Notes under the pieces: generated by a model
What the model saw: the letters and a program-made list of their open reading frames with translations, nothing else
Database searches by the model: none
Told to the model about the DNA's origin: nothing
Sequence record: PQ433349.1
DNA from: Escherichia phage vB_Ec-G1
Length of the DNA: 64,000 nt
Strand: one strand, 5' to 3'
Made by a program: the position numbers and the translations under genes
Part shown: positions 1-64,000 of the stretch, in pieces
Layout: each line of letters begins with the position of its first letter
Position numbering within the stretch: the first letter of the stretch is position 1

Positions 1-447
1 GAATACGACGCTTAAAACCAACCAATTCTTTACCGATAGTAGTTGGATATAAACAACTTTCTACTACCATCTGATCCCCTTCCTGACGGTATTCATAACG
101 AACACCATAGAAAGATGAAACTTTTTCTTTAATGCCTCGATAACCACGTGGGTTGGTTGATGTTTCTTGAACAATTTTACGATGAATCTGTTTATTAAAT
201 TCCGAACCCACAATCTCCTCCTCTTCTTCTAAAACTTCACCATTTTCTCGTAACCATTCTACGCTAGGAATAGTGTATTCACACGCAAAGCACTTAGCAC
301 CTTTATGCTCTCCATTAGAATCTAATCCATAAACCATCAGGTTATTACGAGAGCGATCCTTGCCATTTTTCATGCAGCGCGGACAACCTGTATGCCCTTC
401 CTTGCTAAGATCAACATCAAATCCATATTTAGTTATAATGTGCGACA
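1..447 (-). CDS. DNA primase-like protein, N-terminal zinc-ribbon part (gene continues beyond window start)
   Basis: Minus-strand ORF running off the window edge; AGGAG RBS before a GTG start near 447; N-terminus has CPRC...CFAC zinc ribbon and an RGI motif resembling T7 gp4/DnaG-type primase zinc-binding domains. Confidence 0.5.
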
Positions 448-460
448 CTTTGTTCTCCTG

Positions 461-739
461 TTAAAATGGTTCGTTAGTCTCCATCATATATTCTGCTTCT
501 AGTTCTTCCATGTGCTTTCTAAATTGGAAAGCAATTTCTGCTACAGTTACATTTAAATCTTTTTCAAAAACTTCTGTAGAGCCTTCATAAAAACGAATAC
601 CGTCAATTAAAAGCCCTCCGTGGTAATCCCAATCACTTTCACGAGAAAGCGGGTTAGGCTCTTCATAATAGTAATCCACCTCCACGACTAAGGCTTTCCC
701 GTTACGAGTGGTGTATTCAAAATCAAAAGTGTTAATCAT
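461..739 (-). CDS. hypothetical protein (92 aa)
   Basis: Track ORF in operon orientation, tightly spaced with neighbours. Confidence 0.55.
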   Translation of the reverse strand: MINTFDFEYTTRNGKALVVEVDYYYEEPNPLSRESDWDYHGGLLIDGIRFYEGSTEVFEKDLNVTVAEIAFQFRKHMEELEAEYMMETNEPF

Positions 740-1683
740 TATAGCTCCTCAAATAAAAGTCTACGACGCTCATTCAACACATCAATGTGATAATGAGTCC
801 TGACATACTTAGCTAATGCTAATCCTTTCTCCATGCAAACATCGGGAGCACTTAATAAGTATTCCGTAATATCTTTCCACTCGGAAGGTGTTTCAGCAAA
901 GAATAACAGATCTTTAAACTCTTGTGTATGATAATTCTCACGAGGAGAACAGATCAAAGGTAAACCCTTAGCACCTGCCTCAAGAATTTTAAGATTGCTT
1001 TTTGCATTATTAAACACGTTATCAATCAATGGCGCAAGACTGATTTGATGACCATCGTAAGATTCCATGTAGTTGGCATATGGTCTTACACCTTCATAAA
1101 CACAAGTTGGTGCTACATTTTCCCTGATTACAGACCATTCACGACTACTTAAAACTTCAGAATCCCTACGAAAACCACATATTGTAAGATCTTTACCAAA
1201 ATCGGGCAAGATAGCCAAATCTTGTTTATGTGTTTCACTTCCAGCCCAGACTAATGGAGTTTTGGAGTAGCGATCACGGGTCAACACAAATTGACCTTCA
1301 TCGTAAGGAAGTCCATTAGGGATTATGTGCACATTATCATTGTATTGTGAAAGTTCAACTTGCAAGGCAGGTGTCGTAGTTGTAACAAGGTCACTGTGCT
1401 CTAAAAACCATTTTAAATGTTCACGAATACCTGATTCAAAAATACCTTCTAACATGTGTCCTTTTGGAATAACTAAAGAGTCATCCAAATCCATAACCAT
1501 TTTAAAGCCTAGGTTTTTAAGGGCTAAAAAGCCCTCTTTACCTTTTGTTGGCACCCCGTTAAAAACGAAAACGTTGTGTTTAGGTTGTGAAGAGAACTGC
1601 CTTGAGTAAGGCAGCACTACCCTATGGAAATCGCAGACACTATAATTGATTCCGTTACGATTGTCAAGAATTATTTGTCCCAT
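739..1683 (-). CDS. GT-B-fold glycosyltransferase-like protein, paralog 1
   Basis: 314 aa; C-terminal motif KSNLKILEAGAKGLPLICS resembles the GT-B (GT4-like) nucleotide-sugar binding region; paralog of the adjacent gene. Confidence 0.5.
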   Translation of the reverse strand: MGQIILDNRNGINYSVCDFHRVVLPYSRQFSSQPKHNVFVFNGVPTKGKEGFLALKNLGFKMVMDLDDSLVIPKGHMLEGIFESGIREHLKWFLEHSDLVTTTTPALQVELSQYNDNVHIIPNGLPYDEGQFVLTRDRYSKTPLVWAGSETHKQDLAILPDFGKDLTICGFRRDSEVLSSREWSVIRENVAPTCVYEGVRPYANYMESYDGHQISLAPLIDNVFNNAKSNLKILEAGAKGLPLICSPRENYHTQEFKDLLFFAETPSEWKDITEYLLSAPDVCMEKGLALAKYVRTHYHIDVLNERRRLLFEEL

Positions 1684-1690
1684 ACATCAC

Positions 1691-2638
1691 CTACAAACTT
1701 TCAATAACCTGGCGTCGCAATTCGTTTGCATCTGCCAGATTGTAGTGTGTTCGAACATGTTCAGCCAAGAACAAGCCACGATCTTCCCGATAGTTTGGAT
1801 TGCGAAGAAGCTTAACAATTTCGTAATGCCATTCTGCTTTATTCTCTGCGTAAGCAACAGCACGAGCATCTACAGGGTTAAAATAAGGTAACACCTTAGA
1901 ACAAACAATCGGAATACCTTTTGCCCCAGCTTCCAGGATTTTGAGATTACTTTTGCAATTATTAAAATCATTATCTACCAAAGGAGCTATAGCAATAGCA
2001 TGACTTTCGTAAACATTCATGTAATTATCTAAATCTTTTACAGCAGCTTTATATTTGGCATTTGGTAAATTTCTGCGAATCTTAATCCACTCTTGTCCCG
2101 TGATGCTCTGCGATGCTTCATATCCCGCAATAGTAAGAAGTTCATCATCGAAAGTATTAGAGACTAGTCGTAAATCGGGTTCGTGACTAGCACCGCCAGC
2201 CCATACAACAGGGGTACCGGATGAACGATCATTTGACAAAGTGAATTGTCCACTATCAAAAGGAAGTGCATTTCGGATCACAACAACATTCCTATTTAAG
2301 TGACGGATCTTATATGCCAAGTATTCCGTAGTCACAATAACCACATCAGCAAGCTTAACCATAGCCACAATAGCATGAGTGTTTGACTCGTATAAACTTG
2401 CCAAATAATGCTCTGGATTAAGTTGGTAAAAATCATCTAAGTCTACAACAATCTTAACACCTTGGCGTTTCAAAGATAAAACGTATTCTGCACCTTTAGA
2501 GTGGATACGGTTAAACACAACAACATCTTTCTTAGGTTGAATATTATTGTTGTTAAATGGTATAACAATACGATGATAGTCACAACCGCTGTGAGGTTTT
2601 GCATCAATTTTTAGTTTAGACCATTTTTTATTTGACAT
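1691..2638 (-). CDS. GT-B-fold glycosyltransferase-like protein, paralog 2
   Basis: 315 aa; shares CD(F/Y)HR, VDLDD and KSNLKILEAGAKG(L/I)P motifs with 739..1683 (tandem duplication). Confidence 0.5.
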   Translation of the reverse strand: MSNKKWSKLKIDAKPHSGCDYHRIVIPFNNNNIQPKKDVVVFNRIHSKGAEYVLSLKRQGVKIVVDLDDFYQLNPEHYLASLYESNTHAIVAMVKLADVVIVTTEYLAYKIRHLNRNVVVIRNALPFDSGQFTLSNDRSSGTPVVWAGGASHEPDLRLVSNTFDDELLTIAGYEASQSITGQEWIKIRRNLPNAKYKAAVKDLDNYMNVYESHAIAIAPLVDNDFNNCKSNLKILEAGAKGIPIVCSKVLPYFNPVDARAVAYAENKAEWHYEIVKLLRNPNYREDRGLFLAEHVRTHYNLADANELRRQVIESL

Positions 2639-3311
2639 GTGCTAGTGCCTCCTCATAAGAAAGTCGGATTTTCCCATTTTTAATATCCTCTAAAGATGCT
2701 TTGTATTCTTCCCAGTTAATACCAATAGCAGCTTCTTTCTCTTCTTTTGTCAGATTAGCAAAAGGCATAGGATTGTTTCCAAAAACATCGTCTGGGTGGA
2801 TATAAGCCATGATACGAAGTGGACAAGGTGTTGCCTGAATACCATGATTCAAACCAGCAGCTTTCAAACGGTGTCCCCATTCAGCATCTTCAAAACCATA
2901 ACCGTGAGTGTAAGGGCGGAAATAACCCATCTTCTCAACAACGGCACGAGAATACATTGCAAATTGACACATTGCAAGTTCCCAGAGAATAACTTCTCCT
3001 TTGCTTCCAACAACTTTATCTTTGAAATACTCCGGCATACCAAAGAAATCCCATCCTCCAGAAACAGCCTGATCTACAAAGTATGTTTCCCATCCTTCCA
3101 TGACTGGGTAGCAATCATCGTCAAAAATAAACCAATAATCATAACCTTCTTCATAAAACTGGTGCATAAGTTCATTCCTGGCATAAGCTACACCTTTACG
3201 ATCTGGATCGTTGAATACTCGAAAATCTGCACGTGGATCTGTTACAAGGTAGTCTTTAAGTGGACGGACGCCTACAGTGATAACACCCACTCCGATTTTA
3301 ATATTTTCCAT
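2628..3311 (-). CDS. putative GT-A-like glycosyltransferase (DxD-type)
   Basis: 227 aa; acidic FIFDDDCYP motif typical of DxD glycosyltransferases; sits in the glycosyltransferase cluster. Confidence 0.35.
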   Translation of the reverse strand: MENIKIGVGVITVGVRPLKDYLVTDPRADFRVFNDPDRKGVAYARNELMHQFYEEGYDYWFIFDDDCYPVMEGWETYFVDQAVSGGWDFFGMPEYFKDKVVGSKGEVILWELAMCQFAMYSRAVVEKMGYFRPYTHGYGFEDAEWGHRLKAAGLNHGIQATPCPLRIMAYIHPDDVFGNNPMPFANLTKEEKEAAIGINWEEYKASLEDIKNGKIRLSYEEALAHVK

Positions 3312-3319
3312 TATCTCTC

Positions 3320-3883
3320 CTAAATAGTTTTACTGTGATCGTGACAGTGTAATAAATGATGTATAGACCGTTGAGGATTTGTTTGACCTAATCTGTAAAT
3401 GTGAAACAGATACATTCCCCGCATCAATCCTAACCTCTTTCCTTTTTCATGTAAAGTGCGAGAGAAAATTAAGTCGAATTGGATAGATTTTTCTTCGAAA
3501 GGAATTTCATTCCACAACGATTTTCTAAAAAGCAAAAAGAAACCTGCCAGAGGTGTTCCGAAAGGAACTTCTTCAACACTCACTTTATGATATTCTCTTG
3601 CAATCTTAGCATATTCTATATGGTTTAGAATATCTGGATCATCGTTAATTTGGTTAGAGAAAAGCTGATAACCACTACCTAACCTGTTACAAGTTGCACC
3701 TATTACATCAAAAGGTGGGTTTGAAATAACAAGCTCTTCAAGCATAGATGGTTGATCAGGCAGGAGGAACATTGTATCGGTATCTCTTAAGCACACCCAA
3801 CTATCATCTGGAAGAACGGCAATAGCTTCATTGATAGCCTTGCCGATATTTCCTGTCAGATAGGGAGTAATATAATAAATCAT
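3320..3883 (-). CDS. putative GT-A-like glycosyltransferase
   Basis: 187 aa; N-terminal ITPY...AIAVLPDDSWVCLRDTDTMFL resembles the GT2 Rossmann region with DxD. Confidence 0.35.
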   Translation of the reverse strand: MIYYITPYLTGNIGKAINEAIAVLPDDSWVCLRDTDTMFLLPDQPSMLEELVISNPPFDVIGATCNRLGSGYQLFSNQINDDPDILNHIEYAKIAREYHKVSVEEVPFGTPLAGFFLLFRKSLWNEIPFEEKSIQFDLIFSRTLHEKGKRLGLMRGMYLFHIYRLGQTNPQRSIHHLLHCHDHSKTI

Positions 3884-3899
3884 TCTCCCCTCCGTTATA

Positions 3900-4091
3900 T
3901 TAACTGTCAGCTACAATCCCACGTTTAATCATTTCTTGTTGGATTTGGATGACACGATCTCGTGCTTCCATATATTCTTTAAAAGATTCTTGGAGATGGT
4001 CACGAGCTACATCCCGTAGTTTAATCAGTTTGTCGTTTGTCACTTCTTGAAGAGAGATCTCGCCAGTTTCATTGGTCCCAAGCGTTTTCAT
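3900..4091 (-). CDS. hypothetical protein (63 aa)
   Basis: Track ORF, operon orientation. Confidence 0.45.
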   Translation of the reverse strand: MKTLGTNETGEISLQEVTNDKLIKLRDVARDHLQESFKEYMEARDRVIQIQQEMIKRGIVADS

Positions 4092-4299
4092 TTACAACCT
4101 CCTTAATAGCTACTGCACAGTTCTTACAAATACATTGACCTTTGTTCTTAGAAATTTCAATGTAAGGTTCATTTTCGTTTTCTCCGCGTCGTGAATCGTA
4201 TATTACAGTATTGAAGCAGACAACGCAAATGTTTTTAATAACGACATATTTTTGCACTTTCTGTTTAGTGCGGAAATTGACTTCAATGACTTCTCCCAT
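4069..4299 (-). CDS. small Cys-rich zinc-finger-like protein
   Basis: Track ORF trimmed to internal ATG preceded by AGGGGAG RBS; CVVC...CICKNC cysteine pairs. Confidence 0.45.
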   Translation of the reverse strand: MGEVIEVNFRTKQKVQKYVVIKNICVVCFNTVIYDSRRGENENEPYIEISKNKGQCICKNCAVAIKEVVNENAWDQ

Positions 4300-4583
4300 C
4301 AGTGAATCTCCCCTAAAATGTTGTTTTGAGACATTACTGCGGAGCATTCTACAGCATCATGAGTCCTTGCAAAACGCTCCCACAGCACAGCATCTACTTT
4401 AAGAACCATACAAGGATAAATACTGTCGTTGATCATATCAATGCTATATTTATCTACATCCTTTTCATCTTCCATAAACAAAGTAGCGTATGCTTCCAAA
4501 TGTTTACGGGTGTAGTATACGTCCTCTTCGGTAAGACCGACAACCAGGTAACTTGCTACAACAACAGTATTATCTTCTTGCAT
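4299..4583 (-). CDS. hypothetical protein
   Basis: Track ORF trimmed to ATG preceded by AGGGGAG RBS; start overlaps stop of upstream gene. Confidence 0.5.
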   Translation of the reverse strand: MQEDNTVVVASYLVVGLTEEDVYYTRKHLEAYATLFMEDEKDVDKYSIDMINDSIYPCMVLKVDAVLWERFARTHDAVECSAVMSQNNILGEIH

Positions 4584-4584
4584 T

Positions 4585-5106
4585 TTAACTCCCCTTTGGT
4601 AGATAGAAACCATGCACTTTATCTCGATAAACAAGACGCATATCACGCTCCCAGTGTGTCCTTATATTCCGTTTCTTGAAGTATAGAGCACCTTTAGTAA
4701 CATCTAAAACAGACCGCAATTCAGGAAAATGTTTCTCTAAATAAAGTAAACGCTCCGCTATTGCTTTTGCTTCCTGCCACTTATCTTTCTCTGTTACGTT
4801 AAAAGTTTTCGCATATGAGAATTGCCCTTTCTGGAACAAGACTCCTCTGACTGTGTTAGGAAAGTAGGCATCATTTCTTCTATTGATTACCACATTCCCA
4901 ACGGCATTCATTCCTTTTTTACCCAGACCGCGACCTTCTGCGTAAATTGCACAAGCTAATAGAATTTTATCATTATATTGCTTTGTACATTTGTGAACTA
5001 CTTTAGCGGTTTTTACGTTTGCAGCTTCGGCTTTCGCCACAACAGGTGTAAATGTAAAAGCAGTTAAGGATAGTAACGCAACTGTTACAAAGTTTTTTAT
5101 CAGCAA
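4585..5106 (-). CDS. secreted cell-wall hydrolase (SleB/Hydrolase_2-like)
   Basis: 173 aa; N-terminal signal peptide; AIYAEGRG...GMNAVGNVVINRRN...GVLFQKGQFS resembles the cell wall hydrolase SleB family. Confidence 0.55.
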   Translation of the reverse strand: MLIKNFVTVALLSLTAFTFTPVVAKAEAANVKTAKVVHKCTKQYNDKILLACAIYAEGRGLGKKGMNAVGNVVINRRNDAYFPNTVRGVLFQKGQFSYAKTFNVTEKDKWQEAKAIAERLLYLEKHFPELRSVLDVTKGALYFKKRNIRTHWERDMRLVYRDKVHGFYLPKGS

Positions 5107-5167
5107 ATTTTGCCTCCTTTTTAAGTTAACGAATTTCTAGTATAACACGATAGAGGCTTTATTGCAA

Positions 5168-5187
5168 GAGGGGGATTTCTCCCCCTC
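5168..5187 (-). terminator. strong GC hairpin downstream of the TerD-like gene (possible terminator/attenuator)
   Basis: GAGGGGGA-ttt-TCCCCCTC perfect stem; flanking T-run is weak. Confidence 0.3.
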
Positions 5188-5205
5188 AAAATCATTTGTT
5201 AATTA

Positions 5206-5808
5206 TTATGGACATTCATACCATTCTTTTTTACCACCGAAGGCCATCACCACATCACAAATATCCAGACCAGCTTTGCCTACACCATATGCTTTCAGCT
5301 TCCATTCCCCATCTTCACGAACCAAGGAAGCCACGTGGCAGATTGTGTTGCCAGCTACTTCAGGAGCCAGGAAGTCAAAATCCAGAATTTCCACATTGCG
5401 CTCGGAGTCGAAGATTTTAAGCATACCTTCAGAAGCATGACCAAAACGTTTCAGACCTGTATCATCATCAATGGTCAGAACAAAGGCAATCTCTTGTGCA
5501 TCAGGGGAGATTTTAGCCAGAGTAATATCAATCTGCTCCATGCTGCCAGTTCCATCACGAACATCGTCACCAGCGAAGGTAGAACGTTCAGGATCAAACT
5601 TGTTAGCATAGCAAACCAGATGACGTGCAGACAGCATTTCAGGATTGCCAGCGGCATTGTGACGACAAACCAGTGCACTTACATCCAGATCCAGTTTAGA
5701 ATCAGATTTCCAAGAGAATTCCAGGCGCAGTTCTTTCAGAGCCGGAGCAACTTTCTTCAGGGAAATTTTTTCGCTAGAGCCTTTTTTCAGGGAAATTTTA
5801 TCAGTCAT
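5206..5808 (-). CDS. TerD-domain protein
   Basis: 200 aa; duplicated KISLKK N-terminal motif, DLD and GDDVRDGTGS motifs typical of TerD/TerZ family. Confidence 0.7.
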   Translation of the reverse strand: MTDKISLKKGSSEKISLKKVAPALKELRLEFSWKSDSKLDLDVSALVCRHNAAGNPEMLSARHLVCYANKFDPERSTFAGDDVRDGTGSMEQIDITLAKISPDAQEIAFVLTIDDDTGLKRFGHASEGMLKIFDSERNVEILDFDFLAPEVAGNTICHVASLVREDGEWKLKAYGVGKAGLDICDVVMAFGGKKEWYECP

Positions 5809-5823
5809 CTTTTGTCTCCTCTA

Positions 5824-6093
5824 TTATTTAAGTGTAATACCAGTTACAGTCAATTCTACTTCCAAAAGCTTAGATGTGTTTTGGATTGATACTAATTGTG
5901 CATGATGGTTTAGTTCTACAGCAGAATAATCATTTTCCCCATCGTCTACTTTTAAATAAACAATGATTTCACTAAGGTCTAAACCATTTTCGTCAAATGC
6001 ATTTTCATAGACGAAAGTATCTCCTACATCCAAATCTTTAATGGTAAGGCATCGTTTATTTACTTTTTGCTCATCAATTTCGAAGTTTAACAC
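5824..6093 (-). CDS. small hypothetical protein, paralog of 7115..7393
   Basis: 89 aa; shares DLDVG.TF and (L/V)TNITLK motifs with the ORF upstream of the vWA gene. Confidence 0.5.
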   Translation of the reverse strand: MLNFEIDEQKVNKRCLTIKDLDVGDTFVYENAFDENGLDLSEIIVYLKVDDGENDYSAVELNHHAQLVSIQNTSKLLEVELTVTGITLK

Positions 6094-6322
6094 TTCTTCC
6101 TCCTAATGTTATCTCCGGTTTGTATATACGAAGAATTATAGCGTTTTCATTTTCTTTGTCAACCCATTCTTCATAATCAGGCCATACATGAATCTCTACT
6201 CTACTTACAATATCTTCCATTCGCACAGTCCCAATGAAATACTCTTTGAGACTGCGCATAATGAAAGCTTCTCTCTCACGCCAATAATTTTCTATGACTT
6301 GAGAGGCAAGCTCGTCGATCAT
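6074..6322 (-). CDS. hypothetical protein (82 aa)
   Basis: Track ORF, operon orientation. Confidence 0.45.
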   Translation of the reverse strand: MIDELASQVIENYWREREAFIMRSLKEYFIGTVRMEDIVSRVEIHVWPDYEEWVDKENENAIILRIYKPEITLGGRSVKLRN

Positions 6323-7113
6323 TTTTTAGCACCTACTTTAACAACCCACTCTCCGAACTCTTCAGATAAGAGTTTGTCATAAAGCTCTGAATCTGTCAAG
6401 TCTAAATCTTTAATACCAATAAAACCAACATTATCATAAGCATTTGCCAGTTCTTTCAGGAAGCCAAACTTCTCATTACCAACGCCAACCATGAACCAAT
6501 AAATAGGTTTATTCTTATTCTCTTCGATAAGACGACGAACAGCACTAGGATCACCATTCTCACCATCCGTCTGGAAGAATACAACACCAGGGGTAACGTC
6601 AGCACCTGGTTCAGATACAGCTACAACTTTTTCACGCTCTACAGACACTGTTTCAGTTTTACCAAGCAGACGATTAAAGAAGCCTTTCTTTGGAGCCTCC
6701 TCTTGTACCACTTGTTTAGTGGTAATATATTTAGTAACAGTGCCAAAATACTCATCGTAGATATCCGCCATTACAGGGGCGTAATTTGTTCCACCTCCGA
6801 TACGAACATTACGCATACATTTACCAACATAGTCATCGTAAACATCTGCTGTTGCTGGAGTAAGCTCTTGGGAACTCGTATTGAAGGCCCACATATCAAT
6901 TTGTTGATTATCGTCGAACAGCATACCAAAAGGAAGCAGTTTACCTACAAAATCACTCACTACCCCACTAGAATATAGACCATGCATACTACCAGAAATA
7001 TCTAGAGCACATGCTACACGAAGAACAATCTTACCTTCATTCAGGTTCTTATTCTTTTTCAGAGAGAAAGCAAGGTTTTCTTGACGTTTTTTCAGGCTGA
7101 TTTTCTCGGACAT
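6319..7113 (-). CDS. von Willebrand factor A (vWA) domain protein, TerY-like
   Basis: 264 aa; MIDAS motif DISGSM plus downstream GGTNY and TDGENGD; N-terminus begins MSEKISLKK like the TerD gene. Confidence 0.6.
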   Translation of the reverse strand: MSEKISLKKRQENLAFSLKKNKNLNEGKIVLRVACALDISGSMHGLYSSGVVSDFVGKLLPFGMLFDDNQQIDMWAFNTSSQELTPATADVYDDYVGKCMRNVRIGGGTNYAPVMADIYDEYFGTVTKYITTKQVVQEEAPKKGFFNRLLGKTETVSVEREKVVAVSEPGADVTPGVVFFQTDGENGDPSAVRRLIEENKNKPIYWFMVGVGNEKFGFLKELANAYDNVGFIGIKDLDLTDSELYDKLLSEEFGEWVVKVGAKK

Positions 7114-7114
7114 A

Positions 7115-7393
7115 TTATTTCTCCTTCTTAAGTGTGATATTGGTAACTTCTAAATCTACTTCCACCATATTTGTATCTGGTGGGATGCAATGAGTATAGC
7201 CTCGTTGTGCTAGTGATCCATTAATACAGATCGCACTGTTTGTGGAATTTTTAATGAACACCAAGTTACGGTAGGTATCCAACCCTGCGTCTTCATAGGC
7301 ATCATAATACATGAATGTGGCCCCTACGTCAAGATCTTCGAAAGCAATAGGTAAATCCTGACTTTTTTCTTCTTGAATATTGAATCTAAACAC
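7115..7393 (-). CDS. small hypothetical protein, paralog of 5824..6093
   Basis: Track ORF trimmed to GTG preceded by GAGGAGG RBS; paralog alignment starts at this point. Confidence 0.45.
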   Translation of the reverse strand: MFRFNIQEEKSQDLPIAFEDLDVGATFMYYDAYEDAGLDTYRNLVFIKNSTNSAICINGSLAQRGYTHCIPPDTNMVEVDLEVTNITLKKEK

Positions 7394-7949
7394 GCATACC
7401 TCCTCTACCAATTTTGAAGCCCAAATCGTAAGCTTCCTTAGTGATCTTTTGTAACTCACTTATAGGAAGTGTTACAAGAGGATCATCTTCTTCAATTTCC
7501 ATCTTGTCATCTTCTGTTTCAATGAGAGTATTATGCACTTTGTGATAAGGGTTGTCAACACGTTTAAACTTATTCTTTTCTGTGCTGAAAAAACAGTCTG
7601 GATCTTCTTCACCATCACCCCAACCTTGGTTAGGATCTCCGTCAGATTGTTCTGTAGGGATTTCACCTGTAAAGTACTCTTCCAGCACCATAGCAATACC
7701 GTCCCTTGGATTTGAGGAATGCATTAAATCACAAACCTTACCCCAATCCATAGCCCATTCGAACCGTTCACGAATGCCATTTTCATCCTCCTTCCCAGAG
7801 AAAACACAACCATAACTATCATAGTTGCCATACATCTCTTCAATAACAACACCGTCCTTCAAAAGAAAGAGGTAGCAAGGTGATCCGTCGAAAGAAGTAG
7901 AAAGGGCAGCTTTGCCCGATTCTTTGCACAAAAAGCTAAAACAACCCAT
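7386..7949 (-). CDS. hypothetical acidic protein (187 aa)
   Basis: Track ORF, operon orientation. Confidence 0.5.
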   Translation of the reverse strand: MGCFSFLCKESGKAALSTSFDGSPCYLFLLKDGVVIEEMYGNYDSYGCVFSGKEDENGIRERFEWAMDWGKVCDLMHSSNPRDGIAMVLEEYFTGEIPTEQSDGDPNQGWGDGEEDPDCFFSTEKNKFKRVDNPYHKVHNTLIETEDDKMEIEEDDPLVTLPISELQKITKEAYDLGFKIGRGGMRV

Positions 7950-8347
7950 TACAAACCCTCCTTCAGATTATCAAGAGCTACAGTGGTTTCACAAAATTCT
8001 CCATAAGCTTTATGATGTTCCAGAAAAGCTTCGGGTCCACCCCAGTCATTATCTTGTGTATTCCAGCCATCAATAAAAGCATCTTCAATGATTGTGATCA
8101 GTTCCTGTCGAGTCAACGTAATGGTATCAGGTTTCTGCGTAGTTTCCACACGGAACCCTGGTTCTTCATAAAAACCTTTAGTTACAATGGATTCTAACTC
8201 TTCTGCATCACAGAGGAAGTAGCCACAAAGATAACACCAACCGTCATCATCTTTCATTACTTCATAAACTTCACCACTTGCTAACTTGGTGAAAAGAGTA
8301 GGGTCTGTTACTGTAAGTTTTAAAAGAATACCTGTTGGATTATACAT
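7949..8347 (-). CDS. hypothetical protein (132 aa)
   Basis: Track ORF, operon orientation. Confidence 0.5.
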   Translation of the reverse strand: MYNPTGILLKLTVTDPTLFTKLASGEVYEVMKDDDGWCYLCGYFLCDAEELESIVTKGFYEEPGFRVETTQKPDTITLTRQELITIIEDAFIDGWNTQDNDWGGPEAFLEHHKAYGEFCETTVALDNLKEGL

Positions 8348-8513
8348 CTTCTTCCTCCTCTAAAATATGGAACCCGTAATTACAATAATCCTGAAAGGTT
8401 TCGTGTGCAAGATCTTCTATATCCTCTTGAGACATATCATCTTCAATTTCGATATCCACAACCTCATTGCATCCACACCAAGCAGTTTCAATATTCACTC
8501 GTAATATTTTCAT
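8340..8513 (-). CDS. small acidic hypothetical protein (~57 aa)
   Basis: Below track cut-off; ATG overlaps upstream stop, GGAG RBS; fills an otherwise empty gap. Confidence 0.3.
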   Translation of the reverse strand: MKILRVNIETAWCGCNEVVDIEIEDDMSQEDIEDLAHETFQDYCNYGFHILEEEEDV

Positions 8514-8710
8514 TACTCCTCCTCCTCATTGAAGTCAATATCTGCAAGGAGTTCGAATTTACGGAAGTTACGACAACCTTCATAAATATAACAATCACGA
8601 CAAACTGCTAGAACACTTGGGGGATATATGCCTCCCATCGGTGCGAATCGTTTTTCGTCATCATAACGGACACCAATGTCTTCATCAATTATATAGATAC
8701 GGATTCTCAT
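8513..8710 (-). CDS. small hypothetical protein (65 aa)
   Basis: Track ORF, operon orientation. Confidence 0.4.
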   Translation of the reverse strand: MRIRIYIIDEDIGVRYDDEKRFAPMGGIYPPSVLAVCRDCYIYEGCRNFRKFELLADIDFNEEEE

Positions 8711-9819
8711 TTACCAAGCCCTCGTTTCACAGCAGCTACCATCCCGTCTTCCAGAGATTGAACTTCATTAATATAATCAACACGAGCAGCACGGGCTTCC
8801 GTATTGATGCGGTTAGTTTCTTCCAACATCTTAACCAAGTTTTCCTGATCGTGACGCAGAGTTTCAATATCCAACACTTGACGGTTAGCCAGTGCTGCTG
8901 CTTCGATCTGATTCTGTGTAGCAAGATCGCTACCCAGTTTAATTGCCAGGTTAAATTCATCAAGAACGTTATTCTGCGTCTCTGCTGCTTTCATTTGACG
9001 TAAGCTCTCGATATACATTGAGAAGTTAGCAGAGTAAGCAGGAATAACATTATTTACTATGTTACGCGCAGATCGCATTAAGCTTGCAGAAACTTTTTGC
9101 ATACCTTGTACACGCGGTCCCATTTGGACACACAGTAGGCGCAATGCTTTTAAATCTGCAATACGAATCTCCAGAAGATCCAAAGTATCTCGGATCACTT
9201 GTCGCTGTTCTACTGCATCTTCTGGAAGAGCAGCCAAAGCTTGTTCTTCTTTTTCATAGGTTGCTGTTAGAAGCTGCATATCTCGGTTCAAACTTGCAGC
9301 ATATTGTCCAATAGCTTGATGTAGCTTTTCAAGATATACCAAGGAATCTTCTTCTTTGCGAATATCCATTTGAAGGTTCTTTACCAACTCTTCAATACGG
9401 TTATTAACATTATCAAACTCCCCAAACAGGTCTTCTTTCATACCCATAACTTTTTTAATGAGTTTAGTAATACCCTTGCTTTGTTTAATAGAGTTTGGAT
9501 CAAGTTGTTTTGCCTGTTTAATCAAAGCTGTGAGTCGTTCACTCATCTGATCGCCTTGATTACTACGTTGATGTTTTAATACCTCGGCATTCAAGGAACG
9601 CAAGGTTGTTCCTGCCTCTGCCCCAATCTCTTCGATCTCTTGTCGGGTCATAGAAGGCAAAACTGGAACTTCTTGCGGTGCCGCTGGTGCATAAACAGGA
9701 CTGGCATCTAACACGCTTGGAGCGAATACAGATTTACTTGCATCTGTTGTTGCAGCAAATACGCTCATTTCAGGCTTCTTCTGACCACCAGTAACTGCTT
9801 TTAAAAATGGACTTGTCAT
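8707..9819 (-). CDS. TelA-like (toxic anion resistance / KlaB family) protein
   Basis: 370 aa, predominantly coiled-coil; length and periodicity resemble TelA family; adjacent to TerD, vWA and TerC genes. Confidence 0.5.
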   Translation of the reverse strand: MTSPFLKAVTGGQKKPEMSVFAATTDASKSVFAPSVLDASPVYAPAAPQEVPVLPSMTRQEIEEIGAEAGTTLRSLNAEVLKHQRSNQGDQMSERLTALIKQAKQLDPNSIKQSKGITKLIKKVMGMKEDLFGEFDNVNNRIEELVKNLQMDIRKEEDSLVYLEKLHQAIGQYAASLNRDMQLLTATYEKEEQALAALPEDAVEQRQVIRDTLDLLEIRIADLKALRLLCVQMGPRVQGMQKVSASLMRSARNIVNNVIPAYSANFSMYIESLRQMKAAETQNNVLDEFNLAIKLGSDLATQNQIEAAALANRQVLDIETLRHDQENLVKMLEETNRINTEARAARVDYINEVQSLEDGMVAAVKRGLGK

Positions 9820-10406
9820 TCTTCATTCTCCTCTTCTGCATCTCTTATATATGGTGAAACACCGTACTCTTTAGCTACTTTAACCCAATCGTCCCATTTA
9901 TACAACCATAATTTTCCTTCGGTCCCTTCTTTATCTGATTTCAACCACATATTAGGTTGCTTACCTGGGTACATGCGATTAGGTTTACGATTATAACCTC
10001 TAACACATCTTGTCGCAAACCTATCTACCAGAACAAGAACATATTTATATTCGTGGTTCAACGGCTCTTTGGAAGTGGCTTTAGGATTAGCCCCTAATTC
10101 TGCTGCCAGTTTTTGCCAATGAGCACCGTGCCTACTAAACTTACCCATACAACCATCAATAGCATGAGCAATTTCGTGCTTCATTGTATCCACGATCATA
10201 TCTCTTGTAGAGTTCTTATGCAAGTGCCAATTTACAACAACAATTTTATCTCGGTAGTTGCACCAACCGAAAGAGTTATTCACTTTGTTTCTAACACAAG
10301 CTTTATATCCTGCTTCACGTAACATGTTGTAGTAAACAGGAAAATCTTCTTTTATTTCCTGCATCACTTCCCACCACAAGAGTTGCAAGTCTCTCTCGGT
10401 ATACAT
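9816..10406 (-). CDS. SprT-like zinc metallopeptidase domain protein
   Basis: 196 aa; HEIAHAIDG (HExxH) motif with downstream His. Confidence 0.45.
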   Translation of the reverse strand: MYTERDLQLLWWEVMQEIKEDFPVYYNMLREAGYKACVRNKVNNSFGWCNYRDKIVVVNWHLHKNSTRDMIVDTMKHEIAHAIDGCMGKFSRHGAHWQKLAAELGANPKATSKEPLNHEYKYVLVLVDRFATRCVRGYNRKPNRMYPGKQPNMWLKSDKEGTEGKLWLYKWDDWVKVAKEYGVSPYIRDAEEENEE

Positions 10407-10409
10407 AAC

Positions 10410-11003
10410 TTACACCTTAAAAGTGAAATGCGTGGTCGTGGTTTCAAAATCAGGACCAGATAAACGTGCACTGAAATCTGAAATATTTGTAATTAAAAAG
10501 CTTTTATGCATACCTAACACAGCTACGCTTTCAATATCTTCTACTAACATTTCAATCATGTTAGAAACATGGCTGAACGTAGAGTTTTGTTTTTTGATGG
10601 TGTAGAAAGAAAGATTACCACCTGCTGTATAAGATACCTCTTCAAAATCTTTAATCGTATATTGTGTGCCATCAGTAAAGAAAATGGTAGCTTTATTAGT
10701 AGCACGTTTCTTGTTTTTTGGTCCTTTTTTACGTTTACTGCGAGTAGGCAAACCGTTTGGGAACACCATAGCTACAAATTCTTCAGCAGAAACCTCCTTA
10801 CCGAAATCATAACCATAAGAAACAGCGTCTATAAACTCGTCATCTTCATTTTTAAAATAATGGAAATAGGGCCAATTTGAGAGATTATCGAGCATCTTAT
10901 GCTCGTCCACAGCAGAGAATGTATCCCTCAAAGCGCGTGTGATTTGCAAAGCATTAGGCAACCTTTTAACACCTACGATGGAAGTACGAATAGAAATTGT
11001 CAT
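10410..11003 (-). CDS. hypothetical protein (197 aa)
   Basis: Track ORF, operon orientation. Confidence 0.5.
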   Translation of the reverse strand: MTISIRTSIVGVKRLPNALQITRALRDTFSAVDEHKMLDNLSNWPYFHYFKNEDDEFIDAVSYGYDFGKEVSAEEFVAMVFPNGLPTRSKRKKGPKNKKRATNKATIFFTDGTQYTIKDFEEVSYTAGGNLSFYTIKKQNSTFSHVSNMIEMLVEDIESVAVLGMHKSFLITNISDFSARLSGPDFETTTTHFTFKV

Positions 11004-11017
11004 TGTTTTTCTCCTTA

Positions 11018-11455
11018 TTAACGTCGCTTGCTACGAGATGAACTCTTTTTACTTAAAGGGCTATTGTAAGATTTACGAGTTGTATAGCTACTATTTGTTT
11101 TAAAAGTTTGTCTCGGCTTTTCATAAGTTTTTATCTCTTGTTTAGGCTTACCATAAAAATTAGTTTTCGGTTTAGGTGTATTATAATGCTTATTAATAAT
11201 CGTTCTGTTATCGTTATAATCCCCACTGTTACGATTACTACCACCACTCATCATATGCCCTAACAACATACCTGTAGCAAACTCACCAACACCGCTACTA
11301 CTAGAACCGCCACCATTGTTGATAATAGTTGTATCTCCGTCAGATCCTTGTTGAGCGTATTGTTGAGGAGGTTGTTGGTATTGTGCAGGATTTGTTTCAT
11401 CCTCACAAGCTGTTAAAAAGATACAACCAATTAAAATCAGGGCTAGTTTTTTCAT
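11018..11455 (-). CDS. putative lipoprotein with low-complexity Q/G/S-rich region
   Basis: Trimmed to MKKLALILIGCIFLTAC start with AGGAAAG RBS; lipobox-like LTAC after hydrophobic stretch. Confidence 0.5.
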   Translation of the reverse strand: MKKLALILIGCIFLTACEDETNPAQYQQPPQQYAQQGSDGDTTIINNGGGSSSSGVGEFATGMLLGHMMSGGSNRNSGDYNDNRTIINKHYNTPKPKTNFYGKPKQEIKTYEKPRQTFKTNSSYTTRKSYNSPLSKKSSSRSKRR

Positions 11456-11642
11456 ATTTGCTTTCCTCATTTTGACTATTAATACATCTGTGTTTGAAAT
11501 CTCCAGAGAAGCAATAAAGTTGCTCTCCATCTCGGTATAAACTCACTTTACTGCCGTTGATTACGCTTGTCAATACAAAAATTACAACAAACAACCCTAT
11601 TGCAAAACAAATATTTTCAAACACAATCAACAAGTATTTCAT
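11403..11642 (-). CDS. small membrane protein (79 aa)
   Basis: Hydrophobic N-terminus; ATGA start/stop coupling with upstream gene; overlaps lipoprotein start by about 50 nt. Confidence 0.35.
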   Translation of the reverse strand: MKYLLIVFENICFAIGLFVVIFVLTSVINGSKVSLYRDGEQLYCFSGDFKHRCINSQNEESKYEKTSPDFNWLYLFNSL

Positions 11643-11989
11643 TTTAAAAATACCTCATCATCAGTTTCATTATCCCAGAAGAACAAATCCCAACCATTCG
11701 GATCATTCCATTTGGCTGCTGGAGAAGTCCATATTTGTTCGATATCAATATTCAAAACTTCACCGTTTCGTTTTGAAACAGCTTTAGTTAATTCCCAACG
11801 AGATACAGGCTCTACTTCCCCTGAACCACTCCCACAACAAGCTACCACGTTAGGAGGCAAATTAATTGGATCTTTGGTCACGATCATAACGCTTACCCCA
11901 GGGTAAACTTTTGAAAGATAATCTAAAACGTAATCCACATCACCAGATAAATCCCAAACAAGTTCTTGAATTTCATCAAAATTATTCAT
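11639..11989 (-). CDS. hypothetical protein (116 aa)
   Basis: Track ORF; AGGAG RBS. Confidence 0.5.
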   Translation of the reverse strand: MNNFDEIQELVWDLSGDVDYVLDYLSKVYPGVSVMIVTKDPINLPPNVVACCGSGSGEVEPVSRWELTKAVSKRNGEVLNIDIEQIWTSPAAKWNDPNGWDLFFWDNETDDEVFLK

Positions 11990-12000
11990 AAGTCTCTCCT

Positions 12001-12024
12001 ATAAAATAGCCTCCCGAAGGAGGC
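12001..12024 (-). terminator. rho-independent terminator after TerC-like gene
   Basis: GCCTCC-cgaa-GGAGGC hairpin followed on the minus strand by a T-rich tract. Confidence 0.5.
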
Positions 12025-12031
12025 TCATCTA

Positions 12032-13006
12032 TTAAACAGCAGCTTCTTCTTTTTCAGGGAAGATAAAGCTTGCAATAACACCAAGAGCTAATGTGCCTAG
12101 AACAATCATCAGACTTACGTTAGGGGAAATATCATGCGGGAGGAATGACCACTTGGCATGAAGTGTTTCACCGAACGGGTGATACATAAGTTTAGCACCG
12201 ACAAATACCAGAACCACAGCAACAGCTTTCTCTAAGTGAACCAGATATTTCACAGCCACACTTAACACAAAGAAAAGTGCACGTAAACCAAGAACAGCCA
12301 TCAGCATTGCAGAATAAACTAGCAGAGGTTCTTGTGTCACACCGATCACAGCCGGAACTGAATCAAAAGAGAAGACAATATCTGTAAGCTCAATAACAAA
12401 CACACAAAGAAGAGCAGGAGTTGCATATTTAATACCATTCTTAATGGTGATGAACTTTTCACCATCCAGTGCATTGTGCACAGGCAGAACTTTACCTACT
12501 AAACGAACAGCCCAATGCTTAGAGTAATCAATATCCTCTTCTTCGTCACCACCTTTGATGATAGCCACGGCAGACCAAGCTACAATCAAACCGAACAACA
12601 CTTGGACCGACCAATGAAGGTTAAACAAAGCGGTCCCTGCTGCAACAAAAATACCTCGGAAGACAATGGCTCCTGCAATCCCCCAAAGTAAAATCTTATG
12701 TTGGAGATGTGTGCTCTTAATTCCAAAGCTTGCAAAAATTGCCATGAACACCATCAGGTTATCTACAGAAAGACTCTTTTCCAACACATAGCCACTTAGG
12801 AAAAGCGCGGCAAACTCTTTACCATGTTCTACCCAAATGAATGCGTAATATCCTAAAGCTAAAGCAATCCAAAAAACAGACCAAAGCAAAGCAGATTTAA
12901 TTCCAATTTCTTTATTCTCTTTATGACCAAAGAAATCAATACCAATAGACAATGCTAAAATACCAACTAAAACAACTACATCAATAATGGGGAAACCAAG
13001 TTGCAT
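12032..13006 (-). CDS. TerC-family integral membrane protein
   Basis: 324 aa; multiple hydrophobic helices; conserved LSVDNLMVF and acidic DGEK features typical of TerC family. Confidence 0.6.
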   Translation of the reverse strand: MQLGFPIIDVVVLVGILALSIGIDFFGHKENKEIGIKSALLWSVFWIALALGYYAFIWVEHGKEFAALFLSGYVLEKSLSVDNLMVFMAIFASFGIKSTHLQHKILLWGIAGAIVFRGIFVAAGTALFNLHWSVQVLFGLIVAWSAVAIIKGGDEEEDIDYSKHWAVRLVGKVLPVHNALDGEKFITIKNGIKYATPALLCVFVIELTDIVFSFDSVPAVIGVTQEPLLVYSAMLMAVLGLRALFFVLSVAVKYLVHLEKAVAVVLVFVGAKLMYHPFGETLHAKWSFLPHDISPNVSLMIVLGTLALGVIASFIFPEKEEAAV

Positions 13007-13087
13007 TATTTTCTCCTTTCTCTTTGCGGGGAACCACTCCCCGCCTCATGTGATACATCTTACTCTATTCTAAAACTTTGTCAACAC

Positions 13088-13309
13088 TTATTTTGAAGAA
13101 CTTGAGGAAAAGATCCCACGTAGTACAGCCATGATAAATGCCACACACACCACAGTCCAGAAGGTGACAGGAACAGTGATATCTGTGTGACCCATCATTT
13201 CAACAACGTAGTTATAAGCCAGCAGCAGAAGCCATGCTGGAATCATACTAATCAGAAAAGCAATAACAAACACAATAATCACTGCAAGAATACCTGCTAA
13301 AACGCCCAT
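13088..13309 (-). CDS. small membrane protein (73 aa)
   Basis: Two hydrophobic helices; operon orientation. Confidence 0.45.
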   Translation of the reverse strand: MGVLAGILAVIIVFVIAFLISMIPAWLLLLAYNYVVEMMGHTDITVPVTFWTVVCVAFIMAVLRGIFSSSSSK

Positions 13310-13322
13310 AATATTTCTCCTC

Positions 13323-13796
13323 TTAAAGTTTATAAATAGTCACATCGTGACCTGTTTTTACTAAAGTTTCTTCAATCATCACTTCAATGATAGCCCAATT
13401 ACCTCCTGCCAACCCTGCTCCAATCATAGGTAAGCCGATCTTACATTTTTGGTCACGGAGAAGCAAATCATTAGCCATAGCTATTAGTGCATCGTACAAG
13501 GCATCATAGTCCAACTGACGACCTTTAGCATTGTATCCGTAACGGTATTGCCCGTACAGATTATATACCAAAGGGTCTGATTGTTCGTCTGGCACCCCTA
13601 AACTAAAACAACCCAGTTTACTTTGATCACCAGCCATTGTGTCTAAGTCTGCTGCATATGCGTAAGGAAATGCTCGTTTGATTTGTGGGGCAATACCTGC
13701 CCCCATATTACACATACAGTTGCAACAATGAGCAATAACAGTTACTTCACCTGCTTTAGCGGCATCAATAAGATTACCTGTTTTCATTTTAAGCAT
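13323..13796 (-). CDS. Macro domain (ADP-ribose binding/processing) protein
   Basis: Track ORF 13323..13901 trimmed to internal ATG after upstream stop; VIAHCCNCMCNMGAGIA and IGLPMIGAGLAGG resemble Macro-domain glycine-rich motifs. Confidence 0.5.
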   Translation of the reverse strand: MLKMKTGNLIDAAKAGEVTVIAHCCNCMCNMGAGIAPQIKRAFPYAYAADLDTMAGDQSKLGCFSLGVPDEQSDPLVYNLYGQYRYGYNAKGRQLDYDALYDALIAMANDLLLRDQKCKIGLPMIGAGLAGGNWAIIEVMIEETLVKTGHDVTIYKL

Positions 13797-13809
13797 TTTT
13801 AGCCCCTTA

Positions 13810-14637
13810 TTACAGAATGTGCTGTTTTGTGTAACGATCCAAGAATTCAAAGTTTTCAGCATACTTTGAAATTCGGTTGTAACCTTCTCCCAAGCATCCA
13901 AAGAAAAGTTGCTCTACATAGTAGTGTGGCAATTGACTAAGAATGATTTTGAAGTCTTCATGATTTTGGCCCATAAGATATTTAATAGGACGAACAAGAC
14001 ACTGTGCATCACGTTCTTCATTAATCATTTTAACAAACGCTTCTGGTGTATTAATGTAGTTAAAATTCAGTTTAGCTTCGGTATCTGCTTGATTACCTTC
14101 ATATTTTGCAAAATACAGGAAGTAAACATCATTTTTAACTTGATTTTCATCAAGAATCTCAATCAGTTTGTCTTCATGCGTTCCAGTGATATTTACATCA
14201 TCAATGAATACAAGCTTCTTATCACCCCAGAATTCTTTGTTGCAGTAGAATGTATCCCCATCAATAAGTTTCTTACGACTAGCTTTATCCAAGAAACCAT
14301 AATCGTTGATATAGCTAACTTTACGATGAATAATGTCCAGTTCTGCTGAACGACCTTGATCATATTGTGATTGCAACATGTTAAAGTAATTAATAAAATG
14401 ATCTGTCATCATTGTTGCAGCATTATGCACATGGTTGTAAGGAGAAGGAATGATAACAAATTGTTCCCCAATATGTTTCATTGCCACTTGAGCAAAAAAC
14501 TGAAGTGCCAATTCTTTACCCATACGACGCGCGGCTTGGTTACTACCAAATTTCAATTTTGAATAATCTTGGATATCAAAAGTAGCAGTTTCCAGGTCAT
14601 CAAATTTATTTGCAAAAATTTGAGTTTGATTACGCAT
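13810..14637 (-). CDS. phosphoribosyltransferase (PRTase)-like protein
   Basis: 275 aa; LVFIDDVNITGTHE matches the PRTase PRPP-binding signature. Confidence 0.5.
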   Translation of the reverse strand: MRNQTQIFANKFDDLETATFDIQDYSKLKFGSNQAARRMGKELALQFFAQVAMKHIGEQFVIIPSPYNHVHNAATMMTDHFINYFNMLQSQYDQGRSAELDIIHRKVSYINDYGFLDKASRKKLIDGDTFYCNKEFWGDKKLVFIDDVNITGTHEDKLIEILDENQVKNDVYFLYFAKYEGNQADTEAKLNFNYINTPEAFVKMINEERDAQCLVRPIKYLMGQNHEDFKIILSQLPHYYVEQLFFGCLGEGYNRISKYAENFEFLDRYTKQHIL

Positions 14638-15286
14638 TTACAATTTCTCCTCTTTTAAGTTTCTCTAGTAAGTCGTTAGGGTTCTTAATATGACAGAAGT
14701 TAAATCCTAAGTCAACACATTTTCCATCATATTCTTCACTATCGCCTACGTGCAATACTTCGTGCCCTAACAGAGGGATCGGAGAATACGTGAGCGTGCG
14801 AGCAAAGAATCGCGGATCTGGTTTACAAAGTAAAGCTTCATCCGAGAAATGGGTGAACTCAAAACAATTCCAACTATCAAACTTACAAGCACGACGCAGG
14901 ATATCCCCTGATATAAAGTTGGTATTGCTCTTAATACTCAAATCATAACGTCCCGAAAGATACAGCAAGTACATCGGCAGATCCACGGCTACGTGTGGTG
15001 GAAACTTAAGGAACCACTGTTCACACTCGAAACGAAGCTTTGCAGACTTCCAAGGTGTTATCCCAAGTTCAGAACCAAGTCTTTCCCAGGCGTATGCTGC
15101 ACACTCGGCTTTGCCTTGAAGTGCTGCATTATCCAGTTCCTTTTTGATCTTCTTATAAGCTGCTCTTGCTTCCACTTCCGTAATATCTCCATATTTTGCG
15201 ATAGTCCAGGCTCGCATGTCTGCGTAATTGGAGTTTGCTGTGATCAGTGTGTTCCATACATCAAAAGAGATATGTTTAATAGTCAT
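14630..15286 (-). CDS. HAD-superfamily hydrolase-like protein
   Basis: 218 aa; N-terminal FDVWNTL (motif I-like) and HVGDSEEYD (motif IV-like). Confidence 0.5.
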   Translation of the reverse strand: MTIKHISFDVWNTLITANSNYADMRAWTIAKYGDITEVEARAAYKKIKKELDNAALQGKAECAAYAWERLGSELGITPWKSAKLRFECEQWFLKFPPHVAVDLPMYLLYLSGRYDLSIKSNTNFISGDILRRACKFDSWNCFEFTHFSDEALLCKPDPRFFARTLTYSPIPLLGHEVLHVGDSEEYDGKCVDLGFNFCHIKNPNDLLEKLKRGEIVNA

Positions 15287-15287
15287 A

Positions 15288-15893
15288 TTAAGCCCACCAT
15301 GCGTCTAAGTTAAGATTACTGTCCACTACCACTTGTTCTATGTGGTAGCCTTTTATCTGTATCCCACTGTTCAAGAGCATATCATACGCTTCATTGAAAC
15401 GCAACTTATCTTCTGCGGAATATAAGCGAGCATTATAAAATCGGTAATCAATTTCTTCAGCATTAGAAGAAATACGGAAGAAGTTTGTTTCTACTTCGGG
15501 ATCACTTGCTGAAGTCTTAATGTGAACTTCTCCATAATTTTCTTTACTTAGATCCATGAAAAGAACACAGGCAACATGTTTAAACATTCGTTCCAGTTTG
15601 TAACGAACAACATTGAAACCTGCATTCTCAAGTTTTTCTACACACTGCAACATTAAAGTAGTGTCGAGATCGCTTTGATACTTTGTTAACATACGATCAC
15701 GTTGAGACTTTGTATCCCGATGTAAATCAATTGTTGTGCATTTGGCACCAATAATCTTAGCTGCTTTCATCAACTCTTCAGAACTAACGTTAGATAAAGT
15801 AAGATGAAAATGGGCTTTCCACACTTTTTTAGCAGGGACACCAAAAGATTTATCCCCACTATTCGGCATGTTGACTACTACACTATGTTGCAT
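15288..15893 (-). CDS. 2H phosphoesterase (LigT-like) superfamily protein
   Basis: 201 aa; two H-x-T/S-x motifs (HFHLTLS and VHIKTSAS). Confidence 0.45.
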   Translation of the reverse strand: MQHSVVVNMPNSGDKSFGVPAKKVWKAHFHLTLSNVSSEELMKAAKIIGAKCTTIDLHRDTKSQRDRMLTKYQSDLDTTLMLQCVEKLENAGFNVVRYKLERMFKHVACVLFMDLSKENYGEVHIKTSASDPEVETNFFRISSNAEEIDYRFYNARLYSAEDKLRFNEAYDMLLNSGIQIKGYHIEQVVVDSNLNLDAWWA

Positions 15894-15908
15894 TACTTAT
15901 CTCCTCAC

Positions 15909-16133
15909 TTAAAATGGAAGTCTTTGAAGTTCATCTCCTCCGATATCAAGTAATTTAGCAACATCTCGATCAGAAAGCAACTCTTTTCTTTGTAAAATAT
16001 CCACAAGGGTTGCAAGAATGTCCTTAACGTCCCGATCACTGTTCTTCAAAAGTTCTCCTGCCGTCCCTACTCTATCTCCTACAGCAAAATATGTAACCAT
16101 GAAACCTCCTAAGTTAATCTGATTGCCAACCAC
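15909..16133 (-). CDS. small hypothetical protein (74 aa)
   Basis: Track ORF, overlaps NrdG stop. Confidence 0.35.
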   Translation of the reverse strand: MVGNQINLGGFMVTYFAVGDRVGTAGELLKNSDRDVKDILATLVDILQRKELLSDRDVAKLLDIGGDELQRLPF

Positions 16134-16584
16134 TTGCCGTTTTGGTCCATAATCTTTGATTATCTGACCCTCTGAAAGGTTTTGTAGTTGGATTGTTTAT
16201 TTCATACTTTCCGTCTACAATAATGTCAACAAGATTTTTAATATACAAAGGCACTTCCTCAAAAGTATATCCTGTATACACCATTATATCTTTGCTTGAC
16301 CCATAAACATCTCTAACCTTTTCTATAAGGTTTTTAACATTGTAAATATTCTGCGGATCTAATGGCTCTCCTCCTAAAATTGTTAAACCTTTTACAAACG
16401 GTCTTGACAAATCTTTTAAAACTTGCTCTACATTTTCGTGAGTAAACGGTTTCCCATAAGAATAAGACCAGGCTTTTTGGTTAAAACAGCCACGACAACC
16501 GTGGCTACAACCACTAACCCAGAGGGAGCACCTAACTCCCTCGCCATTAATAAGATCTACAGGTTCATATCCTGCAAAATTCAA
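16114..16584 (-). CDS. nrdG: anaerobic ribonucleotide reductase activating protein (radical SAM)
   Basis: 156 aa; CSHGCRGCFN radical-SAM cysteine cluster; immediately downstream of NrdD. Confidence 0.85.
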   Translation of the reverse strand: MNFAGYEPVDLINGEGVRCSLWVSGCSHGCRGCFNQKAWSYSYGKPFTHENVEQVLKDLSRPFVKGLTILGGEPLDPQNIYNVKNLIEKVRDVYGSSKDIMVYTGYTFEEVPLYIKNLVDIIVDGKYEINNPTTKPFRGSDNQRLWTKTASGWQSD

Positions 16585-18395
16585 AGATGTTTCTCCCTTT
16601 GCAAAACTTCCTGCATTTTACCTTTGTTGTAAGGGCGTGAATTAGGGGCAGAAAGATACCCTGACACACGTCTAACTACAGAAATAGTTTCTTCTTCATG
16701 GTTGCCACAATCAGGACACTCAAACCCTTTAGCCGTTGCCTTAAATTCTCCATGAAAACCACACTTAAAGCATTGATCCACGGGCTGATTAATACCAAAA
16801 TAGTGAATATGTTCATAAGCGTAGTCTACTAAAGTCTCCAAAGCTTCTAAGTTATTCTTTAAGTTTGGTGTTTCGACATAACTTATGTTACCACCATTAC
16901 TAATCTGTGCAAAACCTGCTTCATAATCCCATTTTTCAAAAGGATTTGTTACCAACCATACAGGTTGATGAAAAGAGTTAGTAAGATAATCTCTTTCTAC
17001 CAAACCTGGGTATTTTTCATTTAAAGCTGTTGCAAACTTATAGCACAAGGATTCTGCTGGAGTTCCATAGAGACTAAACGCCAGCTTAGATCGTTCTTTA
17101 AACACAGCACACACATCTTTCATATGTTGCAGAATGCTTTTACCAAGTTCCTTTTTATCTTTTTCTTCTGGATAAAGGATTTCCAAAGCTTCGGCAAGAC
17201 CTACATAACCAATACTAATAGAAGCATAACCACCTTCAAACAAAACACCAATTTCATCATTGGCATTTAAACGCGCTAAAGCCCCTTCCATGAAAAGAAT
17301 AGGGTTTTCAGATGCTTTGGTATGTCTGATACGGTTTACACGTAGCATGTGAGCATCGTAGGCTATCTCCATATGTTTATTAAGAAGATCGGTGAAAGAT
17401 TCTCCTTTACTTCTTGCTTCCGCAGCAATCAGAGGCAAGTTGATAGAAACTACTCCAAGGTTGAATCGTCCATCATATTTTTCTCCTTGTTCGGTGGCAT
17501 AGTACGACAAAAAGGAACGACAACCCATACTCGTAACGGTACCATCTGCTGATCCCGTAACTTCTTTGTTCAAAGGAACAGAAATAAAATCTGGATAAAT
17601 ACGATCAGCACAACATGCCAAAGCTTGTTGCTTAAGGTCGTAGTTAGGATCACTAGGTTTCATGTTAACACCTTCTTGTAAAAAGAAAATAACTTTAGGG
17701 AATACAGGCGTTACATGATCTTTGCCTAGACCGTTACTATGCACTTTAAGATAGTTAGCTGTGATCATTCTGCCAAAAACAGAGGTATCCAGACCCATAC
17801 TGATTGTAATAAAAGGAGATTGTCCATTAACACTCATTAAAGTGTTAACCTGATACAAAAGAGTTTGCATAGCGTCATATACATCTTGTTCGGTCATTTC
17901 TAGGGCTTCTTTCCTTGCATAACAACCGTAGCGACGTTTGGTTATCTCCATGTTTTTAAGGAAACTGGCTTCAACATAAGGACTAAGACCTTTATCAATG
18001 TGCGCACACGTTTGACCTCCATACTGACTGGAGGCAACAGCTTGGATGATTTGAGTTAGCACTGTAGTAGCCACCCCAATAGATTTTGGTTTTTCTATCT
18101 GTGCGGCTCCGATCTTAAAACCATTCTCTAACATATCTTGATAATTAACAAGACAACAGTTTGTAAGAGGAGAGAGTAGATAATCCAAGTCGTGAATATG
18201 TCCAAAACCTTCTGTATGCCATTCTGACAAGTTTTTTGGCAGTATCTGTGTCATTGCCATATGTTTGCTTAAAATCCCCGCCAAGAGATCCCTATGCGTG
18301 TTAACGAGGTGGGAAGGTTTGTTTGCATTCTCTCTAGTGTATGTTTCTGAAGTGCGATCTAAAAAAGAAAAAACATCTTGGTACAAATCTTTCAT
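16581..18395 (-). CDS. nrdD: anaerobic ribonucleoside-triphosphate reductase (class III)
   Basis: 604 aa; C-terminal CPDCG zinc site and glycyl-radical motif RVSGYL; overall NrdD-like. Confidence 0.9.
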   Translation of the reverse strand: MKDLYQDVFSFLDRTSETYTRENANKPSHLVNTHRDLLAGILSKHMAMTQILPKNLSEWHTEGFGHIHDLDYLLSPLTNCCLVNYQDMLENGFKIGAAQIEKPKSIGVATTVLTQIIQAVASSQYGGQTCAHIDKGLSPYVEASFLKNMEITKRRYGCYARKEALEMTEQDVYDAMQTLLYQVNTLMSVNGQSPFITISMGLDTSVFGRMITANYLKVHSNGLGKDHVTPVFPKVIFFLQEGVNMKPSDPNYDLKQQALACCADRIYPDFISVPLNKEVTGSADGTVTSMGCRSFLSYYATEQGEKYDGRFNLGVVSINLPLIAAEARSKGESFTDLLNKHMEIAYDAHMLRVNRIRHTKASENPILFMEGALARLNANDEIGVLFEGGYASISIGYVGLAEALEILYPEEKDKKELGKSILQHMKDVCAVFKERSKLAFSLYGTPAESLCYKFATALNEKYPGLVERDYLTNSFHQPVWLVTNPFEKWDYEAGFAQISNGGNISYVETPNLKNNLEALETLVDYAYEHIHYFGINQPVDQCFKCGFHGEFKATAKGFECPDCGNHEEETISVVRRVSGYLSAPNSRPYNKGKMQEVLQREKHL

Positions 18396-18461
18396 TATTA
18401 ATCCTTATTTTGTGAGTAGAACTATTATTCTACCTCTTCCAACCGAAAAAAGCTTTGAGGG

Positions 18462-18490
18462 AAATCAAAAAAGGCGCAAAGTGCGCCTTT
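18462..18490 (-). terminator. rho-independent terminator
   Basis: AAAGGCGCA-ctt-TGCGCCTTT hairpin followed on minus strand by TTTTTTGATTT. Confidence 0.55.
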
Positions 18491-18498
18491 AAGTTTTA

Positions 18499-19845
18499 TC
18501 ATTTGGAGAGGAATTGTCTTCCCATGATCTTACCGTTCTTCACAGCGGTCCCATCGTGTCCATTGTAATCCCAGGTTCCATCGATATTACGCAAGAAGCT
18601 ATCACGAACAGTATAGGCTTTACCGTTCTCTACTTTACTTTCTTCCACAATGATTGCCATAACAAGCTTATTTTCAATTTCGGTAGTAACCGATTCTTTG
18701 ATACCCTCTGTAACTTCACGATCATATTGGATATAAACTCGCTCCTCGGTTACTTGCACGTCTACCACATTTTTAAATGTATAGGTCTGTTGTGTAGTGT
18801 AGAGGACACGAACGACACTCTTCTTACCTACTGGCGGCTTCTGACGACGCTTGCGGTAACGTGGAGACGGGTTAAGTTTAATATAACCTACAATATCTGA
18901 TCCATCTCCAGAGTGGCTCCAATACAACGTCTCTGCCAACAAACCTTTTCCTTGGTCCCCATTTCGAAAAAGAACATTAACAGGACCATCACAAGGGCGT
19001 CTACCTCCGATGTGGGCTTGGTATTTTGCTGTTCTTGGGAGAACAAAATATTCTTCAATCTGCCATTCACTATCGTATTTCTCCCATTCAAAGTGGTTGG
19101 CTTTACATACTTCTAAAACACCATTTTTGTAACGGACTTGAACAAAGTCTTCACAAGGTTGAATACCTGTATTAGGAATATAGGTAGGCTCTGTGTCTTC
19201 TGGTTCAAAAGTCTCTTTTTGTTGTTCCACATCTTCCACTTTTCTTACATGCTTAGTATAAAACATATCTTTAAACTCCTGTGCTTCAACCTCAACTGCA
19301 AATTCATGTTCTCTGACAACCGGAGGCACAAGGCTTCCACACTCAAGATGTAGAGCATCCAGACCTGCCATTTTATCGTAAAAGATAACTTTTCGATACT
19401 TCTTACCGTCTTCTGGAATAGCAGGGTCTACTCGTTTAAGACGGGAAGCATCGCTTTTAGTCCAAAAACTCTTCCCTGTTGTATTATTGAAAGTAGTAAT
19501 CATTTCTTCAATTTCTTCTTCGGAAAGGTTACTAGTGTCTGTGTAAACATCTTCAATTTTTAGCATTTTAGTTTTCTTAAGAATTAAATCTAGCATTGCA
19601 TCTCCTGTAAAACGCAGTTCATTATCTCCTACTGTCGGATCTCCAGTAAATTCATTGGTCCCGACTGTGTGACAGATGTATGGAAAATTTGTGCAACCGT
19701 GTAAAAGAGCATATTTTCCTGTAAGTTTAGGATCTGTCTCTTTGGTCCAACCATATGCAATCTCAATAGCTTTGCAAAGCCTGTCGAACAAGCCCCGATT
19801 GTTTGCCGCTGTTACCAAATCTTGCTTATGTGCATATACATTCAT
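18499..19845 (-). CDS. hypothetical protein (448 aa), possible RNase III-like signature at N-terminus
   Basis: Long ORF; NELRFTGDAMLDLIL weakly resembles the RNase III ERLEFLGDA signature. Confidence 0.5.
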   Translation of the reverse strand: MNVYAHKQDLVTAANNRGLFDRLCKAIEIAYGWTKETDPKLTGKYALLHGCTNFPYICHTVGTNEFTGDPTVGDNELRFTGDAMLDLILKKTKMLKIEDVYTDTSNLSEEEIEEMITTFNNTTGKSFWTKSDASRLKRVDPAIPEDGKKYRKVIFYDKMAGLDALHLECGSLVPPVVREHEFAVEVEAQEFKDMFYTKHVRKVEDVEQQKETFEPEDTEPTYIPNTGIQPCEDFVQVRYKNGVLEVCKANHFEWEKYDSEWQIEEYFVLPRTAKYQAHIGGRRPCDGPVNVLFRNGDQGKGLLAETLYWSHSGDGSDIVGYIKLNPSPRYRKRRQKPPVGKKSVVRVLYTTQQTYTFKNVVDVQVTEERVYIQYDREVTEGIKESVTTEIENKLVMAIIVEESKVENGKAYTVRDSFLRNIDGTWDYNGHDGTAVKNGKIMGRQFLSK

Positions 19846-20396
19846 AATAATCCTCCTCGTTTTATTGCAATAGATGCCCTAGGCTCTGCGATACCAGTGG
19901 CGTATAAATACGGATGACCTTGTGGAGAAGTTCTCATCCCAAACGAACCTAATTCTAACCCATACGTATCTTCCACGTCAAGACCAATATCTGTCTCTAT
20001 GATTTGAGTTTGAACTTTGTAATACGTCCAAAAGAAATAGCGCATAGTTTCGGCATACTCTTTGATGGACGCTCCTGGATAAAACTCAATAATTTCCAAC
20101 TTCAAGAAAATGTTAAAATGAACATCATCTAACTCTTCCTCTGTTCGGTAGCAAGGTGTTAGAGCCATATAAGGATGATCTGTTGAAAATTCAAAACCAT
20201 CTTTCTCCATCTGGAGGAAAGACTGCTCTGCACTGGCTACGTAGAACTTACCATTAGGATGCCCCAAGGGGCGATCCTCTTTACCTTCTGGTAATGTATA
20301 TGCAAGGATATCCGCATCTACAAGATAAGGGACTTCCAACATCTCCGCAAATCGTCCGTAGTAATCAATAGCTTGAGCAATAACAGCTACGTTCAT
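19842..20396 (-). CDS. hypothetical protein (184 aa)
   Basis: Track ORF, operon orientation. Confidence 0.5.
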   Translation of the reverse strand: MNVAVIAQAIDYYGRFAEMLEVPYLVDADILAYTLPEGKEDRPLGHPNGKFYVASAEQSFLQMEKDGFEFSTDHPYMALTPCYRTEEELDDVHFNIFLKLEIIEFYPGASIKEYAETMRYFFWTYYKVQTQIIETDIGLDVEDTYGLELGSFGMRTSPQGHPYLYATGIAEPRASIAIKRGGLL

Positions 20397-20644
20397 GATC
20401 TTCCTCCTGTGCGGAAAGCGCGTTTAGTAATGTTTGACATAATGATCAAATCTTGTAAAGTCATATCTGGGAACTGTTGTTCTAAAACTCCCTCTACAGC
20501 ACCTATAATATCTGATAATTCAACAAGTTGCATTATTTTGCAATCCTGTTCAACAGCATCAAAAAGTTCTTCTACTTCCTCTTTAATCTTTTCTATACTG
20601 CCATAAGGTTGCTTCTTAATATTTGTTATGTGATACCCTGCCAT
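20393..20644 (-). CDS. small protein, possibly MazG-like nucleotide pyrophosphohydrolase
   Basis: 83 aa; EKIKEEVEELFDAVE...LVELSDIIGAVEGV resembles the EExxE/D helix pattern of MazG-like domains. Confidence 0.3.
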   Translation of the reverse strand: MAGYHITNIKKQPYGSIEKIKEEVEELFDAVEQDCKIMQLVELSDIIGAVEGVLEQQFPDMTLQDLIIMSNITKRAFRTGGRS

Positions 20645-22237
20645 TTAACGATCCTCTCTGATTTGATTAATCTTACGAGCAAGGGCAGCTATGAGCTTAT
20701 CTTCTTCGGATACAGGAGCCGTGCTCTTACCTAAACGATGCATGTCTAAAATCTCTTGAACAGTCCGGTTCCATTGCAGACATTTAATACAACGTGTATG
20801 TGCAACATACAGAAGATTTCGTTCTGATTCTTCAAGACCTACCCACTCACCCTTCTTATCATAATTGGAAGGGAAGTCATTTGCAACAATAACCTGATCC
20901 CACTCCAAACCTTTTGATTTATGGGCTGTAGTTAAAGTAACTTTAGCCGTTGGAGAGTTACGGTGCATACGTAGAGTGTATGCAATATTATTAGCTTTAC
21001 CAGAAACAACAATGTTTAAAAGTCGTTTTGCATCAGGATCTGATTCTGCACACTCTACAAATTCTTCCCAGGAAGTATAAGGTAGAACTGTCTCATGCTT
21101 AACTTTGTCCAAATCACCTCTACGTAAAGCATTAACACTATCAACCATAGAAATGAAATCTTTGGTATCTACGTTAATAATAATTTCTTCTCCGTTAGCG
21201 ATTCGGTCCATAGCTTCGAGCAACAGAGTCAAATTCTTACGGAAAATAATAGTGTAAGGTTTACTATAATCTACCACATCAGAATGAAAACTTCCAGTGA
21301 CAGTATCATAACCTTTGCCTACCAGCGGATGCTTCAGAGGTGAGCGATCAGAAAGGATCGCATTAGCAATGTCCGCAACTTTAGGACCAAAACGAAAACA
21401 AGCTGTCAGAGGCAACTCAACTCCATATGTAGCTGTTTGCTTCATCATATTCTGGCTTCCACGGAACTGATAAATACTCTGAAATTCATCACCCACAACA
21501 ACAATACGTTTAGCCGATTTAGCATTACGAAGGATAGACAGGAATGCAGGGTTAACATCCTGGAACTCATCTCCGAAAATAATATCATACCCTAAATCTT
21601 CTTTACTCAATTCAAAGAGTTTCACATAAGTGTCATGAGTCATAATGGTTTCTGACTTAGGATCAATACGCTCACGCCAAAGTTGCTTCGCATATTTAAC
21701 AACTTCGTTAATAAGTTTTTGTTCGTTGATGTTTTTACGTTTAAGATCTGACATATGCACTTTAGGAAAATGTTTATGTCCAATATGTTCATCGTCAGAA
21801 AACTCATATTTAGCTAAAGTTTGTTTTACCATTAATCCAATCATTGCACGAGTCAGTAGCACTTTACCATTCTTATCAATCAAGTTCTGAATCTTGAATT
21901 TTTTGGCAATCTCACTACCAGTTCCAGCTACGTTAACATATTGACCTTCTGGACGAGATAATTTGTGTCGAAGGTTTTGTGGAAGACGCTGGTAACAGAT
22001 AGAATGTAGCGTTCGGCACATAACATTAGGTGGCATTTTACGTCGAGCTTCCTCTGCCATACTTTTGTTAAATGCCAAGTATAGAATACTATCATTTGTG
22101 CCATTAGCCAACATATATAGTGTTGACGTTTTACCTGATCCAGATTTAGCTTGAATTGTAACGAAACGATTTTCTTTATACCCACTTTCAATAGCATATT
22201 GTTCATCGGTAGGTGTAAAACTCAATTGTGTAGACAC
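20645..22237 (-). CDS. UvrD/Rep-type superfamily 1 DNA helicase
   Basis: 530 aa; Walker A GSGKTST, Walker B region VVVGDEFQSIYQFRGS, C-terminal helicase motifs. Confidence 0.65.
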   Translation of the reverse strand: MSTQLSFTPTDEQYAIESGYKENRFVTIQAKSGSGKTSTLYMLANGTNDSILYLAFNKSMAEEARRKMPPNVMCRTLHSICYQRLPQNLRHKLSRPEGQYVNVAGTGSEIAKKFKIQNLIDKNGKVLLTRAMIGLMVKQTLAKYEFSDDEHIGHKHFPKVHMSDLKRKNINEQKLINEVVKYAKQLWRERIDPKSETIMTHDTYVKLFELSKEDLGYDIIFGDEFQDVNPAFLSILRNAKSAKRIVVVGDEFQSIYQFRGSQNMMKQTATYGVELPLTACFRFGPKVADIANAILSDRSPLKHPLVGKGYDTVTGSFHSDVVDYSKPYTIIFRKNLTLLLEAMDRIANGEEIIINVDTKDFISMVDSVNALRRGDLDKVKHETVLPYTSWEEFVECAESDPDAKRLLNIVVSGKANNIAYTLRMHRNSPTAKVTLTTAHKSKGLEWDQVIVANDFPSNYDKKGEWVGLEESERNLLYVAHTRCIKCLQWNRTVQEILDMHRLGKSTAPVSEEDKLIAALARKINQIREDR

Positions 22238-22251
22238 GTATTTCTCCTCTC

Positions 22252-22761
22252 TTAATAAAAACTCTTGACAATCCTCATCATTTCCTTAGCTCTGCTGGCG
22301 TAAGGTTCTTTTAGATTAGGTGGCAAATGTGCATTAATGTATCCCATTTGTTTTTCCCATGTCCACTTATCTTTAAATCTTGGCATGGTATCTCCTGCTA
22401 AACTGTTTTCTTTTCGTGTTTGAATAATCCAATTACATGGAAAATGCACACCACCTTTACGGAAGGGAATATAATGTCCCAATGTGAATGCCTTATTGTT
22501 CTTTAAACGTCCAGCTAAATTAAGATTAACAATAAGACTACGAAACACATAGTATTGATAAAGATTGTCAACAGTATATACAGAGTAGTATGCTCTAAGT
22601 GCATTATCTCTACTAAGATTACCAACATCCAAACTGCACCAGTTTAAATTACTTGGATCATAGTTGTGATTATCAATCCATTCTTCTCTTTCCTCAAATT
22701 CTGCATTAACAGCAGATTGCCCTGCTGTAGATACAAAAAGAGAATTTGCATCAAAGAACAT
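22252..22761 (-). CDS. hypothetical protein (169 aa)
   Basis: Track ORF, operon orientation. Confidence 0.5.
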   Translation of the reverse strand: MFFDANSLFVSTAGQSAVNAEFEEREEWIDNHNYDPSNLNWCSLDVGNLSRDNALRAYYSVYTVDNLYQYYVFRSLIVNLNLAGRLKNNKAFTLGHYIPFRKGGVHFPCNWIIQTRKENSLAGDTMPRFKDKWTWEKQMGYINAHLPPNLKEPYASRAKEMMRIVKSFY

Positions 22762-22771
22762 ACTCCCTCCT

Positions 22772-23125
22772 TTAGTTTACATCGTTTAGAGCATTACCAA
22801 TCTTTAAGATAATAACATCGTTAAGGGCTTCTTCTCCATTAAGGCCAGAGAAAGCAGGAGTAACGAAAGTTACCATATAATAATGGTCTTCTTGTAGGAT
22901 TGCGATAACGCCGTCTAGTTTAACATCTCCTGTGAAACGAAAAACTTTCAACTTTTGTTCTAAAGGAAGATCTCCTTCAACATTTAAAACCATATCTCCA
23001 ACACCAAACTTTTCTGCCCCGATGTAGATGTAAGCTTGGTCCTCTTTTTTATGATAATATAGTGTTGCTTGTTTGTCTTGTAGTGTTGTGATACCAAACA
23101 CATCTACATCAATAATATTTTTCAA
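22772..23125 (-). CDS. hypothetical protein
   Basis: Track ORF trimmed to TTG preceded by GGAGGAG RBS, overlapping upstream stop. Confidence 0.4.
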   Translation of the reverse strand: MKNIIDVDVFGITTLQDKQATLYYHKKEDQAYIYIGAEKFGVGDMVLNVEGDLPLEQKLKVFRFTGDVKLDGVIAILQEDHYYMVTFVTPAFSGLNGEEALNDVIILKIGNALNDVN

Positions 23126-23490
23126 AAATTCTCCTCCCAAATCCAATAATTGTCTACATAAGTAGGATGCCTTTTGTCCCACTCTTTTCTAGCCCAAGCC
23201 ACGGCTGCTACCAATACATCTCCATGACAAGGTTGAGGGGAGCAGAAGCAAACTAAATCTTTCCCTTCTAGCTCTAATAAATCTTCAAGAGTGATCTTAC
23301 CACAACGAATTTGCTCCCACAACCACTCTTTATACCTTTGTATAGTTGATCCTCGTGGTTCATCATCTTTTAACTTAAAAGGGTTTGCAAACTTGGAGGC
23401 TTTTAGTCCCATATGTGGCATTGCTCTACCAATATAAACAGCACCCTCTGGGATTGTTTTGCCTAAATGGTAAAAGTTTAATACCTTCAT
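23122..23490 (-). CDS. DUF4326-like protein
   Basis: 122 aa; GRAMP...SKFANPF...Y..WL...GKDLVCFCSPQPCHGDVL matches my recollection of the DUF4326 pattern. Confidence 0.4.
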   Translation of the reverse strand: MKVLNFYHLGKTIPEGAVYIGRAMPHMGLKASKFANPFKLKDDEPRGSTIQRYKEWLWEQIRCGKITLEDLLELEGKDLVCFCSPQPCHGDVLVAAVAWARKEWDKRHPTYVDNYWIWEENF

Positions 23491-23491
23491 A

Positions 23492-23854
23492 TTAACCTAA
23501 ACACATACGTGCGATCAGACCTTGAATTAGTTTATCTGCTTCTTCACGATCATAGTCGGTATCTTCTATACCACCATCTTCGTCACGATAAACTTTACCT
23601 TCCAGGTACCCAGCATCGATCAAACCAATAATCAAATCGAACTGCCAACAAGAATTACCGAAAGGACGTTTTCCACTGAAACTGTCTTCTTCTTCCCAAA
23701 GTGTAGAGAGCAGTCGTCTGAAATATTCACGCACAGTAACAGTTCCAAGATCATCGTCTTCAAAAACAACATCTAAAGCGTCTGGTTCAGCTTTCTCTAC
23801 AACAGGCACATAACGTTGACCATTAATAACAACATCTACAATCGTTTCTCTCAT
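23492..23854 (-). CDS. hypothetical acidic protein (120 aa)
   Basis: Track ORF, operon orientation. Confidence 0.5.
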   Translation of the reverse strand: MRETIVDVVINGQRYVPVVEKAEPDALDVVFEDDDLGTVTVREYFRRLLSTLWEEEDSFSGKRPFGNSCWQFDLIIGLIDAGYLEGKVYRDEDGGIEDTDYDREEADKLIQGLIARMCLG

Positions 23855-24213
23855 TTTTCCTCCTTCTTGTATTCTAAGAACATGTCAACTTCATAAGCTG
23901 TCCGTTCATTAAATTTACTAGGGTCTACTAAAATAAAAAGTTGTTTATTTATATCTTGAAACTCTTTTACTACAATGTAAAGGTGTTTCTTACAAGAGAA
24001 GCCTGTTGCTTGATAAGCATCGCCCCAATCATCCACACCTTTTAATGTTTCTACATACTTACATTTTATTTTATCTTTACCGTCTTGGTAAAGTGCTTCA
24101 CCTCCGAACCATGTGAAGAATTTAGTGCGATCTGCCCCAACCTTAAAGCCGTCACGAGCAAAAACACCAGCAGAGGCTAATAACAGCAAGGCAAACAGCA
24201 CTTTTCTCATCAC
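23851..24213 (-). CDS. secreted hypothetical protein
   Basis: 120 aa; signal peptide MMRKVLFALLLLASAGVFA. Confidence 0.5.
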   Translation of the reverse strand: MMRKVLFALLLLASAGVFARDGFKVGADRTKFFTWFGGEALYQDGKDKIKCKYVETLKGVDDWGDAYQATGFSCKKHLYIVVKEFQDINKQLFILVDPSKFNERTAYEVDMFLEYKKEEK

Positions 24214-24521
24214 ATCTCCTCGTCGGACTTCAAGGCTTTAGAGAATACTACATTAAACATTTCACCGCAACCATTATTAACATAATACATGATGTAATTA
24301 TCATCTTCGTCTACAGGCGCACGATACTCCAATTCATAACTATACAGATTAGAATTACTTGTGCAACCTTGTGGATACCAAAAGTAAAGTTCACCACAAG
24401 ATTCTACCCATTTAAGACCAGTCCGATCTTCAAACACCAATGTAGAAGGGTTTTCTGAATCTTTCACAGCTTCTTCATATTGTTGATGTACCATAACTGC
24501 TAATGATAATGTACTCATCAC
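24210..24521 (-). CDS. hypothetical protein (103 aa)
   Basis: Track ORF, start/stop overlap with neighbour. Confidence 0.5.
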   Translation of the reverse strand: MMSTLSLAVMVHQQYEEAVKDSENPSTLVFEDRTGLKWVESCGELYFWYPQGCTSNSNLYSYELEYRAPVDEDDNYIMYYVNNGCGEMFNVVFSKALKSDEEM

Positions 24522-24734
24522 GCCTCCAAATAGTGTTTACAAATGACAAAACGCCATGTTTGTTTATAATAGTCTCTTTTTTCAAGAGCCTCTTTGTAAG
24601 AGGGTATACGTTGCGACAGAAGCATCCATTCACAATCTGCACCCATTCTTCCATAAAGCGCGTAACGGATGTTACTTTGTTTATCTCCCATAAATGCCTC
24701 CTTAATCTTGTTTACAAGTATACCCTCTAATTAG

Positions 24735-24932
24735 TTACACTTTTTCCCAAGTACCAAAAGCACAGGAAGGGTAGATTCCAACTTGAGGGTTTCCGTTATC
24801 ATCTTTGAAAGTAAAACTGTTGTTGTCTTTATCAAGAACTGTAGAATAAATCTTACCAACAGTAACGCAGTTGGAAGCTTGACCCAGTTCAGTAAGAGTA
24901 AGACATTTCATTTTCTGTTTCTTTGTAGCCAT
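24735..24932 (-). CDS. small hypothetical protein (65 aa)
   Basis: Track ORF. Confidence 0.4.
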   Translation of the reverse strand: MATKKQKMKCLTLTELGQASNCVTVGKIYSTVLDKDNNSFTFKDDNGNPQVGIYPSCAFGTWEKV

Positions 24933-25014
24933 TTATAAAATCTCCTTAGTAAGTGAATCTTTATTCTACACAAAGAGCTTTGCACATGTCAAGTAACTCT
25001 TTGTCAGATTAGTC

Positions 25015-25284
25015 TTAATGATTGGTGATGTTGATGACAATCTTAGTTTCAACCTTAGCCCAACAGGAATCTGCTTCATTAAAACGACTATTCACAATGT
25101 ATTCTCCTGCACGAGAGCCTGTTAAGCACACTGCACCTGTATCTGTAGCCAAATAGTATTCCCGTTCTTGTTCATCTACTTCTGCAATGTAGTAGTAGAA
25201 AACAGACATAGGTTCAATTTCAGCTAAACGGTATAATTTTGGAACAGGGGATTTCTCGATAAACTCAACAGAAGTTTTACTCAT
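25015..25284 (-). CDS. hypothetical protein (89 aa)
   Basis: Track ORF downstream of the promoter-like element A. Confidence 0.45.
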   Translation of the reverse strand: MSKTSVEFIEKSPVPKLYRLAEIEPMSVFYYYIAEVDEQEREYYLATDTGAVCLTGSRAGEYIVNSRFNEADSCWAKVETKIVINITNH

Positions 25285-25462
25285 TTGTTTTCTCCTAGAT
25301 CTAAACTAATTAAGAAGTCACGAAGGATGATCATTTGTTCTGTAGACAATGATAACACACTCTCCTATTATTGTTCTTGATCTTACGATCATCTACCGAT
25401 AAGAACAAGTACTTAAATCTCTGTTCTTCGAACATCTAACGATAGAGATTAATCTATTACAT

Positions 25463-25526
25463 AATCTATACTCGCTATCGCTCGACCCTTCGGGGTTAGG
25501 GTAGCATATTTTTTGAAAAAAGTCAA
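25463..25526 (-). promoter_or_regulatory. conserved promoter-like element A (TTGACT-N17-TACCCT) with adjacent palindrome
   Basis: Minus-strand -35 TTGACT and -10 TACCCT spaced 17 bp, followed by ACCCCGAAGGGT palindrome and conserved arm CGAGCGATAGCGAGT; near-identical copy near 59324-59388. Confidence 0.45.
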
Positions 25527-25846
25527 CATTTATTTTTGGTAAGCAGATAAATCAACTGTTCACCTGCTTCTGGTGCATATAGTGATTTAGTATCGAAGTC
25601 AAAGAAGTGAGTGACTCCTGTTACTTTGGATGCCTGAATAGATAATCGTGCAAGCTTAAGCAGATTATCCATTTCCGCAATCTTTGCACGAAATACTGCA
25701 CGTGTAGCGTCAAAAGCTGCATGTGGCATGTATTTACGATTTAGACTACTACGTTTAAATTTACGATAATCTGCAATGATCTTGTTACGTTCTTTGTTCA
25801 AGTGCTTTACCAGTGCAGTGTATACATGTGGTTCTTTGTTAGCCAT
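25523..25846 (-). CDS. hypothetical protein
   Basis: Track ORF trimmed to ATG (MANKEPH) preceded by GAGGAG RBS. Confidence 0.5.
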   Translation of the reverse strand: MANKEPHVYTALVKHLNKERNKIIADYRKFKRSSLNRKYMPHAAFDATRAVFRAKIAEMDNLLKLARLSIQASKVTGVTHFFDFDTKSLYAPEAGEQLIYLLTKNKC

Positions 25847-26051
25847 TGTTAATCTCCTCTTCATATGTTGGTAGTGCATGGTATGCGATCACAGGTGCCA
25901 AGTCAAAATAAAAATGACCATTGATAACAGCTATCGTGCCATTGCGTGTTTTGTTAACTTCACAGAATCCCTTCTTGCCGTTTGCCATGATTACAAGCCA
26001 CTCTCCGATAGGAACATCCTCGGTACCAGATACTTTAATCCATCCACTCAC
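25839..26051 (-). CDS. small hypothetical protein (70 aa)
   Basis: Track ORF. Confidence 0.45.
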   Translation of the reverse strand: MSGWIKVSGTEDVPIGEWLVIMANGKKGFCEVNKTRNGTIAVINGHFYFDLAPVIAYHALPTYEEEINNG

Positions 26052-26305
26052 TTTACTTCCCCTTTGTAATCGGACACTATACCAGGCCTTACTTTTGCCT
26101 TAAGATGTTTCAACTCTACCATAGGAGTTGCCACTTGTATAGGGCTAACTTCAACCTTGTAGATAGTATATTCATAAGTCGCATATTTACCTATGGAATG
26201 CAAATACTTAATTGCGTGTTCAGGGGAATCTGCTTCAACATACCCTAAATCTTTCGTAGTACGACCTTCGGTATCGCCTTCAGTGGTTACGTGATAAAGT
26301 GTCAT
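26048..26305 (-). CDS. hypothetical protein (85 aa)
   Basis: Track ORF. Confidence 0.5.
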   Translation of the reverse strand: MTLYHVTTEGDTEGRTTKDLGYVEADSPEHAIKYLHSIGKYATYEYTIYKVEVSPIQVATPMVELKHLKAKVRPGIVSDYKGEVK

Positions 26306-26625
26306 AAAACCTCCTTCTGGTTGGCTGCTTCAATCATAACGTTAAGAGTCTCCATACCGCTTTCAACTGCTTGAGCAATCTCTTGGAACACTGTTTTCTT
26401 AAAGATGTATAAAGATCCTGCCTGTAAGCGTTGCACACAGCATAAGAGGGTTTGGTGATCCATAACAAAGTCTCCATAAGCACAATCAATTTTCCCTGTG
26501 ATTGGGTTGTCTCGTGAGCGAGGATCGTATTCTAATGTGATATGCGTTACACCAGGTAAAGTAACAAACTGACAACGGATGTTGACACGTGGTGCAATTG
26601 ACACGCTAAACAAACTGTTTGACAT
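26302..26625 (-). CDS. hypothetical protein (107 aa)
   Basis: Track ORF. Confidence 0.5.
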   Translation of the reverse strand: MSNSLFSVSIAPRVNIRCQFVTLPGVTHITLEYDPRSRDNPITGKIDCAYGDFVMDHQTLLCCVQRLQAGSLYIFKKTVFQEIAQAVESGMETLNVMIEAANQKEVL

Positions 26626-26772
26626 TTAAACCTCCTCGTAGTAAGGCAAAGCTTTGATCAGCTGTTCTGAAGTGCCATTCTCTGTCCATGTAACCCCGTT
26701 GTCAAGAGAAACATACCCTTTCTTATCGATAAATTTACGGAGACAACCAGTGAACTTGTTTTTGTAGATCAT
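26626..26772 (-). CDS. small hypothetical protein (~48 aa)
   Basis: Below track cut-off; ATGA-type start/stop overlap with upstream gene and abuts downstream start. Confidence 0.3.
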   Translation of the reverse strand: MIYKNKFTGCLRKFIDKKGYVSLDNGVTWTENGTSEQLIKALPYYEEV

Positions 26773-27212
26773 TTCTTCTTTCCTTTCTTTAATTTGTTGT
26801 GACCTTTACCCTTATAAAGCTTGTGATTACGAGCAGATGGGTTATTTTGGTTCTCCAGTCGGCTAACAGGTGTATTCCAAAGATTTCCTGCTACAAAAGA
26901 TGCTGCCACAAGTTCTTCCAGGTATACAAAATCCAAAGCAGGTATCTTTGTTTCCCTCATCTTGCGTTCTACATTAGACAACACGCCTTCTTCCTTACTG
27001 TCTTCTTTTTCAATTACAGACCAACCCTCTTCCTGCCAAGCTTCCCCTCTGAACCAAGTTTCCATGTTATAACCTTGTTCGTCGAGAATAACACCATCTC
27101 GCATCTCAAACCATTCGCCACCACAAAAATGGCGGTGCTCAACACGTCTACCTTCCTTCATTGCTTCTTTAGCTTCGGGCCAAGTCAGTTTGATGTTTTG
27201 GATGTTTTGCAT
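26769..27212 (-). CDS. hypothetical protein (147 aa), first gene of the minus-strand block
   Basis: Track ORF; basic C-terminus. Confidence 0.5.
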   Translation of the reverse strand: MQNIQNIKLTWPEAKEAMKEGRRVEHRHFCGGEWFEMRDGVILDEQGYNMETWFRGEAWQEEGWSVIEKEDSKEEGVLSNVERKMRETKIPALDFVYLEELVAASFVAGNLWNTPVSRLENQNNPSARNHKLYKGKGHNKLKKGKKK

Positions 27213-27273
27213 TTGTTTTCTCCTTTTGTTTGGTAGGAGTTGATCTTAACAAGATTAAAAAGTATGTCAATAC

Positions 27274-27301
27274 TTGATCTGAAATTATTTTCAGGTATCA
27301 T
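27274..27301 (+). promoter_or_regulatory. sigma70-like promoter at the divergent switch region
   Basis: TTGATC -35 and TATCAT -10 about 16 bp apart, upstream of first plus-strand gene. Confidence 0.35.
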
Positions 27302-27326
27302 GTATGAACATTAACAAGAGAGGTAG

Positions 27327-27620
27327 ATGATGAACATTACTTTAGCAACTAAGAATATTTCTGAAACAATTAACGGTTTTGGTGTGATTGTAGCCTTGCA
27401 CGGTAACAATGAGAAATGGTTGGCTTCTTTTGAAGAGGATCGTCAACACAACATTATTTTAGATGCCCCTATAAAAGTTATGCATATCGTTGGTGAAAGC
27501 AAAGTGCTCACTTCCTCCCGTTCAAAAGAACAAATTACAAATGAATTAGTAAAACTGCTTGACAATGTTCTTAACATGTTTGATAATGCACCCATCGATA
27601 CAAAACGTGTCTTAATGTGA
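27327..27620 (+). CDS. hypothetical protein (97 aa)
   Basis: Track ORF, first plus-strand gene. Confidence 0.5.
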   Translation: MMNITLATKNISETINGFGVIVALHGNNEKWLASFEEDRQHNIILDAPIKVMHIVGESKVLTSSRSKEQITNELVKLLDNVLNMFDNAPIDTKRVLM

Positions 27621-27632
27621 GAGGAGAACAAA

Positions 27633-27920
27633 ATGTACTATTCACAAGACGAAGCAGCAAACATTAAACTGGCAGTTGGCGATCTTATTGTGTCACCTAA
27701 CTACCATTGGGATAACACAGATTTGGTTGAAGTAGTAACTCATGTTGGGTTTGAGGGTGTTGTGCTCTACACACTGGGTGGAGGTGTTGTTGGGGAAATG
27801 GAACGTTATACAACAACGAAGAAACTGGTAAGCTCTTATCGCATGTTTTTACACCAAGGTTCGGAAGAGTATACAGCTTTCTTGTTGAAATTAGATGCAG
27901 ATCGGGAGAAGGCACGATGA
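27633..27920 (+). CDS. hypothetical protein (95 aa)
   Basis: Track ORF with GAGGAG RBS. Confidence 0.5.
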   Translation: MYYSQDEAANIKLAVGDLIVSPNYHWDNTDLVEVVTHVGFEGVVLYTLGGGVVGEMERYTTTKKLVSSYRMFLHQGSEEYTAFLLKLDADREKAR

Positions 27921-28273
27921 AAATTGTACACGATGAAATTCAAATAGAAGAAAGTGACCTGATGGATTTGGATGCAGTTTTGGGGAAGGTAATCTATGCA
28001 GGAATTAAAGCCTTCCGTGAGAAGGCAAACAATAGCACGTTTGTCATGATCCCCACTAAACTGATGCGTGTTTTGTATCCAAATAGAAGTGCGTCGTATA
28101 CAGATGAAGAAGAGGAGACAGGTAGAAGAGAGTGGTTAAATATTTTAGAAAAGATGGAGAATGCTTTTATTGATAGTGGTAATCCAGAAATCGTGTATGC
28201 TGAAGATCAAAGGAAGGCACGGTTAGAGGGCCGTCTTTTATTCGCTAGTTATTTTGATAATCTTTGGAGCTAA
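27917..28273 (+). CDS. hypothetical protein (118 aa)
   Basis: Track ORF. Confidence 0.5.
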   Translation: MKIVHDEIQIEESDLMDLDAVLGKVIYAGIKAFREKANNSTFVMIPTKLMRVLYPNRSASYTDEEEETGRREWLNILEKMENAFIDSGNPEIVYAEDQRKARLEGRLLFASYFDNLWS

Positions 28274-28275
28274 AT

Positions 28276-28452
28276 ATGTCTGAATTCTTCATAATGGCTT
28301 TCTTAGGGATCTATCTGATTATTAGTGCTGTTGGCTTAATCATGTCTCTAATAGAGGAAATGGGAATTAAGTGGAATTGTGCATTCGGTATAGCTCTTAT
28401 GCTCACTCCAGTTTGGATCTACATTTGCAAATCGGTTGAACTAATTGGTTAA
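28276..28452 (+). CDS. small membrane protein
   Basis: Trimmed to ATG after GGAG RBS; two hydrophobic helices. Confidence 0.4.
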   Translation: MSEFFIMAFLGIYLIISAVGLIMSLIEEMGIKWNCAFGIALMLTPVWIYICKSVELIG

Positions 28453-28462
28453 TGGAGGTAAT

Positions 28463-28801
28463 ATGTTTAGTAAAGAAATGAGAGAGGTGATCGCTACTCT
28501 GGTAGTTGATCATGGTGTTGAAGTTGAGCGTCACGTTTGGAAAGACGAGCCTCCTTTCTTTGATTTGGCATCACGGGCTAAAAGTCACATGTATCTCCTT
28601 GAAGATGATAAGGATTTTATTCTGCGTATGCGTTATGATCGAGAGTTTAGAATTCCTCTTGACACAGATCCTGATGATGTAGTATTGTGGTTGGCAGAGC
28701 ATTTCGCATTTAACGCTCTACATGGAAGAAGTTTTGGTAATGAACGTTGGGATACCATTTGTCGTAAACATAATATTGAACCAGAATACGGGAGTATGTA
28801 G
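28463..28801 (+). CDS. hypothetical protein
   Basis: Trimmed to ATG after GGAGGT RBS. Confidence 0.5.
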   Translation: MFSKEMREVIATLVVDHGVEVERHVWKDEPPFFDLASRAKSHMYLLEDDKDFILRMRYDREFRIPLDTDPDDVVLWLAEHFAFNALHGRSFGNERWDTICRKHNIEPEYGSM

Positions 28802-29052
28802 TGTTAAGTATCAAACCTAAAATGATTACTGAAGATCAAAAAGATTACATTTATAAATGTGGTCGGGTGTGGAAAGAATACACTAAAGGTAATGAAGTTA
28901 TTGTAGTTACGGAACATGCTATTTCTTTATCAGATCTTTTTGGTGATTATTTGCAAGTCATTAAAATTGGTATTGACAGAGGTTTGGTGCAGGTGTTAAC
29001 ATTATCCCAAGTTGAAGCAGAACACTTAGACAAAATCATTGTCGAGTTCTAA
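28801..29052 (+). CDS. hypothetical protein (83 aa)
   Basis: Track ORF (GTG start). Confidence 0.4.
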   Translation: MLSIKPKMITEDQKDYIYKCGRVWKEYTKGNEVIVVTEHAISLSDLFGDYLQVIKIGIDRGLVQVLTLSQVEAEHLDKIIVEF

Positions 29053-29065
29053 AAGGAGAAAGAAT

Positions 29066-29230
29066 ATGATCTCTTTAGAATCAATAGCTTTTAAGAAAGG
29101 GTATACCGCAGGGTTCAAGTTTGGTATGTTTAATAAAGTAAATCCATATTGTCTAATGACACACAAAAAGGAATTCGAAGAATGGGAAGATGGATTTTCT
29201 AAAGGCTATCAGGCAAAGGGTTGGTTGTAA
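29066..29230 (+). CDS. small hypothetical protein
   Basis: Trimmed to ATG after AAGGAGA RBS. Confidence 0.4.
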   Translation: MISLESIAFKKGYTAGFKFGMFNKVNPYCLMTHKKEFEEWEDGFSKGYQAKGWL

Positions 29231-29239
29231 GGAGAGAAT

Positions 29240-29404
29240 ATGATTTTAAACTTCATCATCAACTTGTGTTTGACATTGGGACTACTTTGTGCAATAGTAT
29301 CCCCTTTGGTTGGTGAATATTGTTCTGAATTGGCGATGTTTATAGTTCTTGGTGCGGCTATTGCTAATATGTTTGTCGCTGCGATTTGTATGTTGTGGGA
29401 ATAG
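29240..29404 (+). CDS. small hydrophobic membrane peptide (~54 aa)
   Basis: Below track cut-off; GGAGAG RBS; almost entirely hydrophobic. Confidence 0.3.
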   Translation: MILNFIINLCLTLGLLCAIVSPLVGEYCSELAMFIVLGAAIANMFVAAICMLWE

Positions 29405-29415
29405 GAGGGAAGTTT

Positions 29416-29772
29416 ATGAAAAAATTAATCTTAGCCACATTGCTGGCTACCGTAAGCTTCACCACTTACGCTCAAAAATTTGTAGCAGTTAAAACGGATA
29501 TTGGTAAAGATGTTGTGATCACAGGCAACAAGTTTTACTATACACCTGGGAATGGTGTTCTAGAAGAGTGCAAAGATGTTGAGGCATATACAGGAAAAGA
29601 AGATAACACGGAACGTCCTTTTTATTCGATTATAGCTACTTGCAAAAATGAAATAGTAGCTATTAAACAATACAAAGATGCCCCTGGAGGAGAGTACTTA
29701 TTAATCAAGAATATTAAGAGTGAAAAAACTGCAAAGTTTACAGTAATTATTTTAAAAGGAGAAACGTTCTAA
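29416..29772 (+). CDS. secreted hypothetical protein
   Basis: Trimmed to MKKLILATLLATVSFTTYA signal peptide start after AGGAGGG RBS. Confidence 0.5.
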   Translation: MKKLILATLLATVSFTTYAQKFVAVKTDIGKDVVITGNKFYYTPGNGVLEECKDVEAYTGKEDNTERPFYSIIATCKNEIVAIKQYKDAPGGEYLLIKNIKSEKTAKFTVIILKGETF

Positions 29773-30911
29773 TGAAATACACTATTTTTGGAGATGTAGC
29801 TGTTGTAAATAAGGAATATGGCGTTGAAGCTAATAAACTTCCTGCTGGAGTTTGGGTTGTCAACTGCGATCCGCACGGTAACTACTCTTTAGTGCGTGGC
29901 GAAAGTTTCTCTCTTCCGAACACTCTTTATGGGGAAACTAAAGACCGCGCCGCACATGTTATTAAAACATTTGCTCGTCGTAGTAAAGAAGGTAAAAATA
30001 CTGGGGTGTTACTGACAGGGACAAAGGGCAGTGGTAAGACGATGTTAGCTAAACTGATTAGCATGTCCCTAATGTCCACAGAAGGTTTAGGTATTCCAAC
30101 CATTTTGGTGACACAGCCTTACACAGATGCTGGATTCTTAGAATTTATGAGTAAAATTACAGATCGTGCTGTTGTTTTATTTGACGAGTTTGATAAAGTG
30201 TACGCTAAGAAAGAAGATCAGGAAGCACTGTTGACCTTGTTGGATGGAACAGGAAGTGGAAATAAACTTTACATCCTCACTAAAAATAGTGGCTATATCT
30301 CGGAATATTTTGTAAACCGTCCTAGTCGTATCTACTACAGTTTCAATTACGATAAACTGTCTAGTGAAACTATGTTAGATTACTTGGATAAGAACTTGGT
30401 AAATAAAAAGCACGTAGATAACTTCCAACGTTTATGGGATGTTAGCACAGAGTTGTCTTTCGATGTTATTCAAGGCATTGTAGAAGAATTGAATTTCTAT
30501 CCAAAAATGACTTTTAAAGAATGTCTTGAAATGATGGGTATTTCTTTAGGGAACGATGCTAAATGGAATGTGGCTTCTATCGTAGCTAATGGCAAAACCT
30601 TGAAGGTGAATTGGATCAATAACTGGCACGACTTCACCCCTACTAAGTTTTTGTCGGGTGCTTGTTCCCTGAACATCTATCTACAAAGTTTGAAAGATGA
30701 TGAAGTGGAAGCAATGGAAACCAACAGTTATGTTATCCTGGATGAAGATGGTGATCCACATATTGATCTATGTGCAACGGCTGATGGTCTAACTTGTGAT
30801 CTGATTGAAGGTGGTAAGATTCTGGTTATGAGCACTACACCAGGAAACACTCTGCGAGTGGTGCTGGAGCCTGTAACACAACGTTCCACTACTTTGGGTA
30901 GCGTATTCTAA
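29772..30911 (+). CDS. AAA+ family ATPase
   Basis: 379 aa; Walker A GTKGSGKT and Walker B VVLFDEFD. Confidence 0.6.
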   Translation: MKYTIFGDVAVVNKEYGVEANKLPAGVWVVNCDPHGNYSLVRGESFSLPNTLYGETKDRAAHVIKTFARRSKEGKNTGVLLTGTKGSGKTMLAKLISMSLMSTEGLGIPTILVTQPYTDAGFLEFMSKITDRAVVLFDEFDKVYAKKEDQEALLTLLDGTGSGNKLYILTKNSGYISEYFVNRPSRIYYSFNYDKLSSETMLDYLDKNLVNKKHVDNFQRLWDVSTELSFDVIQGIVEELNFYPKMTFKECLEMMGISLGNDAKWNVASIVANGKTLKVNWINNWHDFTPTKFLSGACSLNIYLQSLKDDEVEAMETNSYVILDEDGDPHIDLCATADGLTCDLIEGGKILVMSTTPGNTLRVVLEPVTQRSTTLGSVF

Positions 30912-30927
30912 TAAGGCTCCCTTATTA

Positions 30928-30952
30928 AACCCGCTTCGGCGGGTTTTGTTAT
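30928..30952 (+). terminator. rho-independent terminator
   Basis: AAACCCGC-ttcg-GCGGGTTT hairpin followed by TTGTT; identical hairpin recurs near 62387. Confidence 0.7.
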
Positions 30953-30988
30953 ATTGATTTCAGTTTAATAGGAAGAGAATTGTTAGAT

Positions 30989-31981
30989 ATGCCAGTAAAG
31001 AAGAGTATTGAAACATATATGGAAGAATGTAAGCCGATAGCTGAGGCTAAAGGGATTACCATTCTCGGCACGTATGGAGAAGATAAAGGTGTGCATACGA
31101 AGATGATCAATCGTTGTGAACATGGTCATGAATGGAACACTACAACCTTTAATAAATTTAAGTCTGGTCGTGGTTGCCCTGTTTGTAGGTATGAGAGAGC
31201 AGGACAAGCTAAAACTATTCCAGATGATCAGCACATACAAGATTTTATGAATACAGGCAAGTTTAAACCTGGGACTATCTTCACTAATACAGGAAAACGA
31301 GCTAAAGGAGGGCGCAATATTTTATGGTGTGTAGAGTGTCCTGTTTGTAGTGTTGATGAATATGTTCAAGCGGGTGTCTGCAATGGTAAATTTTACTCTA
31401 CAGGGAGTAGCCTTAAAAAAGGGCAAACCCCTTGCCGTTGTGCAACTAACTATCACCACACAGAAGAACAGATCACCTACAGAACAAAGAAGGAAGTAGA
31501 GAGTAAAGGATACATTTGGATAGGATGGATCGGGAAACCTTTTGCACATGGTAAGTTTAAATATGGATGTAAGGAGCACGGAGAGCAGATAGGACGTGCA
31601 AGGGATTTATTACACCAGGGTAGTGGTTGTCCTGGTTGCGCTGGCAAGAATCAACAACAGGCATACATTAACAACGTCTATGATGAACAAGGTGTTCTTT
31701 GTGCATTGAAGTTTGGCATTGCCAATAATAGCGATCAGCGTATTAAGATCCAGAACTACAACAATGTGTTTACGATGAAACAAACCCAAGTGTGGCGCTT
31801 CCCTACTGTGAAGCAATGCAAAGATGCAGAGAAGCGTTGTAAGCGTGTCCTTCACACGGAAGCAGTGAGCAAATATTCTATGCCAGATGGCTACACAGAG
31901 ACAGTGGAGTTATCTTGCATGGCATCAATACAAAATATTTATAAACTTTATGGTGGAACATTACAGGAGGAAACATGTTAG
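30989..31981 (+). CDS. Cys-rich protein with repeated zinc-ribbon motifs and a C-terminal T5orf172/GIY-YIG-like region
   Basis: Repeated C..H..W...G.GCP.C units; C-terminal LCALKFGIANNSDQRIKIQ resembles T5orf172-type domains. Confidence 0.4.
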   Translation: MPVKKSIETYMEECKPIAEAKGITILGTYGEDKGVHTKMINRCEHGHEWNTTTFNKFKSGRGCPVCRYERAGQAKTIPDDQHIQDFMNTGKFKPGTIFTNTGKRAKGGRNILWCVECPVCSVDEYVQAGVCNGKFYSTGSSLKKGQTPCRCATNYHHTEEQITYRTKKEVESKGYIWIGWIGKPFAHGKFKYGCKEHGEQIGRARDLLHQGSGCPGCAGKNQQQAYINNVYDEQGVLCALKFGIANNSDQRIKIQNYNNVFTMKQTQVWRFPTVKQCKDAEKRCKRVLHTEAVSKYSMPDGYTETVELSCMASIQNIYKLYGGTLQEETC

Positions 31982-32340
31982 TTGACGTTCAAATTATGCG
32001 CAACGAAAGAATGGACTTCTTTGAAGCAGTAGAGAAACATCTGATCCGATGGGACTATGAATTTGTTCCTGCTGGATGTGGACCAGTAGAGCATTTAGCG
32101 GAAGACGACGATGTATACATGATCATTCGTCAAGTGTACCAGACAGACCAGTGTGAAGAAACTCCCGAACTGATTTTGTTTGAGTGTAAAGATCTTGCAA
32201 AATATTTTGACTATGGCGGAAAAGAGGGTCATAATCTCTCCAGATACAATAAACGTCTACTTATCTTAGACTACATGCGGAACAACAAACACAAACTCAT
32301 CGACGCAGACGCAGTTTATGGCTACTGGTGGATGGACTAA
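31975..32340 (+). CDS. hypothetical protein (121 aa)
   Basis: Track ORF. Confidence 0.5.
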   Translation: MLVDVQIMRNERMDFFEAVEKHLIRWDYEFVPAGCGPVEHLAEDDDVYMIIRQVYQTDQCEETPELILFECKDLAKYFDYGGKEGHNLSRYNKRLLILDYMRNNKHKLIDADAVYGYWWMD

Positions 32341-32353
32341 CAAAGGAGAAACT

Positions 32354-32533
32354 ATGGCACGTTTAGCAGATCATGAAATCTTTAAACCTATTCTGAACCA
32401 CTATGATGAACTTAAAGCAGTGTTGGATTGTTATAGAGAGGATGAAGAACGTTTGGAAGTCAATCTTAAGATAGTTCTGATGAAAGCTTTTCAAGACGGG
32501 CAAGCTAAAGTTTTAGAAGGCATGAAAAAATGA
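32354..32533 (+). CDS. small hypothetical protein
   Basis: Trimmed to ATG after AAAGGAGA RBS. Confidence 0.45.
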   Translation: MARLADHEIFKPILNHYDELKAVLDCYREDEERLEVNLKIVLMKAFQDGQAKVLEGMKK

Positions 32534-33072
32534 GAATAACTGATGAATATGTATTCTTCTTTTCACATAAAGATGTGTTTAGTAATTGGTATATTGCACC
32601 CTTTACAGAAACTGAACCAGGTTACAATGAGACTTTCTGTTGTGTTGAGCAATATATGATGTGGCGTAAGGCTTTGCTGTTCAAGGATCATGCGATTGCA
32701 GCAGCTATCCTTGATCACTCAACTATACGTGACAACGAGAGGAAACAAGCATACTACAAACGTATGGGTCGAGCGGTATCTGGTTTTAATAATGATATGT
32801 GGGAAGAGAACCGTGAGCGTATTGTTATGCGAGGCTTATGCTTGAAATATGTACAGAATCCAGATTTGTATGCAGACTTACACCTTTACCAATACAAAAC
32901 GTTTGTTGAAGCAAGCCCCTACGATAAGGTTTACGGAATTGGAATGGGGATGTATGAACCAGGGGTGCTAAACCCTGCTACCTGGAAAGGGCAGAATCTT
33001 TTAGGCAAATATCATAATAAACTGATCGAAATACTTTTCCCAGACAAAATACCGCAAAGACGATATTTGTGA
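32530..33072 (+). CDS. NADAR (YbiA-like, DUF1768) domain protein
   Basis: 180 aa; F.F...SNWY..PF...F..VEQYMMWRKALLF...MGRAV..F...W...R...M...KY.QNP.L...L.....FVEASPYD..YGIG pattern matches NADAR. Confidence 0.6.
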   Translation: MRITDEYVFFFSHKDVFSNWYIAPFTETEPGYNETFCCVEQYMMWRKALLFKDHAIAAAILDHSTIRDNERKQAYYKRMGRAVSGFNNDMWEENRERIVMRGLCLKYVQNPDLYADLHLYQYKTFVEASPYDKVYGIGMGMYEPGVLNPATWKGQNLLGKYHNKLIEILFPDKIPQRRYL

Positions 33073-33127
33073 TATTTTAACTTTTTTCATTTTTAGAACA
33101 AAGGTGTCACTTTGTAGCACAGAAATA

Positions 33128-33163
33128 AGGCTCCTACAGCACCGTAGAGAGCCTGTTATTTTG
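33128..33163 (+). terminator. rho-independent terminator after NADAR gene
   Basis: GGCTCCTAC-agcacc-GTAGAGAGCC hairpin followed by TGTTATTTTGT. Confidence 0.55.
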
Positions 33164-33169
33164 TCCTAT

Positions 33170-33520
33170 ACAAACCCTTATCTTTTTCAGTTTGCATCAC
33201 TAGGATTCGATCTAAGTGGGTTCCTGAAGGTCTGCCAATAAGATTAAAGGTTATCTCAAATTCCCACTACCTATTATCTCAAAAATCCCTCAAATTATTT
33301 AAACTTTTTAAGAATTTACAAAAGTGAAAGTTGAAAACCAAAATTTAAAGTTTAGGAAAATTATCTTAAAATGTTAGATACAAAACAAAACTCAAAAATC
33401 AAGGAAAATTTTAAAAATTTTGCGCGCCCACAGTATTTAAAGTTTTTTTGCTTTTACAAAAATGAAAGTACAAAAGCAAAATTTAAAGTTTACAAAAATT
33501 TATGCAGATGGGAATGAGAA
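33170..33520. repeat. AT-rich intergenic region with short direct repeats
   Basis: Repeated TTATCTCAAA, AAATTTAAAGTTTA and TTTACAAAARTGAAAGT units; no ORF. Confidence 0.45.
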
Positions 33521-33620
33521 GAGTTCTCATATGGAAATGCAAATGATAATGATTCGCATTTAGGTTTATAAATGAGATTGATTCTTATTCAATAAGGTAA
33601 ATGATAATCATTCTCATTTA
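33512..33620. promoter_or_regulatory. three tandem palindromic operator-like sites (Fur-box-like)
   Basis: ATGAGAAgagTTCTCAT, AAATGATAATgATTCGCATTT and AAATGATAATcATTCTCATTT; resemble the TGATAATnATTATCA Fur-box core. Confidence 0.45.
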
Positions 33621-33878
33621 AAGAATGACGCGCAGGGGCGGTGTTTGTCTCGCGCTCCCGTGTCCCCTCGCCATGTAATAAGAATAACAGATCCAGCCAG
33701 GAAAGCAAGCGATTATTTTATCTTTACATTTCTTTACAAATATATAGCGCCCAGCCTACCGGCGATCAACCTTCCAACCAGTGCCCCCTGGTATGTTAGC
33801 CCCGCCTTTACGCCGTGGGGTGGCGCTTCCTCTTCTGTATGTAAAACAGTATAAGCCCGATCCCTGGGCTTGTCAAGA

Positions 33879-34145
33879 TTATTTTTTGTTTTCTTGCCAG
33901 GATAGGACACCTAACCAAAAATATATATCGCCCCGCGCCCCTGGTGGTATCTTGCTTTCCCCGCCGCCACTGCAAGCCCATAGATAACCATTTGCGAACG
34001 TATCAAAATGATCTATCTCTTCCACCTTATGATCGCCCAGGTTGAGAACGGTTTCAACCTTTAAGCCCGTTGCGCTTGCTACCTGGTGCACCGTGCCGCC
34101 TTGCCAGCCCAATGAGTGCATAAGGTGTAATGTAGTATTTGTCAT
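33879..34145 (-). CDS. hypothetical protein (88 aa) on opposite strand in a GC-rich island
   Basis: Only minus-strand ORF inside the plus block; GC-rich codons; plausible RBS; function unknown. Confidence 0.3.
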   Translation of the reverse strand: MTNTTLHLMHSLGWQGGTVHQVASATGLKVETVLNLGDHKVEEIDHFDTFANGYLWACSGGGESKIPPGARGDIYFWLGVLSWQENKK

Positions 34146-34254
34146 GGTATCGCCCTTTCTTTGATGTGCGCCCTGGTTGGCGCGGTAGAAAGATGATAGC
34201 CCTTTCTTTTATATATAGCAAGCAAAAAGAAAATAAAAAAGATTGAAAAAGTGA

Positions 34255-34313
34255 TTGACGTTCGCCAGGTGGCGGCATAATATTTACCACGTAGGGCGGC
34301 AATGGTGCCGCTC
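34255..34313 (+). promoter_or_regulatory. cassette 1: promoter + stem-loop
   Basis: TTGACG-N17-TAATAT then GGGCGGCaatggtGCCGCTC. Confidence 0.55.
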
Positions 34314-34332
34314 ATTATTTGGAGTTAAAATC

Positions 34333-34530
34333 ATGGCAACATTGCACATTGTGGCGAAAGCTGGACAAATAAACGTGGTAGTAAACGGTTTTACTGAGTT
34401 CAGTCATCCCCAGGATGATCATGAAACGGTTTTATCTTTCATTGATTCACTGTTAGAAATGGGAGTAATTACAGAAGACCAGCACGCTACAAAATGCAAG
34501 CGCGTTAATCAAATTGCAGGGATAGAATAA
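34333..34530 (+). CDS. small hypothetical protein
   Basis: Track ORF 34255..34530 trimmed to ATG downstream of cassette 1 hairpin with GGAG RBS. Confidence 0.5.
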   Translation: MATLHIVAKAGQINVVVNGFTEFSHPQDDHETVLSFIDSLLEMGVITEDQHATKCKRVNQIAGIE

Positions 34531-34536
34531 AAAGTA

Positions 34537-34599
34537 TTGACAACAAACAACAACCTGATAAGATGTATCACATAGGGCGGCGGAATGGTCCAGCCGCTC
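34537..34599 (+). promoter_or_regulatory. cassette 2: promoter + stem-loop
   Basis: TTGACA-N16-TAAGAT then GGGCGGCGGaatggtCCAGCCGCTC. Confidence 0.55.
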
Positions 34600-34622
34600 A
34601 CAACAGAAGAGAGATTATAATC

Positions 34623-34895
34623 ATGGCATCATATAGCGCAACAATGATCGTAGCTGGCACCACTGGTAAACCTATGCGCGGTGGCGGATCTTTCGCTAAT
34701 ATCAATATTGACGGGCGTTTATCCCTGGACGCAGCGATCACCGTGGCGCGGGAAACATTTAAGAAAGAATGTAAATTCAATAAACAAGATTATCTCGGTT
34801 TCGCTATTGAAAAAACCGCGCGTTTTGTTGATTATAAAAGCCCAAAAATGGTTGATACTACACTAAAAGCGCAAGATGTAGCGTTTTTGCTTTAA
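34623..34895 (+). CDS. hypothetical protein
   Basis: Track ORF 34563..34895 trimmed to ATG after cassette 2 leader. Confidence 0.5.
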   Translation: MASYSATMIVAGTTGKPMRGGGSFANINIDGRLSLDAAITVARETFKKECKFNKQDYLGFAIEKTARFVDYKSPKMVDTTLKAQDVAFLL

Positions 34896-34898
34896 GGC

Positions 34899-34954
34899 TT
34901 GACATTAACGAATAATTTGTTAATATGTTACATAAAGCGGGAATAGTTCCCGCT
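34899..34954 (+). promoter_or_regulatory. cassette 3: promoter + stem-loop
   Basis: TTGACA then GCGGGAAtagTTCCCGC hairpin. Confidence 0.5.
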
Positions 34955-34971
34955 ATTTGTAAGGTGGTAGA

Positions 34972-35229
34972 ATGTTTTACATCAAATTAAAAGGTCACGT
35001 GATCGCGTTCAAAGATAACGCTTTTTACAGATTAGCAAAATATGCGTTAATACATCCCCACTATGTTTATATAAGGGGGCGTGATGAAATAAATATCTTT
35101 GATCAAACAACATGCGAGAACATCGAGATCCGCAAGGTTGGCGTACGTGATTATCGTACATCTTTCTACCCTTGCAAGGATTCAGCAAGTCTTTTTAAAG
35201 TATGCCAATTGTTGAAAAAAGGTGGTTAA
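34972..35229 (+). CDS. hypothetical protein (85 aa)
   Basis: Track ORF after cassette 3. Confidence 0.5.
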   Translation: MFYIKLKGHVIAFKDNAFYRLAKYALIHPHYVYIRGRDEINIFDQTTCENIEIRKVGVRDYRTSFYPCKDSASLFKVCQLLKKGG

Positions 35230-35230
35230 T

Positions 35231-35788
35231 ATGGGCCGCGAATATGTGATCCAGTCTTGGGTAAAACATGAAGCAGATGATCCGCGCATCATTCCCGATC
35301 ATCTTATCGATGAATCCACGGGATATAGCGGTGAGCAAATAGGTAACAGATTAGCACGTAGTAACGGCAACGTAAAAGCGCGTTATGTGCGCCCTGGTTG
35401 GCTGGCAAATGGTAACGCTGATTTATCCAGTGCGGAAGATGCGAGCGACGGCGCGAAAGATAATCCTTTGTACAAAGTTGATCCGGCTTTTCGTGTCCTG
35501 GATGAATACCCCAGCAAGATAGCGGCGCTCGATCAGGCCCTGGAAAGTAAGCGCATCACCTGGACCGCTTACAACATGGCAAAAAACGTACTTGATGGTA
35601 AATTGATTCAAGCTGAAAGAAAATTAGCCAAAATTGCAGCCATAGCCCAGGAGGAAGACGAGGAGACAACGGAAGAGGAAGAGTACGAAGAGATCCCGCC
35701 GTTGTTGTGTGTTGATGCTTTTCCTGATTATCAGCCGACAGAGGAAGAAAAAAGGATCGCACTAGAAAACTTTGAAAATAGTCTTTGA
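35231..35788 (+). CDS. hypothetical protein with acidic C-terminus
   Basis: Track ORF trimmed to ATG after AAGGTGG RBS. Confidence 0.5.
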   Translation: MGREYVIQSWVKHEADDPRIIPDHLIDESTGYSGEQIGNRLARSNGNVKARYVRPGWLANGNADLSSAEDASDGAKDNPLYKVDPAFRVLDEYPSKIAALDQALESKRITWTAYNMAKNVLDGKLIQAERKLAKIAAIAQEEDEETTEEEEYEEIPPLLCVDAFPDYQPTEEEKRIALENFENSL

Positions 35789-35843
35789 CATATCGCCGCC
35801 ACTGGCATAATATTTACCACGTAGGGCGGCAATGGTGCCGCTC
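35785..35843 (+). promoter_or_regulatory. cassette 5: promoter + stem-loop
   Basis: TTGACA-N17-TAATAT then GGGCGGCaatggtGCCGCTC (near-identical to cassette 1). Confidence 0.55.
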
Positions 35844-35870
35844 ATAGTGAAATTATGCAAGAGGCTTACA

Positions 35871-35966
35871 ATGATTAATAAAGAAAATAGCTTGACGGTT
35901 GGAACGATTAACGCTATCATTCTAGCCGTTCCATTTTGGATTGTAGTAGCGGCTATTATTTTCTAA
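35871..35966 (+). CDS. small hydrophobic peptide (~31 aa)
   Basis: Below track cut-off; single predicted transmembrane helix; downstream of cassette 5. Confidence 0.3.
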   Translation: MINKENSLTVGTINAIILAVPFWIVVAAIIF

Positions 35967-35974
35967 AAATATTC

Positions 35975-36036
35975 TTGACAACGTTTTTTAATCTGATAAG
36001 ATGTATCACATAGGGCGGCGGAATACTTCCCCGCCA
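35975..36036 (+). promoter_or_regulatory. cassette 6: promoter + stem-loop
   Basis: TTGACA-N16-TAAGAT then GGCGGCGGAAtacTTCCCCGCC hairpin. Confidence 0.5.
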
Positions 36037-36056
36037 AAACAAAAAAGGGTAACACA

Positions 36057-36419
36057 ATGAGCAAGCAAATCAATACTATCATGTTTAATCTGGTATCTTT
36101 CCGCGATGATATGAAAAATTTACCACGTGAAACGGTTGATATTCATGTTTCAGCTTATCGCGCCCTTATTGACATGTTACCGCTAAAACGTGATCAACAT
36201 GCCGCTAATATGATGCTTAATGCTATGCTTAAAAAGATGATTCAAACGGATCTTACTCTGGCGTATGAGTATCAAGGGCGCTTATATGCGACTTACAACA
36301 AAGCGGTACCTGGTCTGGGAAGTACCGAAGAGTTGCACGGCTTAAACCTGGATCAAAACACTTGGGATAGTATGCGCCGCGTTATGGTATGGGCCGAAAG
36401 CGGTAAAATTTACGAATAA
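36057..36419 (+). CDS. hypothetical protein (120 aa)
   Basis: Track ORF after cassette 6. Confidence 0.55.
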   Translation: MSKQINTIMFNLVSFRDDMKNLPRETVDIHVSAYRALIDMLPLKRDQHAANMMLNAMLKKMIQTDLTLAYEYQGRLYATYNKAVPGLGSTEELHGLNLDQNTWDSMRRVMVWAESGKIYE

Positions 36420-36425
36420 AAACGG

Positions 36426-36482
36426 TTGACACTGTTTAAACTTCTGGTATAGTTTATCACGTAGGGCGGCAATGGTGCCGCC
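36426..36482 (+). promoter_or_regulatory. cassette 7: promoter + stem-loop
   Basis: TTGACA-N17-TATAGT then GGGCGGCaatggtGCCGCC. Confidence 0.55.
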
Positions 36483-36502
36483 AACAATAAAAGGTTAACA
36501 TC

Positions 36503-36682
36503 ATGGCTATCATTGCAAAAACTGAGATTATAGGTTTAGATTCGATCCTCCTGGCTTATGAGGAAACTTTAAAAATGTATGTAGTGACCTATGGTGATTA
36601 TGTGCGTGAATACGAATACATTGATCTTGCTTTCGAATGTTACATTCGCCAGGTCAATAAAGCCTATAATGATTATCGTTAA
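36503..36682 (+). CDS. small hypothetical protein (~59 aa)
   Basis: Below track cut-off; follows cassette 7 with RBS. Confidence 0.4.
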   Translation: MAIIAKTEIIGLDSILLAYEETLKMYVVTYGDYVREYEYIDLAFECYIRQVNKAYNDYR

Positions 36683-36701
36683 AAGTTTTAGTCTTATACT
36701 A

Positions 36702-36753
36702 TTGACAATGAGTGATAGTATAAGCATAATAACTTTTATCGGGAATACTTCCC
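36702..36753 (+). promoter_or_regulatory. cassette 8: promoter flanked by palindrome, short stem-loop
   Basis: CTTATACTAtTGACAATGAGTGATAGTATAAG inverted repeat spanning -35; CATAAT -10; GGGAAtacTTCCC hairpin. Confidence 0.45.
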
Positions 36754-36779
36754 ACTAACCAAAAAGAGAGAGTGACACC

Positions 36780-37145
36780 ATGGCTATTAATATCAATGTT
36801 TCCGCTTATGCTACCCTGGCTAACACGGCTAAAATTGAATTATCCAGCATTGAGGCGGTGCATATTAGCGCCCGTCGCTGGTTTCAACGGTCCTACGGTA
36901 ATACATATTTTTCTTTAATGGTTGACGTTGAGATCGGCGGTAAACTGATCGAGGTGGTTAACGTTCCGTTTCAATATGGCTATGGTGATCATTTTGATAC
37001 CGTCGCCCTGGAAGAATTTAGCAAGGTTATTAATATGGAAGGTAAAGAGTTTTCACGTGGCGCGTATCTTTCCCGTTTTTGCCGTGATAATGGGATCACT
37101 GTATACAGTCATGCAAGCGATGTAAAACGTAAAAAAGATTTATAA
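36780..37145 (+). CDS. hypothetical protein (121 aa)
   Basis: Track ORF after cassette 8. Confidence 0.55.
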   Translation: MAININVSAYATLANTAKIELSSIEAVHISARRWFQRSYGNTYFSLMVDVEIGGKLIEVVNVPFQYGYGDHFDTVALEEFSKVINMEGKEFSRGAYLSRFCRDNGITVYSHASDVKRKKDL

Positions 37146-37151
37146 AAAGCA

Positions 37152-37210
37152 TTGACAGCACGAATAAAAAGAGTAAACTGTATTACATAGAGAGCGGGAA
37201 TAGTTCCCGC
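37152..37210 (+). promoter_or_regulatory. cassette 9: promoter + stem-loop
   Basis: TTGACA then GCGGGAAtagTTCCCGC. Confidence 0.5.
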
Positions 37211-37234
37211 CTCACTGAAAAAGAGAGAAAAATC

Positions 37235-37474
37235 ATGGCTAAATCTAAAATGTACAACGGTCACAAAAACAAAACTCATTGGAATGTAAGCCTGTGGATT
37301 AATAACGATGAGGGATTGTATCGGTTTGCATTGGGATTGATCAATGAGTGCGGTAATAAAGATCAGGCGGCTGATTTAATGTGCTACCGTTTGAAACAGG
37401 ATGGAATCACTACAACGCCAGACGGCTTTAAGTATAGTAAAACTGCAATCCGCGCCGCTATGGTTGGAATGTAA
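37235..37474 (+). CDS. hypothetical protein (79 aa)
   Basis: Track ORF after cassette 9. Confidence 0.5.
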   Translation: MAKSKMYNGHKNKTHWNVSLWINNDEGLYRFALGLINECGNKDQAADLMCYRLKQDGITTTPDGFKYSKTAIRAAMVGM

Positions 37475-37483
37475 TAAAAACAG

Positions 37484-37544
37484 TTGACAACGTTTAAAAT
37501 TAGTGTAAGATGTATCACATAGGGCGGGAAATGGTTTCCCGCTC
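37484..37544 (+). promoter_or_regulatory. cassette 10: promoter + stem-loop
   Basis: TTGACA-N16-TAAGAT then GGGCGGGAAatggtTTCCCGCTC. Confidence 0.55.
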
Positions 37545-37568
37545 ACAACAGAAGAGAGATTAAAGATT

Positions 37569-37796
37569 ATGGCTATCAATATTGTTCGCGTATCCGGTAC
37601 CGTTGGTAACTCCCAGGTTGTAGCAGTTATCACAGAGAAGAAAGGGGATGATCTTCACTCTTCCTTGAATAGCTGGGCGGTCGCTAACTTCGGGCAATGG
37701 TCGAGCGTTGAGTACATCGAATCCTACCAGGTGCCGACGATTAGCCTAACCGATCTCAACGTTGATCGCTTGTTGTGCCTGGATGAATTAATCTGA
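37569..37796 (+). CDS. hypothetical protein (75 aa)
   Basis: Track ORF after cassette 10. Confidence 0.5.
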   Translation: MAINIVRVSGTVGNSQVVAVITEKKGDDLHSSLNSWAVANFGQWSSVEYIESYQVPTISLTDLNVDRLLCLDELI

Positions 37797-37806
37797 AAAA
37801 AGATTA

Positions 37807-37868
37807 TTGACACCGGAAAGAAAAAGAGTAGAATATATTACATAGGGCGGCGGAATGGTCCACCGCTC
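37807..37868 (+). promoter_or_regulatory. cassette 11: promoter + stem-loop
   Basis: TTGACA then GGGCGGCGGaatggtCCACCGCTC. Confidence 0.55.
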
Positions 37869-37891
37869 ACAACAGAAGAGAGATTATCACG

Positions 37892-38107
37892 ATGGCTAAT
37901 ATCCGCACTTTACTGAAAAATGCAAGTCAAGTTTTATTTTCAGATGACGAGTATTTCAATAAAGACATTACAGGCGTGAAAAATTTAAAAGACGTGAAGG
38001 ATGTTATCGGTATCCGTGGATCTTTACGTAAGGGCGATTACTACGGTAACAAGGTGCAATATAAACTGTCAAAGGATTACAATTTTACTTTGACAATTAT
38101 TTCATAA
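37892..38107 (+). CDS. hypothetical protein (71 aa)
   Basis: Track ORF after cassette 11. Confidence 0.5.
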   Translation: MANIRTLLKNASQVLFSDDEYFNKDITGVKNLKDVKDVIGIRGSLRKGDYYGNKVQYKLSKDYNFTLTIIS

Positions 38108-38113
38108 AACCGC

Positions 38114-38173
38114 TTGCAATACTGCAAAAATAAAGTAAACTATATTCATCAAGGCGGGGAATGGTCCGCCGCC
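38114..38173 (+). promoter_or_regulatory. cassette 12: promoter + stem-loop
   Basis: TTGCAA-like -35 then GGCGGGGaatggtCCGCCGCC hairpin. Confidence 0.45.
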
Positions 38174-38197
38174 TAACAAAGAGAAGAGGAAAACATC

Positions 38198-38365
38198 ATG
38201 ATCACTTTCGCTACCCGTGAAGCCGCTCGCAACGTTGCACGTAAAGTTAACGCCGCCAACCTGGGCGCTACGCTTAAAGCCCCGGTGAAAGATGAATCAG
38301 GCAAATGGATCTTCCCTGGTCTGCGTCATGCTGACAAGTTAGGTACTTTAAGCCTTAAAAAATAA
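38198..38365 (+). CDS. small basic protein (~55 aa) starting MITFA
   Basis: Below track cut-off; shares MITFA N-terminus with next ORF. Confidence 0.4.
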   Translation: MITFATREAARNVARKVNAANLGATLKAPVKDESGKWIFPGLRHADKLGTLSLKK

Positions 38366-38368
38366 TCG

Positions 38369-38403
38369 TTGACTTTTCGTTATAGCGCCTTACAATGGGC
38401 GCT
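38369..38403 (+). promoter_or_regulatory. cassette 13 variant: promoter with palindrome overlapping -10
   Basis: TTGACT-N16-TACAAT; TATAGCGCC...GGCGCTATA inverted repeat spans the -10. Confidence 0.45.
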
Positions 38404-38439
38404 ATAGAGAAGAGAAACCACTGCTAACAAGGAAACATC

Positions 38440-38661
38440 ATGATCACTTTCGCTATTGTCGCCGTTGTCGCTGGTCAGGTTTACGTAAACGATACATTCA
38501 CCACAGAAGACAAGGCCGCAGGAGACATAACCGCCGTTTACAATGAGTGCAAGGCAGTAGAAAGGATGTTAGCGCCTTGTATGCTAATGAGTGAACGCCA
38601 GGACGGGATAACAGTATTTACTAACATTGAAACAGGGTACCAAATGGTAGTAACAAAATAA
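38440..38661 (+). CDS. hypothetical protein (73 aa) starting MITFA
   Basis: Track ORF. Confidence 0.5.
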   Translation: MITFAIVAVVAGQVYVNDTFTTEDKAAGDITAVYNECKAVERMLAPCMLMSERQDGITVFTNIETGYQMVVTK

Positions 38662-38664
38662 AGC

Positions 38665-38723
38665 TTGACACGGATTTAATTTTTAGTAAACTGTTACACG
38701 TAGGGCGGGAATAGTTCCCGCTC
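38665..38723 (+). promoter_or_regulatory. cassette 14: promoter + stem-loop
   Basis: TTGACA then GGGCGGGAAtagTTCCCGCTC. Confidence 0.55.
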
Positions 38724-38740
38724 AAAAAGAGAGAAAGACC

Positions 38741-39094
38741 ATGAAAGCACAAAATGCAATTAAAGAGTACATCCTTGCCGCTATCGATTTTAATGATTAC
38801 GGTATTACAACCGAAAAAGAGAAGATCGCGGAATTGATGCGCCGTTTTAATTCCGAGTACTGGTACCCTGATAACCAATCACGTTTTAATTATAGTATTG
38901 TTAAAGCACTTGCATCATGGTTACAAGGCTTGCCATCAGATATCAATATCGCTTTCGAATATTGGGAAATTGATCGCCTGTTAACATCCTGGGGATACAT
39001 TAAAGAGAATAGCAGCGATGATAAAATCCAACGAGAAAGGGAAAATTATTGGCTTTATATTGCAGGCGTGATCCTTGCTTGCTCTTATGAATGA
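38741..39094 (+). CDS. hypothetical protein (117 aa)
   Basis: Track ORF after cassette 14. Confidence 0.55.
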   Translation: MKAQNAIKEYILAAIDFNDYGITTEKEKIAELMRRFNSEYWYPDNQSRFNYSIVKALASWLQGLPSDINIAFEYWEIDRLLTSWGYIKENSSDDKIQRERENYWLYIAGVILACSYE

Positions 39095-39100
39095 TAAACC

Positions 39101-39154
39101 TTGACAATTTTACAAAACAGTTTAAATTAACAATATAGCGGCAATGGTGCCGCT
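39101..39154 (+). promoter_or_regulatory. cassette 15: promoter + stem-loop
   Basis: TTGACA then AGCGGCaatggtGCCGCT. Confidence 0.5.
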
Positions 39155-39173
39155 CATATGAAGAGGAAACAAA

Positions 39174-39320
39174 ATGAATACATCTAATCGCGCAGAAAAA
39201 ATTCAATCTTCCAAGATCCGCAAGGCCTGGAACGAGGAAGTGATCCGCAAAGGCGACAAGCGCAATAAAACAAAGCGCGGGAAGAGTGACAAATATAATT
39301 GGATGGATTTAGAGGATTAA
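39174..39320 (+). CDS. small basic protein (~48 aa)
   Basis: Below track cut-off; RBS AGAGGAAA; followed by terminator. Confidence 0.4.
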   Translation: MNTSNRAEKIQSSKIRKAWNEEVIRKGDKRNKTKRGKSDKYNWMDLED

Positions 39321-39327
39321 CATAACA

Positions 39328-39355
39328 AGGGCGCACCAAGCGCCCTTTCTTTTTA
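39328..39355 (+). terminator. rho-independent terminator
   Basis: AGGGCGC-acca-AGCGCCCT hairpin followed by TTCTTTTTAT. Confidence 0.65.
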
Positions 39356-39375
39356 TATACAGAGGATAAACAAAG

Positions 39376-39561
39376 ATGACTTTAAACGAGCTTAAAACAG
39401 CCTACAACGCAACATTAAAAATAGCCGTGCGTTACCGTGATGCGTATGGTTTTATCGCGCAGGGCGTGATCCTGGGCTTTTCTGACGATGGTTTGATCTA
39501 TGTTGATGCACATCACAACAAGGTTAAACCTGAAAACGTCATTAACATAAAATATCTTTAA
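39376..39561 (+). CDS. small hypothetical protein (61 aa)
   Basis: Track ORF. Confidence 0.45.
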   Translation: MTLNELKTAYNATLKIAVRYRDAYGFIAQGVILGFSDDGLIYVDAHHNKVKPENVINIKYL

Positions 39562-39567
39562 AAACGG

Positions 39568-39627
39568 TTGACACCATAACCGGACCTGTTAAACTGTATT
39601 ACATCAGGCGGGGGAATAGTTCCCCAC
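39568..39627 (+). promoter_or_regulatory. cassette 16: promoter + stem-loop
   Basis: TTGACA then GGCGGGGGAAtagTTCCCC. Confidence 0.5.
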
Positions 39628-39647
39628 CATACAAAAAGGTAAATATT

Positions 39648-39854
39648 ATGATCACCGCAAAACAAGAAAAAATTATTATCGACGTTGCAGCCGTTGCCGC
39701 TATTGCTATTATTGGATCTTATTATGATACCCGTTTCCCGTCGGCTATGCATGAGATCGCCGCCGTTGCATCAGTTGGCGTGCTGTTTTACGTTGGTAAA
39801 CGCTATTTATCACCAATGATTAACAAGCTAACACCGTGGAAAAATAAAGGTTGA
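39648..39854 (+). CDS. small membrane protein (68 aa)
   Basis: Track ORF; hydrophobic segments. Confidence 0.5.
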   Translation: MITAKQEKIIIDVAAVAAIAIIGSYYDTRFPSAMHEIAAVASVGVLFYVGKRYLSPMINKLTPWKNKG

Positions 39855-39905
39855 TCCTGCTTTATATTGTGTTATAGTTATCGTGTAGGGCGGCAATGGT
39901 GCCGC
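39851..39905 (+). promoter_or_regulatory. cassette 17: promoter + stem-loop
   Basis: TTGATC -35 then GCGGCAatggTGCCGC hairpin. Confidence 0.45.
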
Positions 39906-39926
39906 GCCCCCTTTGAGGATGAAATC

Positions 39927-40211
39927 ATGAGTAAAGCTAACACCGTGCTAATGTTTTCCTTGGTTAATGATGCCGCTTACTTGTCCAACATGACGCAGGA
40001 GGGTAACACATTAACGGCAACATTCACCAATAAGCTTAATCGAGTGATCATCATCTCACTGAAAACAATTAGTAAAGGCGTTTACTCGTTAGCTTATCAT
40101 TGGATCACTGATACCAACGAGACAAGCCAGGACTATAGCGCCCCTTTCCCTGAATCAATGGCACGGGAGATCATCGCCGCCGTTGTAAATGATGGTTTGT
40201 TTACTGCATAA
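39927..40211 (+). CDS. hypothetical protein
   Basis: Track ORF 39867..40211 trimmed to ATG after hairpin/RBS. Confidence 0.5.
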   Translation: MSKANTVLMFSLVNDAAYLSNMTQEGNTLTATFTNKLNRVIIISLKTISKGVYSLAYHWITDTNETSQDYSAPFPESMAREIIAAVVNDGLFTA

Positions 40212-40229
40212 AATAATTTAGAAAAAGGC

Positions 40230-40286
40230 TTGCAATCATTTTGAGATAGTGTATATTTAATTCATAGGGCGGCGGGAATAGTTCCC
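40230..40286 (+). promoter_or_regulatory. cassette 18: promoter + stem-loop
   Basis: TTGCAA-like -35 then GGCGGGAAtagTTCCC. Confidence 0.45.
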
Positions 40287-40309
40287 AAGGCAAACGAGAG
40301 GATTACACG

Positions 40310-40429
40310 ATGAGCAAGTACACAGTAGAATACACGGTACAAAATCCGGCAGTATCCGAAGGTAAAAAGATGACATTTGCCATCAGTATAATCGCTTTCG
40401 TTGTCACTATCTTATTAATCATCTTATAA
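40310..40429 (+). CDS. small hydrophobic peptide (~39 aa)
   Basis: Below track cut-off; C-terminal transmembrane helix; RBS GAGAGGA. Confidence 0.3.
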   Translation: MSKYTVEYTVQNPAVSEGKKMTFAISIIAFVVTILLIIL

Positions 40430-40439
40430 GGTGCGTACC

Positions 40440-40601
40440 ATGAAAACAACAGACATTATCAAAGAGATCGCCCTTGCCGCTGACGTTGAGATCGAGGAAG
40501 TGATCGCGCTCAATCTTACAGAAGAAGACTTGCGCAATTATGAAGCGGAAAGCGTGAAAGCAAGCGGCGCGGTCCTGGCATATAATCCGGCTAACAAGTA
40601 A
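40440..40601 (+). CDS. small acidic protein (~53 aa)
   Basis: Below track cut-off; same direction, short spacing. Confidence 0.3.
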   Translation: MKTTDIIKEIALAADVEIEEVIALNLTEEDLRNYEAESVKASGAVLAYNPANK

Positions 40602-40610
40602 GGGGATAAC

Positions 40611-40760
40611 ATGAATCCGAAAGATATGCAAGCATGGAAAGGGTACGACGATCTAAGCGCCTTGCGCAATAAGTCAAGCCGTAACCTTAGACGGTTAGAA
40701 GCAAAGAAAAAGAAAAACAGTTTGACAAGTCCGCTTAATCTGGTAAAGTGTATCTCGTAG
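40611..40760 (+). CDS. small basic protein (~49 aa)
   Basis: Below track cut-off; GGGGA RBS; 3' end overlaps next cassette. Confidence 0.25.
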   Translation: MNPKDMQAWKGYDDLSALRNKSSRNLRRLEAKKKKNSLTSPLNLVKCIS

Positions 40761-40778
40761 GGCGGCAATGATGCCGCT
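40722..40778 (+). promoter_or_regulatory. cassette 19: promoter + stem-loop
   Basis: TTGACA then GGGCGGCaatgatGCCGCTC. Confidence 0.55.
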
Positions 40779-40798
40779 CACAAGAAGAGAGAAAAATC

Positions 40799-41083
40799 AT
40801 GAAGATCACAAAAAGCCTAACTAATTATGCAGCACGTCGCGGATTATGCTTAACCGTTGAAAACTTAGGGAAAGAAGATTTTTTGTGTTTTTGGGAGCTT
40901 GAAAATGATTGCGAGTGGATGTTTTCTTATTCTATCTGCGAAGATCAAAACGGTTGTTTGTTAACCTGGCGCGGTAATATCTATTTACCGCAAGAAATTA
41001 AAGAGGAATTACCAGGTACGATCATGACAGAGAGACAGCTTAAGGAAGTGATCAATTTTGTAGGGCAAAACATTAAAAAATAA
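40799..41083 (+). CDS. hypothetical protein (94 aa)
   Basis: Track ORF after cassette 19. Confidence 0.55.
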   Translation: MKITKSLTNYAARRGLCLTVENLGKEDFLCFWELENDCEWMFSYSICEDQNGCLLTWRGNIYLPQEIKEELPGTIMTERQLKEVINFVGQNIKK

Positions 41084-41084
41084 T

Positions 41085-41146
41085 TTGACAGCAGGCAAAC
41101 AACGTAGTAAAGTTTATCACATAGGGCGGGAAATGGTTTCCCGCTC
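41085..41146 (+). promoter_or_regulatory. cassette 20: promoter + stem-loop
   Basis: TTGACA then GGGCGGGAAatggtTTCCCGCTC. Confidence 0.55.
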
Positions 41147-41167
41147 ACAGCAGAAGAGAGACACATC

Positions 41168-41338
41168 ATGATCCCGACTATGTTTTATGTATCGCGCAAA
41201 GGTCACAATATTTTTTGGTCTGAAGATTTAAATGAAGCTATGACGTTTGCCCGTGATCGTGTTGCTATCGGTGGCGTTAATATCACCGTAACCGATGAAA
41301 ACGGCATTGAATACTATAACGGCGACGATGAAGAGTAA
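41168..41338 (+). CDS. small hypothetical protein (~56 aa)
   Basis: Below track cut-off; follows cassette 20; followed by AAGCTGTATT...AATACAGCTT hairpin. Confidence 0.4.
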   Translation: MIPTMFYVSRKGHNIFWSEDLNEAMTFARDRVAIGGVNITVTDENGIEYYNGDDEE

Positions 41339-41397
41339 TTAACAACCTGGAAGCTGTATTTTTACAATACAGCTTAAAAGGTGTAGTAAAATAATTC

Positions 41398-41467
41398 TTG
41401 ACAATAGTTTGTTACTTGATAGAATGTATCACGTAGGGCGGGGCAATAAGGCAACGCCCATTAATGA
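41398..41467 (+). promoter_or_regulatory. cassette 21: promoter + stem-loop
   Basis: TTGACA then GGGCG...CGCCC hairpin with larger loop. Confidence 0.45.
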
Positions 41468-41477
41468 GGGTAGAATC

Positions 41478-41582
41478 ATGTTAGAGAAAATTTTCACGGT
41501 TGTAATAGTAGGCCTGGCGTTATCGGTTGGAGTGGTTGCAACTATGGCTAACATGATCCTATCTTCCCACGGTATCGATTAA
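41478..41582 (+). CDS. small hydrophobic peptide (~34 aa)
   Basis: Below track cut-off; single transmembrane helix. Confidence 0.3.
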   Translation: MLEKIFTVVIVGLALSVGVVATMANMILSSHGID

Positions 41583-41592
41583 GGTGAAACAG

Positions 41593-41808
41593 ATGATCAC
41601 GAACAAAACAGGCAAAACAGAATTTTTACGCGGCTTACAAGTCGGTAAGCCTGAGATCTGGCATTGCAGCAAGTCGGCGCATAACGAAATGAAAGACTTT
41701 ACCGCTACTTTACAACGTGTTAAAATATCTATCACACAGAAAAAAGCCTTGTTAGTAGTAGAAAACGAGATCCCGCAAACTATTATTATTGTCGAGCGTA
41801 CAGCATGA
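41593..41808 (+). CDS. hypothetical protein
   Basis: Track ORF 41584..41808 trimmed to ATG after AAGGTG RBS. Confidence 0.5.
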   Translation: MITNKTGKTEFLRGLQVGKPEIWHCSKSAHNEMKDFTATLQRVKISITQKKALLVVENEIPQTIIIVERTA

Positions 41809-42191
41809 AAACAGAAATCATTATTGAAATCATCAACGGTTATAAAGAAGCCTTTATTTTTGCTGAATCAGCCAGGGATCACGAAGGTAATTTTATTGAT
41901 AACTTAGACGATTATGATTTTTCAGATCAAGCCCATCAGCGGATCGCCCAGGATGTAACAGCCTTTATTAATGCTAATCTTGCCGCTATCTCTGAGGCAA
42001 TGAGCGACGGCGCAACAGCCAACCAGATCGGGAATGATTTACATTTTACCCGTAACGGTCACGGCGTAGGATTTTGGGATCGCCCTGAAATATACACCAC
42101 TAACACGGCGAACCGCCTAACCAATGCAGCTAAGTTTATGCCGAATGTGTCGGCTTACATTGGTGAAGATAATTTGATTTATATTGAATAA
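41805..42191 (+). CDS. hypothetical acidic protein (128 aa)
   Basis: Track ORF, overlapping start/stop with upstream gene. Confidence 0.55.
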   Translation: MKTEIIIEIINGYKEAFIFAESARDHEGNFIDNLDDYDFSDQAHQRIAQDVTAFINANLAAISEAMSDGATANQIGNDLHFTRNGHGVGFWDRPEIYTTNTANRLTNAAKFMPNVSAYIGEDNLIYIE

Positions 42192-42197
42192 AAAGTA

Positions 42198-42254
42198 TTG
42201 ACACAGATCGCCAGTGTGCTAATATTTACCACGTAGGGCGGCAATGGTGCCGCC
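42198..42254 (+). promoter_or_regulatory. cassette 23: promoter + stem-loop
   Basis: TTGACA-N17-TAATAT then GGGCGGCaatggtGCCGCC. Confidence 0.55.
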
Positions 42255-42272
42255 GATAACGAGGAAAGTAAA

Positions 42273-42572
42273 ATGGAAACTATCGCTATTGTTACCGTAG
42301 AAAAACTGGTTGTTGGTGATGTATTCGCGTTAATGGTGCCTAACAGCAGCAAGCTGGGCGCTTATGAAGTGATGGACCATAAAAATGAATCATTTGGCGA
42401 CGGTTGCACAATGGCGGTAAGATCCTTAAAGGATGGAATCATCCGCCAGGCTAACTGGCACAAAGGGAATCAAGTCGGTTTAATATCAGCTAATTTCTTG
42501 CCAGAAGAGCAAACATTAGACCAACTATCAGGCGGTAAGACGTTAGCCGAACTACTGGAAACAGCGATCTAA
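42273..42572 (+). CDS. hypothetical protein (99 aa)
   Basis: Track ORF after cassette 23; followed by GGGGCGgcaaCGCCCC hairpin. Confidence 0.55.
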   Translation: METIAIVTVEKLVVGDVFALMVPNSSKLGAYEVMDHKNESFGDGCTMAVRSLKDGIIRQANWHKGNQVGLISANFLPEEQTLDQLSGGKTLAELLETAI

Positions 42573-42625
42573 TCAACAAAGGGGCGGCAACGCCCCATTA
42601 AACGCAATAGGAAGAGGATAGACAC

Positions 42626-42916
42626 ATGAAAAAGATGATCGCAGTAGTTGCCCTGGTTGTTGGTATTAACGCGCCTGTACTGGCTAATGAGTTGCCAGAA
42701 TCCATCACGCTAACCGATATCCACGCAATAAACCGGATCGGCGTTAATTATCGCCTATGCCTTGCCGCTAAAACTTTTAAGGACGGCGAAACAGAATATC
42801 ACGGATTCGAGGGCATCCGCTGCGGTGAGCTTGCACGCGACCTTAAGGAAGATCCAGACCTTGAGGCCATACCGATGACCGTAAACGGTAAAGCCTACGT
42901 AAGCCGCCAACAATGA
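42626..42916 (+). CDS. secreted hypothetical protein
   Basis: 96 aa; signal peptide MKKMIAVVALVVGINAPVLA. Confidence 0.55.
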   Translation: MKKMIAVVALVVGINAPVLANELPESITLTDIHAINRIGVNYRLCLAAKTFKDGETEYHGFEGIRCGELARDLKEDPDLEAIPMTVNGKAYVSRQQ

Positions 42917-43047
42917 GAAAGGTAATCATCACAATGGGGATCATAGTAGCGACGCTGGCGCTTATCCCCTTTATAGTTGAATATGTGCTGATAAGTGTTG
43001 TCCTGGTAGTCAGTGACCTATTGGAAACGGTTGGCAACTGGTTTTAA
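42913..43047 (+). CDS. small hydrophobic peptide (~44 aa)
   Basis: Below track cut-off; ATGA overlap with upstream stop; hydrophobic throughout. Confidence 0.3.
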   Translation: MRKVIITMGIIVATLALIPFIVEYVLISVVLVVSDLLETVGNWF

Positions 43048-43225
43048 AAATAAGAAAAACAGGACTTGTTTTTGTTCTGTTTTTTGTTATACTTATTGAA
43101 CGGGCGGCACCTGGAAGCAGGGGGAAGATAATCACCGGAAGACCCCGCTATATATTGATAACTAACGCCTATCAAACAACAAAACATCAAAGGAATAAAC
43201 TATCAAATCTTTACAATTCTACCTA

Positions 43226-43286
43226 TTGACACCGGATCACGCTTACATTATTATTTATCACGTAGGGCGAGCAATACAGCAAGCCC
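43226..43286 (+). promoter_or_regulatory. cassette 24: promoter + stem-loop
   Basis: TTGACA then GGGC...GCCC hairpin. Confidence 0.45.
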
Positions 43287-43304
43287 ACAAAGAGGAAAAT
43301 AAAA

Positions 43305-43672
43305 TGAGCAAATCAGCAATTAAAGCACTTGAAAAAGCACAAGAAGTGATCGCAACGTCAACCACTGGCGCAAAGGTTAATCTTGTTGGTTATCTGACAG
43401 ATGAAACTATCCGTAAAAATTGGCGTAATGCTGATTTACTGGCTTGCTTATTGATTAATAGTGTCGCTAATGCTTTCCAGTGTGAAACAGTCGAGAGCCT
43501 GGAAGAAAACTTGTTCGACAATATGGATCAAGCCATTGAAATATATATTCAATCCAACTTAGATAGCTGGAACAGTAAAACATGGCCTGACAGCTTACGC
43601 AATACAACTGATCAACTGATCCGCCTTGCGGTGATGGTTGAACGCGATAACGTTTACAACAGCACAAAGTAA
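43305..43672 (+). CDS. hypothetical protein
   Basis: Track ORF 43226..43672 trimmed to ATG after RBS GAGGAAA. Confidence 0.55.
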
Positions 43673-43692
43673 GATTATACAAGGGGCGCACT

Positions 43693-43720
43693 AAGCGCCC
43701 TTTATTTTTGCCCGAACAAT
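43693..43720 (+). terminator. rho-independent terminator closing the cassette array
   Basis: AGGGGCGC-acta-AGCGCCCT hairpin followed by TTATTTTTG. Confidence 0.65.
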
Positions 43721-44688
43721 GTTGATAGCTTAAACCTATGAAAAACCGACACAGAACAAAATTGCATAATTTGCGCTATCGAGCTAATCAACCATTAAAC
43801 GAATAACCATACATCCCAGGGAAACAGGTTGTTAGAGAGCTATTTAGAGCGGTTAAAATCGATCTACAACCAACAACAAACCATCAAAAACACCCTTTTA
43901 CCTCCTTTCTAGTGCAATGATAACCATTATCATCTACCTATGATTATCTATTCAATATAAGTGCATAACTATAATGTTGATAATAGTTCGCAACAACTAA
44001 CCCACCAACAACCTAAAACAATAAGCAAACTAATCATAATCAAAGGAATAATAGCAAGATGATTGATAACGACAAACAATCAAACCATGATGAATATTAA
44101 GCAAGATAACGATAACACGACAAAACAACCAACTAACGAACAATAACAAACGAAACCATTAAAAGATCAACTATTAGCAAAATAGTGCCTATTGCCATAA
44201 TAGTGACTTAATGAAATCATTACAAAATGAATCATTCCAAGGATCATCATTAGCACGCTACGCCGGACACGTAGCGAGCTAATAATAAGCCAACTACACC
44301 CCAACAATCATAACCATCGGTGACGGTTATTTCTTGTTACTGCGTAGCTTGCAATAATTGCAAGCGTAATGACGCTTACACTTATTGCGCTGGCTTATTA
44401 TTAGCATTATATGTAATTACCAAGATCATAACATTAGCGCAATAACAATAATCATTGTGGTAATTACAAGATGAAATCATTAGCAAGATGAATAATTGCA
44501 CGTAGCAACATGAGCGAATAGCGACAGGTTGCATAGTGTGCACATAGTGTATAAACATACAAGAAAATAAAGGCTAATCTTTTGGGGGCGAATACTATCG
44601 CGTAGCGATATGTTGAGCACCTTCTCTTAAACGTAAATAAAATCAGAAAATTCTTGATTTATTTTAGTTTTTATGTTAATAAACGTTT

Positions 44689-44709
44689 AAATAATAATCA
44701 TTCTCATAT
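44689..44709. promoter_or_regulatory. Fur-box-like operator site
   Basis: AAATAATAATCATTCTCATAT resembles the sites at 33541-33620. Confidence 0.35.
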
Positions 44710-44867
44710 AAATAATAGTCTGCTTGTCATGAGCGGGATTAGTTGACATTGTTCCGTCATATGATGAAGTTGCCAAACCATTGATAAATAAGTGTTTGTG
44801 TGATTTATAATCAAGTGGCCCACCTTGTCGCTATGTTGGCATGAGCCTTGCATAAGTCATTGAATAC

Positions 44868-44888
44868 GAATGATAATTATTCTCATTC
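44868..44888. promoter_or_regulatory. Fur-box-like near-perfect palindrome
   Basis: GAATGATAAT-T-ATTCTCATTC, 10-1-10 inverted repeat with one mismatch. Confidence 0.45.
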
Positions 44889-45228
44889 GCATGATATTTG
44901 GGAATTGTCGCTGCGTGGACCTGACGGCCCGAAAATTCGCGTTAAGCACTTCTTACGTATGCGCCATGATTTTTGCCATATGATATTGATTCTATTAGAT
45001 ATTCTTGCCATGATTGCCATGAAACAGGGTGTCCCGAAATAATCTCTCCCCGTAGATATTTTGGGTTACTTTTTATACAAGAGTGGGGTGTCAAAAATAA
45101 TCGGTATATATGGGATAATTGATAGGAATCCCCTATGATAATTCGATTGTAATTCCCTAAGATTGATCGTATGATGTTGGTGATTGATGATTGCCATGAA
45201 AGATGGCTAACGATGAGAGGAGATTGTC

Positions 45229-45603
45229 ATGCAAGAGAGTAAAAATGTTCCGTTGAGTAGTGCAACATTGCTTCGCTTCTATAAAGCATGGATTGCCAAC
45301 TATCCTGCAATGAATCGCACAACGAGTGGCTTATGTGGTTGTCTGGTAGATTATGTAAATGATTTTGTTGGTGAGACAACCAGAGAAGAAGATAGAAGAT
45401 GGCGGGATAGTTTGTTGGACCGTTTGAAATATGAAATGAGGAAACAATTTACATGTGCAGGGCTGGACTATAATCTTCCGTTCAATGCAGATTGCATGGA
45501 TTACCTTTCAGAGTGTATAAACTTGGCGTGTCATACCAACACGTTACGTCTTCAGTGGGTGAAAGACAGAATTGAAGATGCAAATAATGCTTGCATTGAA
45601 TAA
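45229..45603 (+). CDS. hypothetical protein, member of 5-copy paralog family
   Basis: 124 aa; shares FY..W...GLC, LPF and R..WVKDR pattern with four other ORFs. Confidence 0.55.
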   Translation: MQESKNVPLSSATLLRFYKAWIANYPAMNRTTSGLCGCLVDYVNDFVGETTREEDRRWRDSLLDRLKYEMRKQFTCAGLDYNLPFNADCMDYLSECINLACHTNTLRLQWVKDRIEDANNACIE

Positions 45604-45652
45604 AGATGTTTGTATAATGGATGACATAACAGATAGCCAATGAGGAGATGAA

Positions 45653-45862
45653 ATGAAGAATTTGAAAACTGTCACAATGTTCTTGACTGATCCTACACGT
45701 GTGCAAGCACTGGCTAAAGCCAGCCGTGTAGCTGTAGAATTCCAAAACTTTAAGCCGTCCGTTGTGACAGGCAGTGAAACGTGTGTTATCGATTTCATTA
45801 ACGAATACTTCCGAGGGAATCCGGTTGGTCGTTACTTCATTAAGGGTCTAAAGGATGCATAA
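45653..45862 (+). CDS. hypothetical protein (69 aa)
   Basis: Track ORF with GAGGAG RBS. Confidence 0.5.
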   Translation: MKNLKTVTMFLTDPTRVQALAKASRVAVEFQNFKPSVVTGSETCVIDFINEYFRGNPVGRYFIKGLKDA

Positions 45863-45863
45863 C

Positions 45864-46085
45864 ATGAAACGCATGAAAATTCGTATTGAGAATGATGGTG
45901 GTTATAAAGGATTGGCACATGCAAAATTTCCACTTGTGCTGGAAGCTACGGTGGAATACAGTGGGCTTGCTCATGTGCGATTCTCGAAGATGATGGAAGT
46001 GCAGGAATGGTTTTGGGACGAGATAGATGCACGAGAAGGGGAAGATTATGTTTTCCTTCCTCACGAATATGAAATTGTTTATTAA
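45864..46085 (+). CDS. hypothetical protein, paralog of 50474..50695
   Basis: Track ORF trimmed to ATG; shares MKIR..., EWF(W/E), EG.DYVF motifs. Confidence 0.5.
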   Translation: MKRMKIRIENDGGYKGLAHAKFPLVLEATVEYSGLAHVRFSKMMEVQEWFWDEIDAREGEDYVFLPHEYEIVY

Positions 46086-46097
46086 AGGTTGTGTGCA

Positions 46098-46337
46098 ATG
46101 ATCACACCACAACAGAATGAAGCAGCAATGGATCTTCTTGATAGTTTGTATTTCGATAATTGGTACTCTGAATGTGAATGGATGAATATGCAAACTCTGA
46201 AAGAGAAGACAAAAGCGTTGATTACAGTAGATCAATTTCTTGCAGAGACGGAAAGAATGAATTATGATATGGTATCTCGCGCACGACGCGTTTCCATTTT
46301 CAATAAAATGTTAGCATTATGGGGAGGTAGAAAATGA
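46098..46337 (+). CDS. hypothetical protein
   Basis: Track ORF 46089..46337 trimmed to first ATG. Confidence 0.5.
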   Translation: MITPQQNEAAMDLLDSLYFDNWYSECEWMNMQTLKEKTKALITVDQFLAETERMNYDMVSRARRVSIFNKMLALWGGRK

Positions 46338-46795
46338 GACAACCATCTATACTGGAAGCGCATGTGCAATGTGTTGTAGATTATGTCAAAGAACACTCAA
46401 GTTTGTTGAATGTAACCTGTGCAGTGCAAAACGATGTAGGTATTGTCTGTGTGCAACATATCTTATCTGAAACTCGTTATGAAGTATTTCGTGCCACGTT
46501 GTTTGGATGTGATCGAGTGCATGTAAACTTCCTGGACTCCAATTATCGTTATGCTTTAGAAAATATTGATGATTATCTTCCTTGCTCTCCGACAGGATAT
46601 GTAATGGTAACAGCAAACGAAGTAACACCGAGCAACAGTGAACAGGAAGCTTTGTTACGGAAGAAAATACGCCAACTGCAAGTGTTGAATGAACTGAAAG
46701 AAGAGATTGAAAAAGAACTAAAAGAAGATTTTGGTATGCTTCCAAAAGACGCTTTGAAATGGTATGATGAGTTAGGAGGAGAGAACAATGTTTAA
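46334..46795 (+). CDS. hypothetical protein (153 aa)
   Basis: Track ORF. Confidence 0.55.
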   Translation: MRQPSILEAHVQCVVDYVKEHSSLLNVTCAVQNDVGIVCVQHILSETRYEVFRATLFGCDRVHVNFLDSNYRYALENIDDYLPCSPTGYVMVTANEVTPSNSEQEALLRKKIRQLQVLNELKEEIEKELKEDFGMLPKDALKWYDELGGENNV

Positions 46796-47246
46796 AGAAG
46801 GTCATGTCTACCGTTTCCAGGATGAGGATTATATGCGATTATATTCTACCTTTGATAACAGTATTGCTGCTATCATTGGAGAGAATTTTTTCGAGGTGTT
46901 GAGCACTGATGCAAATGGTAATATCTTGTCAATGGTTGTGATAGGTATGAGAGATGGTATTATCACTGCTAGTGATGGGGATCGTTACATAATCAATTCT
47001 GCTCATATAGATTATTTTGTTGACGGCGGTGTTCGTGGTGGTCGTGGAAAACCACAAGAAGAACCTATTGATAAAACAAAAGAAGAGTGGTATGTTGTAA
47101 TGACTGGTGACACGTGTATTTCTGGATCTCAAAGTTATGAAGAAGCTTTGAAAGAGGCAGCAGAGCATAAAATGTCTAATCCTACCGAAGAGGTTGAAGT
47201 TTATAAACGTTTGGTTGTTGCTACCATCGGCGTATCTTTTGTTTAA
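46788..47246 (+). CDS. hypothetical protein, tandem MFK-family paralog 1
   Basis: 152 aa; N-terminal MFKEGHVYRF and C-terminal EEALKEA...VEVYKRLVVATIG shared with next gene. Confidence 0.55.
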   Translation: MFKEGHVYRFQDEDYMRLYSTFDNSIAAIIGENFFEVLSTDANGNILSMVVIGMRDGIITASDGDRYIINSAHIDYFVDGGVRGGRGKPQEEPIDKTKEEWYVVMTGDTCISGSQSYEEALKEAAEHKMSNPTEEVEVYKRLVVATIGVSFV

Positions 47247-47258
47247 AAGGGGAATGTT

Positions 47259-48044
47259 ATGTTTAAAGTAGGTTTTGTTTATAATTTCAAATCGGAAGAT
47301 ACCAAAAATAATTTTGGTAAAGCTAGTATTCGTAACGCTTTCTTTGTAGGTTGCATTCAAGACAGTAAATTTAAAGTTTTGGATGTTGATTTTCTTGGTT
47401 CTGTGTCCAAGGTGAAGGTATTAGACACAAATAAAATCATCGAAGGTGGTTCTGGGCTTTTCCCTGAAGGTTATAAGCTTGTAAGTTGTATGGATTATGC
47501 TCGTTTTGAAGAACATACCCCTGAAGATTATGAAGATTCTCCTACAGGGGGCTGTGTCTTTGTAGAAGGTGGTGTCTATAAGTTTGCAAGTGAACAAGAT
47601 CGTAAGCTTTTCGCCAATTATATTGACGGCGGACAAACGACAAACAATGTAAACCGAAAAATTTCCGATCTTATTGGCGATGATCCTTTCGTGATCACAA
47701 AGATGGTTGGACAAGATGTAACAGCAATCCGTAGGCTTGTATGTAATACAAATCATGTAGCAGGTGAAGGCTGGTTCAAGGAAGCTTGTGCACTGCTAAT
47801 CAAAAGTGATAACCCTTATTTTAAAAATATTAAAGATGCTGTTGAGCCTAAACAAGAGGAACCCGCAGCGAATTTTAAACACTATGCTATTGTTAAAGGT
47901 ATGAATGTCCAACTGGTGTCACATTCTTACGAAGAGATCGCCACAGAAGCAAAAAAGATGAAGGAAGAATACCCAATTTCTACTGTTGAGATCTATGAGC
48001 GTATTGGTGTTGTTACTATTGAGCCTACTGCGGTAATAAAATAA
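47259..48044 (+). CDS. hypothetical protein, tandem MFK-family paralog 2
   Basis: 261 aa; MFKVGFVYNF start and YEEIATEA...VEIYERIGVVTIEP C-terminus. Confidence 0.55.
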   Translation: MFKVGFVYNFKSEDTKNNFGKASIRNAFFVGCIQDSKFKVLDVDFLGSVSKVKVLDTNKIIEGGSGLFPEGYKLVSCMDYARFEEHTPEDYEDSPTGGCVFVEGGVYKFASEQDRKLFANYIDGGQTTNNVNRKISDLIGDDPFVITKMVGQDVTAIRRLVCNTNHVAGEGWFKEACALLIKSDNPYFKNIKDAVEPKQEEPAANFKHYAIVKGMNVQLVSHSYEEIATEAKKMKEEYPISTVEIYERIGVVTIEPTAVIK

Positions 48045-48053
48045 GGAGTTATT

Positions 48054-48491
48054 ATGTTCAAAGTTAATGCTGTTTACTGTTTCAAAAGTAAAGCTGCCTG
48101 TGAAGCTTTCTCTATGATCTCTGATGAAAATTTCAAAATGGCAGCTTTGATTGAAGGGTCTTGTTTCCGCGTCGAGGATGTTAGTGAATCAGGGTCTGTT
48201 TGCTCATTGACTTTATTGGACAGCGGGGATATTATTGAAGCTGGACAGTATCCGTTCAGAAGTTGGGAGATATTGTTAGCTCGCGGAGAGCGTAACTTTT
48301 TTATGTGCGTGTCTGCGGGGGAAGTTGTGAAAGAAACTAAGGATGTTTCTGTTTACAATTCTGAATTTATAAGTTATAGTGAGTATCAACATCTGGAAGG
48401 CATTGTTGGTCACTTGTTATCTCTGATTGACATTGAATGTGACCTGCCTGAATCATTGAAAGAAGAGTTGAAAGCATTAGATCTGTTATAA
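48054..48491 (+). CDS. hypothetical protein, tandem MFK-family paralog 3
   Basis: 145 aa; MFKVNAVYCF start. Confidence 0.55.
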   Translation: MFKVNAVYCFKSKAACEAFSMISDENFKMAALIEGSCFRVEDVSESGSVCSLTLLDSGDIIEAGQYPFRSWEILLARGERNFFMCVSAGEVVKETKDVSVYNSEFISYSEYQHLEGIVGHLLSLIDIECDLPESLKEELKALDLL

Positions 48492-48518
48492 TGTTTCGCA
48501 CAACGAAAGGAGAATAAG

Positions 48519-48818
48519 ATGAATCTGACCGAACAGTTACGCCGTATTGCAAAAGAAGCTTCCTTCAACTTCCCTGTTGAAGAAGTGATTGAGACATGTT
48601 TTGCTGAAGCACGAGCGGGAAACTCTTCAAGAAATTTCACGCCATCTGATTTTGGTCTGGATAATTCCCCTACCCACCCAGGGGAGATCTACAATCAGGT
48701 GAAGTGGATGGATGAAGCAGTAGCAATTCTTCGTGAGCGTGGGCTTATTGTTTATAAAGAAATGGATCTGAACGGGGCATACGAGTGGATCACTATTGAT
48801 TGGTCGGAGGTGAAATAA
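48519..48818 (+). CDS. hypothetical protein (99 aa)
   Basis: Track ORF with AAGGAGA RBS. Confidence 0.55.
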   Translation: MNLTEQLRRIAKEASFNFPVEEVIETCFAEARAGNSSRNFTPSDFGLDNSPTHPGEIYNQVKWMDEAVAILRERGLIVYKEMDLNGAYEWITIDWSEVK

Positions 48819-49027
48819 TGGTTACTATCACGTTGACAGTTACACAAGAGCAAGCAGAAGAATTACGTGATGCACTGGCATATATGGGACGCTGTTATTA
48901 TATGCCTCACAAATCTCAAGATGTTTTTGCTACAGCCGTTGAGAAAGCTTTAAACAAATACCGAGAAACTCATGCCGTTCCTAAAGTATCAGCAGAAGAG
49001 TTTGGCACTTGGCACGAAGTTCACTGA
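48818..49027 (+). CDS. hypothetical protein
   Basis: Track ORF 48800..49027 trimmed to ATG after GGAGGTG RBS. Confidence 0.5.
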   Translation: MVTITLTVTQEQAEELRDALAYMGRCYYMPHKSQDVFATAVEKALNKYRETHAVPKVSAEEFGTWHEVH

Positions 49028-49037
49028 GGAGGTTTCG

Positions 49038-49271
49038 ATGAAAGGTAACAAGATGAAAGTTAATCAAGTGCCGAGCGCATACACTTTGTGGCTTGCGCGA
49101 GCGTTACACCAGACGATCAAAGACCCTAAGAAGCCAATGAAGAGTGGGAAGAAGTTTATGTCTAAGGGCAAAACAACCTTTGGCTTCACTCGTATGTCTG
49201 TTAAGATGAAAAGGCTGGGGTATAAGCCAAACTACGCTCGTTACCCTTCCGAATACAACTGGTTTGATTAA
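49038..49271 (+). CDS. basic hypothetical protein
   Basis: Track ORF 48972..49271 trimmed to ATG after GAGGAGG RBS. Confidence 0.5.
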   Translation: MKGNKMKVNQVPSAYTLWLARALHQTIKDPKKPMKSGKKFMSKGKTTFGFTRMSVKMKRLGYKPNYARYPSEYNWFD

Positions 49272-49286
49272 AGAGGAGAACAAAAC

Positions 49287-49571
49287 ATGAAAACATCTAT
49301 TCGCGTAAAACATGATCCAAACAGCAGTTACCCATATGTGTATGTTGAACGTCATGAAGGGGACTATTACACCATAAAACGTAAAGTCCCAACTGATACA
49401 GGGTTTAACTTTGATGTTATTGCACTGGATGATCAAGGTGTTGATAATCTGGTAAATGCATTACTCGCATTGAAGGAAGTACGACATGAAAATCAGACTA
49501 AAGGTAAAGTGGCTTTCGATTCTTGTGATCGTTTAGCCGAAGAGATTGCCGAATGGCGTGATACTCACTAA
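49287..49571 (+). CDS. hypothetical protein (94 aa)
   Basis: Track ORF with AGAGGAGA RBS. Confidence 0.55.
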   Translation: MKTSIRVKHDPNSSYPYVYVERHEGDYYTIKRKVPTDTGFNFDVIALDDQGVDNLVNALLALKEVRHENQTKGKVAFDSCDRLAEEIAEWRDTH

Positions 49572-49586
49572 AACAGGAGAAAGATT

Positions 49587-49763
49587 ATGGCTACTTTTCA
49601 ACAACTGAAAGATGTTTCACGTTTAGTAAGAAAAATCCGAGAAGCAGACGCTGCTGTGCGGAATGCATTAACGCCAGCAGAGCGTGAAGATCTTGAAGAG
49701 GAGGTGAAAACAGCCGAGAATGCTTTTGCTGCGTATCTTTCAACACTGTATACAGGAGGTTAA
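49587..49763 (+). CDS. small hypothetical protein (~58 aa)
   Basis: Below track cut-off; CAGGAGA RBS; fills gap. Confidence 0.4.
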   Translation: MATFQQLKDVSRLVRKIREADAAVRNALTPAEREDLEEEVKTAENAFAAYLSTLYTGG

Positions 49764-50078
49764 ATGTCAGAAGAACTTAAAGAATTTTATCAGGCATATC
49801 ATAACTGGCTGTTAGCTGGTGCTCCAGATAATAATCCTTTCTGGCATGATAAAGGATTATGTAGTTGCCTCTACCTTTGGACTGGAGGTTATGATGATCT
49901 AAATTATGAAATGCAAATGCAATTCCGTGAGGCAGGATTGTCTGAAGAATACCCGTTTGATGACGGAGACTGGTTTAAATATGATTTTGCACAAAGAAAC
50001 GGGCTGCTACATTTAAATGCTGCCCGTATAAAATGGGTAAAAGATCATGCTACACAGGAGGATGTGCAATGCCTATAG
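49764..50078 (+). CDS. hypothetical protein, member of 5-copy paralog family
   Basis: 104 aa; FYQAYHNWL...GLCSCL...R..WVKD pattern. Confidence 0.55.
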   Translation: MSEELKEFYQAYHNWLLAGAPDNNPFWHDKGLCSCLYLWTGGYDDLNYEMQMQFREAGLSEEYPFDDGDWFKYDFAQRNGLLHLNAARIKWVKDHATQEDVQCL

Positions 50079-50269
50079 TGTTTGTTTTCTTGGCAATTGT
50101 TATGGTTGTTCTTTTCGCCGCATGGCTTTGGGATTTTGACCCAGGAGCCGCGCAGCAAAGAGCTACAGACTTGAAAGAACAATGTATTGTGCTCAAACAT
50201 GAACGAAATGCGGAGAAATTTCTTGACCTGGAGTGTGATCGCCTTGTAAGATACAAGCAAGATAAATAA
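50069..50269 (+). CDS. small membrane protein
   Basis: Track ORF 50033..50269 trimmed to ATG after AGGAGGA RBS; N-terminal transmembrane helix. Confidence 0.5.
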   Translation: MPIVFVFLAIVMVVLFAAWLWDFDPGAAQQRATDLKEQCIVLKHERNAEKFLDLECDRLVRYKQDK

Positions 50270-50283
50270 CTTTGAGGTGCAAA

Positions 50284-50472
50284 ATGGTAATTGAGATTAA
50301 ACTTGAATATGCTGGGGCTGTTGCCTTGATCGCACAAATGCTTGGAGCAAAGATTGAAGAAGTGTATATCAACGCCTGGAGCGTAGAGATTGATGTTCCT
50401 ATGGACAACATTGCTAATCGCTTGCTGGTGGCAGAGTGTGAACGCACCAACATAATCTACAAAGGAGCATAA
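50284..50472 (+). CDS. small hypothetical protein
   Basis: Track ORF 50272..50472 trimmed to ATG after GAGGTG RBS. Confidence 0.45.
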   Translation: MVIEIKLEYAGAVALIAQMLGAKIEEVYINAWSVEIDVPMDNIANRLLVAECERTNIIYKGA

Positions 50473-50473
50473 T

Positions 50474-50695
50474 ATGAAAATTAGAGTTTGTGATGTATTG
50501 GGTTATGTTGGTTTTGAGAATGTTCAGATTCCTTTTGTTGTTGAAGCACATCTTGTTAGTGAGGATATGACAACATTCTTTGTTACGATAGAAGAAATGT
50601 CTAAAGTTGAGGGATGGGAGTGGTTTGAAGAAGATGTTTGGGAAGGTTGTGATTACGTATTTTTCTCTGACGAAGTGAATGTTCTTGCGGAGTAG
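50474..50695 (+). CDS. hypothetical protein, paralog of 45864..46085
   Basis: Track ORF; shared motifs. Confidence 0.5.
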   Translation: MKIRVCDVLGYVGFENVQIPFVVEAHLVSEDMTTFFVTIEEMSKVEGWEWFEEDVWEGCDYVFFSDEVNVLAE

Positions 50696-50697
50696 GT

Positions 50698-50904
50698 ATG
50701 TCTTGTTTTACAAAAGCAGTGTCCATATGTAAGAAACAGTATGAAAGTGATTACGGAATATTTAATATTCCAGTAGATCATACAGTGTATTGTTCATGTG
50801 GTGGCAGAATGAAGAAAACAGTGATTTATGCGGATAATGGAGATGAACTTGTTCCAGTTATGGTTTGCAAAGCTTGTCATTCTGTTAAAACATTAAAAGC
50901 GTAA
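50698..50904 (+). CDS. small zinc-ribbon-like protein
   Basis: 68 aa; CSCGG...CKACH cysteine pairs. Confidence 0.45.
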   Translation: MSCFTKAVSICKKQYESDYGIFNIPVDHTVYCSCGGRMKKTVIYADNGDELVPVMVCKACHSVKTLKA

Positions 50905-51000
50905 GGAGTCGGGACACCCGACGATTGGAGCTAAAAATTTTGCGTACAACCCTTTCCGCCCAACAGGGGGCGCATCGGGTAAACAAAGAGGAGAGTTTAT

Positions 51001-51399
51001 ATGAAAAAGATTATCGTAGGTTTATTGTTACTCATTGCATCTCTTGGAACAGCGAATGCATCTCAAGTTTATGAGTGTGTATCAGACGTAGTTGTTAAAA
51101 ATCTGAAAGGTGAAGTGATTTCTGGTCCTAAGAAAATGGCTTCTGTTGTCATTAATAAAGACAACTCCTTTATCCTTAAAAATTCGGGTGGTGCTTTGAT
51201 GAGCGGTATTCTTCAAAACACAGGAGGAAAGAGTAAAGATGGAAGTTCTATGTACGGTTCACAGCAGTTTATTGGCACTACCGAAGTTGTGATGATGCGC
51301 ACAGAGTATCGAGATACTTTAGCTTGGTTTGCATTTCTAAAAAATGATAAAACAATAACGAATGTTCTTACTCTAGAAGCTGATTGTACGCAACGATAA
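51001..51399 (+). CDS. secreted hypothetical protein
   Basis: 132 aa; signal peptide MKKIIVGLLLLIASLGTANA. Confidence 0.55.
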   Translation: MKKIIVGLLLLIASLGTANASQVYECVSDVVVKNLKGEVISGPKKMASVVINKDNSFILKNSGGALMSGILQNTGGKSKDGSSMYGSQQFIGTTEVVMMRTEYRDTLAWFAFLKNDKTITNVLTLEADCTQR

Positions 51400-51409
51400 G
51401 GGGGGATTT

Positions 51410-51856
51410 ATGACTAAAGTGAGGCATTACGCTGTAAACTGCAACGATGCTTGGCGTTTGTGTCCTGATGATCCGACAGAAGGCACATTTGTAAGATATG
51501 AGGATTATAAAGAGTTATCGGATGCTGTGATCGCATTGTTAACTGATATCCGTTCACGTTATCCAGGACAAGATTTCACTTGCCCTCACATCAAACTTCT
51601 TGCTTGTCTGGTAGAAGGTGAGAAAGAAGTGGAAGATGGCTTCAAGTGTGTAGAGTATCAAGGTGAAACTTTAGATGTTCCTGAATTTGTTAATTATATT
51701 GCAACAGATTCGAGTGGCGAGCGTTATGGCTACAGCCATAAGCCAGAGATTCCTGATTGGATTCCCGCTTGGAGATATTCCGTTAGTACCGGAGACTATA
51801 TCTTCCTTGGTGTAGGTAGTAGTAAGGATTGGCGTTTCTCTTTGACAGAGGTTTAA
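51410..51856 (+). CDS. hypothetical protein (148 aa)
   Basis: Track ORF. Confidence 0.55.
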   Translation: MTKVRHYAVNCNDAWRLCPDDPTEGTFVRYEDYKELSDAVIALLTDIRSRYPGQDFTCPHIKLLACLVEGEKEVEDGFKCVEYQGETLDVPEFVNYIATDSSGERYGYSHKPEIPDWIPAWRYSVSTGDYIFLGVGSSKDWRFSLTEV

Positions 51857-51860
51857 TAAT

Positions 51861-52124
51861 ATGGAAGAAACATTACCAGCAGCATATCGTTTGAATGATG
51901 AGCGTATTTGGGAGTGGACCGACGTTTCTTGTTTTTACCCTGAAATAGTTCAGTATTGGCGAGCGAAAGGGTGTGTTGTAGTTATCAACCCTTGTGGACC
52001 AGTGGATGAAGATTGCTTGTATCTCGATGGAAAGTGGCACAGTTATTGTCGCTGGCCTTTTGAGTGGATGTGTAAAGAAGATCTCCCAGAGGGTTGGGAG
52101 TATCCAAAAGCAAATAGGAGATAA
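51861..52124 (+). CDS. hypothetical protein (87 aa)
   Basis: Track ORF. Confidence 0.5.
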   Translation: MEETLPAAYRLNDERIWEWTDVSCFYPEIVQYWRAKGCVVVINPCGPVDEDCLYLDGKWHSYCRWPFEWMCKEDLPEGWEYPKANRR

Positions 52125-52125
52125 T

Positions 52126-52488
52126 ATGTCTAAAGATTTTGTTGAAGTGTTTGTCAAAGATGAAGAAACTGGTTTAGGCACGGGTTTCATTTGTGAAGAA
52201 ACTTTTAAACGTGAACAAGAAAAAGCTATCCTTATGCGAAACTATGATCATGCATTAGAACAATGGAAAAATGCAGAACAAAAATGCAAAAACCTTTATG
52301 CAGAAAATAGAAAACTACAAGATCAAATGGAGTTGTTAGCTATCAGTTTACGATCTCTCATTTTGGCTGTAGAAGATGGTTTTAAAAATCCAGATGGTTT
52401 TCCTGTGAGCGATATTGAACATGATTTGTATCTTGCTCGTGGTGCTTACTTTTATGTTAAACAGAAGTCTGTAGAAGGAGAGAAGTGA
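52126..52488 (+). CDS. hypothetical coiled-coil protein
   Basis: Track ORF 51994..52488 trimmed to ATG after AGGAGA RBS, avoiding overlap with upstream gene. Confidence 0.5.
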   Translation: MSKDFVEVFVKDEETGLGTGFICEETFKREQEKAILMRNYDHALEQWKNAEQKCKNLYAENRKLQDQMELLAISLRSLILAVEDGFKNPDGFPVSDIEHDLYLARGAYFYVKQKSVEGEK

Positions 52489-52685
52489 TGGAAGAAAAAC
52501 TGGAACGTATTATCGAGTTAGCCATGTCTATTGGCTACGACGATTGTTTTCTCCAAACTATCGGAGAAACACAGAACGATTACGACTCTTGGGTGAAAGA
52601 GTTGGAAGAACTCAAAACTTCCTTGATTGCTGACTTTGCTGAAGCAGAGGATAAAGCGGATCGTTACAACTATCTGTGTCGATAA
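52485..52685 (+). CDS. small hypothetical protein (66 aa)
   Basis: Track ORF. Confidence 0.5.
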   Translation: MMEEKLERIIELAMSIGYDDCFLQTIGETQNDYDSWVKELEELKTSLIADFAEAEDKADRYNYLCR

Positions 52686-52687
52686 AC

Positions 52688-52715
52688 CTTGACATTTCTT
52701 TTATGTATGGTATAC
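52688..52715 (+). promoter_or_regulatory. sigma70-like promoter
   Basis: TTGACA with TATACA about 16 bp downstream, upstream of 52747 gene. Confidence 0.4.
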
Positions 52716-52746
52716 ATACATTATCAACACAGATAAGGAGAGAAAA

Positions 52747-53091
52747 ATGATTAAACTTTTATGTGCAGAGTCTTCTGTCGAGTTCCTTAAGGAGGGTAAG
52801 CAGTATCTAGCTTCCCAAGTTATAGATAATCCAGGCTTGTTTTATATTACAGACGAAGAAGGGGATACCCTGTGTATCTCTTTGATTATGGATTGTGGTC
52901 GGTTCCATGTAATTGAGGATGACACTATTCGTCTCTTTGAGGTTTCCTATACAAAAGACAATGGTCCTGTCCGTAAATATCAAATTCCTGCAAAATCCGC
53001 CTTTAATGCATGTGTACGATTAGGTCAAATCTACGGGGACGATAAAGATTGTCGTGAAGACGTGTTTATCAATGTGATCGAGGTGGTGTAA
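52747..53091 (+). CDS. hypothetical protein (114 aa)
   Basis: Track ORF with AAGGAGAGA RBS. Confidence 0.55.
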   Translation: MIKLLCAESSVEFLKEGKQYLASQVIDNPGLFYITDEEGDTLCISLIMDCGRFHVIEDDTIRLFEVSYTKDNGPVRKYQIPAKSAFNACVRLGQIYGDDKDCREDVFINVIEVV

Positions 53092-53092
53092 C

Positions 53093-53365
53093 ATGAATAA
53101 AGATCGGTTTCTTTCTTTAGTCGCGGAAGCGCCTTTTGATGTTCTTGGGGTGAGATTATGGAAAGACAGAAACTATGGGTTAGATGTTCAAACATATTCT
53201 CTTTGGTTGGTTGGGGAGCACAGCTTAGATGAAAGCTTGTGCATGGGTAGGGATTCTCGTTCCCTCTGTTTAAAATTTAGAAGCTTAGAACGCGCAAACA
53301 AAGAGCAAGAAAAACTAACGAGGTGGCTAAATGAAAACAAGCGCAGGGTTGATGGAGTTTTATAA
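53093..53365 (+). CDS. hypothetical protein (90 aa)
   Basis: Track ORF. Confidence 0.5.
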   Translation: MNKDRFLSLVAEAPFDVLGVRLWKDRNYGLDVQTYSLWLVGEHSLDESLCMGRDSRSLCLKFRSLERANKEQEKLTRWLNENKRRVDGVL

Positions 53366-53657
53366 AATTTATCTAGCATGGATTGATGTTGGTGCTCCTG
53401 ATGGTAAACCTTTTCGGCGGGATTGTGGTTTGTGTGCCAACTTGTTCGATTATGTGCACAGAGGTAATTACAACCCCATTATAACAACCTTGTCAGATGA
53501 AATGCACGCACAGTTTTACCACAAAGGGTTGAGTCAAGGACTCCCTTTCAATGAGAACTACGATGCATATGTCTTAGAATCAGATGCAGAGGTATGTCAC
53601 CTGAACGTGGACAGGATTAATTGGGTAAGAGATCGTATTGCAGAGGAGGATGAATAA
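53331..53657 (+). CDS. hypothetical protein, member of 5-copy paralog family
   Basis: 108 aa; FYKIYLAWI...GLCANL...LPF...R..WVRDR pattern. Confidence 0.55.
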   Translation: MKTSAGLMEFYKIYLAWIDVGAPDGKPFRRDCGLCANLFDYVHRGNYNPIITTLSDEMHAQFYHKGLSQGLPFNENYDAYVLESDAEVCHLNVDRINWVRDRIAEEDE

Positions 53658-53884
53658 TGTCGGATTATAACTGGTATGAACTTGAGGCTGTTTGTCAGTT
53701 TTATGACTCAATAGTTCTGCGTGATCCAATCTGTCAAGAATTGAGTCGCCGTGCAAGTGCATTGGCAATCCGTGTTAAAATAAACGGTTGGAACGCAGAT
53801 TTGGAAAAAGAGTTGGAATTTCTCTTAGAAACAACACGTGTCTTCCACAAAGTGTTCCCTGAATGGTTCGAGATGGAAGAATGA
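53657..53884 (+). CDS. hypothetical protein (75 aa)
   Basis: Track ORF. Confidence 0.5.
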   Translation: MSDYNWYELEAVCQFYDSIVLRDPICQELSRRASALAIRVKINGWNADLEKELEFLLETTRVFHKVFPEWFEMEE

Positions 53885-54102
53885 TCATGTGGATTGTACG
53901 TCTTAAATATGATGGCCCTGATTCTTGGGTGCATAACGTTTGCGGTTGTGATTCCGAAGAAGCAGCACATAAAGCAGGAAGAGCAGTAAGTGCCTTCTAT
54001 AATGACAAACCTCTTTGTTTAGAAATGGCAGGTGTGGTTTGTATGAGCATGTTCGAATACTACTCTTACGAGATCAAAGAACATCAAGGCGAGTGGAAAT
54101 AA
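53881..54102 (+). CDS. hypothetical protein
   Basis: Track ORF 53863..54102 trimmed to ATG overlapping upstream stop. Confidence 0.45.
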   Translation: MIMWIVRLKYDGPDSWVHNVCGCDSEEAAHKAGRAVSAFYNDKPLCLEMAGVVCMSMFEYYSYEIKEHQGEWK

Positions 54103-54106
54103 ATCG

Positions 54107-54135
54107 TTGACAGAAGGATCTGTCTTTGTCATACT
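54107..54135 (+). promoter_or_regulatory. sigma70-like promoter
   Basis: TTGACA-N17-CATACT upstream of 54165 gene. Confidence 0.4.
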
Positions 54136-54164
54136 CATCTCATCAAAACAAAGAGGAGAAAATC

Positions 54165-54578
54165 ATGAAAAAGTTTATCTGCACCCGTTCTACTAACAGT
54201 GATATCCTTGTAGGCAAGGTTATCAAAGGAGAACTCTTCCACGCAAACGGTAAGAAATATATCTTGTTGAAAGATTCTTTCAACGGGGAGTATCCGCGCT
54301 GCACTTTCTTCAATTACAACACTCCATTTGCTTTAGAAGGAGATGCTTGGGAATGGGCTGAACTCAATCCTTGTTGTGAGGAAGAAGAATCTATGTTCTT
54401 AGGTTTAAACGTTTACCGTGTAGATTACACGATGTGTGGAGCGGAACATTCTATTCGCGTAGAAGCCGAGTCCAAACTACAAGCACCTTTCAAGGCAGGA
54501 TTGACTTTGGGTCATTGTTTGGCAAACATTGAAGATGTTGTGATCCAAAGAGTTGTTTTAGAGAAAGAGGCTATTTGA
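54165..54578 (+). CDS. hypothetical protein
   Basis: Track ORF 54126..54578 trimmed to ATG after AAGAGGAGAA RBS. Confidence 0.55.
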   Translation: MKKFICTRSTNSDILVGKVIKGELFHANGKKYILLKDSFNGEYPRCTFFNYNTPFALEGDAWEWAELNPCCEEEESMFLGLNVYRVDYTMCGAEHSIRVEAESKLQAPFKAGLTLGHCLANIEDVVIQRVVLEKEAI

Positions 54579-54631
54579 TAGAAGACGGTACAATATTTAA
54601 AATATAAAGATTAACCACAAAGGAGATAGAT

Positions 54632-54931
54632 ATGCAAGTTGAAGACCTGATCAAAATTTTGAATGAAGCCAAAGAGAAAGGTGCTATCAAGGACTGGAAA
54701 CGTGAAACAAGTGAAGACCTATCTCACTGTTGCCGAGAATTTTACATCGAAGGTATTGCTGACGATCACTATATTATCGAATGGTATATCAACTTAATGA
54801 CTCTTAAGCACGGTTCGTTTGAGGTTTGGTTTGATGACATTGATGTAAATGGTTTTCATCCTGGCTATAAAATTGCTATGCAGTTATCTTATCGTAGAGA
54901 AGTTGTAGCACATTTGGGTTTACATAACTAA
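54632..54931 (+). CDS. hypothetical protein (99 aa)
   Basis: Track ORF with AAGGAGA RBS. Confidence 0.55.
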   Translation: MQVEDLIKILNEAKEKGAIKDWKRETSEDLSHCCREFYIEGIADDHYIIEWYINLMTLKHGSFEVWFDDIDVNGFHPGYKIAMQLSYRREVVAHLGLHN

Positions 54932-54941
54932 GGAGAAAAGA

Positions 54942-55265
54942 ATGCAAGCAGTTGTTAACGAAGCTATTATGAACTTATCTTTCTTGTTAGCTGGTTTAGG
55001 AGGTGTTCTCATAGGTTTGGCTCTTATCTGGTGTATTCGTCGATTAATCGGGTACCGACAAAAAGGTGTTTCATGTTTTGTATCTTACAATTTTACAACT
55101 GCTTACAGCAATGAGGTTGGATCTGGTAATGCTCAAGCATTTTTACCAACATATCCTCCTACAGTAGAAGATATTCGAAACTTGGAAGTAGAACTTATGG
55201 GACTAAGTGATAACTATACATCTCTAGTTATTCAAAATATTTTTCGACTAAAACAGGAGGCGTGA
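54942..55265 (+). CDS. membrane-anchored hypothetical protein
   Basis: 107 aa; N-terminal transmembrane helix. Confidence 0.55.
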   Translation: MQAVVNEAIMNLSFLLAGLGGVLIGLALIWCIRRLIGYRQKGVSCFVSYNFTTAYSNEVGSGNAQAFLPTYPPTVEDIRNLEVELMGLSDNYTSLVIQNIFRLKQEA

Positions 55266-55478
55266 ATGAAGGTACATTATCCTCATCCCTTTGATCCTAA
55301 AAACAAAGCCGTAATTCTTCGTCAATGGCAACGGGTTTGTCGTACTAAATGTCCAATCAATAGCCCACACAATGTAGACAAGGACTATCTTGGCACATTT
55401 GTTGAATACACCTACATAGATAAAAACAAGCGTAAACAACATGTCGAGGAATACTGCTTAAAAGTAGAATGGCTGTAA
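55266..55478 (+). CDS. small basic protein (70 aa)
   Basis: Track ORF. Confidence 0.5.
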   Translation: MKVHYPHPFDPKNKAVILRQWQRVCRTKCPINSPHNVDKDYLGTFVEYTYIDKNKRKQHVEEYCLKVEWL

Positions 55479-55490
55479 ATAATAAATACC

Positions 55491-55519
55491 TTGACAAGTG
55501 TTTATTCGTTTTGTAAAGT
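55491..55519 (+). promoter_or_regulatory. sigma70-like promoter upstream of recombinase gene
   Basis: TTGACA-N17-TAAAGT. Confidence 0.45.
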
Positions 55520-55548
55520 GAGAATACAGCAATGGTTTAGGAGTGGTT

Positions 55549-56220
55549 ATGAAAAAGTTTGTTGTTTACAGTCGTCTTTCTAAACAGAAAAAAGGTGAGG
55601 CACAATATGGTATGGAGAGCCAAGAGAACGATATCCGTTACTTCTTAGACTCTGTGCCTGATGCTGAAGTTATTGGTCAATTTTCTGAATACTATTCGGG
55701 TAAGGGCGATTGGAAGCAACGTAAGGAACTGGTTAAAGCGGTTGAAATGTGTAAAGCTACCGGAGCAACTTTATTGGTAGCTAAAGTTGACCGCTTGGGT
55801 CGTAACAACGCCTCCGTAGCAACTCTTCTAGAAATGATCGATGTTAAGATAGCCATCATGCCAGACGCAGATAAAATGGTTATACAGCTTCTGTCTGTTC
55901 TGGCTGAACAAGAAGTTAGAGGTATTGCTGATCGTATTAAAAAGGGTCTTGCTGTAGCAAAAAGCAAAGGTGTTTTATTAGGCAGTGCTAATCCTAAAAC
56001 TGCTGCTGCACGTAGAAAAGGAAAAATGGAATACAATTCTGTTAAAGCAGACGCTTTTGCAGAGACATTCCGTGAACGCTTAGAAATCCTTAGAGATTTA
56101 AATACACCTTACAAAACTATTGCTGAAAAATTCAATAGTAAGAAAATCGCAACAGCACGTGGTGGTAAGTGGGATGCTAAAACTGTTTCTCGCTTGTGTG
56201 CTAGATTGAACATTAAATAG
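55549..56220 (+). CDS. serine recombinase (resolvase/invertase family)
   Basis: Y-S-R-L-S-K-Q catalytic serine motif, LLVAKVDRLGRN and ADRIKKGLAVAKSKG resolvase motifs, C-terminal DNA-binding-like region; ATG after AGGAG RBS. Confidence 0.7.
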   Translation: MKKFVVYSRLSKQKKGEAQYGMESQENDIRYFLDSVPDAEVIGQFSEYYSGKGDWKQRKELVKAVEMCKATGATLLVAKVDRLGRNNASVATLLEMIDVKIAIMPDADKMVIQLLSVLAEQEVRGIADRIKKGLAVAKSKGVLLGSANPKTAAARRKGKMEYNSVKADAFAETFRERLEILRDLNTPYKTIAEKFNSKKIATARGGKWDAKTVSRLCARLNIK

Positions 56221-56228
56221 GAGAGGAT

Positions 56229-56639
56229 ATGAAACAAGAAAATGAATCTGTAGATCACTTAATCATGCTGTCAGCCCTTTTTGCCGGATGGGACGTATTT
56301 TTTGAAAATTTGTTCAATTCTGCTACAGATGGTTCCGATTTTATGCGGCAGTTTAAACGACGAACTGTTGAGGACTATGCTTTCTATTCAGGTCGGATTG
56401 AAAAAGGTTACGAAGATACAAATACAACACTCACCATTAAAGTTTTAGATGTGATGTTTAGTGTTATAGATGCTATCGACGAAAGTCTTCCGATCCTGGA
56501 CAATTGTAATACGAAAGCCTATGTTTACAAAATAGCTCGTGCTTATGTGTCTGCAAACAGTTGTCTTCTTTCCACGCAGATTGCCGTGAACAATCTTGCC
56601 AACTTGTTCGACGAAGGAGAAACTTTTTATGACAATTGA
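56229..56639 (+). CDS. hypothetical protein (136 aa)
   Basis: Track ORF with GGAGAGGA RBS. Confidence 0.55.
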   Translation: MKQENESVDHLIMLSALFAGWDVFFENLFNSATDGSDFMRQFKRRTVEDYAFYSGRIEKGYEDTNTTLTIKVLDVMFSVIDAIDESLPILDNCNTKAYVYKIARAYVSANSCLLSTQIAVNNLANLFDEGETFYDN

Positions 56640-56994
56640 TTTGAAGTGTAAAAGGATTCTTTTAGATTTCTATAATAATTGGTTAGAACACCTCCGTCTC
56701 TTTCCAAGAGAAAGTGGTTACGCTGATGTTGGCTTATGCCGAGGTCTACGTATGTATATAAGTGATGAATTTCGGGCCGAGCATTCTTTAGCATATTCTG
56801 TTTATGGTATGCAATTAGCCAGTTTTGAAAACGCTGGCTTAGATACAACTTTCCCATTTAACACAGCAAAATCTTTTGAGCAAGAGTGTAAGGAAAAACG
56901 TTGCATGTTTAATGAAAAACGTGTACAGTGGGTTAAGGATCGAGTTAAACAACTGGAACAAGAGTTGGATTTCTTCTATGATGAGGCAGAATAA
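56629..56994 (+). CDS. hypothetical protein, member of 5-copy paralog family
   Basis: Track ORF 56596..56994 trimmed to ATG after AAGGAGA RBS; FYNNWL...GLCRGL...FPF...R..WVKDR pattern. Confidence 0.55.
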   Translation: MTIDLKCKRILLDFYNNWLEHLRLFPRESGYADVGLCRGLRMYISDEFRAEHSLAYSVYGMQLASFENAGLDTTFPFNTAKSFEQECKEKRCMFNEKRVQWVKDRVKQLEQELDFFYDEAE

Positions 56995-57266
56995 TGGATA
57001 GACAAACCTTAAAAACAATGGCAGATGCCACTAATTCCCCGTACTTTGAAAAAGTAAGTAAATTGGTAGCTCAAGCCGCAGAGGAAGGATATTATAACAT
57101 AAACATCCACAACCCAAGTCTTATACTAGAAATGCCAAGTGATAAGAAGATACAAGAAAGTATCTGTGAAGGTATTGTTAGTTACTGGCGCGAGCGTGGG
57201 TGTGGTGCAAACATGGCTTTAGACAGTGCAAACATTGTAAGATATATAAATATTTCTTGGGGGTGA
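56994..57266 (+). CDS. hypothetical protein (90 aa)
   Basis: Track ORF. Confidence 0.5.
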   Translation: MDRQTLKTMADATNSPYFEKVSKLVAQAAEEGYYNINIHNPSLILEMPSDKKIQESICEGIVSYWRERGCGANMALDSANIVRYINISWG

Positions 57267-57270
57267 TTTT

Positions 57271-57882
57271 ATGATTCAATGCACTCATATCCAAATTACT
57301 TGGAGAGATGAACTTTACCATTTGGGACAATTTACTGTAGGGGAAACATACCCTATCATTAAACATAATCCTAACATCGCAAACTTTGACAGGATGGTTC
57401 TTGTTGAGGACGATCTAGGTCAAACTTATTCTTTAGATCTAAAATATCCGTTTTCTTACGGCTACGATTGGATCGTTACTTTTGAAGACGTGGAGGAAAA
57501 TAAAACAATGAACGAAAAAAATTCTTGGTATTATCGTTGTGAACTGCCGCCAGTAGGTGAAAAGGTTATCTTTGTTCCTGATTTGGAAAGATATTCTTGG
57601 GACAGTTCTTATTCTGTTCCTAAAGAAGGCACCGAAGTTGAAGTTATTGCACATCGCACAACTTCACATGGTAACGATGTAGCAGTTGTTTTCTGGGATG
57701 ATGAAGGCGCTGCTTGTGCAGGTGGCTTTGTTGCAGGTAATTTTGAACCCCTGCCAGATCCTTTGAAGGAGGCAATTTTAGGCGTAGCTTCTTTTGGACT
57801 CTCTTACACATCTGCACAGGAGATCGTAGAAGGTATTTTAAACGGTACCGTTCCAAACGAAATTTTCAAACAGATTAAATAA
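57271..57882 (+). CDS. hypothetical protein (203 aa)
   Basis: Track ORF. Confidence 0.55.
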   Translation: MIQCTHIQITWRDELYHLGQFTVGETYPIIKHNPNIANFDRMVLVEDDLGQTYSLDLKYPFSYGYDWIVTFEDVEENKTMNEKNSWYYRCELPPVGEKVIFVPDLERYSWDSSYSVPKEGTEVEVIAHRTTSHGNDVAVVFWDDEGAACAGGFVAGNFEPLPDPLKEAILGVASFGLSYTSAQEIVEGILNGTVPNEIFKQIK

Positions 57883-57887
57883 CAGTT

Positions 57888-57915
57888 GCACCCCGTTCTT
57901 CGGGGTGTTATTGTA
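57888..57915 (+). terminator. rho-independent terminator (partial read-through likely)
   Basis: GCACCCCG-ttct-TCGGGGTG hairpin followed by TTATTGTAT. Confidence 0.55.
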
Positions 57916-57933
57916 TACGTAAAGGAGGAGATA

Positions 57934-58272
57934 ATGTATTACACTGAAGACTACATACTGTATAACTTTTTTAAAGGCTGGTTGAAATGGGCTGAACAAG
58001 CTCCTGTCGGAGATTGTGTTTTTCCTTGGGATTCTCGTCAAGGTTTGTGTCGTTGTTTGGAAGATTGGCTTATAACCACAAACTACAACTCAGAAACTAA
58101 GAAATCTACATCACAGAGACTAAAAATGTTATTTGAAGAAGATGGTTTAGATCCGATTTATCCTTTCGGTGAGGAAAGTTTCCACAATGGTCTTTTCCTT
58201 GGCACTCAACATTATGATAAAGATCGTGTAGATTGGGTAAAAGAAAAGGTAGCACAGTATGAATGGGGTTAA
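57934..58272 (+). CDS. hypothetical protein, member of 5-copy paralog family
   Basis: Track ORF 57886..58272 trimmed to ATG after AAGGAGGAGA RBS; NFFKGWL...GLCRCL...YPF...R..WVKEK pattern. Confidence 0.55.
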   Translation: MYYTEDYILYNFFKGWLKWAEQAPVGDCVFPWDSRQGLCRCLEDWLITTNYNSETKKSTSQRLKMLFEEDGLDPIYPFGEESFHNGLFLGTQHYDKDRVDWVKEKVAQYEWG

Positions 58273-58462
58273 GAATTATCACCGCTGGTTAGAAAGCTAT
58301 CTTAAGAAATGTGAACTTGGTGTTCCAGGTTATACTTACGACACGGACGAGATTCTTGATGAAATGGAAGTTTGGTTTAAAGAGCCTCGTGAACTATTGG
58401 CAAACATTCTAATGTCTTGGGACGGTACGGCACAAAGCATTGAAGGAGGTAGTAATGAGTAA
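58259..58462 (+). CDS. hypothetical protein (67 aa)
   Basis: Track ORF. Confidence 0.5.
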   Translation: MNGVKNYHRWLESYLKKCELGVPGYTYDTDEILDEMEVWFKEPRELLANILMSWDGTAQSIEGGSNE

Positions 58463-58589
58463 GAAGTTGTTTAATATTCGTGAGAATCGTGATGGATCGT
58501 TCTCTGTAGTCAATGAGTTTAATGTTTCTGTTGGAACTTTTATTACTAAACGTCAAGCAGAACAAGTAAGAGATACTTTAAACAAGTAA
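58455..58589 (+). CDS. small hypothetical protein (~44 aa)
   Basis: Below track cut-off; GGAGGT RBS. Confidence 0.3.
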   Translation: MSKKLFNIRENRDGSFSVVNEFNVSVGTFITKRQAEQVRDTLNK

Positions 58590-58606
58590 GTTTTTAAGGG
58601 GGACTT

Positions 58607-59026
58607 ATGTTAGGTAAGATCAAAGCTTTTTTCAAACGTATTATTGAAGGAAGTCCAACAGAAGGTGCATTAGGAAGATCTCTAACAGGAGAACCACTTT
58701 CCATAATTTCTATCAGTCGGTATGGTGGATATTCAATTCGACAAACACCTTTAGGTATAGAAGGTAGTATGCTTTCTTGGACAATATCTCAAGTGGGTGA
58801 TAACAGACTTGCAGCTATAGCGTTACTTCGTGGGGAGTATGACTATTGTTTATCAGCATCTTGTAAAAAGCACCTCATAGAGCACATTAGAGACAGAGTA
58901 GAAAGAGAAGGCGGATACTTCTTCGAAACTAAGAGAAACGAACAAGGAACTCTTGACTTCACTAAGGTTTACTGGGACAATCATACTCGTCAAACTGTTG
59001 AACAACTTCTGGAGGAAAGATGTTAA
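58607..59026 (+). CDS. hypothetical protein (139 aa)
   Basis: Track ORF with AAGGGGGA RBS. Confidence 0.55.
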   Translation: MLGKIKAFFKRIIEGSPTEGALGRSLTGEPLSIISISRYGGYSIRQTPLGIEGSMLSWTISQVGDNRLAAIALLRGEYDYCLSASCKKHLIEHIRDRVEREGGYFFETKRNEQGTLDFTKVYWDNHTRQTVEQLLEERC

Positions 59027-59229
59027 AAGCTTTTGCTGTATACTCTACTGTAGGATTCTTTTATTGGATTATAGTTATTGTCGGATGTTGGTTGGGTTCT
59101 TCTGTTGTGATGGGAGAATGGTTAACATACAATGTATTTGAATGGGATGTAGTTTGTAGATCATTACTTGTTATATGGACTGCTATTGTTTGTTGGATAA
59201 CTGTTAGTCTAACATTAGATCTATATTGA
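59020..59229 (+). CDS. small membrane protein (69 aa)
   Basis: Two hydrophobic helices. Confidence 0.5.
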   Translation: MLKAFAVYSTVGFFYWIIVIVGCWLGSSVVMGEWLTYNVFEWDVVCRSLLVIWTAIVCWITVSLTLDLY

Positions 59230-59323
59230 TTAATAGATGGTAGATAGATGATCATAGTTTATCTACCTTCACTTACGTTTCATACCTCACTATCGTGAGT
59301 AACATGAAACATTATTATATAGA

Positions 59324-59388
59324 AATCTACTACTCGCTATCGCTCGTAAACATATGTTTAGGGTACCATATTTTTTTGAAAAAGTCAA
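59324..59388 (-). promoter_or_regulatory. conserved promoter-like element B (TTGACT-N17-TACCCT) with adjacent palindrome, antisense to plus block
   Basis: Same conserved arms as element A; central palindrome is AAACATATGTTT instead of ACCCTTCGGGGT. Confidence 0.45.
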
Positions 59389-59522
59389 TGCTGACTCACC
59401 TATCAATTATCTGTTTAAGATAAGTCTTACCTATCAATCTAACTCTTAACTAGTATTGCACCTATAGTAAGACTATTCCTATAGTTATTAACCCTCTTCT
59501 TCTGTAGAATGTAATTAGATCC

Positions 59523-59552
59523 TTGACAAACTCACAAAGCTTGTGTTACATT
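59523..59552 (+). promoter_or_regulatory. sigma70-like promoter
   Basis: TTGACA with TACATT about 18 bp downstream, upstream of 59590 gene. Confidence 0.4.
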
Positions 59553-59589
59553 GTGTCTCACAGGTGAATAATACCGAACAGGAGGAAGA

Positions 59590-59805
59590 ATGAGTTCCAA
59601 TTTTCTATACAAAGCAAAAGATTCACGAGATGGAGAGAACCATTGGTGGTTGATCACAGAAGATGGTGTTATCATCCTACCGTGGGACGGAGAGACGAAA
59701 GTTCAAATACTAGAGAAAGTAAAAGGTGTTAGTTTTAATGTTAGTCATGACATAACAACTTTCAAAGCTTTTGCTATGAATCCTAGTCTTGTTGCTGAAT
59801 GGTAA
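59590..59805 (+). CDS. hypothetical protein (71 aa)
   Basis: Track ORF with AGGAGGAAGA RBS. Confidence 0.55.
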   Translation: MSSNFLYKAKDSRDGENHWWLITEDGVIILPWDGETKVQILEKVKGVSFNVSHDITTFKAFAMNPSLVAEW

Positions 59806-59818
59806 TCCAGGAGAAAAT

Positions 59819-60037
59819 ATGACTAAAATGTATGCAGCCGTTGATAAGCTGGATGGGTCTGATTCTGTTTTTATTTTGAATAAAATGGGCGTCTTAGTTT
59901 ATGCCCGAACTTCTCAAAACATAGAACACCAAGTGGAAGCAGCACAAATTTTAGAGCAAATAACCCCTCCATATCTATACTCAAATGTTGAGCGTTTTAA
60001 CGATGCACTTGGTTTGACGTTAATAGCGGAATGGTAG
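59819..60037 (+). CDS. hypothetical protein
   Basis: Track ORF 59789..60037 trimmed to ATG after CAGGAGAAAA RBS. Confidence 0.5.
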   Translation: MTKMYAAVDKLDGSDSVFILNKMGVLVYARTSQNIEHQVEAAQILEQITPPYLYSNVERFNDALGLTLIAEW

Positions 60038-60039
60038 TA

Positions 60040-60237
60040 ATGGCGAAAATGTTGGAAATTGATAATGTCGTAACAATCACTACGTCCATACCTTGTCCTC
60101 CTATGCCTTGCCCCTATTGTGGTGGTGCAGGATATGTTATGGCGGACGTAGGTCAAATTTACGAGTGTAACCCGTGCAAAACCACAGGTTATATCCAAAT
60201 AGAATCAGAGGAGAAACACTATGAGCCAAAACGCTAA
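60040..60237 (+). CDS. small zinc-ribbon protein
   Basis: Trimmed track ORF; CPYCGG...CNPCK cysteine pairs. Confidence 0.5.
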   Translation: MAKMLEIDNVVTITTSIPCPPMPCPYCGGAGYVMADVGQIYECNPCKTTGYIQIESEEKHYEPKR

Positions 60238-60670
60238 AGAAAAAGAAGTAATCACGGTAATCCGTCAGATGGAAGGTGCCGAAAACAATGCTTTTGTTAC
60301 TAAGATTCTTCTTAATATTTTTGAAGATGTTATTTTAAACAACCCTGGTCATAAAGATTATCAGTATGATGTTATGATGGGTGCTTTGCTTGAGATTAAC
60401 AAAAACACTTTTGCTGAATATGAGCAACACATGCTTTTACCAGAGGAAGATCAGGATTATTTGTTATCTGGTGCTTTAAGTGCACAAGAAAATTTCTACC
60501 ACGTTCTTAATATGGCTTATGCAGATGAACTTGCTGTTTCCCTTGAAGAGCGTATTCAAATGGTTCGAGATGTGATGAATGAACAAATCCAAGAAGTTGA
60601 AGACTTGGTAGCAGAACCTTTAGCAGAAATTCGTGCAGCTATTGAAAAACAAAAAGGAACTCAATCATGA
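60221..60670 (+). CDS. hypothetical acidic protein (149 aa)
   Basis: Track ORF. Confidence 0.55.
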   Translation: MSQNAKEKEVITVIRQMEGAENNAFVTKILLNIFEDVILNNPGHKDYQYDVMMGALLEINKNTFAEYEQHMLLPEEDQDYLLSGALSAQENFYHVLNMAYADELAVSLEERIQMVRDVMNEQIQEVEDLVAEPLAEIRAAIEKQKGTQS

Positions 60671-60834
60671 TGCAAGTAGGTGATGTGGTTTGCCTTAAAG
60701 GTGCAAACAAACAAATGACAGTAATAGAAAGTTATGGTGAATCTTGTAAAGTAACTTGGTTCGATGAAAACGGGGAATTGCAACACGCCATATTCGATCA
60801 AAAAGCTTTGAGGAAGGTTGAAGAAAAAGAATGA
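60667..60834 (+). CDS. small protein, DUF2158-like (~55 aa)
   Basis: Below track cut-off; VGDVVCLKGANKQMTV resembles the DUF2158 GD.V.LKSGGP.MTV signature. Confidence 0.4.
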   Translation: MMQVGDVVCLKGANKQMTVIESYGESCKVTWFDENGELQHAIFDQKALRKVEEKE

Positions 60835-61094
60835 GCCATCCGTCAATATTTTTCTGTTTTGTAGATCTTGAAAACGAGTCTTTAATCGTTGATAGTGAGG
60901 GTTACTTCACTTATTGGGAATCCGAGCACGAAACTATAAGTGTAGTGAAAGAAATTATGCAAACCAATCCAAGCCTACCAGCGCATAAGTACGGTATTGC
61001 AAAAGTGTTTGTTACTAAAACAGAGTACACAAAAGAGCGAAGCACTTTGTACCATAATATTGAAGTGATTCACTATTTCAAAGATGTTATTTAG
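60831..61094 (+). CDS. hypothetical protein (87 aa)
   Basis: Track ORF. Confidence 0.5.
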   Translation: MSHPSIFFCFVDLENESLIVDSEGYFTYWESEHETISVVKEIMQTNPSLPAHKYGIAKVFVTKTEYTKERSTLYHNIEVIHYFKDVI

Positions 61095-61102
61095 GAGGTT
61101 AT

Positions 61103-61711
61103 ATGGAAGAGAAGATTTGGGATGGTAAAGATCCTTTAGAAGTTGGACACGTAGCGCGTGTCAAAAAATCTACTACGGGTCCTGGTTTTTCTGGTTTGTA
61201 TCATATACCAGAAGAAGGTCAGCACGTTACAATTTTGGCTCGTGACAAACAAAACGGAGCAACGCCTGTGTGGATTGTTCGTTGGTATGACAAAGATCTT
61301 AACATTTGCTTGTCACCTATTATGGCTCATTTGCTGGAAGCCCCTTGCTCTGAAGAAGCTCTAATTTTTGTTTCGGCTTTTCAGAAAGCCACAGGTTTAA
61401 CATTAGATGCAAAAGATGTGCAAAAAGCATTTGACATTATTCAGGAAGACAACGATACTACATCTAACGACGAACTGGTTGAAGTTACAATCTTATCTTC
61501 AGCAGATATTCGAGAGATTGATAATTGTGATTTTCCAATCACGTTTAAAATGTCACAGAAAGACGTGCAGTCATCTGGAAGTTGTTTTGGTATACCTCGT
61601 TGGTTTTTTGATTCTATCAAAAATTCTACTACAGAGGGATCAGATTATGATCAAGATGACATGCTTTGGTTCTTAAAAAACCGAGAGATTGTTCTCTCAC
61701 CACTTAAGTAA
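61103..61711 (+). CDS. hypothetical protein (202 aa)
   Basis: Track ORF with AGGAGG RBS. Confidence 0.55.
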   Translation: MEEKIWDGKDPLEVGHVARVKKSTTGPGFSGLYHIPEEGQHVTILARDKQNGATPVWIVRWYDKDLNICLSPIMAHLLEAPCSEEALIFVSAFQKATGLTLDAKDVQKAFDIIQEDNDTTSNDELVEVTILSSADIREIDNCDFPITFKMSQKDVQSSGSCFGIPRWFFDSIKNSTTEGSDYDQDDMLWFLKNREIVLSPLK

Positions 61712-61720
61712 GGAGAAATA

Positions 61721-61813
61721 ATGGTTTCATTTATCGTAGGCGTAGTTGTAGGCTATCTTATTAACAAATATCAAGACGTTATCACGGCAAAAGTAAAAGA
61801 CATTTTAGACTAA
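61721..61813 (+). CDS. small hydrophobic peptide (~30 aa)
   Basis: Below track cut-off; AAGGAGAAA RBS; single transmembrane helix. Confidence 0.3.
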   Translation: MVSFIVGVVVGYLINKYQDVITAKVKDILD

Positions 61814-61874
61814 TCTAAATAATCTATCAAAGCTGCATCTTCAATAGGTGCAGTCTTTTAAAAGGAGATACGAC

Positions 61875-62048
61875 ATGACTAAACGCACTGATTTTAAATG
61901 TATGCATTGTGGGAAATCTTTTGGGGATCATCAAGCTCGCACATTCAATTGTCCACGTAAAGGTCGTGGAAATTTTAAAGGTTTTAATCCTGCACATGTT
62001 TATTCTCCAGATTACGATAAGCCAGAAGAAGAAAAATTTGTTATTTAA
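61875..62048 (+). CDS. small zinc-ribbon-like protein
   Basis: Track ORF 61848..62048 trimmed to ATG after AAAGGAGA RBS; CMHCG...CPRKGRG. Confidence 0.5.
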   Translation: MTKRTDFKCMHCGKSFGDHQARTFNCPRKGRGNFKGFNPAHVYSPDYDKPEEEKFVI

Positions 62049-62060
62049 TAAGGAGGTCGT

Positions 62061-62342
62061 ATGGAACTCGTTCAAGAATTGTATAACGCTTTAGGAGCAA
62101 AAGGAAAGGATTGGCCCGAACATGCGCTTATCGCTATAAGAGACTCCGATGGTGAGATTAAGTTCTCTAGTGTAAGTAAAGAACACATCGTAGAAACAAA
62201 GTTTGGTATTTACATGCGTGGAACTTATTGCTTATTCAACACCAGAATGGTAGAAGCCCCTGTTATTGAGTGTGGAACAAAAGGTTGCCCCACAATCGTA
62301 ACAAAATCTGAATATGAGAAGTTTTTCTACGCTAAAGCTTGA
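62061..62342 (+). CDS. hypothetical protein (93 aa)
   Basis: Track ORF with AAGGAGG RBS. Confidence 0.55.
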   Translation: MELVQELYNALGAKGKDWPEHALIAIRDSDGEIKFSSVSKEHIVETKFGIYMRGTYCLFNTRMVEAPVIECGTKGCPTIVTKSEYEKFFYAKA

Positions 62343-62385
62343 CACAGAAACAATACTGTAGGATAGTGATCCTATCGTAGCAATA

Positions 62386-62409
62386 GAACCCGCTTCGGCG
62401 GGTTTTTTC
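62386..62409 (+). terminator. rho-independent terminator
   Basis: AACCCGC-ttcg-GCGGGTT hairpin followed by TTTTTC; same hairpin as at 30928. Confidence 0.7.
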
Positions 62410-62433
62410 ATATCTGTAGCAATAGGAGGTCGT

Positions 62434-62664
62434 GTGTTAAATAAAATCGAAGAAGGTTGTATGGCATTTTTGGTAGATAACCCGTTTCCGTTTATGGTTA
62501 AGATTCATGTAGGAGAGTATTTAGGTAATGACGAATGGGATTGTAGTATCAATAGTGAAATGCACCACTACCAACCAACAATCCTTAAGACGGATCAAAT
62601 GGCGCGTATTACAGTAGAGGATGAATTGATTATTGAGTTATACGAGAGAACACTACACAAGTAA
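62434..62664 (+). CDS. hypothetical protein (76 aa)
   Basis: Track ORF, last plus-strand gene. Confidence 0.45.
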   Translation: MLNKIEEGCMAFLVDNPFPFMVKIHVGEYLGNDEWDCSINSEMHHYQPTILKTDQMARITVEDELIIELYERTLHK

Positions 62665-62706
62665 GCTAGAACCCACCTAAATCAAACAGAGACGCTCTAA
62701 AATAGA

Positions 62707-62730
62707 AAAGGCACCCACTTGGGTGCCTTT
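62707..62730. terminator. bidirectional rho-independent terminator between convergent genes
   Basis: AAAGGCACCCA-ctt-GGGTGCCTTT hairpin with T-runs on both strands. Confidence 0.65.
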
Positions 62731-62733
62731 ATT

Positions 62734-63006
62734 TTATTCTTCGTTAGATTGCGTTTCAGACGCGTTAAATTCGGTTTCAGTACAACTTGCTAGGTAACTT
62801 ATGTTTTGCATCACTACAACTACAGGTGTTTGAAGTTTATCTTCTAGCCCAGCAGCCACTTGAGCCAAGGCATTATCAATATTTGATTTCCTAACACCTG
62901 TTCCATGCCCTGTTGCCAAGTAAAGATTACCTTCCCCTTTTTGTGTAGCATTAGCAAAGTAGTAAACGTAATGTGCAAGGTAGTAATCACGGATTTCTTC
63001 AGTCAT
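62734..63006 (-). CDS. hypothetical protein (90 aa)
   Basis: Track ORF with AGGAGAA RBS. Confidence 0.5.
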   Translation of the reverse strand: MTEEIRDYYLAHYVYYFANATQKGEGNLYLATGHGTGVRKSNIDNALAQVAAGLEDKLQTPVVVVMQNISYLASCTETEFNASETQSNEE

Positions 63007-63021
63007 TTTATTCTCCTAATA

Positions 63022-63045
63022 AGAAAGGGGCCGAAGCCCCTTGAG
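63022..63045 (-). terminator. hairpin terminator/attenuator downstream of Sir2-like gene
   Basis: AGGGGCC-gaag-CCCCT stem with T-rich tail on minus strand. Confidence 0.4.
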
Positions 63046-63049
63046 TGGT

Positions 63050-63850
63050 TTATTTGTTTAAATGGTCTTCAACCATTTTGATAAAGCCTTCATCACTGAA
63101 GACTGTTCCTGCTTTCTCTCGGTAGACAAGCACTCCACGTTCTTCGTAGAGAGTTTGTTCTACAAAATTCAAACCTGGGTTAACTACAACCATCTTAACC
63201 CCAATATTCAGGGCAGGGAAGAGTTCCCAGTTGAAGTTGATTACTTGGTTAGAGCAGCCTACAACGATAACCATATCTTGTGATGTTAGTTGATCCAGTT
63301 TGTGATACATGTCTGTGTAGAGTGGTGCATTCTCACCAAAAAACACCACATTAGGCTTCACATATTTGTAATCGTCTACATCAATAGCTGCGTAACCCAC
63401 ATCTTTGATAATTTTGTTATCAACAACAACTTCTGGCAAGAAACCATGAACGTGCAATATTTCTTCTCTATCGATTCCAGCGCGTTCTAATAGATCGTCA
63501 ACGTTAGTAGTGATGTTAATAATCCTTTCTGCACCGTATTTTTCGAACCATTCTCCAATCTGAAGATGTGCTGGATTCGGGTCAACTTTCTCTAATTCCA
63601 CGCGACGTTTATTGTAGAAGTCGTGAGTTTTACGGTAGAGGTTATATCCTTCCACATCTAAGCCACCCATAGCATCAGGAATACCCTGTTCTTGCTGATA
63701 ACCGTCACGGAAGTTGAAAATGTCACAGACTTCTGTTAAATCATATTCATCCCATAATGCCTTTCCAGAATCTGTTTCTGTGCGAAATGTTTGGATTCCG
63801 CTGTCAGCACTTAGTCCCGCACCACTAATAAAATATACACGTCTTGGCAT
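63050..63850 (-). CDS. Sir2-family (sirtuin-like) NAD-dependent protein
   Basis: 266 aa; GAGLSADSGIQTFR (sirtuin GAGISxxSGIPxFR), HVHG, VVFFGE and VIVVGCSNQV motifs; no obvious CxxC zinc site. Confidence 0.6.
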   Translation of the reverse strand: MPRRVYFISGAGLSADSGIQTFRTETDSGKALWDEYDLTEVCDIFNFRDGYQQEQGIPDAMGGLDVEGYNLYRKTHDFYNKRRVELEKVDPNPAHLQIGEWFEKYGAERIINITTNVDDLLERAGIDREEILHVHGFLPEVVVDNKIIKDVGYAAIDVDDYKYVKPNVVFFGENAPLYTDMYHKLDQLTSQDMVIVVGCSNQVINFNWELFPALNIGVKMVVVNPGLNFVEQTLYEERGVLVYREKAGTVFSDEGFIKMVEDHLNK

Positions 63851-63962
63851 TATTCGTCCTCCTCAAATGGATCATAAGAATCATATTCGTAAGTATCATC
63901 TTCTGAAAATTCTACTTCGAAATAAATATCAAACTCTGCAAATAGACGGAGGATGTTAGACA
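63850..63962 (-). CDS. small acidic protein (~37 aa), start uncertain
   Basis: Short ORF whose stop overlaps the Sir2 start; may extend from a longer upstream frame. Confidence 0.2.
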
Positions 63963-64000
63963 TGCTATAATAATTATCGTAGGCAGATTCAGCTTCATAA

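Follow-up and report, generated by a model that had tools for sequence, protein, structure and literature searches.

The 64,000-nt stretch of Escherichia phage vB_Ec-G1 analysed here (PQ433349.1; hereafter the window), which belongs to a Phapecoctavirus, a phAPEC8-type E. coli phage, carries four consecutive glycosyltransferase genes (GT1 to GT4) and raises the question of what their products glycosylate. The glycosyltransferase identity of all four was already known from RefSeq records, annotated 'glycosyltransferase (x4)', and from the PHROG families of that name that match them (E 1e-78 to 1e-148), and DNA glycosylation has already been proposed for these genes (Olsen et al., 2020). The acceptors weighed below are phage DNA, host envelope glycoconjugates, small molecules or host proteins and the virion proteins of the phage itself.

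Organization of the locus

The genes lie on the minus strand, at exactly the coordinates given in an earlier note on this DNA, and are transcribed in the order GT4 (3320-3883, 187 aa), GT3 (2628-3311, 227 aa), GT2 (1691-2638, 315 aa) and GT1 (739-1683, 314 aa), followed on the same strand by a 92-aa ORF (461-739; PHROG 4240, function unassigned) and, last, by a primase/helicase gene (window positions below 450). The earlier note had placed the cassette downstream of the primase-like gene; because all four genes are on the minus strand this is reversed, transcription putting them upstream. Every cassette gene begins with ATG behind a Shine-Dalgarno sequence of the GGAGG type, spacing is tight (8-nt gaps, an 11-nt GT3/GT2 overlap and an ATGA overlap between the GT1 stop and the start of the 92-aa ORF), and no terminator-like sites were found on the minus strand in window positions 1-6000. 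Comparison with an 80%-identical relative gave dN/dS values of 0.06-0.10 for the cassette genes, ratios that are only approximate because dS is close to saturation. No transmembrane segments were found in the GT1-GT4 proteins, which are very probably active glycosyltransferases that build a glycan.

In Stephanstirmvirinae-type phages the 92-aa ORF invariably follows the last glycosyltransferase gene and precedes the primase/helicase gene, with syntenic homologues in contigs L007, L012, L014 and L015; no homologue adjoining the cassette was found in small temperate phages, and its membership of the cassette is uncertain. The cassette of this phage sits inside a replication-gene operon, away from the structural genes, and directly upstream on the same strand are genes for TerD, vWA-TerF, TelA, TerC, a ComF-like PRTase_3, a HAD-type hydrolase, a Macro domain protein and SprT. 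The conservation of this Ter/PRTase_3/HAD neighbourhood in all Stephanstirmvirinae-type contigs favours a small-molecule acceptor, namely the 'nucleoside-like metabolite' predicted for Ter-associated modules, here encoded just upstream in the same operon direction. However, Ter, PRTase and HAD genes do not accompany the cassette in Serratia, Pseudomonas, Chitinophaga and lambdoid phages, nor in the commonest IMG/VR arrangement, and the presence of up to four transferases with deoxy-sugar and acetyl-sugar enzymes suggests that an oligosaccharide is made, not that one sugar is added for detoxification. Decoration of such a metabolite is considered very improbable, as is a version in which a host protein, be it a host factor or a defence signal, would be inactivated.

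Folds and families of the encoded enzymes

GT1 and GT2 are paralogues (41% identity, E 3e-77) of the GT-B, GT4-family type, and both match PHROG 7162 (E 2e-145 and 1e-148, respectively). GT1 scores 25.2 bits with Pfam Glyco_trans_1_2 (cut-off 25), and its AlphaFold (AF2) model (pLDDT 94) adopts a GT-B fold whose best Foldseek matches in the PDB are GlgM, BshA, PglA, MshA, GtfC/Gtf3 and SdgB (E 1e-9 to 1e-8), with PimA, TarM, TreT and sucrose-phosphate synthase also among the structural neighbours. GlgM, BshA, MshA, TreT and sucrose-phosphate synthase use small-molecule acceptors, which speaks for a small-molecule target, and PglA, PimA and TarM act on lipid-linked or wall polymers, as would be expected of envelope modification. 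Gtf3/GtfC and SdgB are small GT-B enzymes that extend protein-linked sugars, which favours virion proteins, although the small-molecule or lipid-linked acceptors of the best matches GlgM, BshA, MshA and PglA count against that reading. T4 beta-GT is absent from the top 50 structural matches of GT1, a point against DNA as the acceptor. Single-copy homologues elsewhere in phages share 46-62% identity with GT2 and no more than 36-41% with GT1; judged from sequence, GT2 is the ancestral-type copy of the cassette's universal core enzyme and GT1 a diverged duplicate. Conserved motifs of the GT-B family are CxYHRxxLP, DxDD, PNAxP and KSNLKxLEA, and its acceptor-side N-domain is conserved equally with the donor-side C-domain.

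GT3, a GT-A enzyme, matches PHROG 2456 (E 3e-78) and PHROG 1579 (E 8e-13) and carries the motifs FIFDDDCYP (DDD at residues 64-66) and GFED. Partners of this type accompany the GT-B enzyme in Serratia and Pseudomonas phages as well as in lambdoid and Chitinophaga ones. Over 182 aa GT3 shares 25% identity (E 5e-15) with the GT-A domain at the N-terminus of mycobacteriophage Boomer gp102, and hits were obtained in 356 Mycobacterium phage records. Its matches to the GT-A families TAGT and Glycos_transf_2 are weak and under the cut-off. Half of the GT3-family members (13/26) match the TET-associated glycosyltransferase family weakly (best E 1e-4), as PHROG 842, the T-even beta-glucosyl-HMC alpha-glucosyltransferase, also does, which would fit a DNA acceptor; against this, the TAGT score of GT3 (19.3 bits) is below the gathering threshold of 27.5, and no cassette enzyme belongs to the T4 beta-GT or TAGT families.

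GT4 matches PHROG 14179 (E 3e-112) and has no hit in Pfam or NCBIfam. Its AF2 model (pLDDT 91.4) is a minimal GT-A fold with a D34-T-D36 motif, both aspartates being at least 90% conserved, and the best PDB matches are COLGALT1, GalNAc-T2, HAS and LH3 (E ~4e-4, TM ~0.45). GT4 is also 36% identical to the C-terminal domain of gp42 of Cellulophaga phage phi17:1, where it is fused to a second glycosyltransferase-like domain and adjoined by a SAM methyltransferase, the fused gene having a head-morphogenesis gene on one side and those for prohead protease and capsid on the other. Classification by HMM and structure, as the earlier note had advised, gave glycosyltransferase-type PHROG families for all four proteins, a GT-B model for GT1 and a GT-A model for GT4, and the two GT-B paralogues and two GT-A/DxD enzymes that it had recognized were correctly classed.

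Distribution and modularity

The glycosyltransferase family was detected in at least 572 IMG/VR contigs, and all contexts examined are phage or prophage, with prophages of Serratia, Pseudomonas and Chitinophaga among the carriers; the usual neighbours of the cassette are lysis, terminase or head genes. The genes form a modular, phage-only unit in which a GT-B core occurs with or without GT3, GT4, an acetyltransferase or a sugar dehydratase. The full GT4-GT3-GT2-GT1 order of the window recurs in L015, L020 and L053; other arrangements are GT4-GT2-GT1 (L046), GT4-GT3-GTB (L014 and Serratia prophage L008), GT4-GTB (Klebsiella phage KP13-26 and L012), GT3-GTB (lambdoid L010 and Pseudomonas prophages L021-24), LbH acetyltransferase-GT3-GTB (32 of 80 IMG/VR loci), GT4-[NDP-sugar 4,6-dehydratase]-GT3-GTB (L018) and GTB with a GT2-family enzyme, a PLOD-type glycosyltransferase and DegT (L013). 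The cassette is mobile and common to many unrelated phages, and its modularity is what a variable glycan, as opposed to a fixed pathway, would lead one to expect.

In small phages the cassette lies within the late module or at its edge. It separates the lysis genes from HNH/TerS/TerL in the Serratia prophage, has an antiterminator (Q-type)/HicAB on one side and a holin-like ORF plus lysozyme on the other in the lambdoid phage, and is flanked in L009 by TerL and by genes for portal, cement and capsid. In the Pseudomonas prophages it follows the gene of a stand-alone Big_2 (Ig-like) protein and precedes TerL and portal, and in the Chitinophaga prophage and the commonest IMG/VR arrangement it comes ahead of TerS/TerL. 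Hosts of the GT-B family comprise Enterobacterales, Pseudomonas, Chitinophagaceae, Sphingobacteriaceae and Ideonella, and an Acetivibrio bin.

Deoxy-sugar supply and the host envelope

Genes for RmlC and RmlD, which lie outside the window, were confirmed by Pfam in phage anhysbys, a 98%-identical relative with a complete genome, and are annotated in KP13-26, a phage with only two glycosyltransferases. They co-occur with the cassette throughout the subfamily, and the spread of RmlC among phage records parallels that of the cassette.

Such enzymes would tap the host precursor of the ECA sugar Fuc4NAc and are in this respect compatible with modification, at the cytoplasmic face, of a host envelope glycoconjugate (LPS core, ECA, other undecaprenyl-linked intermediates or peptidoglycan precursors), and prophage-encoded soluble glycosyltransferases that remodel wall polymers, such as TarP, are known. 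Temperate cassettes occupy moron positions, either antiterminator-lysis with the HicAB toxin-antitoxin or lysis-terminase, the patchy gain and loss of single glycosyltransferase genes resembles surface-glycan diversification, and Stephanstirmvirinae bind surface glycans (receptor data: PMC8594841). The earlier note had offered a host surface target as its fallback. That proposal retains some probability but is weakened because a single family, its acceptor-side domain as conserved as the donor side, spans phages of Enterobacterales, Pseudomonas, Bacteroidota and others, hosts with greatly differing surface glycans. Further, the annotated contexts placed no relative in a bacterial polysaccharide locus outside prophages, the enzymes are without a membrane segment and have no flippase, polymerase or Gtr partner, and strictly lytic 150-kb phages keep the cassette and RmlC/RmlD under strong purifying selection, whereas reshaping existing outer-membrane glycans within one lytic cycle would seem of little use. 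An envelope acceptor is rather unlikely, and so, too, are the lysogenic conversion or superinfection exclusion (temperate phages) and the receptor masking or disturbed envelope synthesis (lytic phages) that it would bring about.

DNA as a candidate acceptor

The earlier note had envisaged a more elaborate sugar modification of DNA, on the model of hydroxymethyl-cytosine glucosylation in T-even phages. On this reading, which is also that of Olsen et al. (2020), rhamnose or other sugars on hydroxylated bases would allow nuclease evasion, as does glucosylation of 5-hmC in T-even phages. The position of the cassette among replication genes in this phage is consistent with such a role, as are the VRR-NUC, HNH, ParB_N and terminase genes that adjoin small-phage cassettes in regions where DNA-modification genes also occur, and an Nmad5 'nucleotide modification associated' gene ~6 kb away in carrier contig L009. 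Recurrent neighbours without assigned function could also conceal a new base-activating enzyme. Lambdoid phages use the host replisome and the host dNTP pool, and it counts against DNA that lambdoid/temperate carriers have their own Phage_rep_O and Phage_lambda_P, with no polymerase gene in the stretch read. Phage DNA with multi-sugar glycans is known, in favour of DNA, but the pathways established for DNA glycosylation generally form clusters with ThyS or 5mYOX (bioRxiv 10.1101/2023.12.21.572611). The search for a hydroxymethylase that the earlier note had recommended, by tblastn of the complete anhysbys genome and the window, returned no ThyA/gp42-like or T4 beta-GT-like gene; ThyX is the only thymidylate-synthase-type enzyme in anhysbys, whose annotation includes no hydroxymethylase or TET/JBP. 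Likewise, a gp42-like gene is present within 10 kb in none of 80 IMG/VR loci, and no oxygenase is found among the 19 commonest neighbour families examined. GT1, GT3 and GT4 are acidic (pI 5.0-6.0), in contrast to T4 beta-GT (9.05). Finally, the phi92-like BASEL phages, which carry cassette orthologues and RmlC, are reported to be 'exceptionally susceptible' to RM notwithstanding putative machinery for dTDP glycosylation (PMC8594841). This restriction sensitivity of relatives and the failure to find a hydroxymethylase leave the T-even-style proposal poorly supported. In all likelihood the cassette does not globally hypermodify DNA, and DNA hypermodification of any kind is improbable.

Proposed glycan on virion proteins

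The reading preferred here, which is advanced tentatively, is the stepwise build-up of a short rhamnose-containing glycan on virion proteins. Two soluble, nucleotide-sugar-dependent enzymes of the retaining-type GT-B class (GT2 and GT1) and two small DxD-type GT-A enzymes (GT3 and GT4) would add sugars sequentially to yield a short chain of no more than about four sugars, one or more of them probably L-rhamnose, with phage RmlC and RmlD converting the host intermediate dTDP-4-keto-6-deoxyglucose to dTDP-L-rhamnose. The acceptor would most likely be Ser/Thr in virion proteins that the phage itself encodes (those of capsid, decoration, tail or fibre) rather than DNA, modified in the cytoplasm before or during assembly, such that the released particle would bear a glycan coat as in mycobacteriophages such as Che8. 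The analysis establishes the genes, their folds and conserved motifs, purifying selection, the modular phage-only distribution and the co-occurring sugar enzymes; from these we infer which sugars are donated, in what order the enzymes act and, with most reserve, what the acceptor is. Mycobacteriophages such as Che8 use glycosyltransferases of their own to glycosylate capsid and tail-tube proteins (PMC12363180, PMC11256854).

Favouring this proposal are the high-confidence predicted folds, conserved motifs, low dN/dS and strong Shine-Dalgarno sites, the modular make-up of the cassette, the homology of GT3 to a mycobacteriophage GT-A domain, the protein O-glycosyltransferases COLGALT1, GalNAc-T2 and LH3 among the structural neighbours of GT4, the co-occurring deoxy-sugar and sugar-modifying enzymes and the late-module position in small phages. 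Against it, homology to enzymes with an experimentally implicated role is indirect, the structural resemblance to protein glycosyltransferases is weak (TM 0.4-0.6) and comes from a PDB biased towards GalNAc-T2 entries, the terminase/HNH/VRR-NUC vicinity also houses temperate-phage DNA-modification genes and morons, and the cassette here sits in a replication-gene operon. A literature search found no glycosylated virion protein in any phage of the phAPEC8-type group. A shared protein acceptor is not obvious because the carrier phages have unrelated virion proteins, a difficulty that disappears only if priming of the acceptor falls to a GT-A enzyme and a GT-B enzyme extends the sugar.

Comparison with known systems

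Gtf3/GtfC, accessory enzymes of serine-rich-repeat adhesins, and SdgB add or extend sugars on protein-linked acceptors and share with GT1 the fold and compact size (~315-330 aa). However, identity is just 13-15%, the N-domain motifs CxYHRxxLP and DxDD are peculiar to the phage family and, as read directly from sequence, the canonical E-x7-E of GT4-family retaining GT-B enzymes is incomplete, the first Glu being replaced and E235 alone conserved.

The T-even DNA glycosyltransferases (T4 alpha-GT and beta-GT; T2/T6 TAGT-family) and the metaviromic MT/TET-associated DNA glycosyltransferases are likewise phage-encoded soluble GT-B and GT-A enzymes near replication genes, and the TAGT family shares the DDD region with GT3 at sub-threshold level. 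In contrast to these systems, a hydroxymethylase or TET partner was not found in the genome and loci searched, T4 beta-GT has neither a sequence match in it nor a place among the top structural matches, three cassette enzymes are acidic and relatives are restriction-sensitive.

Virion-glycosylation clusters of the Che8 gp108-110 type were reportedly described in mycobacteriophages by Freeman et al. in 2023. These also consist of tandem soluble phage glycosyltransferases (two or three) outside the structural module, and the large glycosyltransferase in right-end clusters of cluster F mycobacteriophages has a GT-A domain homologous to GT3 (Boomer gp102). The match of GT3 to Che8 gp108 is marginal (E 1e-3), and the cassette has no match to, or counterpart of, Che8 gp110, a GT25 enzyme that is reported to be essential. 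Further differences are that the GT-B core enzyme is missing from the mycobacteriophage clusters and that the phages considered here infect Gram-negative hosts. In the mycobacteriophages the product is O-linked and is carried by capsid and tail-tube proteins; here such a glycan is a proposal.

Virion glycosylation is also established in chloroviruses and Mimivirus, including PBCV-1 A064R and viral rhamnose pathways. No sequence homology to them was demonstrated, their hosts are eukaryotic and their glycans and acceptors, in contrast to those here, are experimentally defined, but the combination of cytoplasmic viral GT-A enzymes, 6-deoxyhexose synthesis and methyl-/acetyl-transferases is shared, and the Cellulophaga relative phi17:1 resembles these viruses in having a two-domain glycosyltransferase with a methyltransferase, within its head module.

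Organization and genomic setting of the glycosyltransferase genes

The four glycosyltransferase genes lie on the minus strand at 3320-3883 (GT4, 187 aa), 2628-3311 (GT3, 227 aa), 1691-2638 (GT2, 315 aa) and 739-1683 (GT1, 314 aa), exactly where the earlier note had placed them. Each has an ATG start preceded by a GGAGG-type ribosome-binding site, and neighbouring genes are separated by 8-nt gaps or share an 11-nt overlap. GT1 is joined through an ATGA overlap to a 92-aa minus-strand ORF (461-739), which is followed by the N-terminus of a primase/helicase with a zinc-finger CPRC...CFAC motif. Since both come after minus-strand GT1, the primase/helicase is transcriptionally downstream of the GT genes, the reverse of the order first proposed. 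No minus-strand terminator-like site was found in window positions 1-6000, and the GT genes therefore probably belong to one long operon that includes the upstream SleB-type hydrolase and Ter genes. An 11/12 match to the sigma-70 consensus (TTGACA-17-TATAGT; 1639-1667, minus strand) lies at the very start of the GT1 coding sequence, within its first 45 nt, and could represent an internal promoter for the genes downstream of GT1, or a chance occurrence.

At 98-99% identity, window positions 400-4400 match dozens of Escherichia phages in the genus Phapecoctavirus (phAPEC8 type, Stephanstirmvirinae); at least 80% coverage of this interval is reached by 70 phage records. The annotation of the entire genome of one relative, anhysbys (NC_052656; window position x corresponds to approximately x+9555), served as a proxy for phage regions beyond the window. 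In comparison with an 80%-identical relative, for which dS is near saturation, all four genes gave dN/dS values of 0.06-0.10, and all four are under strong purifying selection.

Just upstream of the GT genes is a complete Ter-type gene set (5206-15893) that encodes, all on the minus strand, TerD (5206-5808), a vWA-TerF protein (6319-7113), TelA (8707-9819), an SprT-like protein (9816-10406), TerC (12032-13006), a Macro domain protein (13323-13901), a ComF-like PRTase_3 protein (13810-14637) and a HAD-type hydrolase (14630-15286). The set is kept in all Stephanstirmvirinae-type contigs seen and resembles, here in a lytic phage, the predicted "nucleoside-like metabolite" module associated with Ter genes in bacteria. 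Between the Ter genes and the GT cassette sits a SleB-type cell-wall hydrolase gene (4585-5106, minus strand; Pfam Hydrolase_2, E 2e-17), annotated as an endolysin, whose product has an N-terminal signal-like hydrophobic segment; genes for a second lysozyme and an Rz-like spanin lie in other parts of the genome.

Transcription diverges at a strand switch around 27300-27450, with a change in the sign of GC skew near 28 kb, and the plus-strand arm (27446-63500) carries a long array of ~100 very small ORFs, among them at least eight members of a single paralogous family, which the anhysbys annotation names PVOG7392. Small early genes on the same strand, between 34267 and 42273, are preceded by a ~75-nt intergenic cassette that is present in at least 14 copies. 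The copies consist of a near-consensus sigma-70 promoter (TTGACA-N17-TAAGAT/TATAAT-like) followed directly by a GC-rich hairpin with the conserved sequence GGGCGGCGGAATGG..CCGCC or GGGCGGCAATGGTGCCGCC, and resemble the promoter-early-stem-loop cassettes known from T4-type phages. The palindrome TAAATGATAATCATTCTCATTTAAA, a close likeness to the E. coli Fur-box consensus, occurs three times (33598-33626, 44688-44716 and 44867-44895) in two ORF-poor stretches, one at ~33.2-33.9 kb and the other at ~44.3-45.9 kb; in anhysbys the latter has no annotated gene over 1.6 kb. Rfam and tRNA scans across the whole window were empty.

Classification of the enzymes

The enzyme classes put forward previously, namely two GT-B paralogues and two GT-A/DxD enzymes, are borne out by PHROG families, structural models and motifs. 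All four proteins match PHROG families called glycosyltransferase (E 1e-78 to 1e-148), and models assign GT1 to the GT-B and GT4 to the GT-A fold. NCBIfam gave no matches for the cassette proteins, and neither single-sequence nor profile searches of PDB sequences returned anything useful for any of the enzymes. All four are soluble proteins, three of them containing no membrane-helix-compatible segment and GT2 reaching a borderline 19-residue hydropathy maximum of 1.65. Their pI values are 5.7 (GT1), 8.5 (GT2), 5.0 (GT3) and 6.0 (GT4), compared with 9.05 for T4 beta-GT, so that only GT2 is not acidic.

GT1 and GT2 share 41% identity. The AlphaFold (AF2) model of GT1 (pLDDT 94) has the two Rossmann domains of the GT-B fold, and a Foldseek search of the PDB gave 242 matches at E<=1e-3, the top 50 listed being all GT-B enzymes and the best being retaining enzymes of glycosyltransferase family GT4 (GlgM, BshA, PglA, MshA, Gtf3/GtfC, SdgB and TarM). 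GT1 scores 25.2 bits against Pfam Glyco_trans_1_2 (cut-off 25), with GT2 falling under the Pfam cut-offs, and both its fold and its clan-level Pfam match place GT1 in this retaining GT-B class (Glycos_transf_1 clan). The canonical E-x7-E motif of the class is incomplete: of its two Glu residues, the second (E235, in KSNLKxLEA) alone is conserved, and direct reading of the sequences finds Ala or Cys in place of Glu eight residues before it. The N-terminal, acceptor-side domain, with its motifs CxYHRxxLP, DxDD, DxVTxT and PNAxP, is as conserved across host phyla as the donor-side domain, which would fit a universal acceptor or a sugar already placed by a GT-A partner. Single-copy GT-B homologues in other phages (GTB) are always nearer to GT2 than to GT1, which makes GT2 the ancestral copy and GT1 a diverged duplicate.

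GT4 is assigned to the GT-A/DxD class by its AF2 model (pLDDT 91), a minimal GT-A fold, and by D34-x-D36, both aspartates being at least 90% conserved; no Pfam match was obtained. Its best structural matches are weak (COLGALT1, GalNAc-T2, hyaluronan synthase, LARGE1 and LH3), and the one viral protein that resembles it closely is a glycosyltransferase of a Cellulophaga phage. GT3 has a DDD motif at residues 64-66, within the consensus FIFDDDCYP, together with GFED; it falls below Pfam cut-offs itself, and 12 of 26 members of its family match Glycos_transf_2.

Distribution and modular organization of the cassette

Homologue searches yielded families of small size, with 35 clusters for GT1, 32 for GT4 and 17 for GT3. 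In Stephanstirmvirinae-type phages the cassette occupies a constant site between the Ter/SleB genes and the primase/helicase, and its gene content varies. The order GT4-GT3-GT2-GT1 is found in the window and in contigs L015, L020 and L053, GT4-GT2-GT1 in L046, GT4-GT3-GTB in L014, a minimal GT4-GTB pair in Klebsiella phage KP13-26 and L012, and GT4-[NDP-sugar 4,6-dehydratase]-GT3-GTB in L018.

Outside this group, a prophage of Serratia sp. M24T3 has GT4-GT3-GTB in the same order, flanked by holin/GH19 lysis genes and by HNH-TerS-TerL-capsid, and a lambdoid phage has GT3-GTB with antiterminator/HicAB genes on one side and, on the other, a small holin-like ORF and then a lysozyme gene. In contig L009, GTB and GT3 are flanked by TerL and by portal, cement and capsid genes. 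A scan of species-representative genomes gave full-length relatives in four Pseudomonas genomes, where the series is Big_2 Ig-like protein, GT3, GTB, phage metallopeptidase, DUF2280, TerL and portal. Further relatives were found in Chitinophaga, Flavihumibacter, Ferruginibacter, Mucilaginibacter, Ideonella and an Acetivibrio bin. At the single Bacteroidota locus annotated, that of Chitinophaga cymbidii, the series is primase/helicase, GTB, HTH protein, hexapeptide acetyltransferase, GT3-like, TerS and TerL, and a short ORF between the GT3-like gene and TerS clusters with a PLOD-type glycosyltransferase family from contig L013. At least 572 IMG/VR contigs contain a relative; among the 80 best loci, a GT3-like gene is present in 44 and a hexapeptide acetyltransferase adjoins the GT-B gene in 32, the commonest neighbours being VRR-NUC, HNH, ParB_N, TerS and TerL. 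All annotated contexts are phage or prophage, and the cassette is a modular, mobile unit confined to phages.

Sugar supply

Beyond the window, the anhysbys genome encodes RmlC and RmlD (Pfam E 1e-67 and 1e-74), which are also annotated in KP13-26, a phage with two glycosyltransferases, and the distribution of RmlC over phage records nearly equals that of the cassette. They are the sole recognisable members of the dTDP-rhamnose pathway, no gene for RmlA or RmlB having been confirmed. Every Enterobacterales cell makes dTDP-4-keto-6-deoxyglucose for enterobacterial common antigen (ECA). Host RmlA/RmlB-type enzymes may accordingly be envisaged as suppliers of this intermediate, which the phage would then turn into dTDP-L-rhamnose. 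Since RmlC and RmlD are kept with the minimal GT4-GTB pair, one of these two enzymes is probably the rhamnosyltransferase. The presence of dehydratase, acetyltransferase and aminotransferase genes inside related cassettes strengthens the case for a hetero-oligosaccharide product made up of modified sugars.

A 108-aa ORF next to RmlC (gp193; 4875-5201 of L003, a piece of the anhysbys genome beyond the window) is labelled "glucose-1-phosphate thymidylyltransferase" in several records and has no Pfam match. The published "complete dTDP-rhamnose pathway" (PMC7552041) appears to be based on RmlC and RmlD only, the thymidylyltransferase ORF being this matchless one.

DNA as a possible acceptor

Rhamnosylation of hydroxymethylated nucleotides was suggested when the dTDP-rhamnose pathway was noted in phapecoctaviruses and phi92-like phages (Olsen et al., 2020; PMC7552041), the latter having orthologues of all four GT genes at 66-77% amino-acid identity, and a T-even-like modification of DNA was also the first reading of the present genes. 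In the BASEL study (PMC8594841), these phages were then described as "exceptionally susceptible" to restriction-modification (RM) systems "despite a putative dTDP glycosylation machinery"; BASEL isolates are among the matches for both GT4 and RmlC.

DNA-glycosylation pathways depend on a partner that makes the hydroxylated base, either a ThyA-type dCMP/dUMP hydroxymethylase or hydroxylase or an MT with TET/JBP, usually encoded close to the transferase. No such partner emerged from a ThyA-family search and a survey of neighbour families. A tblastn search with T4 gp42, a single ThyA-family query, gave nothing below E 2 in the window or in anhysbys; a gp42-like gene was present at none of 80 IMG/VR loci, and there was no oxygenase among the 19 commonest neighbour families examined. 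The only thymidylate-synthase-type enzyme in anhysbys is a divergent ThyX, with an NT5C-like nucleotidase close by and a MazG-like protein ~5 kb away. With T4 beta-GT (GT63) as query, tblastn of the window and of the complete anhysbys sequence gave a best E of 0.96, and the enzyme is missing from the 50 best PDB matches that Foldseek listed for the GT1 model, placing the cassette enzymes outside that family by sequence and GT1 also by structure. GT3 also lies outside the Pfam TAGT family (PF20691): it scores 19.3 bits against a gathering threshold of 27.5, over residues 32-68, the DxD region alone, and 13 of 26 members of its family give weak matches (best E 1e-4). The anhysbys gene labelled "Dcm" or "DNA methyltransferase" (gp166; 41548-42231 of genome piece L002) has no Pfam match, and its public annotation, like that of gp193 as a thymidylyltransferase, looks unsupported.

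With no gp42 or beta-GT match, ThyX only, sub-threshold TAGT matches and a matchless "Dcm", global DNA hypermodification by the cassette is therefore unlikely, and the RM sensitivity of relatives also speaks against the T-even analogy. No nucleoside analysis for this phage group was found in the literature. DNA as acceptor of the cassette sugars is improbable overall, and sparse, sequence-specific glycosylation without a known hydroxylase is scarcely to be expected.

Virion proteins and host envelope as possible acceptors

We rank the candidate acceptors in the order virion proteins, host envelope glycoconjugates, DNA and, last, small molecules or host proteins, with part of the probability given to none of them. 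That the target is something other than DNA, the second possibility raised in the earlier note, is likely; its suggestion of host surface structures is weakened by the conservation of the GT-B N-domain across phyla. ECA was considered on two grounds, the purely enteric origin of the early matches and its role as a receptor for these phages, and was rejected as an Enterobacterales-specific polymer once full-length relatives with equally conserved N-domains were found in Pseudomonas, Chitinophagaceae and other prophages. An acceptor-side domain that is equally conserved across host phyla is likewise evidence against O-antigen and other host-specific surface polymers, and host envelope glycoconjugates are, on balance, a rather unlikely acceptor.

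Virion proteins are tentatively preferred, at somewhat short of an even chance. The cassettes of small phages lie at or inside the late/head module. Cellulophaga phage phi17:1 has a two-domain glycosyltransferase, TOD1/MUCI70-like and GT4-like, that adjoins a methyltransferase gene between the head-morphogenesis and capsid genes, and in Pseudomonas prophages the cassette follows the gene for a stand-alone Ig-like protein. Homology links GT3 to the large glycosyltransferase of cluster F mycobacteriophages, to which virion-glycosylating phages such as Che8 are related, and the structural neighbours of GT1 and GT4 include protein O-glycosyltransferases. Against a virion acceptor, the homology to enzymes implicated by experiment is indirect, the structural matches are generic and the same genomic positions also carry morons and DNA-modification genes. 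The literature searched contains no report of a glycosylated virion protein in this phage group, and full-text searches gave no experimental study of the cassette genes.

On the model of rhamnosylated BclA from Bacillus and the glycosylated collagen of Mimivirus, a candidate acceptor would be the collagen-like tail fibre of Phapecoctavirus, which is rich in G-X-T/G-X-K triplets. In anhysbys this fibre (gp235; 12641-14665 of genome piece L004, beyond the window) contains four short Lys/Thr-rich collagen-like G-X-Y runs spaced by a repeated KSAYQxWL...SLKG module; its collagen-like middle is conserved in Stephanstirmvirinae, and the last ~100 residues are the sole part common to Vequintavirus fibres. 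Both GT4-bearing lineages checked, Phapecoctavirus and the Cellulophaga phages, have a collagen-like tail fibre, that of the latter being long, the structures that GT4 matches best belong to collagen hydroxylysine glycosyltransferases, and a PLOD-type glycosyltransferase occurs in related cassettes. As collagen-like fibres are also common among phages without the cassette, the fibre is a lead only.

A broader reading, which we regard as possible and rather doubtful, takes the cassette as a pan-phylum, phage-specific "glycan coat" module, present in the IMG/VR contigs and in prophages from Proteobacteria to Bacteroidota, that places a variable rhamnose-containing oligosaccharide on capsid, Ig-like or collagen-like fibre proteins, the first case of virion glycosylation in phages infecting Gram-negative bacteria. 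Phages of the Phapecoctavirus and phi92-like groups infect a very broad range of hosts, and their use in biocontrol and phage cocktails is being proposed; a self-made glycan coat could change how antibodies recognize them, how they are cleared, how stable they are and how they adsorb, effects reported for mycobacteriophages, and virion glycosylation would be a widespread phage trait, not confined to actinobacteriophages. A product carried instead by DNA or by the host envelope would define a new route of modification or a new mechanism of superinfection exclusion. Whichever holds, the published hypothesis of rhamnosylated DNA is corrected, and a GT-B family that is compact, confined to phages and marked by distinctive motifs is identified.

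Comparison with known systems

A Ter-associated biosynthetic module was reportedly described by Anantharaman, Iyer and Aravind in 2012. The cassette co-occurs with Ter, PRTase and HAD genes in Stephanstirmvirinae, and an acceptor among small molecules or host proteins, including one linked to the adjoining Ter/PRTase module, can be entertained at a probability lower still than that of DNA. In Serratia, Pseudomonas, Chitinophaga, the lambdoid phage and most IMG/VR contexts, the cassette occurs without Ter, PRTase or HAD genes; as it travels alone in these phages, it was rejected as an obligate part of that module.

Gtr serotype converters (GtrA/B/C) consist of a membrane bactoprenol glucosyltransferase, a flippase and a periplasmic transferase, a combination that the cassette lacks, and no Gtr-family Pfam matches were obtained. 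Capsid and tail-tube proteins of mycobacteriophages such as Che8 are glycosylated by phage enzymes (PMC12363180; PMC11256854). GT3 matches Boomer gp102 at E 5e-15 and Che8 gp108 only at E 1e-3, and no cassette protein matches Che8 gp109 or gp110/Boomer gp105; GT4 was considered as a counterpart of the GT25-type gp110/gp105 enzymes, and no relation was found.

RefSeq already annotates the genes as "glycosyltransferase (x4)", and the DNA idea has been published and then questioned, so the finding as first written is not new. The four genes are a kind of phage-encoded glycosylation cassette. The literature searched does not appear to describe them as one form of a modular cassette that centres on a distinctive phage-only GT-B family and is spread over phages of several bacterial phyla, nor to place this cassette outside both the T-even/TAGT DNA glycosyltransferases and the Gtr-type converters, with a loose link to the virion-glycosylation genes of mycobacteriophages.

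Follow-up and report, generated by a model that had tools for sequence, protein, structure and literature searches.

Ter gene clusters are widespread in bacteria, on plasmids and in phages, and they have been linked to tellurite resistance, colicin resistance and phage exclusion. To our knowledge, how their TerD, TerF-type vWA, TelA and TerC proteins work jointly is not yet understood. In the TerF protein of the IncHI2 plasmids, a TerD domain and a vWA module of the TerF type are joined in one chain, a fusion which shows that TerD and this type of vWA protein work together. Ter clusters have been described across the bacteria and have been noted in phages (Iyer et al. 2021, PMC7824862; phiKp34 paper, PMC8386662), the phage-borne examples including those of jumbo phages (PMC7824862) and of Klebsiella phage phiKp34 (PMC8386662). 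A small SH3-like component is not mentioned in these published descriptions of phage and bacterial Ter systems.

Here, we analyze a stretch of 64,000 nucleotides from Escherichia phage vB_Ec-G1 (PQ433349.1), which we call the window. It resembles the known Ter clusters in having the genes for TerD, a TerF-type vWA protein, TelA, TerC, PRTase_3, a HAD protein and a Macro protein in one minus-strand block; it differs from them in the small genes that sit within its TerD-vWA core, which were absent from the Ter clusters of bacteria, plasmids and other phages that we examined. The comparison with the IncHI2 TerF protein is similarly two-sided. The opening of its vWA module resembles the N-terminus of the phage vWA protein; in the phage, however, TerD and vWA are separate proteins with a small gene before each, whereas TerF has neither such an insert nor such a neighbour. 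Phage Ter clusters as such are known; the published reports (PMC7824862, PMC8386662) contain no account of the small-protein family, of its strict placement, of its paralogous lineages or of its promoter-led units. Its placement in the vWA-TerD block, its fold and its paralog structure come from the present analysis.

The Ter cluster of the window

Between positions 5000 and 8000, the window shares 99% identity with many phAPEC8-like coliphages (Phapecoctavirus, Stephanstirmvirinae), and all the genes of this region are on the minus strand. In the order of transcription these are a 187-aa ORF (7949-7386), small gene B, the vWA gene, an 82-aa ORF, small gene A, the TerD gene and the gene of a SleB-like endolysin. 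The TerD-domain protein (200 aa; 5206..5808, minus) matches PF02342 with an E-value of 3e-28 and 98.9 bits (gathering cut-off 25.3), and its Ca-site motif is degenerate (GDDVRDGTGSMEQ). The TerF-type vWA protein (264 aa; 6319..7113, minus) matches PF10138 (E 1.6e-37; 130.1 bits, cut-off 29.4) and has an intact DxSxS MIDAS motif, which reads DISGS at residues 38-42. Between the vWA gene and A lies the 82-aa ORF (6074..6322, minus), a member of phrog_22387 with no Pfam match; it is confined to genomes having both of the small paralogs, and its dN/dS is 0.23-0.43.

The remainder of the cluster lies upstream of the small genes in the same orientation and spans 8707..15286 (minus). Pfam matches there identify TelA (9819-8707), a SprT-like protein (10406-9816), TerC (13006-12032), a Macro-domain protein (13901-13323), PRTase_3, which is a ComF-like PRTase (14637-13810), and a HAD hydrolase (15286-14630). 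The Ter-system set of TerD, TerC, TelA, a TerF-type vWA protein, a PRTase and a HAD protein is encoded on one strand between 5206 and 15286 and, judged by this gene content, the window carries a full Ter cluster of the phage-borne kind. The models of PADLOC-DB gave no match for A, B, TerD, vWA, the 82-aa ORF, TelA or TerC.

Two small paralogous genes

The original prediction, made from the letters of the window and a list of their open reading frames, had placed two small paralogs at 5824-6093 and 7115-7393, and these coordinates hold. Gene A (89 aa; 5824..6093, minus) is the pre-TerD paralog and gene B (92 aa; 7115..7393, minus) the pre-vWA paralog. Both start with GTG behind a Shine-Dalgarno sequence (AGGAGG for A, GAGGAGG for B), and both encode an acidic protein with a predicted SH3-like barrel. 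The two proteins are 34% identical over their full length (BLASTP, E 2e-14), and each matches from end to end phrog_11278 (residues 1-89 of A, E 7e-45; residues 1-92 of B, E 4e-51), a PHROGs family of unknown function that carries no annotation. Sequence searches of Pfam, PADLOC and the PDB gave no match for either. The mechanical ORF of B runs to 7459; its orthologs all start with M-F/L-x-F at the position equivalent to 7393, so the start first proposed for B is the right one. With respect to the motifs that the two proteins were said to share, DLDVG does occur in the small proteins, and TNITLK belongs to B alone, A having TGITLK instead. We found no support for the label "RNA ligase" that is attached to the A ortholog of phage EF1-1.

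Among the orthologs of the family identity falls to 22-30% while lengths stay at 87-93 aa. The conserved pattern consists of M-x-x-F, L-x-x-G-x-T-F, G-L-D, Y-I-K, A-x-x-L-N and a V-x-L-x-V-S-x-I-x-L-K tail, and all members (24/24) are acidic, with net charges of -2 to -11 and a pI of 4.3-5.5. With their strong ribosome-binding sites, diverged yet length-conserved orthologs, dN/dS ratios and a confident structural model, A and B are real genes.

The small genes do lie directly 5' of the TerD and vWA genes, as had been noticed: there are 15 nt between the stop of A and the ATG of TerD, and just 1 nt between the stop of B and the ATG of vWA, whose Shine-Dalgarno sequence falls within the C-terminal KKEK codons of B. 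Overlapping or near-abutting pairs of stop and start recur in other loci. Such packing is what would be expected if the small ORFs were leader cistrons that couple the translation of the downstream vWA and TerD genes, the protein itself being of little importance. Selection on the amino acid sequence, however, is purifying (dN/dS 0.1-0.4), the family has kept the pattern of its hydrophobic core and the predicted domain is confidently folded. Moreover, TerD has a Shine-Dalgarno sequence of its own 15-35 nt past the small gene, and phages without the small ORF still have vWA and TerD. We therefore consider a mere expression device to be improbable.

It had also been proposed that the locus contains a duplicated two-gene unit, and this does not survive closer comparison: only the small gene is paralogous, and the 82-aa ORF intervenes before A. 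TerD and vWA are not paralogs and have in common only an N-terminal hairpin. The sequences upstream of A and of B are unrelated on comparison, and the 82-aa ORF does not resemble the 187-aa ORF that precedes B. A segmental duplication of some larger unit was rejected on these same grounds. The duplication was thus limited to the small gene.

The KISLKK hairpin

The TerD and vWA proteins begin, exactly as claimed, with MTDKISLKK and MSEKISLKK, respectively; the proposal that this start marks their pairing with a small gene nevertheless fails. In TerD, it is the canonical ISLKK...ISLKK beta1-beta2 hairpin of the TerD domain, and the start of the protein aligns with Klebsiella TerD 2KXT (VSLSKGG-NVSLSK) and with Streptomyces 3IBZ from about residue 3-5. 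The N-terminus of the vWA protein has a tandem ISLKK/FSLKK hairpin, in which a Pfam search detected no similarity to TerD, and a similar tandem h-S-L-x-K hairpin opens the TerF-type vWA module in every example examined, whether the small gene is present or absent. Where it is absent, the vWA hairpin reads KLSLEK...KLSLEK in FBKp34, IDLEK...ISLAK in Bambus, ISLKK...ISLQK in ME3, LDLTK...LNLQK in Pyxpy01 and ITLEK...IVLEK in a Caballeronia plasmid; in IncHI2 TerF, which is likewise without a small gene, ISLEK...VSLAKK...VSLTK comes directly after the TerD domain and a linker. The idea of a pair-specific tag was rejected, as the hairpin is present in phage and plasmid TerD and vWA proteins that have no small gene and within IncHI2 TerF itself. 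It is therefore a family trait of both TerD and the TerF-type vWA proteins.

The charge of the hairpins is an observation apart. Where a locus has the small gene, TerD and vWA carry a net charge of +4 to +7 over their first 22 residues, and in four phages without it the net charge of the hairpin is -2 to +2; basic hairpins are also found without a small gene. The correlation of acidic small proteins with basic hairpins is a hint, drawn from few independent lineages.

A predicted SH3-like barrel

An AlphaFold2 monomer model built from a 19-sequence alignment reached a pLDDT of 86 and a pTM of 0.77 (a 7-sequence alignment gave a pLDDT of 47), and it agrees (TM 0.91) with the BFVD model of the phAPEC8 counterpart, an independent prediction for an identical protein. 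The model consists of five strands and a single helix that comes after strand 1, together with an N-terminal segment of low confidence. Conserved are the M-x-x-F segment at the N-terminus and, at the C-terminus, an amphipathic tail, V-S/T-x-I/V-x-L-K. A Foldseek search of the model against the PDB gave no significant match, and the matches in a viral fold library were all to uncharacterised small phage proteins. The top fold neighbours include ribosomal L2, the KOW domains of EF-P/eIF5A and the domains of DtxR-type repressors. When the profile of the small family was compared by hhalign with those of TerD and vWA, the probability was 0.1-0.2% (TerD 0.1%, E 0.5). From the null result in the PDB, the uncharacterised viral matches and the negative profile comparisons, the predicted fold is a small barrel of generic SH3-like type that can be assigned to no family.

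Stand-alone SH3-like small barrels include FeoA, the partner of FeoB, HspQ, a specificity factor of the Lon protease, and the antitoxin VapX. These serve as analogies only, there being no sequence relationship to the small proteins and the fold scores being at the level of generic topology; the phage family differs from them in its extra helix after strand 1 and in its conserved N- and C-terminal extensions.

Barrels of the SH3, KOW and Tudor-like types often bind RNA or DNA, and the ribosomal, KOW and DtxR-type neighbours of the model would suit nucleic-acid-binding regulators that control the expression of the Ter genes. The uniform acidity of the family (24 of 24 members) is unfavourable to this and argues against it, and no RNA- or DNA-binding family was matched by sequence; we judge such a role to be very improbable. 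Still less credible is an origin of the small proteins as degenerate TerD-domain fragments, or as single Ig-like domains related to adhesin repeats. There are certainly look-alike motifs, DLDVG recalling the LDLDVS of TerD and the ITLK tail recalling ISLKK, and the HMMER profile matches giant He_PIG, HYR and DUF11 repeat proteins. However, the hhalign probabilities given above led us to reject a truncated or degenerate piece of TerD or vWA. The adhesin matches, short and repeated over profile positions of about 16-60, are sums of many matches to a single strand motif in unrelated Ig families, and the Ig-like adhesin repeat was rejected for that reason; the predicted model, moreover, is a five-stranded SH3-like barrel and not a beta-sandwich.

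Promoter-like sites

The promoter calls made here are consensus matches, not mapped transcription starts. A perfect sigma-70 consensus site (TTGACA-16-TATAAT, 12/12; 6135..6162, minus) lies 42 nt 5' of A, so that the candidate promoter of the A-TerD unit sits inside the 82-aa ORF. In five diverged loci this site recurs 39-42 nt before the A-type gene with none of its 12 hexamer positions changed, and in the same comparisons the synonymous sites of the 82-aa ORF are near saturation (dS 0.8-1.4). A second, sigma-70-like site (TTGACA-17-CATAAT, 11/12; 7530..7558, minus) is found 137 nt 5' of B, in the 3' part of the 187-aa ORF, and it is kept at the same distance in phi92 (L002) and in three other loci (L005, L017, L020). 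Phages without the A copy (phi92, FBKp34) have a promoter-like site directly 5' of TerD. As read from these sites, the locus is organized as two promoter-led units, P-B-vWA and P-A-TerD.

Distribution and gene order

The family is a very small one: a search of 5.8 billion proteins gave 18 clusters, and one of 1.84 billion representative proteins gave about 13 full-length representatives. It is present in 126 of 50,697 GenBank phage records, and the vWA gene is present in 219. The co-occurrence in other genomes that the original prediction called for is borne out: the small gene adjoins vWA and/or TerD in every one of the 126 GenBank carriers and in all 13 of the diverged metagenomic clusters examined. 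In every context examined the small gene lay inside a vWA-TerD block, and the searches of the 1.84 billion representative proteins and of the clusters of 5.8 billion proteins gave no member elsewhere. The genes that flank the block differ among loci (Band_7 insertions, different upstream ORFs) while the small gene stays within it, separated from its neighbour by gaps that range from an overlap to 35 nt.

A family-profile scan of all the fetched loci revealed several gene orders, with one to three copies of the small gene per vWA-TerD block. A single copy precedes vWA, which is followed by TerD, in phi92 (L002), in Klebsiella phage 05F01 and in two further loci (L021, L022). The single copy stands between vWA and TerD in six loci (L006, L007, L009, L010, L023, L026); L008 and L027, which are cut contigs, give a partial view of this same order. 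Two tandem copies occupy that position in L011 and L012. The order of the window, in which one copy precedes vWA and a second, preceded by an ORF of some 80 aa, stands before TerD, is found also in L001, L003, L005, L018 and L020, and L017 has the same order with a tandem pair before vWA.

The family was not found in the Ter elements of FBKp34 (which belongs to the same subfamily), Brevundimonas phage Bambus, Acinetobacter phage ME3 or Pseudomonas phage Pyxpy01, nor in those of a Caballeronia plasmid and of the IncHI2 plasmids; the small ORFs that do lie beside vWA or TerD in the four phages do not match the family profile. As these Ter modules are without it, TerD and vWA do not need the family.

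Evolution of the small proteins

In an approximate neighbour-joining tree, all the pre-vWA copies make up one clade, to which the clade of the Phapecoctavirus pre-TerD copies is sister; the distant copies from between the two genes branch off at the base. This topology suggests that the ancestral position of the small gene was between vWA and TerD and that a later duplication gave rise to the pre-vWA lineage. It suggests too that Phapecoctavirus kept both copies, while the phi92-like phages would have lost the pre-TerD copy and retained the pre-vWA copy only.

The pairwise dN/dS of A and of B (0.11-0.39) indicates purifying selection. When the window is compared with three related loci (L018, L003, L017), A is 45-51% identical with a dN of 0.40-0.52, and TerD has a dN of 0.05-0.06, with 90-91% identity as measured for L003 and L018; nonsynonymous change is thus about 8-10 times faster in A than in TerD. 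In the same comparisons, vWA has a dN of 0.11-0.20 and B a dN of 0.18-0.40, so that among the Phapecoctavirus-like loci B changes at nonsynonymous sites about 2-3.5 times faster than vWA; against phi92, with a dN of 0.25 for B and 0.28 for vWA, B has no such lead. Within the genus, then, the small proteins are constrained and yet change much faster than their neighbours. A gap in dN of this size between the small proteins and TerD or vWA is unusual for an obligate interface. Because of this fast divergence beside a slow TerD, and of the repeated duplication, a regulatory or specificity role fits better than that of a housekeeping chaperone.

Every carrier comes from a single broad lineage of phages in which gene order is conserved, so the adjacency of the small genes to vWA and TerD may reflect descent rather than function. 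A and B could be fast-evolving accessory "filler" proteins, of the early class, directed at some target in the host or in a competitor that is unrelated to TerD and vWA. The restriction of the family to a single lineage, its divergence at rates well above those of its neighbours, the variation in copy number from 1 to 3, the occurrence of the same generic barrel in many uncharacterised small phage proteins and the ability of Ter modules elsewhere to manage without it are all in accord with such a history. But the small gene has undergone several moves or duplications (pre-vWA, between, tandem) and has always remained in the vWA-TerD block as the flanks were gained and lost; it is tightly packed against TerD or vWA, and within the genus a conserved promoter-like site of perfect consensus leads it as first cistron and is shared with TerD. 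Linkage by descent only is, in our opinion, a possible explanation, and the less likely one when set beside a role within the Ter module.

Discussion

The original prediction had suggested a dedicated partner of the TerD-type proteins, which might be a chaperone, an inhibitor or a sensor. Since the small genes are always found beside the genes for TerD and the TerF-type vWA protein, they probably belong to that module as an added component, and the family is probably a lineage-specific addition to the Ter module of the Stephanstirmvirinae-type myophages. Our preferred reading, to which we would assign a probability of about 0.5, is that of an accessory protein peculiar to this lineage and co-expressed with the phage Ter core; most likely it is a small adaptor or regulator that works by protein binding, with the TerF-type vWA protein, TerD or both as its targets. 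The small protein would be made together with these two proteins and would bind one or both of them as an adaptor or regulatory subunit. Plausible points of contact are the Lys-rich N-terminal hairpins of TerD and vWA, or the MIDAS site of vWA. Such binding could tune the assembly or the activity of a membrane-associated TerD-vWA-TelA-TerC complex in the course of infection.

A more specific version of this adaptor model can be imagined, though we hold it to be doubtful. The small proteins would be fast-diversifying regulatory or specificity subunits that dock by strand addition, by means of the M-x-x-F segment and the I-T-L-K tail, onto the Lys-rich hairpins and that thereby gate the sub-membrane assembly of TerD, vWA, TelA and TerC; the complex might, for example, be kept inactive until a trigger such as superinfection.

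Whatever its exact function, the small protein offers a cheap experimental entry to the core of the Ter system, for with its 90 residues it is soluble-looking and is easily deleted or co-expressed. If it were to bind neither TerD nor vWA, it would merely be a lineage-specific gene with a conserved placement. If it binds either of them, the small protein would mark a functional surface of these proteins. Were the hairpin-docking gate to prove true, it would provide the first defined protein-protein handle on the switching of any Ter system.

Variation of the small paralogs and their neighbors

The small gene has been tandemly duplicated, independently, in two metagenomic relatives (loci L011, 1180-1725, and L017, 5001-5552); one of these has two copies between the vWA and TerD genes, and the other carries two copies before vWA and one before TerD. 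In Escherichia phage EF1-1 (PQ571289.1; L001 14119-14461), the ortholog of the pre-vWA small gene B (window 7115-7393, minus strand) is broken across two reading frames, a pattern that points to a frameshift or sequencing error. The ortholog of the pre-TerD small gene A (5824-6093, minus strand) in the same record is labeled "RNA ligase", a name without any support.

A 187-aa ORF (window 7386-7949, minus strand; phrog_14928, no Pfam match) immediately precedes the pre-vWA copy of the small gene in the window, in the related phage phi92 and in the related loci L005, L017 and L020; it is well conserved (dN/dS 0.10-0.13) and may be part of the same module. In the TerD protein of the window (5206-5808, minus strand), the acidic Ca-binding motif of Klebsiella TerD (2KXT), GDNRTGEGDGDDE, survives only in the degenerate form GDDVRDGTGSMEQ. 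A further minus-strand ORF (11018-11530) has a lipobox-like signal peptide, MKKLALILIGCIFLTAC, from an internal start, followed by a Gly/Ser-rich, low-complexity stretch; judged by these features, it may encode a phage lipoprotein inside the Ter cluster. Downstream of the endolysin there are four consecutive glycosyltransferase-like genes (739-3883, minus strand), two of which are paralogs of 314-315 aa; their counterparts in EF1-1 and phi92 carry a glycosyltransferase annotation.

GenBank phage records that are 99% identical to window 5000-8000 have been deposited under Campylobacter, Acinetobacter and Klebsiella phage names, and a more divergent relative that shares the gene order has been deposited as Pseudomonas phage PsgM04F. 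The host labels look doubtful.

Sequence elements at the borders of the small genes

The start of small gene A overlaps by 20 nt an 82-aa ORF (6074-6322, minus strand; phrog_22387, no Pfam match) that is fast-evolving (dN/dS 0.23-0.43) and occurs only in genomes having both small paralogs. Within its coding sequence, 42 nt upstream of small gene A, is a putative sigma-70 promoter (6135-6162, minus strand) that matches the consensus perfectly (TTGACA-16-TATAAT), and all 12 hexamer positions are kept in five diverged relatives.

All the pre-vWA copies of the small gene end in K-(K/E)-E-K (window 7115-7130, minus strand), and the vWA gene starts 1 nt past the stop of small gene B. The AAG-GAG codons of this tail also serve as the vWA Shine-Dalgarno sequence; hence the C-terminal residues and this ribosome-binding site constrain each other.
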